Assembly: GCA_947488215.1 (NCBI GenBank)
Contig: CANLBD010000010.1
Span: 1-24,000, forward strand
Direction: 5' to 3'
Origin: Myxococcales bacterium
Lineage (GTDB): Bacteria > Myxococcota_A > Bradymonadia > UBA7976 > UBA1532
Length of the DNA: 24,000 nt
In this document: in pieces, positions 1 to 24,000 of the stretch
Position numbering within the stretch: position 1 is the first letter of the stretch
Layout: the number at the start of each line of letters is the position of its first letter
Translations under genes and position numbers: made by a program
The notes under the pieces: model-generated
Database searches by the model: none
What the model saw: the letters and a program-made list of their open reading frames with translations, nothing else
What the model was told of the DNA's origin: nothing

Positions 1-2
1 AG

Positions 3-1754
3 CCAGAGCCAGATTCAGAGTCGGAGCCCAAGCCAGAAGGGGCGGAGGCGCCCGAGGCGTTCTTTGAGTCGGCGCCCGAAGCGGCCGAGGATGCCGAGGA
101 GATCCCAGAGTCCGAGTCCGACGCAGAGGCACAGCCAGCGCCGGAGCCGGCGCCCGAAGCGGCCGAGGATGCCGAGGAGATCCCAGAGCCGGAGCCCGAC
201 GCAGAGGCTCTGCACGCGCCGGAGCCCGAGCCCGAGCCCGAGCTCGAAGCGGCGGAGGCGCCTGAGGCGTTCTCTGAGCCGGAGCCCGAGTCCTCCGTAG
301 AGGCTGCTCCTGAGCCCGAGCCGGAGCCCGAGCCGGAGCCCGAGCCTGAGCCCGAAGCAGCCGAGGACCCCGAGGTCCTCTCCGAACCCGAGTCCGACCC
401 CGAGCCCGAGTGGCTTCGGTCGCCGCAGTCAGGCCCTCTCACCGACGGGGGCCTCGTGCCGCGCGCCCCCCTGTCGGGGTTCGAGGCCGCCGGAGAGTCG
501 GACCCGTTCGAGGCATGGTCGCTCGCGGACTTGGCAGAGGGCGACGCGCTCGCGGCAGCCGACGCTCAGTCGGACGAGGACGCGGACCAGGCCGACCCGA
601 CGGTCTTCGAGCCCGGGCCGGACTTCGCGCCCGCGCCGTTTGCGGCCTTGACGGAGACTGTCCGGTCCGACGCCGCTGGCGACATCCCCGTCGGCCTCCT
701 GCGCGCGGGCGACGATGAAGACGAAGGCGGAGAGTTCAGTCTGGGTTTGGACGATGAAGTGTGGCCGCTCGGCGACGAGCTACAGTCGGCGGGTGACGAC
801 CCCATGAACGCGTGGGTCGGGCAGGTCATGCGGTCCACGACGGACGTCTACTTAGACCCATTGAGCTTCGCGCTCGAGGCGGCGCAGGTGGGCGACGACG
901 TGAACGACGACGTGAACGACGACGCCCACGAGGATGCGCCCGGTCTAAAGGTCGAGGCGGACCCTGAGGTCGAGGCGGACCCTGAGGTCGAAGCCGACCC
1001 CGAGGTCGAGGTGCCGACGCTGAGCGGCGAGCGTCGCCGCGTCTCACGCGCGGACGACGCCCCGACCGCAGCGGCGCAGTGGTCCGGGAGTGAGTCGGTC
1101 GATCCCGCCGCGAGCATTGACGACTTGGCTTTCTCACCGGTCGCGTCGGCGCCGGGCGTGGATGAAGCCGAGTGGACCGGGTGGGGTGACTTGGCGCAGG
1201 AGATGGCGGCGCTGAGCGCACCGCAACCGGTCCCTGCGCCGCCGCCTGCGCCGCCGCCCGCGGTCAGCCGCCCGGTCGAGCGGCCGACGATGCGCCTGCC
1301 GCTCGTATCCGCCAGCTCGCTTGCGCTGCCGGGGTTGAGTTCGACCATTGCGGCCGCCCTTGTGCGCGAGTCGATTGTGCCATCGGCGAAAGCCTCGGAC
1401 GCTGAATGGGCAGCAGCGGAGACGGCCTTCGACCCGTGGTCGGTCGCCACTTCGGCTCCGCCGGTCGCTCAAACGGAGCTCACGCTTGAGGACGCCGTCG
1501 AGACCGCCGACGGGTGGCTCTACGTTCGTACCGTCGACCTTGGGCCCGAACTCGGTGCCGTTCGGGCGAGCGTGCTGCGCGAAGGGCGGCCCGTTCACTC
1601 CGAGGACTTTCCCTACGCTCATCAGAATCGCGATCCACATCTTGGCCTGTCACGGGGCGCTGATGCCTTGGGCCGCGCGCACGCCGAGGTCTTGCAGCGG
1701 CTGCGCGGTGGAGGGCTGAGCGTGCGCGGTTTGAGCCCAGAGGTGCGCCGGTGA
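3..1754 (+). CDS. Acidic Glu/Pro/Asp/Ala-rich repeat protein, 5'-truncated by the window edge; function unknown
   Basis: Frame 3 is open from the first bases of the window to TGA 1752-1754 and reads PEPDSESEPKPEGAEAPEAFFESAPEAAEDAEEIPE... The ORF-track entry 456..1754 is only the part after an internal GTG. The stop overlaps the GTG of the next gene (GTGA). Several in-frame DNA repeats are present. I recognise no catalytic motif. Confidence 0.6.
   Translation, partial: PEPDSESEPKPEGAEAPEAFFESAPEAAEDAEEIPESESDAEAQPAPEPAPEAAEDAEEIPEPEPDAEALHAPEPEPEPELEAAEAPEAFSEPEPESSVEAAPEPEPEPEPEPEPEPEAAEDPEVLSEPESDPEPEWLRSPQSGPLTDGGLVPRAPLSGFEAAGESDPFEAWSLADLAEGDALAAADAQSDEDADQADPTVFEPGPDFAPAPFAALTETVRSDAAGDIPVGLLRAGDDEDEGGEFSLGLDDEVWPLGDELQSAGDDPMNAWVGQVMRSTTDVYLDPLSFALEAAQVGDDVNDDVNDDAHEDAPGLKVEADPEVEADPEVEADPEVEVPTLSGERRRVSRADDAPTAAAQWSGSESVDPAASIDDLAFSPVASAPGVDEAEWTGWGDLAQEMAALSAPQPVPAPPPAPPPAVSRPVERPTMRLPLVSASSLALPGLSSTIAAALVRESIVPSAKASDAEWAAAETAFDPWSVATSAPPVAQTELTLEDAVETADGWLYVRTVDLGPELGAVRASVLREGRPVHSEDFPYAHQNRDPHLGLSRGADALGRAHAEVLQRLRGGGLSVRGLSPEVRR
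70..207. repeat. Direct repeat with a 78-bp period (two 60-bp copies, 3 mismatches) inside the acidic protein CDS
   Basis: cggcgcccgaagcggccgaggatgccgaggagatcccagag(t/c)c(c/g)gag(t/c)ccgacgcagaggc occurs at 70-129 and 148-207. It encodes APEAAEDAEEIPE(S/P)E(S/P)DAEA twice. The period is 26 codons, so the repeat is in frame. Confidence 0.85.
309..356. repeat. Hexanucleotide (CCN-GAR)x8 tract encoding (Pro-Glu)8
   Basis: cct gag ccc gag ccg gag ccc gag ccg gag ccc gag cct gag ccc gaa, read directly from the sequence. A shorter (PE)4 tract lies at about 220-245. Confidence 0.85.
951..1013. repeat. 18-bp tandem repeat, about 3.5 copies, encoding VEADPE
   Basis: gtcgaggcggaccctgag occurs at 951-968 and 969-986, and gtcgaagccgaccccgag at 987-1004, followed by a partial gtcgaggtg. 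A 12-bp duplication (gacgacgtgaac x2, giving DDVNDDVN) sits just upstream at about 896-919. Confidence 0.85.
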
Positions 1755-2422
1755 GCGGCCCCACGGTCTATGCCCTGGGTGAAAGCCCAATGCTGGCCCG
1801 CTGGTGCGCGTCGCTCGGGGCCGCCGGTGTCGGCGTCGTCCGCGTGGATGCGGCGACGCCCGCGCTCGTCCAGCAGACCTACGATGCGCGCGGCGCCGTG
1901 CTGCTTGACGCGACGACGCCGGCCGGCCTGCGCTTGTTGAGCGGTACACACGCGGCGCTCGTGCCGCTCCTTGCTGCGGCGCCGGATGCGGTTGGACTTC
2001 CGGATGGCGTCTTTCGCCTGCGCCCAGACCTCACCGATTCGGAGCTCGTGCACTACGTGGGCGAGGTCCTCCAGACCCGCCGAAATCTGCGCCGACACCC
2101 TCGGGTACCCGCTGCGCTTCGTGTCGTCGTTGGGGACGCTGTGACCCAAACGACCAACATCTCCCTGTACGGCGTGCGGACAGGCGCGCTGCCCCTTCGC
2201 GCGGGGTGGCGGGGTCGCGTATGTGTCGAGCTAGTCGATGGTGCGGTCGTTCACCTCAGCGGCCGACTGGTTCACGAGGGGGACGACGCGCTCGCGCTCG
2301 CCGTGCGGCCCCTCGCCGACACCGACCTGGTGCTCTGGCTGCACGCGCTCCTAGAGCGCCTCGCCCGCAGTCCGCTGCACACGGAGATCGACCCCTTCGG
2401 GCCGCTGTTCGCCGAGGACTGA
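1751..2422 (+). CDS. PilZ-domain c-di-GMP receptor with a degenerate receiver-like N-terminal half
   Basis: A 223-aa ORF whose GTG 1751 overlaps the upstream stop. Both PilZ signatures are present: RRNLRRHPR (RxxxR, 2078-2104) and NISLYG (D/NxSxxG, 2156-2173). The N-terminal ~105 aa has a receiver-like pattern (AVLLDATTPAGLRLLS) but lacks the usual N-terminal acidic pair. Confidence 0.75.
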   Translation: MSGPTVYALGESPMLARWCASLGAAGVGVVRVDAATPALVQQTYDARGAVLLDATTPAGLRLLSGTHAALVPLLAAAPDAVGLPDGVFRLRPDLTDSELVHYVGEVLQTRRNLRRHPRVPAALRVVVGDAVTQTTNISLYGVRTGALPLRAGWRGRVCVELVDGAVVHLSGRLVHEGDDALALAVRPLADTDLVLWLHALLERLARSPLHTEIDPFGPLFAED

Positions 2423-2426
2423 GGTC

Positions 2427-2460
2427 AAAAAAAACGCCCCGGGGCGAAGCCACCGAGGCG
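2427..2460 (-). terminator. Rho-independent terminator of groESL
   Basis: The minus strand downstream of the groEL stop reads CGCCTCGG-tggcttcgcc-CCGGGGCG followed directly by T8. That is an 8-bp stem (7 Watson-Crick pairs plus 1 G-U) with a 10-nt loop. A second perfect hairpin, GACTCGCC-cc-GGCGAGTC, lies at 2467-2484 immediately after the stop codon. Confidence 0.72.
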
Positions 2461-2487
2461 CTCTCAGACTCGCCGGGGCGAGTCAGC

Positions 2488-4164
<1,677 letters not shown>

Positions 4165-4455
4165 TTACTGCTCGACGACCGCGAGGACTTCGTCCTCACG
4201 GAGGATCAAGTGCTCGATCCCGTCGATCTTGATCTCGGTGCCGCTGTACTTGCCGAAGAGGATGCGGTCGCCGGCCTTGACCTCGAGCGAGCGCACCGCG
4301 CCGTCCTCAAGGACCTTGCCGTTGCCGACGGCCACGATCTCGCCCTCGACCGGCTTCTCTTTGGCCGTGTCGGGGATGATGAGACCGCTCTTGGTGGTGG
4401 TCTCCGCCTCAAGGCGCTTCACGATGATGCGGTCGTACAGGGGACGAATCTTCAT
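4165..4455 (-). CDS. groES: Co-chaperonin GroES (Cpn10)
   Basis: 96 aa: [46 protein letters not shown]... It lies 33 nt upstream of groEL. An AAGGAG SD sequence lies 7 nt upstream of the ATG. Confidence 0.97.
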
Positions 4456-4518
4456 AGTCCAACTCCTTCGACGATTGCGTCTGCGGGTCGATGGGGCTTT
4501 GTGCCCCGAGCGCGACGG

Positions 4519-4546
4519 ACTCTAAGCACCCCCCGTGGGGTGTCAA
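4519..4546 (-). promoter_or_regulatory. Candidate sigma70-type groES promoter (TTGACA-N16-TAGAGT)
   Basis: On the minus strand, TTGACA is at 4546-4541, followed by a 16-nt spacer and TAGAGT at 4524-4519. This sits about 65 nt upstream of the groES ATG. The call rests on the sequence pattern only. Confidence 0.45.
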
Positions 4547-4558
4547 GCGGCGTCGTGT

Positions 4559-4586
4559 AAAAAATTCGAGGGACGTAATCCCTTGA
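4559..4586 (-). terminator. Candidate intrinsic terminator after lexA
   Basis: The minus strand reads TCAAGGGA-ttacg-TCCCTCGA, followed by A and then T6. The stem is 8 positions with one A/C mismatch. It lies 64 nt downstream of the lexA stop and upstream of the candidate groES promoter. Confidence 0.4.
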
Positions 4587-4611
4587 TCTGCAAGGGGCTG
4601 AGCGCGATGGG

Positions 4612-4638
4612 TTGGCAGTCGTCGCTCAGGAGTGCCAG
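4612..4638. promoter_or_regulatory. CIRCE-like inverted repeat (TTGGCAGTC-N9-GAGTGCCAG)
   Basis: Each arm matches 7 of 9 positions of the HrcA operator consensus TTAGCACTC-N9-GAGTGCTAA, with the exact 9-nt spacer. It lies between the lexA stop and groES. However, it is upstream of both the candidate lexA terminator and the candidate groES promoter, which is atypical for CIRCE. Confidence 0.25.
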
Positions 4639-4649
4639 CCGCCGAGCGG

Positions 4650-5282
4650 TCAGAACTTGCGGTAGATGCCGACGACCTTGCCGAGGATCATCGTCTCTCG
4701 GAAGTCGCGCTTGTGCACGTAGATGGGGGCCATCGCGGCGTTCGCCGGCTGGAACCGAATGCTGTCGCCCTCGGGATAGTAGTACTTGCAGGTCGCCTCT
4801 TCGCCGATCATCACGATGACGATCTCGCCACGCTCCGCGACCGGCGCCTTGCGGACGAAGACGTAGTCGCCGTCGAAGATCCCCGCCTCGATCATCGACT
4901 CGCCGACGATGCGCAGCGCGAACACCTCGCGGTGCGGCCCGATGAGCAGGCGGTCGATCTTGACGGTGTCCGCCGCCTCTGAGGTCGCCAGGATCGGCGC
5001 GCCAGCCGCGACTCGACCGAGCAGGCGGACCTCGACGAAGCCGTCGTCGTCGAAGTCGACATCGTCGTTCTGGCCGACTGGGCGGAGCGCGCGGCTCTTG
5101 AGGTCGTCCCGGGTCAGAACACCCTTGCGCTCCAGCGCTTTCAGGTGGTCATTGACGCCGTTGGTCGATCGGATGCCCATCTGCTTGCCGATCTCGCGGA
5201 TCGTCGGCGGATAGCCGCGCTCCTGAATGGACGCGTTGATGTACTCCAAGATCTCCTCCTGCCGGCGTGTTAGACCCTTCAC
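4650..5282 (-). CDS. lexA: LexA SOS repressor (S24 autopeptidase)
   Basis: 210 aa with a GTG start. It has an N-terminal winged-helix domain ([37 protein letters not shown]) and an Ala-Gly cleavage site in GRVAAGAPI. The catalytic Ser is in GESM and the catalytic Lys in EATCKYY. Confidence 0.93.
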
Positions 5283-5309
5283 GATTCGACCCCCGACGGA
5301 TGATGGGAC

Positions 5310-5326
5310 ACTGAACGAAGATTCAT
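5310..5326 (-). promoter_or_regulatory. Second, weaker LexA-box-like site
   Basis: The minus strand reads ATGAATCTTCGTTCAGT, matching 13 of 17 positions of the same consensus. It shares the GTTCAGT end with the first site, and ACTGAAC recurs on the + strand exactly 32 bp apart (5310 and 5342). Confidence 0.3.
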
Positions 5327-5341
5327 GTAGTCGGGGTCATT

Positions 5342-5358
5342 ACTGAACACGAGTGCAG
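5342..5358 (-). promoter_or_regulatory. Candidate LexA operator (Myxococcus-type SOS box)
   Basis: The minus strand reads CTGCACTCGTGTTCAGT. This matches 15 of 17 positions of the consensus CTRHAMRYBYGTTCAGS that I recall for Myxococcus xanthus LexA. It sits 60-76 nt upstream of the lexA GTG and 15 nt upstream of the divergent maf-yggS ATG. Confidence 0.55.
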
Positions 5359-5372
5359 GCTGTCAATCCCCT

Positions 5373-6653
5373 ATGAACTCGAATGCCCCCCGAGTCCTCC
5401 TCGCGTCCGCATCGCCCCGGCGACGCGCGCTTCTGAGCGCGGCAGGTTTCGACGTGACCGTCCGTGCGGCCGACGTGAACGAAGACCAGCGCGCGGGGGA
5501 GAGCGCTGTCGACTACGCCGCGCGCGTCGCGCTCGACAAGGCGAAGGTCGGGCTCGCTGCGCGAGGCCCCGAGGAGCCTGCGTGGGCGCTCGGGAGCGAT
5601 ACGGTCGTCGCGCTTGCGGGCGAAGTGCTCGGCAAGCCGGCGACCGCAGCCGAGGCGGTCGACACGCTTGAGCGGCTCTCCGGCCAAACGCACGCCGTGC
5701 ACACCGCGATCGCGCTGTGTGGCCCACGGGGTGAGATGCATGTTGAGGTGCACACGGCACGCGTGCGCTTCCGTCCGCTTGAGCGCGACGAGGTGCGGGC
5801 TTACGTGGCCACGGGGGACGCGTTCGACAAAGCGGGCGCGTACGGGATTCAGGGGGGCGCCGGCGCTTTTGTCGAGGCGGTCGATGGCCCCTACGACGGT
5901 GTGGTCGGTCTGCCAGTCGCTCAGGTCCACGCGCTGGGAGTGCGCGCTGGAGCCTGGGCGACAGAGCCGGAGATGGTCACCCGCCTGCGCGCGCTCCGAG
6001 GACGCATCGCCGCGGCATGTCAGGCTGTCCAGCGCGTGCCCGCGTCCGTCACGCTCGTTGGGGTCTCGAAGCGGCACCCATCTGAGCGACTCCGCGAGGC
6101 GCTTGCGCTCGGCGTGATCGATCTCGGCGAGAACTACGTGCAGGAGTGGCGCGACAAGGCCACGGTCCTGGTCGAGGACGACGTGCGATGGCACTTCGTC
6201 GGGCGTCTTCAGAGCAACAAGGCCAAGGTGGTCGCTGGGCAGGTCTCGCTGGTGCACGCCGTCGACAGCTTGAGCACGGCGCAGGCGTTGGCACGCGCCG
6301 TTGAGCGCTCACCGGGCGCCGCACCTCAGCAGGTTCTGGTGCAGGTCAGCCTCGCGGGCGAGGCGCAGAAGGGCGGCGTGACCGCCGACGCGCTCCCGGA
6401 GTTGCTCGACACGCTCGCCACGCTGGGCTCGCTCCGGGTCGAAGGCCTGATGACGATGCCGCCCGAGGGGACGCTGTGCGGCGCTCGCGCAGTATTCCAG
6501 AGGCTTCGCGCGCTCCGAGACCACTGCGCTCGGCCTGAACGGCCGCTCACCCTGCTCTCGATGGGCATGTCGGACGACTTCGATCAGGCGATCGCCGAGG
6601 GCGCGACCCATATCCGCGTGGGCACCGCGCTGTTCGGAAGCCGCCCCGGCTGA
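5373..6653 (+). CDS. maf-yggS: Fusion protein: Maf nucleoside-triphosphate pyrophosphatase/septum-formation protein (N-terminal) plus YggS/PLPBP pyridoxal-phosphate homeostasis protein (C-terminal)
   Basis: A single uninterrupted 426-aa ORF. Residues 1 to about 190 are Maf-like (RVLLASASPRRRALL, GSDTVV, KAGAYGIQG, VVGLP). Residues about 201-426 are YggS-like (VTLVGVSKRHP with the PLP lysine, DLGENYVQE, WHFVGRLQSNK, GLMTMPP, LSMGMSDDF, ATHIRVGTALFG). An in-frame ATG sits at the junction (5973). Confidence 0.85.
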   Translation: MNSNAPRVLLASASPRRRALLSAAGFDVTVRAADVNEDQRAGESAVDYAARVALDKAKVGLAARGPEEPAWALGSDTVVALAGEVLGKPATAAEAVDTLERLSGQTHAVHTAIALCGPRGEMHVEVHTARVRFRPLERDEVRAYVATGDAFDKAGAYGIQGGAGAFVEAVDGPYDGVVGLPVAQVHALGVRAGAWATEPEMVTRLRALRGRIAAACQAVQRVPASVTLVGVSKRHPSERLREALALGVIDLGENYVQEWRDKATVLVEDDVRWHFVGRLQSNKAKVVAGQVSLVHAVDSLSTAQALARAVERSPGAAPQQVLVQVSLAGEAQKGGVTADALPELLDTLATLGSLRVEGLMTMPPEGTLCGARAVFQRLRALRDHCARPERPLTLLSMGMSDDFDQAIAEGATHIRVGTALFGSRPG

Positions 6654-6680
6654 ACTTCGAGCGCGCTTGACTCTCTGGTA

Positions 6681-6705
6681 GCCTCCCCGAGGTCGAAAGG
6701 GAGGC
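6681..6705 (+). promoter_or_regulatory. Hairpin pairing an anti-SD (GCCTCCC) with the proC SD sequence (GGGAGGC)
   Basis: GCCTCCC at 6681-6687 and GGGAGGC at 6699-6705 are perfectly complementary, with an 11-nt loop. The 3' arm is the only SD-like sequence for the proC ATG at 6710. Confidence 0.3.
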
Positions 6706-6709
6706 GCGC

Positions 6710-7504
6710 ATGGAGCCAATCGGGGACGTGGGGTTCTTGGGGTGCGGGCGAATGGGGCGCGCGCTCCTCGAGGGGTGGCTCAACGCGGGTCTCGTTGAGC
6801 GAGAGCGCGTGATGGTCGCTGCCCGCGAGAGCGCTCAGGCAACCGCCGACGCCTTGGGCGTGCGCGCCGGCACGATCTTCGAGGTCGCGGCGCGCTCGGA
6901 CATCATCGTGTTGGCGGTCAAGCCCGCGCAGGCCGCCCGCATGCTCGCTTCGCTGAAGTTCGAGCTCGGTCAGCTGGTCGTCTCGGTCGTCGCCGGCGTC
7001 TCGCGTGCAGCGTTGCCCGTCTCGCCTGCGCGCCTCGTGCGAACCATGCCGAACGTCGCATGCAGGGTGGGGCAGGGCACGACGGCGATTCTCGCGACCG
7101 CGGATGATTACCCCGAGGATGTGGAACGGATCACCCGCCTGTTCGAGGCCGTGGGTCAGGTGGTCCGCGTCCCCGACGAGGGGATGTTCCACGGCGTCAC
7201 GGCGCTGTCAGGGAGCGGCCCCGCCTATCTCTTCGCGGCCATGGAGGCGCTCGCCGACGGCGCAGTCGCGGCGGGCGTGCCGAGAGACCTTGCGCGGACG
7301 CTGGCGGTGCACACCTTTCGGAGCGCGACCGCGCTTGCGGCTGCGCCTGGTGCAGTGCCGAGCTTGCTGAAGGACGAGGTCGCCTCGCCCGGCGGGACGA
7401 CGATCCGGGGCCTGCAAGTGCTGGAGTCCCGCGCCTTTCGAGGTGCGCTGCTCGACGCCGTAGTGGCGGCGGCCGAGCGCTCGCGCGAACTGGAGAAGCC
7501 GTGA
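6710..7504 (+). CDS. proC: Pyrroline-5-carboxylate reductase
   Basis: 264 aa. It has an N-terminal Rossmann motif VGFLGCGRMGRAL, then IIVLAVKP, MPNVACRVGQGTT, LSGSGPAYLF and VASPGGTTIRGL. Confidence 0.92.
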   Translation: MEPIGDVGFLGCGRMGRALLEGWLNAGLVERERVMVAARESAQATADALGVRAGTIFEVAARSDIIVLAVKPAQAARMLASLKFELGQLVVSVVAGVSRAALPVSPARLVRTMPNVACRVGQGTTAILATADDYPEDVERITRLFEAVGQVVRVPDEGMFHGVTALSGSGPAYLFAAMEALADGAVAAGVPRDLARTLAVHTFRSATALAAAPGAVPSLLKDEVASPGGTTIRGLQVLESRAFRGALLDAVVAAAERSRELEKP

Positions 7505-7965
7505 AGCTCACGCCCATCGAGGTCGACCAACAGCAGTTTCAGCGCGTCTTTCGGGGCTGTGACCCGGACGAGGTGCATCGCTTTCTGGACCTCGTCTCAC
7601 GCGAGCTCGAGGAGCTGATCCGAGAAAACGCGGGCCTGAAGGAAGACCTCAAACGGCGCGACGCGCAGATCGTGGAGTTCCGGGCCCACGAAGCTCAGCT
7701 CCGCGAGGCGCTCGTCTCAGCGGGGCGAATGTCCGATGAGATTCGGGCTTCCGCGCGTAAGGAGGCCGAGGTTGTAGTGGCAGAGGCTGAACTGCGCGCA
7801 GGGCGAATCGAAGCCGACGCGCGTGAACGCAGCGCGCAGCTCGCCGCTGAGGTCCATGAGCTCAAGCGTCAAAGGGTGAGGCTCCTCGGAGAGGTGCGCG
7901 CGATTCTGGGGAGCCACGCGCGGCTGCTCGACGCGCACGAGGCGCTCGACGGGGAAGAGGCGTGA
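7501..7965 (+). CDS. DivIVA-domain coiled-coil protein
   Basis: 154 aa. The N-terminus MKLTPIEVDQQQFQRVFRGCDPDEVHRFLDLVSRELEEL matches the DivIVA N-terminal signature (LTPxxIxxxxFxxxxRGYdxxEVdxFLd), and the rest looks coiled-coil. The GTG start overlaps the proC stop (GTGA). Confidence 0.85.
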   Translation: MKLTPIEVDQQQFQRVFRGCDPDEVHRFLDLVSRELEELIRENAGLKEDLKRRDAQIVEFRAHEAQLREALVSAGRMSDEIRASARKEAEVVVAEAELRAGRIEADARERSAQLAAEVHELKRQRVRLLGEVRAILGSHARLLDAHEALDGEEA

Positions 7966-8288
7966 CGACGAGCGTTCACGCCGCCGTGTCCGCCGGCCGC
8001 GACGGGGCGAGGCTCCGTGTCCGCCTGCAGCCACGCGCACGTCGAGAGGGCGTCGTGGGGGTCAGTGAGCAGGCCGTTCGCCTCGCGGTGCACGCGCCCC
8101 CTGTCGAGGGGGCCGCGAACGAAGCGCTGACGCGCCTGCTGGCGACGCTCGTCGGGTTGCCACGCGGGCAGGTGAGCGTCGTCCTTGGAGGGTCGTCGCG
8201 CGACAAGGTCGTCGAGTTCGCGGGCCTGACGACGGACAGCCTCAGCGCGCGCGTCGCAGCTTGGCGAGACGTGGAGGCGTCGCAGTGA
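7962..8288 (+). CDS. yggU: DUF167/YggU-family protein
   Basis: 108 aa showing LRVRLQPRARREGVVG...VRLAVHAPPVEGAANEALTRLLA..LGLPRGQVSVVLGGSSRDKVVEF, the typical YggU pattern. The GTG start overlaps the upstream stop (GTGA). The yggS/proC/yggU neighbourhood is a widely conserved synteny. Confidence 0.8.
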   Translation: MTTSVHAAVSAGRDGARLRVRLQPRARREGVVGVSEQAVRLAVHAPPVEGAANEALTRLLATLVGLPRGQVSVVLGGSSRDKVVEFAGLTTDSLSARVAAWRDVEASQ

Positions 8289-9307
8289 GTCGCCGTGGAC
8301 GTCTCTGGGGGGCGCTGCTTGCCCTGTGGTGCGCGCTGTCATTCGCGCTCACCGCGCACGCCGAGAGCGCCGAATTCGAGCGCCTCGACACGGAGCACTA
8401 CACGGTGGAGTGGGCGCCGGGTCTGGCACCGAGCGCGCGACGCGTCTCTGAGACGCTTGAGCGCGAGCACACGCGCATCTACCGGGAGCTCGGCGCGGAG
8501 GCGGTCGGTCGCACGCGTGTGACGGTGCTTGAGAGCGAGCGTGATCTGCTCGAGACGGCGCGCGCTCGGCACCCCGGCAGCACACCCCCGGAGTGGGCGG
8601 CGGGGCTCGCTTATCCTGGAGCCCGCGCAATTTATCTGCGCGCCGACGTCAGCGCGCAGGAGTTGGAGACGACGGCGGTGCACGAGCTCAGCCATGTCGC
8701 CATGGGAGACCTCGCCGGAGCGGGCGGGGTGCCGACATGGTTCACCGAGGGCGTCGCGGTGAGGCAGTCTGAACCTTTCGCGCTCGACCGGGCCACGATC
8801 CTCACGCAGGCGGCGATGCTTGACCGGCTGCTGAGACTCGACGCGCTCGAGCGCGGATTCCCTGCGGGTGGCGGGCGCGCTGGACTCGCCTACGCACAAT
8901 CGGTCCACTTCGTCGGCTGGCTGGTCGAGGCACGCGGAGCGCAGCCATTCGCGGCTCTGATGCGCACGCTCGGCGAGCAACGCAGCCCGAATGGAGGCTT
9001 CGAAGCGGCGATTGAGAAGGTCTATGGGGAGCCTCTGGCCGAGCTCGAGCGGCGATGGCGCGATGCGCTCTCGTTCTGGTGGGGCTGGATGCCGATCGTC
9101 TTTCTCTCAAGCGGCGCCTGGCTGGGCGCCGCTGCGCTGCTGGTCTACGCTTGGCGTCGCCGCACGCGTGAACGGGCCAGCCGCCTTCGCGATATGGCGG
9201 GGCTTGAGGCCGTCGACATGGCGGAGGACATCGAGATCGCCCATGACCTGCGCGCCCGCGGCGACTTGCTCGACCCCTACAGCGGACGGCCGCCCTCGAT
9301 TCACTGA
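8285..9307 (+). CDS. Secreted/membrane-anchored HExxH metallopeptidase-like protein (peptidase MA-like)
   Basis: It contains HELSHV (8681-8698) followed by WFTEGVA. The N-terminal signal-like segment is RRGRLWGALLALWCALSFALTAHA. A C-terminal TM helix (WWGWMPIVFLSSGAWLGAAALLVYAW) is followed by a basic stretch and a ~50-aa tail. I prefer GTG 8285 as the start, because GGAGG lies 8 nt upstream and it forms a GTGA overlap with the yggU stop. The ORF track's TTG 8261 is the alternative. Confidence 0.7.
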   Translation: MSRRGRLWGALLALWCALSFALTAHAESAEFERLDTEHYTVEWAPGLAPSARRVSETLEREHTRIYRELGAEAVGRTRVTVLESERDLLETARARHPGSTPPEWAAGLAYPGARAIYLRADVSAQELETTAVHELSHVAMGDLAGAGGVPTWFTEGVAVRQSEPFALDRATILTQAAMLDRLLRLDALERGFPAGGGRAGLAYAQSVHFVGWLVEARGAQPFAALMRTLGEQRSPNGGFEAAIEKVYGEPLAELERRWRDALSFWWGWMPIVFLSSGAWLGAAALLVYAWRRRTRERASRLRDMAGLEAVDMAEDIEIAHDLRARGDLLDPYSGRPPSIH

Positions 9308-9357
9308 CGCCCCGCTTCGCGCTTGCGACAGCGCGGGGCCGCTGCTATCTGCGCCGC

Positions 9358-12300
9358 ATGGCAGCCAAGATCGAGCCCACCGAAACTCAAGAGACCGAGG
9401 TCGAGCGTGGCTGGTTCTCGCCCGACCTCGCCCAGCCGGCCACCGCCGATGACGCGTCGTCGGCGCAGCTCCCGGGACAGGCGCTCCCAGGCATGTCGGA
9501 TGCGGAGTGGCAGCGCATCGTCGAGACGCTCCAAGTGCTTGAGCGAGAGTTGGGGCACGAGGTCGACCCGAAGCGCCGCGCTCAGCTCTGCTGGGAGGTC
9601 GGGCGCATCTACGAGGTCCGACTCGGCGACGATCGCCGCGCGGTGCAGGCCTATCAGCGCGCCCACCGGGCCGACCCCCATCACTTGCCAAGTCTTCGCG
9701 CGGGTCGCGCGATCTTCACGCGCGCGGCGCGCTGGCCGATGGTGCTGCGGCTGATCGACGCCGAGTTGAGGGCGGTCCCGAACGTGGACGCGCGTGCAGC
9801 CCTCTTGGTCGAGAAGGGCGAGATTTACGCCCGATTGAGTGAGCCGATGAATGCGGCGACCTGCTTCGAGGCTGCGCTCGAGCTCGACCCGACGTGCCGC
9901 GCGGCAGCTCGGGCTCTGGTGCGTTGGGCCTCTTCTCGCGGGGAGCCCGCGCTGCTCGCAGACGCTCTCGAGCGTCTTGCCGGCCTCTCGGCGACGGCCG
10001 TAATGCGCGCTCGCGCGCTGCTGGACGCGGCCTGCGTTCTCCAAGCGGTCGATCCTCGCTCGCCGCACGCGGTCGAGTTGTTGGAGCAGGCACACGCCCT
10101 CGACCCGAGAGACGCGGAGATCGCGGGTCGCCTCGCGCGGGCGTTCCAGCGCGCCGGTGACTGGGAACGCCTGATCGCCCTCACAAGCGAGCAGCCCGAG
10201 CGCCTGGAGCACGCTGCCGACCAAGCCGCGCGTCTCACGGAGACGGCCCGCTTACTCTCGGAGCGCGTCGGTGACTTGGGCCGCGCCGAGGCGTTCATCG
10301 AGCAAGCGCTCAGGACCGACCCGTTCTTCGCGCCCGCGCTCGAGCTGGCCGCATCGATCGCCGAGCGGCAGGGTCAGCCTGCAGCCGCGGTTGGGGCGTT
10401 GCAGCGGCTGACCCAGGTGACGGCAGACGTCGCGGTTCGCGTGCGCGTGCTGATGCAGATGGCGCAGCTCCAGCTCACGGCGCTCGGCGACGACACAGGG
10501 GCCATCGCCTCTCTAGGGCGCGTCTTGGGCGTCGCGCCCGCATGGTGGCCGGCGCGCGAATTGCTCGGCCGGGCGTTCACCCGTCGTGGCATGTGGGACG
10601 AGCTCGTGAAGCTCTACGAGCAAGAGGTCGAGCTCGCCGCGGACGACCCCCGGACCCGCGCCGACCGCCTGTATCGCCTCGGTGAGCTGCTTGAGGCGCG
10701 GCTCAAGAACGATGGCCGGGCAGAGACCTACTATCGGACCGCTGTGGGCATCGCGCCGGACGTGAGCCACTTCGTCGAAGCGTGGCTGCGGGTGGTGCGC
10801 CGTTTGGGTCAGCCCGAGGCGCTCGCTGCAGCATTGCGTCACACCGCCCAAGTCGCCGACACCCCCTCAGCGAAGGTGAGACGCCTCGAGGAGCTCGCGC
10901 ACGTCCTGGAGTCCGAGCTGGGGCAATTGGATGCATCCAAGTCTGCGTGGACAGAGGTCGCCGCGCTCGCGCCCTCTCACCGCGAGGCGCGACATCACCT
11001 GCAGCGGCTGTGTGCCGCGACCGCCGCGCATTCGGAGACCCTGCGCTGGCTGGACGCTGAGTTGCCTGACGCGACCGACCAAGCGCGTGTGCTCGCGCTC
11101 CTCGTGGCCTGCGCCGATGTCTGCTCGACGCACCTCGGCGATCGAGATGCAGCGCGCGCGTACTTGGAGCGCGCCCTTGAGCTCGACCCGAGCCATGTGC
11201 CGGCGCTGCGCGCGAGCGGGCGCCTCTATCACGCGATGGGCGCGTTCGCGCAGCTCGTCGAGATGACACGCCGCGAGGCCGAGGTCGCGAGCTCGCCCGA
11301 GGATGCGGCCGGTGTTTGGATGCGCGTCGGTGCCTTGTGCCGAGAAGAGCTCGCCGACTTCGACGCCGCTGCCAAAGCATGGGAGCGGGCCGCTGCGCTC
11401 GCTGCGGAGCCGCTGCCGGCGATTCGGGCGCTGCAGACACTTTACGCTGACATTGGCGATGTCGAGCACGAGGCCGAGATGCTCGCGGCCGAGGCTGAGC
11501 GGCTGACCGATCCGCGTGAGAAGGTCGCGCTGTGGTGTCGTTTGGGCGCGACGTGGCTCTATCGAGCCGACCACCCGGAGCACGCGATCGATGCGTGGCA
11601 GCAAGCGCTCTCGGTCGACCCGTGCGCCGAGGCGGCCTTGCAGCCCCTCCTGACGCTCTACGAAGAGCGCGGGCGCGCCGACGACATCGCCGCGATGTGG
11701 CGGCGCTGCGCCGAGGCCGCCGCAGACGACACGATCGCTGCGCGCGCTTGGGTGGAGTATGCGCGGGTCTGCGCCGACGCGCTCAGCCTGACAGTCGAGG
11801 CGATCGACGCGTGCGAGCGCGCTCTGGTCCTGGCGGACGGGCGCGAAGCGGTGGCACCGCTCATGCTTTTGGAGCGTCTCTATCGGCCACAAGAGGCGTC
11901 TGTCTCGCTCGCGCGCGTGCACTCCGCGCTCGCCGACCTGACCTACGACCCGATTGGGCAGCGCCTGCACCTGGAGGCCGCGGCAGAGCTCCTCGACGAG
12001 GCGGGCGAGCCGCCCGAGGCCATCTTGCAGGCTTGGCGTCGAGTCCTCGAGGTTGAGCCGGCGCACGCTCGCGCGCTCGCTCGCCTTGAGGAGCGCCTGC
12101 CGTCGGGTGAGGCGCGCCTCGAGGTGCACACACGGCGCATCGCAGCATCGAAAGATGCGCGTGAGGTGCTCGGCGCGCTCCTCGCTCGAGCGGAGCTGCT
12201 CCGCGGGCTCGGGCGACCGGACGAGGCCGTCGAGGACCTCGAAAGAGCCGTCGCTCTGGATACGGGCTCCGTCTCCGCGACGCGCGCCCTGCGTGAGGCG

Positions 12301-14394
12301 CTGACCGAAGCGGGTCGAGGGGATGAGGCGCTCCGCACGACCGAGCGGGAGGCGCGCGCGACGCGGGCACCCGAGGCGGCTGCGGCCCTTTTCCTGACGG
12401 TGGCGAAGGTTCGCGAGGTGCGTCTCTCAGACGCCGCGGGCGCCTTCGATGCGGCGAAGTTTGCCCTGGAGCGTGAGCCCACGAACGACGAAGCGGCCGA
12501 GGCGGTGCAGCGACTCGGGGACCGCCTTGGCCGCTTCGCAGAGGTCGCGCACGCGCTCGAGCAGCGTGCGGTCGCCGCGCCTACGCGGGCCGTCGATACG
12601 CTGCTCGAAGTGTCTCGCATCTACGCGCATCGACTGTCAGCGCCCGATTTGGCAGTGCGCGCACTGAACCAAGCGCTCGCAACGGGGGCGGGCGATGAAC
12701 GCGTGATTTTGCAGCGACTTGCCGACCTGTATGTCGAGTCCGAGGACTGGAACGAGGCGGTCGTCATCTATCAACGCCTTCGTGCGAGCGTGCAGGACGC
12801 CGACCTGCGGCGCGCGGTCGCCTTTCGGCTCGCCTCGATCTTCGAGGACAAGTTGGGTGACCTGTCCCGGGCGCGGGACACGCTCCAGATGCTTCAGTCA
12901 GAGCGACCGACGGACGCCGATGTTCAGATACGCCTCGCGCGCCTCGCGGAGTCGGCCGGCGACTTGGAGGCCGCGATCGAACACTCGCGCGCGGCTGTCG
13001 GACTCATGCCGGACGACGACCTGTCGACCGAACTGCGCGTCCGCATGGGCCGTCTGCTGGAGCAGCGTGGGCGAGTCGACGAGGCCGTCGAGGTCTATAA
13101 GCGGGTGCTCGCGTCTGCGCCTGACCGGGCAGACGTCGCGCTGCGGGCGGCGGAGCTCTTGGGACGACGCGGTGACACCAACGCGGTCTTGGCGACGCTT
13201 GGGGCGACCCTGGACACGATGCGCGCAGGCGCTTCGCCCGATGCGGCGCGGCTGCGTCGTCGGGCCGCCGAGCTCTTCGCGACGCACGATCCCGTGCGCG
13301 CCGTCCGCGAACTCGAGGCGCTTGTCGCGGACGATCCCGACGACTCGGACGCGCGCCAAGCCCTCGTGACCGCGTTTGTCGGACGTGATGCCTACGCTGA
13401 AGCGCTCCCGCACCTCAAATGGTTGGTCGCCCGGGACCCGTTCACGGCCGACCGCGTAGGGCATCTGCGTCGCGCGCTCTCGCGCGTCGGTGAGCATGAG
13501 CGCGCCGCATGGGTCGCGACGTGGCTTGAGGCGCTCGAAGGCGCGGCTGCGGACGACGTGGAGGCGTTCACACGCCTGCCCGAATACCCGCGCTACCCCG
13601 TGACGCTCCGCCTCGCAGCGGGGCGCGCTCAGGCGCTCTCCGAGTTGCCGCGCGATTCGTTCGAAGCGCTCGTTGTCACTTGGGTCAGGGCGCTGCCTCG
13701 TGTCTTCGCAGCCCCCCCAACGCTGCCCTCGCGCGAAGAGGGGTTACCGGCGGTGGAGCAGCTCGCGCGCCGATGTGGCGTCGCGCTCGGAGTCGACGAC
13801 GTCCGCGTCCTCGTCGACCGCACGTTGGGTGACGGCGTTCGGTACGCAGATGGGTCGCCCGCGCTGCTCGTCTTTGGCACAGCCGCGGTCTCAGGGCTCA
13901 CGCCCCAGGAGCAGGCCTTTCACATCGTTCGTGGCCTCTGGCTGGGGGCGAGGCAGCTCGCCGTCGTGACGAGCTGGCCTGCGTCTACGCTTGAAACGAT
14001 GCTCCGCACCGCGGCTGCGCTCCCGCGACCCGGCACACCCCCGCGCGTGCTCGAAGAGCCGCTCCGGACGCATGTTGCGCAGCTCGAATCCTTGCTCGAC
14101 AAGCGCGGGCGCGAGCTGGTCTCCGATAGCTTCGACGCCCTCGACCGCCACCTCGCAACGACGGACATCACGGGGGCGGTGGAGGGGTGGCTCTTCGCCG
14201 CGAGCCTTGAGGCCATGCGCCTCGCGGGACCTCGCGCGGCTTGGTCGGTCCTCGCGCGGACCATGTCGACTCAGGTCCGAGCGCTGCCCGTGGCCGACCG
14301 CTGGCGCGCGACGCCCGGAGTGCGGGCGCTCGCGCGCTGGATCGTGGAGACACCGACGTTTGGCGTCGAGGGCGCGCCGTCGGCGTTCCCATGA
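9358..14394 (+). CDS. Giant tetratricopeptide-repeat (TPR) protein, 1678 aa, with a non-TPR C-terminal region
   Basis: An uninterrupted ORF with an ATG start. TPR-like units recur dozens of times (e.g. AVQAYQRAHRADPHHLPSL, AATCFEAALELDPTCRAA, ARAYLERALELDPSHVPAL, AIDAWQQALSVDPCAEAA). The last ~300 aa (from about 13495) lose this periodicity. Confidence 0.85.
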   Translation: MAAKIEPTETQETEVERGWFSPDLAQPATADDASSAQLPGQALPGMSDAEWQRIVETLQVLERELGHEVDPKRRAQLCWEVGRIYEVRLGDDRRAVQAYQRAHRADPHHLPSLRAGRAIFTRAARWPMVLRLIDAELRAVPNVDARAALLVEKGEIYARLSEPMNAATCFEAALELDPTCRAAARALVRWASSRGEPALLADALERLAGLSATAVMRARALLDAACVLQAVDPRSPHAVELLEQAHALDPRDAEIAGRLARAFQRAGDWERLIALTSEQPERLEHAADQAARLTETARLLSERVGDLGRAEAFIEQALRTDPFFAPALELAASIAERQGQPAAAVGALQRLTQVTADVAVRVRVLMQMAQLQLTALGDDTGAIASLGRVLGVAPAWWPARELLGRAFTRRGMWDELVKLYEQEVELAADDPRTRADRLYRLGELLEARLKNDGRAETYYRTAVGIAPDVSHFVEAWLRVVRRLGQPEALAAALRHTAQVADTPSAKVRRLEELAHVLESELGQLDASKSAWTEVAALAPSHREARHHLQRLCAATAAHSETLRWLDAELPDATDQARVLALLVACADVCSTHLGDRDAARAYLERALELDPSHVPALRASGRLYHAMGAFAQLVEMTRREAEVASSPEDAAGVWMRVGALCREELADFDAAAKAWERAAALAAEPLPAIRALQTLYADIGDVEHEAEMLAAEAERLTDPREKVALWCRLGATWLYRADHPEHAIDAWQQALSVDPCAEAALQPLLTLYEERGRADDIAAMWRRCAEAAADDTIAARAWVEYARVCADALSLTVEAIDACERALVLADGREAVAPLMLLERLYRPQEASVSLARVHSALADLTYDPIGQRLHLEAAAELLDEAGEPPEAILQAWRRVLEVEPAHARALARLEERLPSGEARLEVHTRRIAASKDAREVLGALLARAELLRGLGRPDEAVEDLERAVALDTGSVSATRALREALTEAGRGDEALRTTEREARATRAPEAAAALFLTVAKVREVRLSDAAGAFDAAKFALEREPTNDEAAEAVQRLGDRLGRFAEVAHALEQRAVAAPTRAVDTLLEVSRIYAHRLSAPDLAVRALNQALATGAGDERVILQRLADLYVESEDWNEAVVIYQRLRASVQDADLRRAVAFRLASIFEDKLGDLSRARDTLQMLQSERPTDADVQIRLARLAESAGDLEAAIEHSRAAVGLMPDDDLSTELRVRMGRLLEQRGRVDEAVEVYKRVLASAPDRADVALRAAELLGRRGDTNAVLATLGATLDTMRAGASPDAARLRRRAAELFATHDPVRAVRELEALVADDPDDSDARQALVTAFVGRDAYAEALPHLKWLVARDPFTADRVGHLRRALSRVGEHERAAWVATWLEALEGAAADDVEAFTRLPEYPRYPVTLRLAAGRAQALSELPRDSFEALVVTWVRALPRVFAAPPTLPSREEGLPAVEQLARRCGVALGVDDVRVLVDRTLGDGVRYADGSPALLVFGTAAVSGLTPQEQAFHIVRGLWLGARQLAVVTSWPASTLETMLRTAAALPRPGTPPRVLEEPLRTHVAQLESLLDKRGRELVSDSFDALDRHLATTDITGAVEGWLFAASLEAMRLAGPRAAWSVLARTMSTQVRALPVADRWRATPGVRALARWIVETPTFGVEGAPSAFP

Positions 14395-14422
14395 GTGGGT
14401 TGGCGTGTGATAGGCTGTTGCG

Positions 14423-15304
14423 GTGAAGCTCGCTTACGCCTCGAATGGCTTTACCTTAGTCTCCTTGCCAGACGCCATCCACGCCTTGTCGCGCCTCGGC
14501 TACGCTGGGGTCGAGCTCTTGGCGGACGCCCCCCATTGGGCGCCGGAGGACGCGTCGAACGGTCGCGAAGACGACGTCCTCGCCGCGCTGCGAGAGACCG
14601 GGCTCGCGGTCAGCAACGTGAACGTGAACACCGCGGTCGGGCTCAGCGCGACGCCGCCCGCAGACGGCACCTTCGAGCCATCGCTGGGGCACTCGGACCC
14701 CGCCGTTCGCGCGCGTCGGATGGACTACACGCGCGCGGCGATGCGCTTCGCGGCGCGCGCTGGGGCTCGCTGCGTGAGCGTTGCGAGCGGGCGCGTCGAG
14801 CGTGACGTTCCCCCCGAGGTTGGGCGGGAGCACCTCGCGGAGAGCTTGCGGGCGCTGTGCGTCGACGCTGACGCGCTGGGCCTCCGTGTCGGCATCGAGG
14901 CGGAGCCTGCGCTCCTCGTCGAGCGCACAGACGAGCTGTTGTGGCTGTTCGACCGCGTCCGTCACCCCGCGCTGGGTGCGAACCTAGACCTCGGACATGT
15001 CCTCTGCGCGGGCGAAGACCCCGTTCATGCGATCGAGCGCCTTCAGGGGCGCATTTGGAACGTGCACGTCGAGGATATTCGCGACCGCAAGCACTTTCAC
15101 CGCGTCCCGGGAGAGGGGGACGTCGATTTTGTGTCGCTTTTTCGGGCGCTGCGCTCGACGGGTTACACGGGCTTTGTCACCGTGGAGCTCTACACGTGCG
15201 CGGACCGCGCCGAGGCCGCCGCGACGCGATCGCTTGAGGTCTTGGCGGCGGCGATGCGCGAGGCGCGCGGCGAGGCCGCGGTGGATGGGAGTCAGGTCAC
15301 TTGA
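14423..15304 (+). CDS. Xylose-isomerase-like TIM-barrel protein (sugar-phosphate isomerase/epimerase, IolE/IolI/EboE-like fold)
   Basis: 293 aa with a GTG start 28 nt after the TPR stop. It shows the family pattern GYAGVELL, RVGIEAEP, LGANLDLGHV, WNVHVEDI...PGEGDVDF, YTGFVTVELY. These are the metal-ligand-type E/E/D-H/H-D/E positions. Confidence 0.8.
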   Translation: MKLAYASNGFTLVSLPDAIHALSRLGYAGVELLADAPHWAPEDASNGREDDVLAALRETGLAVSNVNVNTAVGLSATPPADGTFEPSLGHSDPAVRARRMDYTRAAMRFAARAGARCVSVASGRVERDVPPEVGREHLAESLRALCVDADALGLRVGIEAEPALLVERTDELLWLFDRVRHPALGANLDLGHVLCAGEDPVHAIERLQGRIWNVHVEDIRDRKHFHRVPGEGDVDFVSLFRALRSTGYTGFVTVELYTCADRAEAAATRSLEVLAAAMREARGEAAVDGSQVT

Positions 15305-16473
15305 AGCGCGTAGGGGTCTGGATCGTAGGCGCGAGCGGGAGCATCAGCGCGGTGACGCTCGCGGGGCACGCCGCGATGGTGCGCGGCCTTGCGCGGCCTG
15401 ATGGCCTTGTCACTGAGCGCACAGACTTCGCCGAGGCGGGCTTTGCGCCGCTGTCGAGCCTGGTCTTTGGCGGGCACGAGGTGAGGCGGCGCTCATTGGC
15501 CTCAGCCGCCGCTGAGATCTTGCCCGCCTGCGGGGTTCATGGCCTCGCAGAGCGCCTGACGGACGCTCTTGAGGCCATTGATCGCGAGATTCGACCTGGC
15601 ATTGCCCGCGGCGCGGGCCCGAGCATCGAGGCCGACGGTGCCCGGGTCGTCACGACGGACTTCGAGGCCATCGAGGCTGTGCGTCACGACCTGCGCGACT
15701 TCGCGACGCGCAACGACCTCTCGCACGTTGTCGTCGTCAACCTCGCGAGCACCGAGGCTTCCCGCGTGCCGCACGCGGCTTGGCAGCGGCTCGAAGACCT
15801 TGACGCCGCGCTCGCGCGAGGCGGAGACATCTTGCCGGCGAGTGCGCTGTACGCCTATGCGACCCTCGCCGAGGGCTTCGCGTACGTGAACTTTACGCCG
15901 AGCGTCGGGTCGCGGCTGCCCGCGCTCTGTGAACTTGCCCTGCACACCGGGGCGGTGCACACGGGGTCGGACGGCAAGACAGGCGAGACGCTGGTCAAGT
16001 CGGTGCTCGGTGAGCTCTTCGCTCGGCGCAACCTGCGCGTGCTCTCGTGGTTCGGGCAGAACATCCTCGGGAACGAGGACGGGCGCGTGCTGAACGACCC
16101 GCTCCACAAGGCCTCGAAGATTCGGAGCAAGGACCAGCTCCTCCCGAAGCTTCTGGGGTACGCGCCGGAGACGCACGTCGGCATCGACTACGTCCCGAGC
16201 TTGGGCGAGTGGAAGATCGCGTGGGACCACATTCACTTCGAGGGCTTCCTCGGCGGTCGCATGTCGATGCAGTTTACGTGGAACGGGTGTGACTCGCTGC
16301 TCGCCGCGCCGCTCGTGCTCGACCTCGTTCGCTTGGTGGAGCTCGCGCACCGGCGCGGTGAGCGCGGCGTCTTCTCGGCGGCGGCGTCGTTCTTCAAGGA
16401 CCCCATGGGCACGGACGAGCAGCGGCTGGTGGCCCAGGATGAGGCGCTGCTTGCATGGATCGCGCGCCGCTGA
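15301..16473 (+). CDS. ino1: myo-Inositol-1-phosphate synthase family protein (inositol-3-phosphate synthase)
   Basis: 390 aa. It shows VGVWIVGASGSIS (NAD-binding N-terminus), VVVNLASTE, YVNFTPS, GSDGKTGETLVKSVL, SWFGQNILGNEDG and CDSLLAAPLVLDLVRL. These match the conserved MIPS blocks (LWTANTE, GDDxKSGQTKxKS, SYNHLGNNDG, CEDSLLAAPLILDL). The TTG start overlaps the upstream stop (TTGA). Confidence 0.9.
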   Translation: MKRVGVWIVGASGSISAVTLAGHAAMVRGLARPDGLVTERTDFAEAGFAPLSSLVFGGHEVRRRSLASAAAEILPACGVHGLAERLTDALEAIDREIRPGIARGAGPSIEADGARVVTTDFEAIEAVRHDLRDFATRNDLSHVVVVNLASTEASRVPHAAWQRLEDLDAALARGGDILPASALYAYATLAEGFAYVNFTPSVGSRLPALCELALHTGAVHTGSDGKTGETLVKSVLGELFARRNLRVLSWFGQNILGNEDGRVLNDPLHKASKIRSKDQLLPKLLGYAPETHVGIDYVPSLGEWKIAWDHIHFEGFLGGRMSMQFTWNGCDSLLAAPLVLDLVRLVELAHRRGERGVFSAAASFFKDPMGTDEQRLVAQDEALLAWIARR

Positions 16474-17363
16474 TGGCGGGGGCGCGCGCCTGGCTCGAGC
16501 TCATTCGGCTGCCTGCCGTCTTCACGGCCCCCGCGGACGTCCTCGCTGGCGCCGCGCTGACCGGCGCGCTCGCGTCGACGGCGGACACGACGCTCACGGC
16601 CGCACGTCTCGCGGGCGCGGTGCTCGCGAGCGTCGCAGTCTATGCAGCCGGAATGGCGGCGAACGACTACTGCGACGCGCGCATCGACGCGGCAGAGCGG
16701 CCCAACCGACCGATCCCCTCCGGGCGTGTTACCCAGGCGCAAGTGCTGCGCTTCGTGCTGACCCTGCAGCTCCTCGCCGTCCTTATCGCGGGCGTTGTTT
16801 CCGTCGCCGCAGGCGCAGCCGCCCTCGCCACGGTCGGATTGACCTGGCTATATAACGGCCTATTGAAAGACTCGGCGGTCGGGCCGCTCTCCATGGGGGC
16901 GTGCCGATACGGCAACGCGCTGGTCGGCGCGTGCGCGGTCGCGTGGCCCGTGCCCCCGCAGGCTTGGGGAGCGCCGCTCGCGACGCTGCTGTACGTCGCG
17001 GCGATCACCGGCGTATCGCGCTTCGAGGTCGCGGGCGGACGCGGCGGCGCCTATCGGACAGCGGTCGCGGTCTTGGTCGCTCTCAGCGGCATCGCCGGGT
17101 TGGTCGGCGCGCTCCACAACGCCCCCCTCTGGTCGACGCTCGTGGGCCTCGCGCCGACCCTCTGGCTGCTGCGGGCAGTGCGGCCTGCTTGGCCCGAGGC
17201 GAGCGGCGGTGCGGTGCGAGGCATCGTGATGGCGGGCATCTTCGGCATCGCGCTCCTGAACGCCGCGCTCTGCGCTCAGGCGGGTCATCCGCTCATTGCC
17301 GCGCTCGTTGTCGCCCTCGCGGTCAGCGGTCGCTTCGTGGGGCGTCGGTTCTACTCGACCTGA
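16455..17363 (+). CDS. UbiA-superfamily integral-membrane prenyltransferase
   Basis: 302 aa, hydrophobic throughout with about 8-9 predicted helices by eye. The first Asp-rich motif is intact (ANDYCDARIDAAERPNRPIPSGRV), and YNGLLKD follows. ATG 16455 overlaps the MIPS gene by 19 nt and has GAGG 10 nt upstream. The alternative in-frame ATG 16473 overlaps the TGA by 1 nt. Confidence 0.85.
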   Translation: MDRAPLMAGARAWLELIRLPAVFTAPADVLAGAALTGALASTADTTLTAARLAGAVLASVAVYAAGMAANDYCDARIDAAERPNRPIPSGRVTQAQVLRFVLTLQLLAVLIAGVVSVAAGAAALATVGLTWLYNGLLKDSAVGPLSMGACRYGNALVGACAVAWPVPPQAWGAPLATLLYVAAITGVSRFEVAGGRGGAYRTAVAVLVALSGIAGLVGALHNAPLWSTLVGLAPTLWLLRAVRPAWPEASGGAVRGIVMAGIFGIALLNAALCAQAGHPLIAALVVALAVSGRFVGRRFYST

Positions 17364-17378
17364 GGCCCTCGGTCTCGC

Positions 17379-18299
17379 TCAGGGCTTCCGAGACGCCACG
17401 GGCTCGATGACCAGCGTGACCGGCGTGCCGACCGCGGGGATGTCTCTCGTGTTGACCTCAAAGCCCAGGCCTTCGCCGCGGTAGGGGTTGCCGACGTCCT
17501 CGGTCGCCCCGAAGACGCAGGTGTCGTCCGGGATCAACCCGATGACGCTCCGCGCGGAGTCGGCGCTGTAGCTCGCCTCCCAGAAGATGCTGCCCATGAA
17601 CGACCACTCCGCGGCCTTGCCGGGCCGCTTCGTCTTCCGATTCCAGAGCAGGCTCTCGACGGGTACGCGCTCGACCTTGCCCGGCTTGGTCGATGGTCGC
17701 TCGACGAACATGCGGACGCGCGCACCCGCTTTGGAGACGCGGCGGCCGTAAGGCTTGACGTTGACGTATTCGTTCGGCTCGAGGTCGAGCAGGAGCATCG
17801 CCATGTGCAGGTGGCTGGGCACTGCCTGCATCTCAAGCACGGACTCGTGGAGTTTGCCGTTTGCGGTCACCGCGATGTACTCGAGGATGCCCTTCGACAT
17901 GTTGATGCGGGCCGGGACCTCGATGCGTCGCGCGGCGGTGTTGACGCGGATGGCGCCCACCTCGATACGCGCCTCATCGAGCTTGCGAATCGGGATCGCC
18001 CCGGGTCGCGTGTCCGGCGTGCCCGAGCGCGCGGCGTCCCGCATGCGGAGAATATCGGCCGCGCCGGTCGGCGCGCCGTGAATGCGGGGTTGAGGAGGGA
18101 CAGGGGGAGGCAGCTCAATGCGCGGCCGCTTTGCGCGCCGGCCGGGGCCCGTGCCGACATCCGCTTGCAGGCCAGCGTCCGGGATGACGACGCGCGGTCG
18201 ACTCCCCTCCGACCTGTCATCGCTCGGCGCGCAGCCCAGCGCGAGGCCCAGGAAGGCCGAGGCAAGTGTCGCGATACGTTGAGCGCCACCTCGCGTCAT
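17379..18299 (-). CDS. Putative lipoprotein of unknown function
   Basis: I place the start at ATG 18299-18297, giving MTRGGAQRIATLASAFLGLALGC, a signal peptide plus lipobox-like LALGC. This ATG overlaps the stop of the upstream methyltransferase (ATGA). The ORF-track start at 18659 would put 120 Arg-rich residues inside the methyltransferase gene. The conserved-looking core GILEYIAVTANGKLHESVLE reminds me of proteins labelled YdjY-domain, but that is an unverified recollection. Confidence 0.6.
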   Translation of the reverse strand: MTRGGAQRIATLASAFLGLALGCAPSDDRSEGSRPRVVIPDAGLQADVGTGPGRRAKRPRIELPPPVPPQPRIHGAPTGAADILRMRDAARSGTPDTRPGAIPIRKLDEARIEVGAIRVNTAARRIEVPARINMSKGILEYIAVTANGKLHESVLEMQAVPSHLHMAMLLLDLEPNEYVNVKPYGRRVSKAGARVRMFVERPSTKPGKVERVPVESLLWNRKTKRPGKAAEWSFMGSIFWEASYSADSARSVIGLIPDDTCVFGATEDVGNPYRGEGLGFEVNTRDIPAVGTPVTLVIEPVASRKP

Positions 18300-19309
18300 G
18301 CGCGCCTCTGCGCCCGAACAAGGGTGTAGTTGATCGGCGCTGGGAGTCGGTGCACCTCCGTGACATCGAAGCCGACCTCGTCGAGCCAAGCGCGCTGCTC
18401 CGCGACAGAGTGGCAGCGTCCGTCGTGGCTCAGCACGCGCATGTTGAGCTGGAACATGGCGCCAAAGAGCGGGCCCGCGCGGTCGTCGTCGAGCATGACG
18501 TCGCTCAACCAGAGGACCGCGCCTGGCTCGGCCGCCTGCGCGACCTGAGAGAAGATGCGGCGGACACCCTCCGGCTGCTCGCGGTGCAGCACGCCGGAGA
18601 TGAGGAACGCATCGTATCGACCGGGCAGTGCGTCGCGCGTGTAGTCGTAGGCCGTGCACGTCACGCTCGGTGCGGCGCCCATCGACGCGACGATCTCTCG
18701 GGCGATCGCGACGACCCCCGGGAGGTCGAGCACCTCCGCGTGGAGGCCAGGCGTCTTTTGGGTCAGGAGCGCGGAGTACGTCCCCGGCCCCCCGCCGACA
18801 TCGGCGAGCTTCGTTTTGCCGGTGAAATCGACCACAGCCGCGACGGCTCGCCCGACGCCGAGCGCGCGGTGGTGCATGCCGTAGACGAAGTTGCGGGTGC
18901 GCGTGTCATCGGCGCCCAGGTATTGGTTCGGGGACTCTGCGACTTTGCCGGAGCGCACGACGCTGTCCAGGTTCGCCCACAGCGAGAAGACATCGCCGTT
19001 ATAGAGCAACGCAGGCCCTAGGAAGCCGGGGCGGCCTTCGACGAGGAACGCCTCTGCGAGCGCGCTGTTCGTGAACCGCTCACCCTCGCCCTTGCTGCAC
19101 AGCCCCACGTTCGACATCGCGGCGAGGAGCGCGTCCGTGGCGATGGGGTCGGTACCGGCGCGCGTCGCGACGTCGGCCGCAGTGGCCGGCCCGTCGGCAA
19201 GGAGCGTTGGCAGGCGCAGTCGAACCGCAGCGACGAGCGTTGCGCTGCCCCAAAAGGCGGTCGCGAGTTCGATGAGTGCGGCGGGGTTCGGGGCGGCGGG
19301 CGTGGTCAT
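18296..19309 (-). CDS. Class I SAM-dependent O-methyltransferase (family-2 OMT type with N-terminal dimerisation/winged-helix domain)
   Basis: I place the start at ATG 19309-19307 (MTTPAAPNPAALIELATAFWGS...), with GAGG upstream. SAM motif I is LADVGGGPGTY, followed by VLDLP and an acidic loop. Length (337 aa) and layout fit plant/bacterial family-2 OMTs such as CrtF-like enzymes. The ORF-track extension to 19771 is low-complexity and unsupported. Confidence 0.85.
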   Translation of the reverse strand: MTTPAAPNPAALIELATAFWGSATLVAAVRLRLPTLLADGPATAADVATRAGTDPIATDALLAAMSNVGLCSKGEGERFTNSALAEAFLVEGRPGFLGPALLYNGDVFSLWANLDSVVRSGKVAESPNQYLGADDTRTRNFVYGMHHRALGVGRAVAAVVDFTGKTKLADVGGGPGTYSALLTQKTPGLHAEVLDLPGVVAIAREIVASMGAAPSVTCTAYDYTRDALPGRYDAFLISGVLHREQPEGVRRIFSQVAQAAEPGAVLWLSDVMLDDDRAGPLFGAMFQLNMRVLSHDGRCHSVAEQRAWLDEVGFDVTEVHRLPAPINYTLVRAQRRA

Positions 19310-19451
19310 CTCAACCTCGGTCTGGGCGCGTTCGGCCCGCAAGACTAAAGCAAGCGAACGTGGATGGCTACGGCGCCGCTTTCGGGGTTGTCGCGCGCAG
19401 ATTTGTGTGTTGAAACCCCGCTCGACCGCCGCAGCAGCAGGGGAGAGGCAC

Positions 19452-20000
19452 ATGCCTTTCGATTGGTTCAAGCGCATCTTTTCGCGGGACGCCGACACGG
19501 TCGCGCCCGAGACCATCACACTGCCCGATGCAACGGCTGAAGCGACCGTTGAGGCCACAGAAGCCCCCGCAGCGGGGCCAATCTTCGAGAGCCAGCGAGC
19601 CGCTGCCGAGGACGAGGCGTTCGAGGTACCCGAGCCCTCAAGCCTGACGGGTCGCCTCCGCACGCTCGGCGTCGCGCCGTTGTGGGTGCCGAGCCTGCGT
19701 GAGCCCGCGCTCTTGCAGCGCTTGGCTGCCGAAGCCACGCTTTCGGACGCATCGTCGACTTCGCTTGACATTCAGGAGGCCCGTCAACGCTTGGACGCTT
19801 GGCTGGTCCTTGAGCCCACGGACGCCGAAGCGCTCGTCCTTCGCGGGCGAGCGGCCGCGCTCCTCGGAGATTCACGCGGGGCTCGCGCGGACTTCGAGGC
19901 CGCGCTCGAAGACGCGCACGTGGGAGCAGAGGCGCGGGCTGCGCTTGATGCTCTACCGACAGGCGAGCCGACGCTTGAGACACCTGCGGTGGAGGGCTGA
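19452..20000 (+). CDS. Small protein with an acidic linker and a C-terminal TPR-like motif
   Basis: I prefer ATG 19452 (MPFDWFKRIFSRD...), which is preceded by GGGAGAGG. The ORF-track start at 19071 would overlap the divergent methyltransferase. The C-terminus reads ARQRLDAWLVLEPTDAEALVLRGRAAALLGDSRGARADFEAALE. The stop is 2 nt before the next ATG, whose SD sequence (GGAGGG) lies inside this gene. Confidence 0.5.
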   Translation: MPFDWFKRIFSRDADTVAPETITLPDATAEATVEATEAPAAGPIFESQRAAAEDEAFEVPEPSSLTGRLRTLGVAPLWVPSLREPALLQRLAAEATLSDASSTSLDIQEARQRLDAWLVLEPTDAEALVLRGRAAALLGDSRGARADFEAALEDAHVGAEARAALDALPTGEPTLETPAVEG

Positions 20001-20002
20001 CG

Positions 20003-22822
20003 ATGCATCTGCGCGCGATCGAGCAGGAGAAGTCGAAGGCGGATGACGCGTTCTCTCGCGGCGCGCTCACGGACGCTGCCGCGTCTCTCGAGGCCATTGA
20101 GGCCGCCTACCAGCGCCTCGGTTTTCACGAGGGCCTCGCTACGCTGCGATACAATCGCCTGCTCATGGCCGTGGAAGCCGACGAGCGGGCTGAGTTGCCG
20201 CGTGTGGGCCGGGCGCTCGCGGAGACCCTTCGTTGTCTCGAGCCGCCTGCGACGCCCCTGATCCTGCAGGTCGCAGCGGGGCTCAAGCGCCTGCTCGCTG
20301 GCTCAGTGCGCGGGCTCGACGCGGCGCTCGAAGCCGAGCTCCTTGAGCTCGCGGCGTGGCTCGGCGGCGATGCTCTTGAGGCCGAGGCGACCACATCGAG
20401 CCGAGAATGGCCGACTCTGCCGACGCGTGAGGCGTCGACGCTCGGGGCGGAAGACGCCGCGCGTGTCCTCATTCAGAGCGCAGGCGCTGGCCTGCTCGCT
20501 GGCCTCGGCGCGACCGAGGCCCCGCCCGCGCTCGCGCTGACCGCGCTGGAATCGGCGCGCGTCGCCGCGCTCGCCGGAAACGTCGAGCAGCAGTACATCG
20601 AGCTCGTGCGCGCGTTCGAGTTGACCGCGCCCCGCGAGCCGCGCACGGCGCTCGACATTCAGGCGTCACTCAACGTCCTGGAGAGCGGGACGCTTCCGCC
20701 TTCTCTTGACTATCGCTCAACCTTGCCCCGAGAGCGTCGGCTCCGCGTCGCCGCGGGCCTGCATGCGCGGATCGCGCGGGTGGTCGCACGGCAAGCGGGT
20801 TCGGAGAGCGTCGCTGCGGTCCAGTGGCGCCACGTCGAGTCTGTCGCCACCGCAGCCCTCGGGCACGCCGCTGCCCGACGTGACCGGGGCGCGCTGCAGA
20901 CGGACGACGGGGAGCACGAGGCGCAGCTCACGCTCATGGTCGCCGAGGCGCGTCGAGCGTTGGGGCACGTGAGTGAAGGGCTCGCCTACCTTGAGCCCTT
21001 CATCGCGCGCGCTCGACGCGGCGCGTTCGGCCGACGGGAAACCTCGGTGCGCGTCCTCTCCGGTTATGCGGAGTTCCAAGAGCGCCTCGGGCGCCTCGAT
21101 GAAGCCGCTGAAGCTTGGCGGGAGGCGGCTGAGTTGGCCTTGCCAGGCGCGTGCGGCTCGCGCCGACCCATGGTGCTCGCACAGATTGTCGGCGACGCGA
21201 TGGACGAGGGCTTGGTGGATTGCGTCGTGCTCGGCGCGATCGCGCTCGCCGGTGTGGCGCGCACACGCGACGTGGACGAGCCTGAGCATGCGCGCCTCGT
21301 CCTCGGCGCCGCGCACACATTGATGTCCTTCGCGCGTCGCGACCTTGATCCAGCAGACTTTGGGCACGCGATGCTCTGGATCGAGCTGAGCCTCGCTCGC
21401 TTCGGAGACGCTGTGGCGGCTGGACGCGCTCGAGAGCTCGCGCGCGCCCGTCAAGACCCAGAGGCGCTCGCTCTGGGCGGGCTCCTTCAAGCGCTCACGA
21501 CCCCGACGGCCGATACACCGCAGGGGCGACGTGCGGCGCGCGCGGCCTTCGTTCAGGTCGCCCTGGAGTCGGTTCGGGCGACGGCGGGTGCAGTCCGTCG
21601 GGCCACCGAACTCTGCGCGGCGCACGCATGTCGGGCCATCGCCGTCGAGACGGTCGCCGACTGGTCTCGCGTCGAGGTTCACCTGCGCCGCTATGCCGAG
21701 GCGGCTCGTCCCGGCGCCTTCCTGGACGGCGCCGGACCTTGGGACCTGTGTCTACCGACCACGCTGCCGACGACGCGGGACGCGCTCCTCGACGCCCTCG
21801 TCGACGCGGGGCGCGTTGCCGCGGTTCACCGCAGCCTCACGACGTCGCGCCTCGGTGAGCTTGCACCACAGACGCCACCTGCGCTCGCCGCAGATGAGGC
21901 GCACCTGGAGTTCCATCCGCGGCTCGCTGAGGTGTGGGTCTTCGTTCGCGTAGCCGACCTGCCGCTCACGCTGGTCCGGATCGGTGAGTCGGTCGCAGGC
22001 GTGGATGCGCGCGTCGATGAGCTCCTCGAGGCGCTCACCCTGCGCGGCGAGGACGCGCGACGCGAAGTTCAGCAACGCGCGCAGGCTGTATTTCGCGCGT
22101 TGGTCGCGCCGTGCATCGGTGCCCTGAGCGGCGTCACGCGGCTCCTCGTGACGGCAACGGGCTGCCTCGCGCGTGTGCCCTTCGGTGTGCTCCTCGGCGA
22201 CCAGTTTCTGTGCGAGCGCTTCGACATCGCGCGCACCTTCGCGGCACCCGCGGTGGCCGCACCGCGCGAGGCGGTGGACCGTGACCCCCGTCGTCTCGTC
22301 GTGCTCGGCGACGCAGTCACCTCGCGTGACCTGGGCCTGTGCGAGCTTGAGCGGGACGGGGTGTGGTCCGCGGTCCATGTCGTCTCGGATGCAGAGGACC
22401 TGCACGACGAGGCGCTCGACGCTCGATTGGCCGGCGCGCGGTGCGTCCACTTGGTCGGTGCCGTCGCTGCGCGCTGCGTTGAGCTGCGCGAAGGCCACCC
22501 CGCCTCGCTTCAGGCGCTTGGCGCTCGCCTTCGCCGCGCGGGCGTGGCCGTCGTTGTCCTCGACGGACCCGTGGATGGTCCAGAGGCGGACGCCGCGCTC
22601 TCAGCGCTCATCGAGGGGGGCTGCGACGCAGTCATCGTGCGACGTTGGGCGGGCGACGAGGACGGCACGTTCCTGCGGGAGCTCGTCCGGGCTTGCGCGC
22701 GGGCCGAGGCAGCCGCTGACGTGACGCGTGCGCTCGCCGAGACGCGCCGCGCAGCCGTGAGAGCGCGGCTCCCGGCGCGAGCGTGGATGGCCTACGAGGT
22801 CTTCGAGCGCGAGCGGGCCTGA
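20003..22822 (+). CDS. TPR-like helical repeat protein with a C-terminal CHAT-like domain that apparently lacks the catalytic His/Cys
   Basis: 939 aa. The C-terminal ~300 aa follow the CHAT layout: LLVTATGCLARVPFGVLL, VHLVGAV where CHAT has HxxxHG, VVVLDGPVDG where CHAT has vvLSaCxtg, ALIEGGCDAVIVRRWAGDEDGTFL, and a final ALAETRRAAV..RAWMAYEVF. The assignment is by eye and needs an HMM search. Confidence 0.55.
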   Translation: MHLRAIEQEKSKADDAFSRGALTDAAASLEAIEAAYQRLGFHEGLATLRYNRLLMAVEADERAELPRVGRALAETLRCLEPPATPLILQVAAGLKRLLAGSVRGLDAALEAELLELAAWLGGDALEAEATTSSREWPTLPTREASTLGAEDAARVLIQSAGAGLLAGLGATEAPPALALTALESARVAALAGNVEQQYIELVRAFELTAPREPRTALDIQASLNVLESGTLPPSLDYRSTLPRERRLRVAAGLHARIARVVARQAGSESVAAVQWRHVESVATAALGHAAARRDRGALQTDDGEHEAQLTLMVAEARRALGHVSEGLAYLEPFIARARRGAFGRRETSVRVLSGYAEFQERLGRLDEAAEAWREAAELALPGACGSRRPMVLAQIVGDAMDEGLVDCVVLGAIALAGVARTRDVDEPEHARLVLGAAHTLMSFARRDLDPADFGHAMLWIELSLARFGDAVAAGRARELARARQDPEALALGGLLQALTTPTADTPQGRRAARAAFVQVALESVRATAGAVRRATELCAAHACRAIAVETVADWSRVEVHLRRYAEAARPGAFLDGAGPWDLCLPTTLPTTRDALLDALVDAGRVAAVHRSLTTSRLGELAPQTPPALAADEAHLEFHPRLAEVWVFVRVADLPLTLVRIGESVAGVDARVDELLEALTLRGEDARREVQQRAQAVFRALVAPCIGALSGVTRLLVTATGCLARVPFGVLLGDQFLCERFDIARTFAAPAVAAPREAVDRDPRRLVVLGDAVTSRDLGLCELERDGVWSAVHVVSDAEDLHDEALDARLAGARCVHLVGAVAARCVELREGHPASLQALGARLRRAGVAVVVLDGPVDGPEADAALSALIEGGCDAVIVRRWAGDEDGTFLRELVRACARAEAAADVTRALAETRRAAVRARLPARAWMAYEVFERERA

Positions 22823-22830
22823 GGCCGCGA

Positions 22831-24000
22831 CTACTTGAAGAAGTAGAACAGCGCGCCGCCGACGACGACCACGAGGCCCACGCCGACCGCGACCGCGAGG
22901 TCACGGTTCCGCGTGCCGACATCGGGATTGAACGCTGTCGTTGGGCCAGACATGAGCGCGGAGGGTTCGCGCCGCGCCGCGGAGGTCGAGGCAGCCACGG
23001 GCGTCGTGGGGGCCGACGGCGCAGACGCGGGCAGAGCCGCAGCGGGCGCCGACGCGGCGATCTGCGCGGGGGTCACGGGTGTCGTCGGCGCAGTCGGATC
23101 GTTCGACAGCGCTGCGCTCGGCAGGGGGCCAGTCGCGGCGCGTGGCCGCTGACCCATCGTGAGACCATCCGCCGCCATCGCGCGGGCGATCATGTCCGTC
23201 GAGAGCTGAAGCGTCGCGGCGCCCTCCATCGGGGCGTCTTGGCTCGCGAGCAGGTCGGCGACCTCGTCGGGGCTCATCTCCAGAGAGACGTCTTGGCGCG
23301 CCTTGAGCGTCTCGATGCAGGCCTCCAGCGCCTTCTTGACCTCGTTCGCGTTCGCGAAGCGGTCCTCTTTGCGCTTGCGCAGCAGCTTCGTGACGATCGC
23401 CTCGAGCTCCGCGGGGTAAGACCACTCGGGACGCACGCGCGAGGGGGGGGCGGGCTCCTCGATCACGATCTTCGTCGCGACCTCGACCGCCGACTCCGCG
23501 TGGAACGGCAGCATCCCCGTGATCGTCTGATAGAGGATGATGCCCAGGCTGAAGAGGTCTGAGCGCTGGTCGAGCTCGAAGCCCTGAACCTGCTCCGGGC
23601 TCATGTAGGCGGGCGTCCCGCACACGATGCCGTCTCGGGTGAGCGGCACGTAGTCAGCGCCCGGGTCCGTGATCTTCGCGATGCCGAAGTCAAGGACCTT
23701 CACGAAGTCCTGCGTGCGGCGGTGGTTGAAGCAGACGATGTTCGCGGGCTTCAGGTCGCGATGGATGACGTTTGCCGAGTGCGCTTCGTCGAGGGCATCG
23801 CACACCTGCGCGATGATGTTGACGATGCGCGCGGTCGGAATCGGGGCGTCCTCGGCGATGATCGTGCCCAGGTCGCGGCCTTGGATGAACTCCATCGCCA
23901 TCCACAGCAGCTCGCCGTTGTCCTCTTGCCCGAACCCGAAGATCGAGATGCAGTTCGGATGGTTCAGTCGACTCGCGGCCTGAGCCTCGCGCTCGAAGCG
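22831..24000 (-). CDS. Hanks-type Ser/Thr protein kinase, C-terminally tail-anchored; N-terminus lies beyond the window
   Basis: The frame is open to the window edge, reading RFEREAQAASRLNHPNCISIFGFGQEDNGELLWMAMEFIQG upstream of the ORF-track Met. It shows the catalytic loop HRDLKPANI, DFGIAK and GTPAYMSPE. A Pro/Ala/Thr-rich linker follows, then a single TM helix (LAVAVGVGLVVVVGGALFYFF) with one residue after it before the stop. Confidence 0.92.
   Translation of the reverse strand, partial: RFEREAQAASRLNHPNCISIFGFGQEDNGELLWMAMEFIQGRDLGTIIAEDAPIPTARIVNIIAQVCDALDEAHSANVIHRDLKPANIVCFNHRRTQDFVKVLDFGIAKITDPGADYVPLTRDGIVCGTPAYMSPEQVQGFELDQRSDLFSLGIILYQTITGMLPFHAESAVEVATKIVIEEPAPPSRVRPEWSYPAELEAIVTKLLRKRKEDRFANANEVKKALEACIETLKARQDVSLEMSPDEVADLLASQDAPMEGAATLQLSTDMIARAMAADGLTMGQRPRAATGPLPSAALSNDPTAPTTPVTPAQIAASAPAAALPASAPSAPTTPVAASTSAARREPSALMSGPTTAFNPDVGTRNRDLAVAVGVGLVVVVGGALFYFFK

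Follow-up and report, generated by a model that had tools for sequence, protein, structure and literature searches.

A compact TIM-barrel, MIPS and UbiA gene cassette from an uncultured Myxococcota lineage, a possible pared-down relative of the ebo pathway

What does a locus make when it combines a sugar-phosphate cyclase, a TIM-barrel enzyme and a membrane prenyltransferase, and how is it related to the ebo genes? The question is raised by a 24-kb stretch of DNA from an uncultured member of Myxococcota (hereafter the window), in which a xylose-isomerase-like TIM-barrel gene, a myo-inositol-1-phosphate/inositol-3-phosphate synthase (MIPS) gene and a UbiA-family gene are packed together. The original prediction compared this trio with the ebo cluster, whose product it regarded as still undefined. 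That view is now outdated. A recent preprint reports that the ebo genes specify thallusin/saccharoquinoline (10.64898/2026.05.21.724671), thallusin being an algal morphogen, although a February 2026 review still treats the final ebo product as unknown. In the same preprint, four core ebo genes were counted in more than 4,000 genomes, and EboB, EboE and EboF were each reported to be essential for thallusin (10.64898/2026.05.21.724671).

Three overlapping genes and their protein families

The trio occupies positions 14423-17363 of the plus strand. The TIM-barrel gene (14423-15304; GTG start, 293 aa) is followed by the MIPS gene (15301-16473; TTG start, 390 aa), which encodes the archaeal/bacterial type of approximately 390 aa, and by a gene for an EboC/SCO3242-like UbiA-family membrane prenyltransferase (16455-17363; ATG start, 302 aa). 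The ORF coordinates agree with the predicted packing of three same-strand ORFs with overlapping stops and starts, and both predicted junctions were read directly in the sequence. At 15301-15304 (TTGA), the MIPS start codon TTG overlaps the TIM stop codon TGA. For the UbiA gene, the ATG at 16455 gives a 19-nt overlap with the MIPS gene, whereas the ATG at 16473 has a single base in common with the MIPS stop (TGATG) and gives a protein of 296 aa; the second ATG is a plausible start because homologues align from residue ~10. These start/stop overlaps indicate coupling within the trio. A sigma-70 promoter scan returned 0 promoters, and a terminator scan gave numbers at chance level. The families proposed for all three ORFs were confirmed by Pfam searches far beyond chance.

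Both MIPS domains were present in the second protein (PF07994, 6.8e-41; PF01658, 1.6e-32), which aligned end to end with the A. fulgidus MIPS 1u1i at 251 bits. The catalytic positions of the A. fulgidus enzyme, which we take to be D225, N255, D261, K274, K278, K306, D332, and K367, were mapped through this alignment, and all eight were conserved, suggesting that the window encodes a genuine MIPS with intact catalytic residues. A divergent non-MIPS cyclase, such as a five-membered cyclitol-phosphate synthase, was rejected on the intact catalytic residues and on the scores (251 bits to MIPS versus 54 to 6k96). The protein is 59% identical to the MIPS of an unrelated cluster (L009), compared with 36-56%, mostly ~45%, for the MIPS of other ebo-like clusters in local alignments, which points to an ordinary enzyme that may also have other uses. 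To process inositol-3-phosphate, neither an oxidoreductase nor a phosphatase is present. Pfam searches of the 24-kb window also found no CDP-alcohol phosphotransferase or PIP synthase as a partner for MIPS, as had been predicted.

The TIM-barrel protein matched PF01261 with E = 1.2e-40. The ebo comparison would make it an EboE counterpart, which was rejected; its score with the EboE model (NF035939; cut-off, 250 bits) was 17 bits, compared with 415.7 bits for an actinomycete EboE control, and it fell in a separate orthogroup. The orthogroup tree put it in orthogroup X, which also takes in one of the TIMs from the haloarchaeal and Bacillus MIPS-type ebo clusters; the window protein was 45% identical to the downstream TIM of Halococcus and 32% identical to actinomycete TIM1. 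The E-x-E-P and D-x-x-H motifs were kept across 57 TIMs. NCBIfam searches gave weak partial matches to IolE, epimerases, and QuiC, and an assignment to IolE or IolI was unsupported, with only partial matches (54 bits; cut-off, 290). No close characterised relative appeared among the NCBIfam and PDB matches, the best PDB match scoring 46 bits.

The third protein matched PF01040 (2.3e-18; 66.8 bits versus a gathering score of 34.2), carried the NDxxDxxxD motif as N70, D71, D74, and D78, which were invariant in the UbiA alignment, and contained multiple hydrophobic 19-mer segments, consistent with a polytopic membrane protein of the UbiA superfamily. Its best NCBIfam match was the EboC equivalog NF035940 with 182.6 bits, below the cut-off of 250 (controls: Maribacter EboC, 367.5 bits; Bacillus, 326.4 bits), followed by the SCO3242 family NF045897 with 157.7 bits, below the cut-off of 260 (controls: 337-366). 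An unnamed prenyltransferase model, PRK12884 (70 bits), and the DGGGP synthase model PRK12882 (65 bits) came next. The classical clades (UbiA, MenA, CyoE, ChlG, and DPPR synthase) were rejected, their models scoring 16-52 bits, far below the cut-offs. In bootstrap replicates on distances (n = 300), a Myxococcota-type UbiA clade was recovered in 298/300 and its super-clade in 240-247/300. Model scores and tree thus assign the window UbiA to a separate, small Myxococcota-type clade, in line with the expectation that it would lie outside the characterised menaquinone, ubiquinone, and heme O clades. The Myx+Pla+Bac grouping was recovered in 87/300 replicates, and for the deep EboC-like branching no sister group is therefore claimed.

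Genomic setting and recurrence

The window block is located in a conserved proC-divIVA neighbourhood. Upstream of the trio lies a gene for a TPR protein (9358-14394, plus strand; 1678 aa), which ends 28 nt before the TIM start and is probably co-transcribed with the trio. An orthologous TPR protein of 1500-1670 aa is encoded directly upstream in L001, L003, L005, L011, L013, L092, L093, and L095 and is absent in L012 and L097. On the minus strand, a YdjY-domain protein gene (17379-18299; NF040466, 113 bits) converges on the trio. Its product carries a signal peptide at the N-terminus and may have a lipobox (LALGC). With its start set, after refinement, at the ATG at 18299, the gene overlaps as ATGA the stop of a class-I SAM-dependent O-methyltransferase (OMT) gene (18296-19309, minus strand; 337 aa), to which it is translationally coupled. 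The OMT, with its start refined to the ATG at 19309, consists of dimerisation (PF08100, 7.7e-13) and Methyltransf_2 (PF00891, 2.4e-23) domains; its best PDB matches were the DsyB/MTHB methyltransferase (111.6 bits), then CalO6 and MmcR. With 60-71% identity across lineages, it is the best-conserved gene of the block. The OMT is a candidate tailoring enzyme, and the YdjY protein is an associated partner. No relative of the YdjY protein was found in the PDB, and a literature search on YdjY function found nothing.

Approximately 10 related loci were read over ±10 kb of each contig. Apart from the conserved syntenic block, the ordered, overlapping trio was found again in an unrelated context, L097, where the TTGA overlap recurs and the UbiA lies inside the same super-clade. 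The L097 locus also carries a glycerol-1-phosphate-dehydrogenase-like gene two genes downstream, in this one locus only. The cassette usually adjoins the coupled OMT/YdjY-lipoprotein pair, with the YdjY gene next to UbiA in L001, L003, L005, L011, L012, L092, L093, and L095 but not in L013 or L097. The proposed co-conservation of the trio held in part. The trio recurs, including in L097, whereas L012 lacks the TIM gene and the sister lineages L092, L093, and L095 show a TPR-UbiA-YdjY(-OMT) arrangement with a UbiA orthologue at the same position and no TIM or MIPS gene within 10 kb of it. The predicted absence of EboA, EboB, and EboF was borne out. In the 24-kb window, Pfam searches and seed phmmer searches of six-frame ORFs found no TatD, phosphodiesterase, EboA, EboE, or DHQS-like gene, and none of the major window ORFs matched DHQ_synthase (EboD type). 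Likewise, EboA, EboB (TatD), EboE, and EboF (phosphodiesterase) were absent within 10 kb of any related Myxococcota-type locus.

The original prediction also held that MIPS is not paired with UbiA enzymes, which proved wrong. In the genome scan, MIPS was adjacent to UbiA in 50/57 actinomycete and 5/6 planctomycete loci and lay within 10 kb of UbiA in 10/12 haloarchaeal loci; the pairing was also present on a Bacillus cereus plasmid, together with a PGAP-named eboC. MIPS-UbiA adjacency recurs independently in five phyla. Actinomycetota, Halobacteria, Planctomycetota, and Bacillus plasmids commonly carry clusters with MIPS, a TIM barrel, and an EboC-like UbiA, and each of the three window proteins has its counterpart in the MIPS-type clusters of other phyla. 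Bona fide ebo clusters also exist with MIPS and an extra TIM barrel in the place of EboD. Together with the EboC and SCO3242 models as best matches of the UbiA, these clusters support the suggested ebo-like logic. The claim of novelty was overstated, as the combination is widespread and its actinomycete form has been described in the preprint (10.64898/2026.05.21.724671).

A putative pathway and its alternatives

We see roughly even chances that the cassette is related to the ebo (thallusin-type) pathway as a pared-down form of inositol type, with a different, simpler prenylated cyclitol product. MIPS would cyclise glucose-6-phosphate to inositol-3-phosphate, as suggested by its full-length similarity and intact catalytic residues. 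The TIM barrel may then isomerise or dehydrate the cyclitol, a role proposed from the family to which it belongs and from the way it repeatedly accompanies MIPS where EboD is missing. Finally, the EboC-like UbiA, by its family membership, would prenylate a cyclitol-derived acceptor at the membrane. The convergent OMT/YdjY-lipoprotein operon would probably act as a tailoring and handling pair. Since the locus carries none of EboA, B, E, and F, of which the last three are reported to be essential for thallusin, the product is probably a simpler prenylated, possibly O-methylated cyclitol or cyclitol-derived ring compound, and probably not thallusin. A prenylated inositol or inosose derivative, as originally proposed, appears plausible by analogy. 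More tentatively, the trio could be a self-sufficient, portable pathway without EboA/B/E/F, with a non-thallusin product and with the OMT and YdjY lipoprotein as dedicated partners, its product being a conserved chromosomal trait of this uncultured Myxococcota/Bradymonadia-labelled lineage; that product might be, for example, a prenylated and O-methylated inositol/inosose ether or an inositol-derived prenyl-hydroquinone-like lipid.

No quinoline-building enzyme was found in the window. Characterised EboC enzymes use FPP. They take quinolines rather than simple phenols or catechols (PMC9235831). This preference, the sister lineages without TIM and MIPS, L012 without TIM, the ordinary character of the MIPS, the lack of an oxidoreductase or phosphatase, and a TIM barrel with no close characterised relative count against a pared-down ebo relative.

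In an alternative view, the trio belongs as a fragment to an ebo/thallusin pathway that is complete but dispersed, with EboB, EboE, EboF, and maybe EboA encoded elsewhere in the genome and thallusin or saccharoquinoline as the product. Such dispersal has precedent, as ebo genes are scattered in Planctomycetota and Myxococcota is among the phyla listed with the four core genes (10.64898/2026.05.21.724671); in planctomycete loci, TatD lies ~9 kb off or is lacking, and no phosphodiesterase occurs within 10 kb. In addition, EboC enzymes from three phyla all farnesylate trihydroxyquinaldate (10.64898/2026.05.21.724671). We nevertheless consider this view unlikely, given that TatD, phosphodiesterase, EboA, and EboE are absent within 10 kb in the ~10 related loci, that the UbiA scores below both EboC-type cut-offs and forms its own clade, and that OMT and YdjY genes were never seen beside the ebo clusters of other phyla. 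The independent recurrence of MIPS-UbiA adjacency in five phyla, the shift of the trio as a unit with overlapping codons into the unrelated context of L097, the start/stop overlaps in the window, and the lack of a CDP-alcohol phosphotransferase there argue against another doubtful explanation, in which TIM and MIPS have no functional connection with UbiA in this lineage. MIPS would then be a general source of inositol phosphate, for instance for inositol lipids, that happens to lie within a long housekeeping operon, and UbiA, OMT, and YdjY would act on an unrelated acceptor. The loci L092, L093, and L095, the conserved proC-divIVA neighbourhood, and the standard character of the enzyme, with its 59% identity to the MIPS of a different cluster, are the observations in its favour.

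There is also a slim chance that the UbiA acts as do the archaeal DGGGP synthases, its next-nearest relatives, and O-prenylates a polyol phosphate directly, either inositol-3-phosphate or the form made from it by the TIM. The product would then be an ether-linked polyprenyl-inositol-phosphate membrane lipid and not an aromatic meroterpenoid. The rank of PRK12884 and PRK12882 directly after EboC and SCO3242, the absence of a phosphatase or aromatising enzyme set, and the glycerol-1-phosphate-dehydrogenase-like gene of L097 would fit such a lipid. However, that gene occurs in a single locus, the DGGGPS scores are far under the cut-offs, and the characterised members of the EboC/SCO3242 group all transfer prenyl groups to aromatic quinolines (PMC9235831; 10.64898/2026.05.21.724671).

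Comparison with ebo-type clusters

The pairing itself has precedent, and what distinguishes this locus is its minimal form, with just three genes, in uncultured Myxococcota, together with the usual OMT/YdjY neighbours, the recurrence of the trio in L097, and the sister lineages that retain UbiA, YdjY, and OMT but not TIM or MIPS. The ebo family is very widespread and newly tied to thallusin, and a naturally occurring minimal version, reduced to the MIPS/TIM supply module plus the prenyltransferase, is a useful tool for dissecting it, showing which parts travel together. MIPS plus TIM is a recurrent replacement of EboD across five phyla. Expression of the trio could show which cyclitol-derived compound EboC-like enzymes take as their immediate acceptor, or bring to light a new class of prenylated cyclitols. 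Published cluster definitions, which call for at least 4 of 9 genes, overlook reduced forms such as TIM-MIPS-UbiA.

Canonical eboABCDEF clusters (Flavobacteria such as Maribacter, cyanobacteria, and eustigmatophyte plastids) share with the window a cyclitol-forming enzyme, a TIM barrel, and an EboC-type UbiA. They encode a DHQS-like EboD along with EboA, B, E, and F (L094), whereas the window has MIPS instead and none of those four. The actinomycete arrangement, described as ino1-3/ebo (10.64898/2026.05.21.724671), is closer in its cyclase. In these SCO3242-family clusters with ino1/ino2/ino3, as in the saccharoquinoline/thallusin producer Saccharomonospora sp. CNQ-490, MIPS lies beside an EboC-like UbiA, a non-EboE xylose-isomerase-like TIM is present, and a DHQS-like EboD is lacking, as in the window. 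The EboA domain (143 bits), EboE (416 bits), and SCO3242 (337 bits) of the actinomycete cluster all pass their cut-offs, and this form is a true ebo cluster with MIPS and TIM replacing EboD. It differs from the window in having the EboA domain, TatD (EboB), EboE, and phosphodiesterase (EboF), in its gene order (MIPS-UbiA-TIM versus TIM-MIPS-UbiA), and in its TIM orthogroup (Z versus X).

EboB- and EboF-type genes also accompany the MIPS-type clusters outside Planctomycetota. The haloarchaeal and Bacillus cereus plasmid clusters (PDE, MIPS, TatD, TIM, UbiA, TIM) share MIPS, the EboC-like UbiA, and a TIM of orthogroup X with the window, but have in addition another TIM, of orthogroup Y, as well as TatD and a phosphodiesterase, and lack the OMT/YdjY pair. 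Nearest to the window in simplicity are the planctomycete MIPS-TIM-UbiA-TIM loci (e.g. Aquisphaera insulae), whose genes are adjacent. Like the window, they have no phosphodiesterase within 10 kb and a UbiA below the EboC cut-off (197 bits); unlike it, they carry two TIMs of orthogroups Y and Z rather than X, often have TatD within 10 kb, and lack OMT/YdjY.

The TIM-barrel, MIPS and UbiA genes

The trio is a real feature of the window. The ORF calls, all on the forward strand, fell exactly where the original prediction had placed them, and Pfam searches gave unambiguous matches for the xylose-isomerase-like TIM-barrel protein (14423-15304, +; PF01261, 1.2e-40), the myo-inositol-1-phosphate synthase (MIPS; 15301-16473, +; PF07994, 6.8e-41, and PF01658, 1.6e-32) and the UbiA-family membrane prenyltransferase (16455-17363, +; PF01040, 2.3e-18). 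The predicted overlaps were also seen directly in the sequence: the TIM stop is merged with the TTG start of the MIPS gene in TTGA (15301-15304), and UbiA may start at ATG 16455 (19-nt overlap) or ATG 16473 (TGATG, 1-nt overlap).

The window MIPS aligned over its full length with the Archaeoglobus fulgidus enzyme of known structure (251 bits), and the residues that we take to form the active site of the latter (D225, N255, D261, K274, K278, K306, D332, and K367) were all conserved (8/8) when mapped on the alignment, indicating that this is, judging by sequence, an ordinary archaeal/bacterial-type MIPS. Its weak match to the actinomycete 'mycothiol INO1' model is no sign of divergence. A MIPS 59% identical to it adjoins a transposase at locus L009 (10001-21197), a contig from a MAG assembly; an identical protein carries the label Solidesulfovibrio sp. 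DCME. Nearby genes (an aminotransferase, methyltransferases, a glycosyltransferase and five radical-SAM genes, with no UbiA) resemble a cyclitol natural-product cluster.

The window UbiA contains several hydrophobic segments, and its NDxxDxxxD motif was invariant in the alignment. Its top NCBIfam matches were EboC (182.6 bits; cut-off 250) and the 'SCO3242 family prenyltransferase' (157.7 bits; cut-off 260). The controls scored as expected (Maribacter EboC, 367 bits; Bacillus EboC, 326; Kribbella SCO3242-type, 337). The protein is thus an EboC/SCO3242 superfamily member outside both curated families. Nor does it fall inside a classical clade, as the original prediction had considered: models for UbiA, MenA-like, CyoE, ChlG, and DPPR synthase gave only 16-52 bits. 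In neighbor-joining trees (300 bootstrap replicates), the window clade was recovered in 298/300. The actinomycete (300/300), haloarchaeal (295/300), and planctomycete (273/300) clades and a wider Myxococcota-type super-clade (240-247/300) were also recovered, the support being confined to these named clades and not extending to the deeper branches. By word-indexed search, about 66 proteins proved to be closely related (43-95% identity), nearly all in MAGs labelled Myxococcales, Myxococcota or Bradymonadia, after which the score fell steeply. When 1.84 billion cluster representatives were searched exhaustively with HMMER, there were only 30 UbiA matches below 1e-30, about 8-10 of them at 189 bits or more, and window-clade UbiA was present in only 4 of 185,579 species-representative genomes.

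Genomic context of the trio

In most clade members, the cassette lies inside a long conserved block: Maf/YggS fusion (window and compared loci L001 and L003), P5CR, DivIVA (called in some loci only), MA-peptidase, a ~1660-aa TPR protein, TIM, MIPS, UbiA, the convergent YdjY-domain and O-methyltransferase (OMT) genes, a small TPR protein, a ~1000-aa protein and a Ser/Thr kinase. In the window, the fused Maf and YggS (Ala_racemase_N) protein (5373-6653, +), also kept in related MAGs, and a LexA repressor (4650-5282, −) lie upstream of the trio. Four long ORFs (432, 223, 784, and 939 aa; 456-4560, +, and 20003-22822, +) had no Pfam match; related loci keep the 939-aa protein downstream of their OMT gene (27-38% identity).

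The YdjY gene (17379-18299, −) and the OMT gene (18296-19309, −) overlap by ATGA and so make up an operon of their own. The top solved relative of the OMT was DsyB (111.6 bits), which acts as the MTHB S-methyltransferase in DMSP synthesis, with aromatic natural-product OMTs behind. No other gene of the block is as well conserved as the OMT gene, at 60-71% identity (60% to the sister lineage) compared with 37-40% for P5CR and UbiA.

The block breaks at several points. L013, from a Myxococcales MAG, keeps TPR-TIM-MIPS-UbiA and carries a MoxR-vWA system in the YdjY/OMT position; this system (10911-16478, −) is of ternary type, with bpMoxR, ivWA, and fvmX7 domains. L012 keeps MIPS-UbiA-YdjY-OMT without TIM or the TPR protein. 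In three wider super-clade members from sister lineages within Myxococcota, marine (Tara) ones among them (L092, L093, and L095, around 10001 each; UbiA 38-40% identical), UbiA lies 0-8 nt after the giant TPR gene and is followed by YdjY in 3/3, with no TIM or MIPS within 10 kb of UbiA; an OMT follows in L092 and L093, and L095 ends short of that position. The trio reappears in window order, again with the TTGA overlap, at L097, a contig of 58% GC whose genes include one for a Myxococcales-type Cys-rich repeat protein, in a context wholly unrelated to the block and without YdjY or OMT; its UbiA falls inside the super-clade, nearest to window-clade members. The trio thus behaves as a portable module. 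Its synteny across genomes held in the block and at L097 but not in loci lacking TIM or both partners. The link of TIM and MIPS to UbiA is strong without being obligate; beside it stands another association, UbiA-YdjY-OMT, that is in part independent. At L097 (10168-13024), the trio is followed by the 504-aa Cys-rich protein and then a glycerol-1-phosphate-dehydrogenase-like gene (167 bits; cut-off 413); a polyol-phosphate dehydrogenase beside a DGGGPS-related UbiA is suggestive, at this one locus.

Relation to ebo clusters

The original prediction had held the ebo product to be undefined, but the ebo genes are reported to determine output of thallusin, an algal morphogen, and of saccharoquinoline (preprint, May 2026; 10.64898/2026.05.21.724671). 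According to this preprint, each of eboB, C, E, and F is indispensable in Stieleria, and EboC proteins of three phyla farnesylate 6,7,8-trihydroxyquinaldate. In actinomycetes, it describes an arrangement that has no eboD but has ino1 (MIPS), ino2 and ino3 (isomerases/dehydratases) at its flanks, a proposed alternative route to the EboD product. Earlier work had found that EboC from flavobacteria favours quinolines and refuses phenols and catechols (PMC9235831). To count as a cluster in the preprint, a locus needed four or more of nine target genes, so a three-gene cassette would have gone uncounted; our literature search found no paper on it.

The best 80 genome loci with EboC-like UbiA were annotated with seed profiles over 10-kb surroundings, and four recurrent architectures were found. 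Actinomycetota carry MIPS-UbiA-TIM-EboA-TatD-EboE-PDE (MIPS in 50/57 loci, TatD in 53/57, and the phosphodiesterase, PDE, in 57/57), which, with ino1, overturns the earlier premise that the known bacterial uses of MIPS have no UbiA partner. The Kribbella cluster exceeded all three cut-offs (EboA domain, 143 bits; EboE, 416; SCO3242 model, 337), and the actinomycete form is a genuine ebo cluster, with MIPS and one extra TIM barrel in place of EboD. Seven of the 57 SCO3242-type loci (L035, L036, L040, L043, L049, L074, and L078) have no MIPS within 10 kb, some also no TatD or second TIM, so reduced forms occur there too. In Halobacteria, PDE and MIPS diverge from TatD-TIM-UbiA-TIM. Near one such cluster (L091, a Haladaptatus plasmid; 1593-3695 and 14445-15446) lie a third TIM barrel and two Gfo/Idh/MocA oxidoreductases, which are candidates for the inositol dehydrogenase activity that the window cassette lacks. 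Planctomycetota show MIPS-TIM-UbiA-TIM, with TatD some kb off in 3/6 loci. Around the fourth architecture, the window-type order TIM-MIPS-UbiA, no TatD, PDE, EboA or EboE was found within 10 kb. Bacillus cereus plasmids also have a cluster, TIM-TatD-TIM-EboC-PDE-MIPS, with UbiA named eboC by PGAP. On one large B. cereus-group plasmid (L090, NZ_CP045607.2; cluster at 5320-11246), the flanking genes encode a PQQ-dependent sugar dehydrogenase and a glutamate decarboxylase.

Each protein of the window trio is matched by a counterpart in these clusters: identity was about 45% for MIPS, 33-47% for UbiA, and 45% (Halococcus) and 32% (actinomycete) for TIM. The TIM-barrel tree set apart three non-EboE orthogroups, with the window protein in group X beside one haloarchaeal and one Bacillus TIM.

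Proposed pathway and comparison with known systems

MIPS would supply inositol-3-phosphate, the TIM barrel may isomerise or dehydrate it, UbiA would prenylate the resulting cyclitol-derived compound, and the OMT could methylate the product. IolE, sugar epimerases and the aromatising dehydroshikimate dehydratase all belong to the TIM-barrel family; NCBIfam and PDB comparisons gave the window protein no close characterised relative. Gene structure, family membership and the intact MIPS active site are established, as is the repeated occurrence of MIPS and TIM with EboC-like prenyltransferases wherever EboD is absent. EboB, E, and F, needed for thallusin, are absent locally and the window holds nothing that could build a quinoline; we therefore favour a product simpler than and different from thallusin. 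A complete ebo pathway dispersed in the genome is unlikely. It is similarly doubtful that a housekeeping MIPS is merely embedded in the operon. Direct DGGGPS-like O-prenylation of inositol phosphate appears less probable still.

The ebo-like reading of the original prediction was essentially right, as UbiA is nearest EboC/SCO3242, but the cassette is not a new cluster type; it represents a cut-down version of one that is widespread, already covered by NCBIfam annotation (EboC and SCO3242 models) and characterised in part. Its value lies in being a minimal natural form of the MIPS-type system, from an uncultured lineage and with new partners, OMT and YdjY. The actinomycete ebo cluster has EboA, TatD, EboE, and PDE, all four missing from the window cassette, and the haloarchaeal and Bacillus clusters have TatD, PDE, and two TIMs, whereas the window cassette has one TIM and neither TatD nor PDE. 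The planctomycete loci, with two TIMs and TatD in half of them, resemble the window type in having no PDE nearby.
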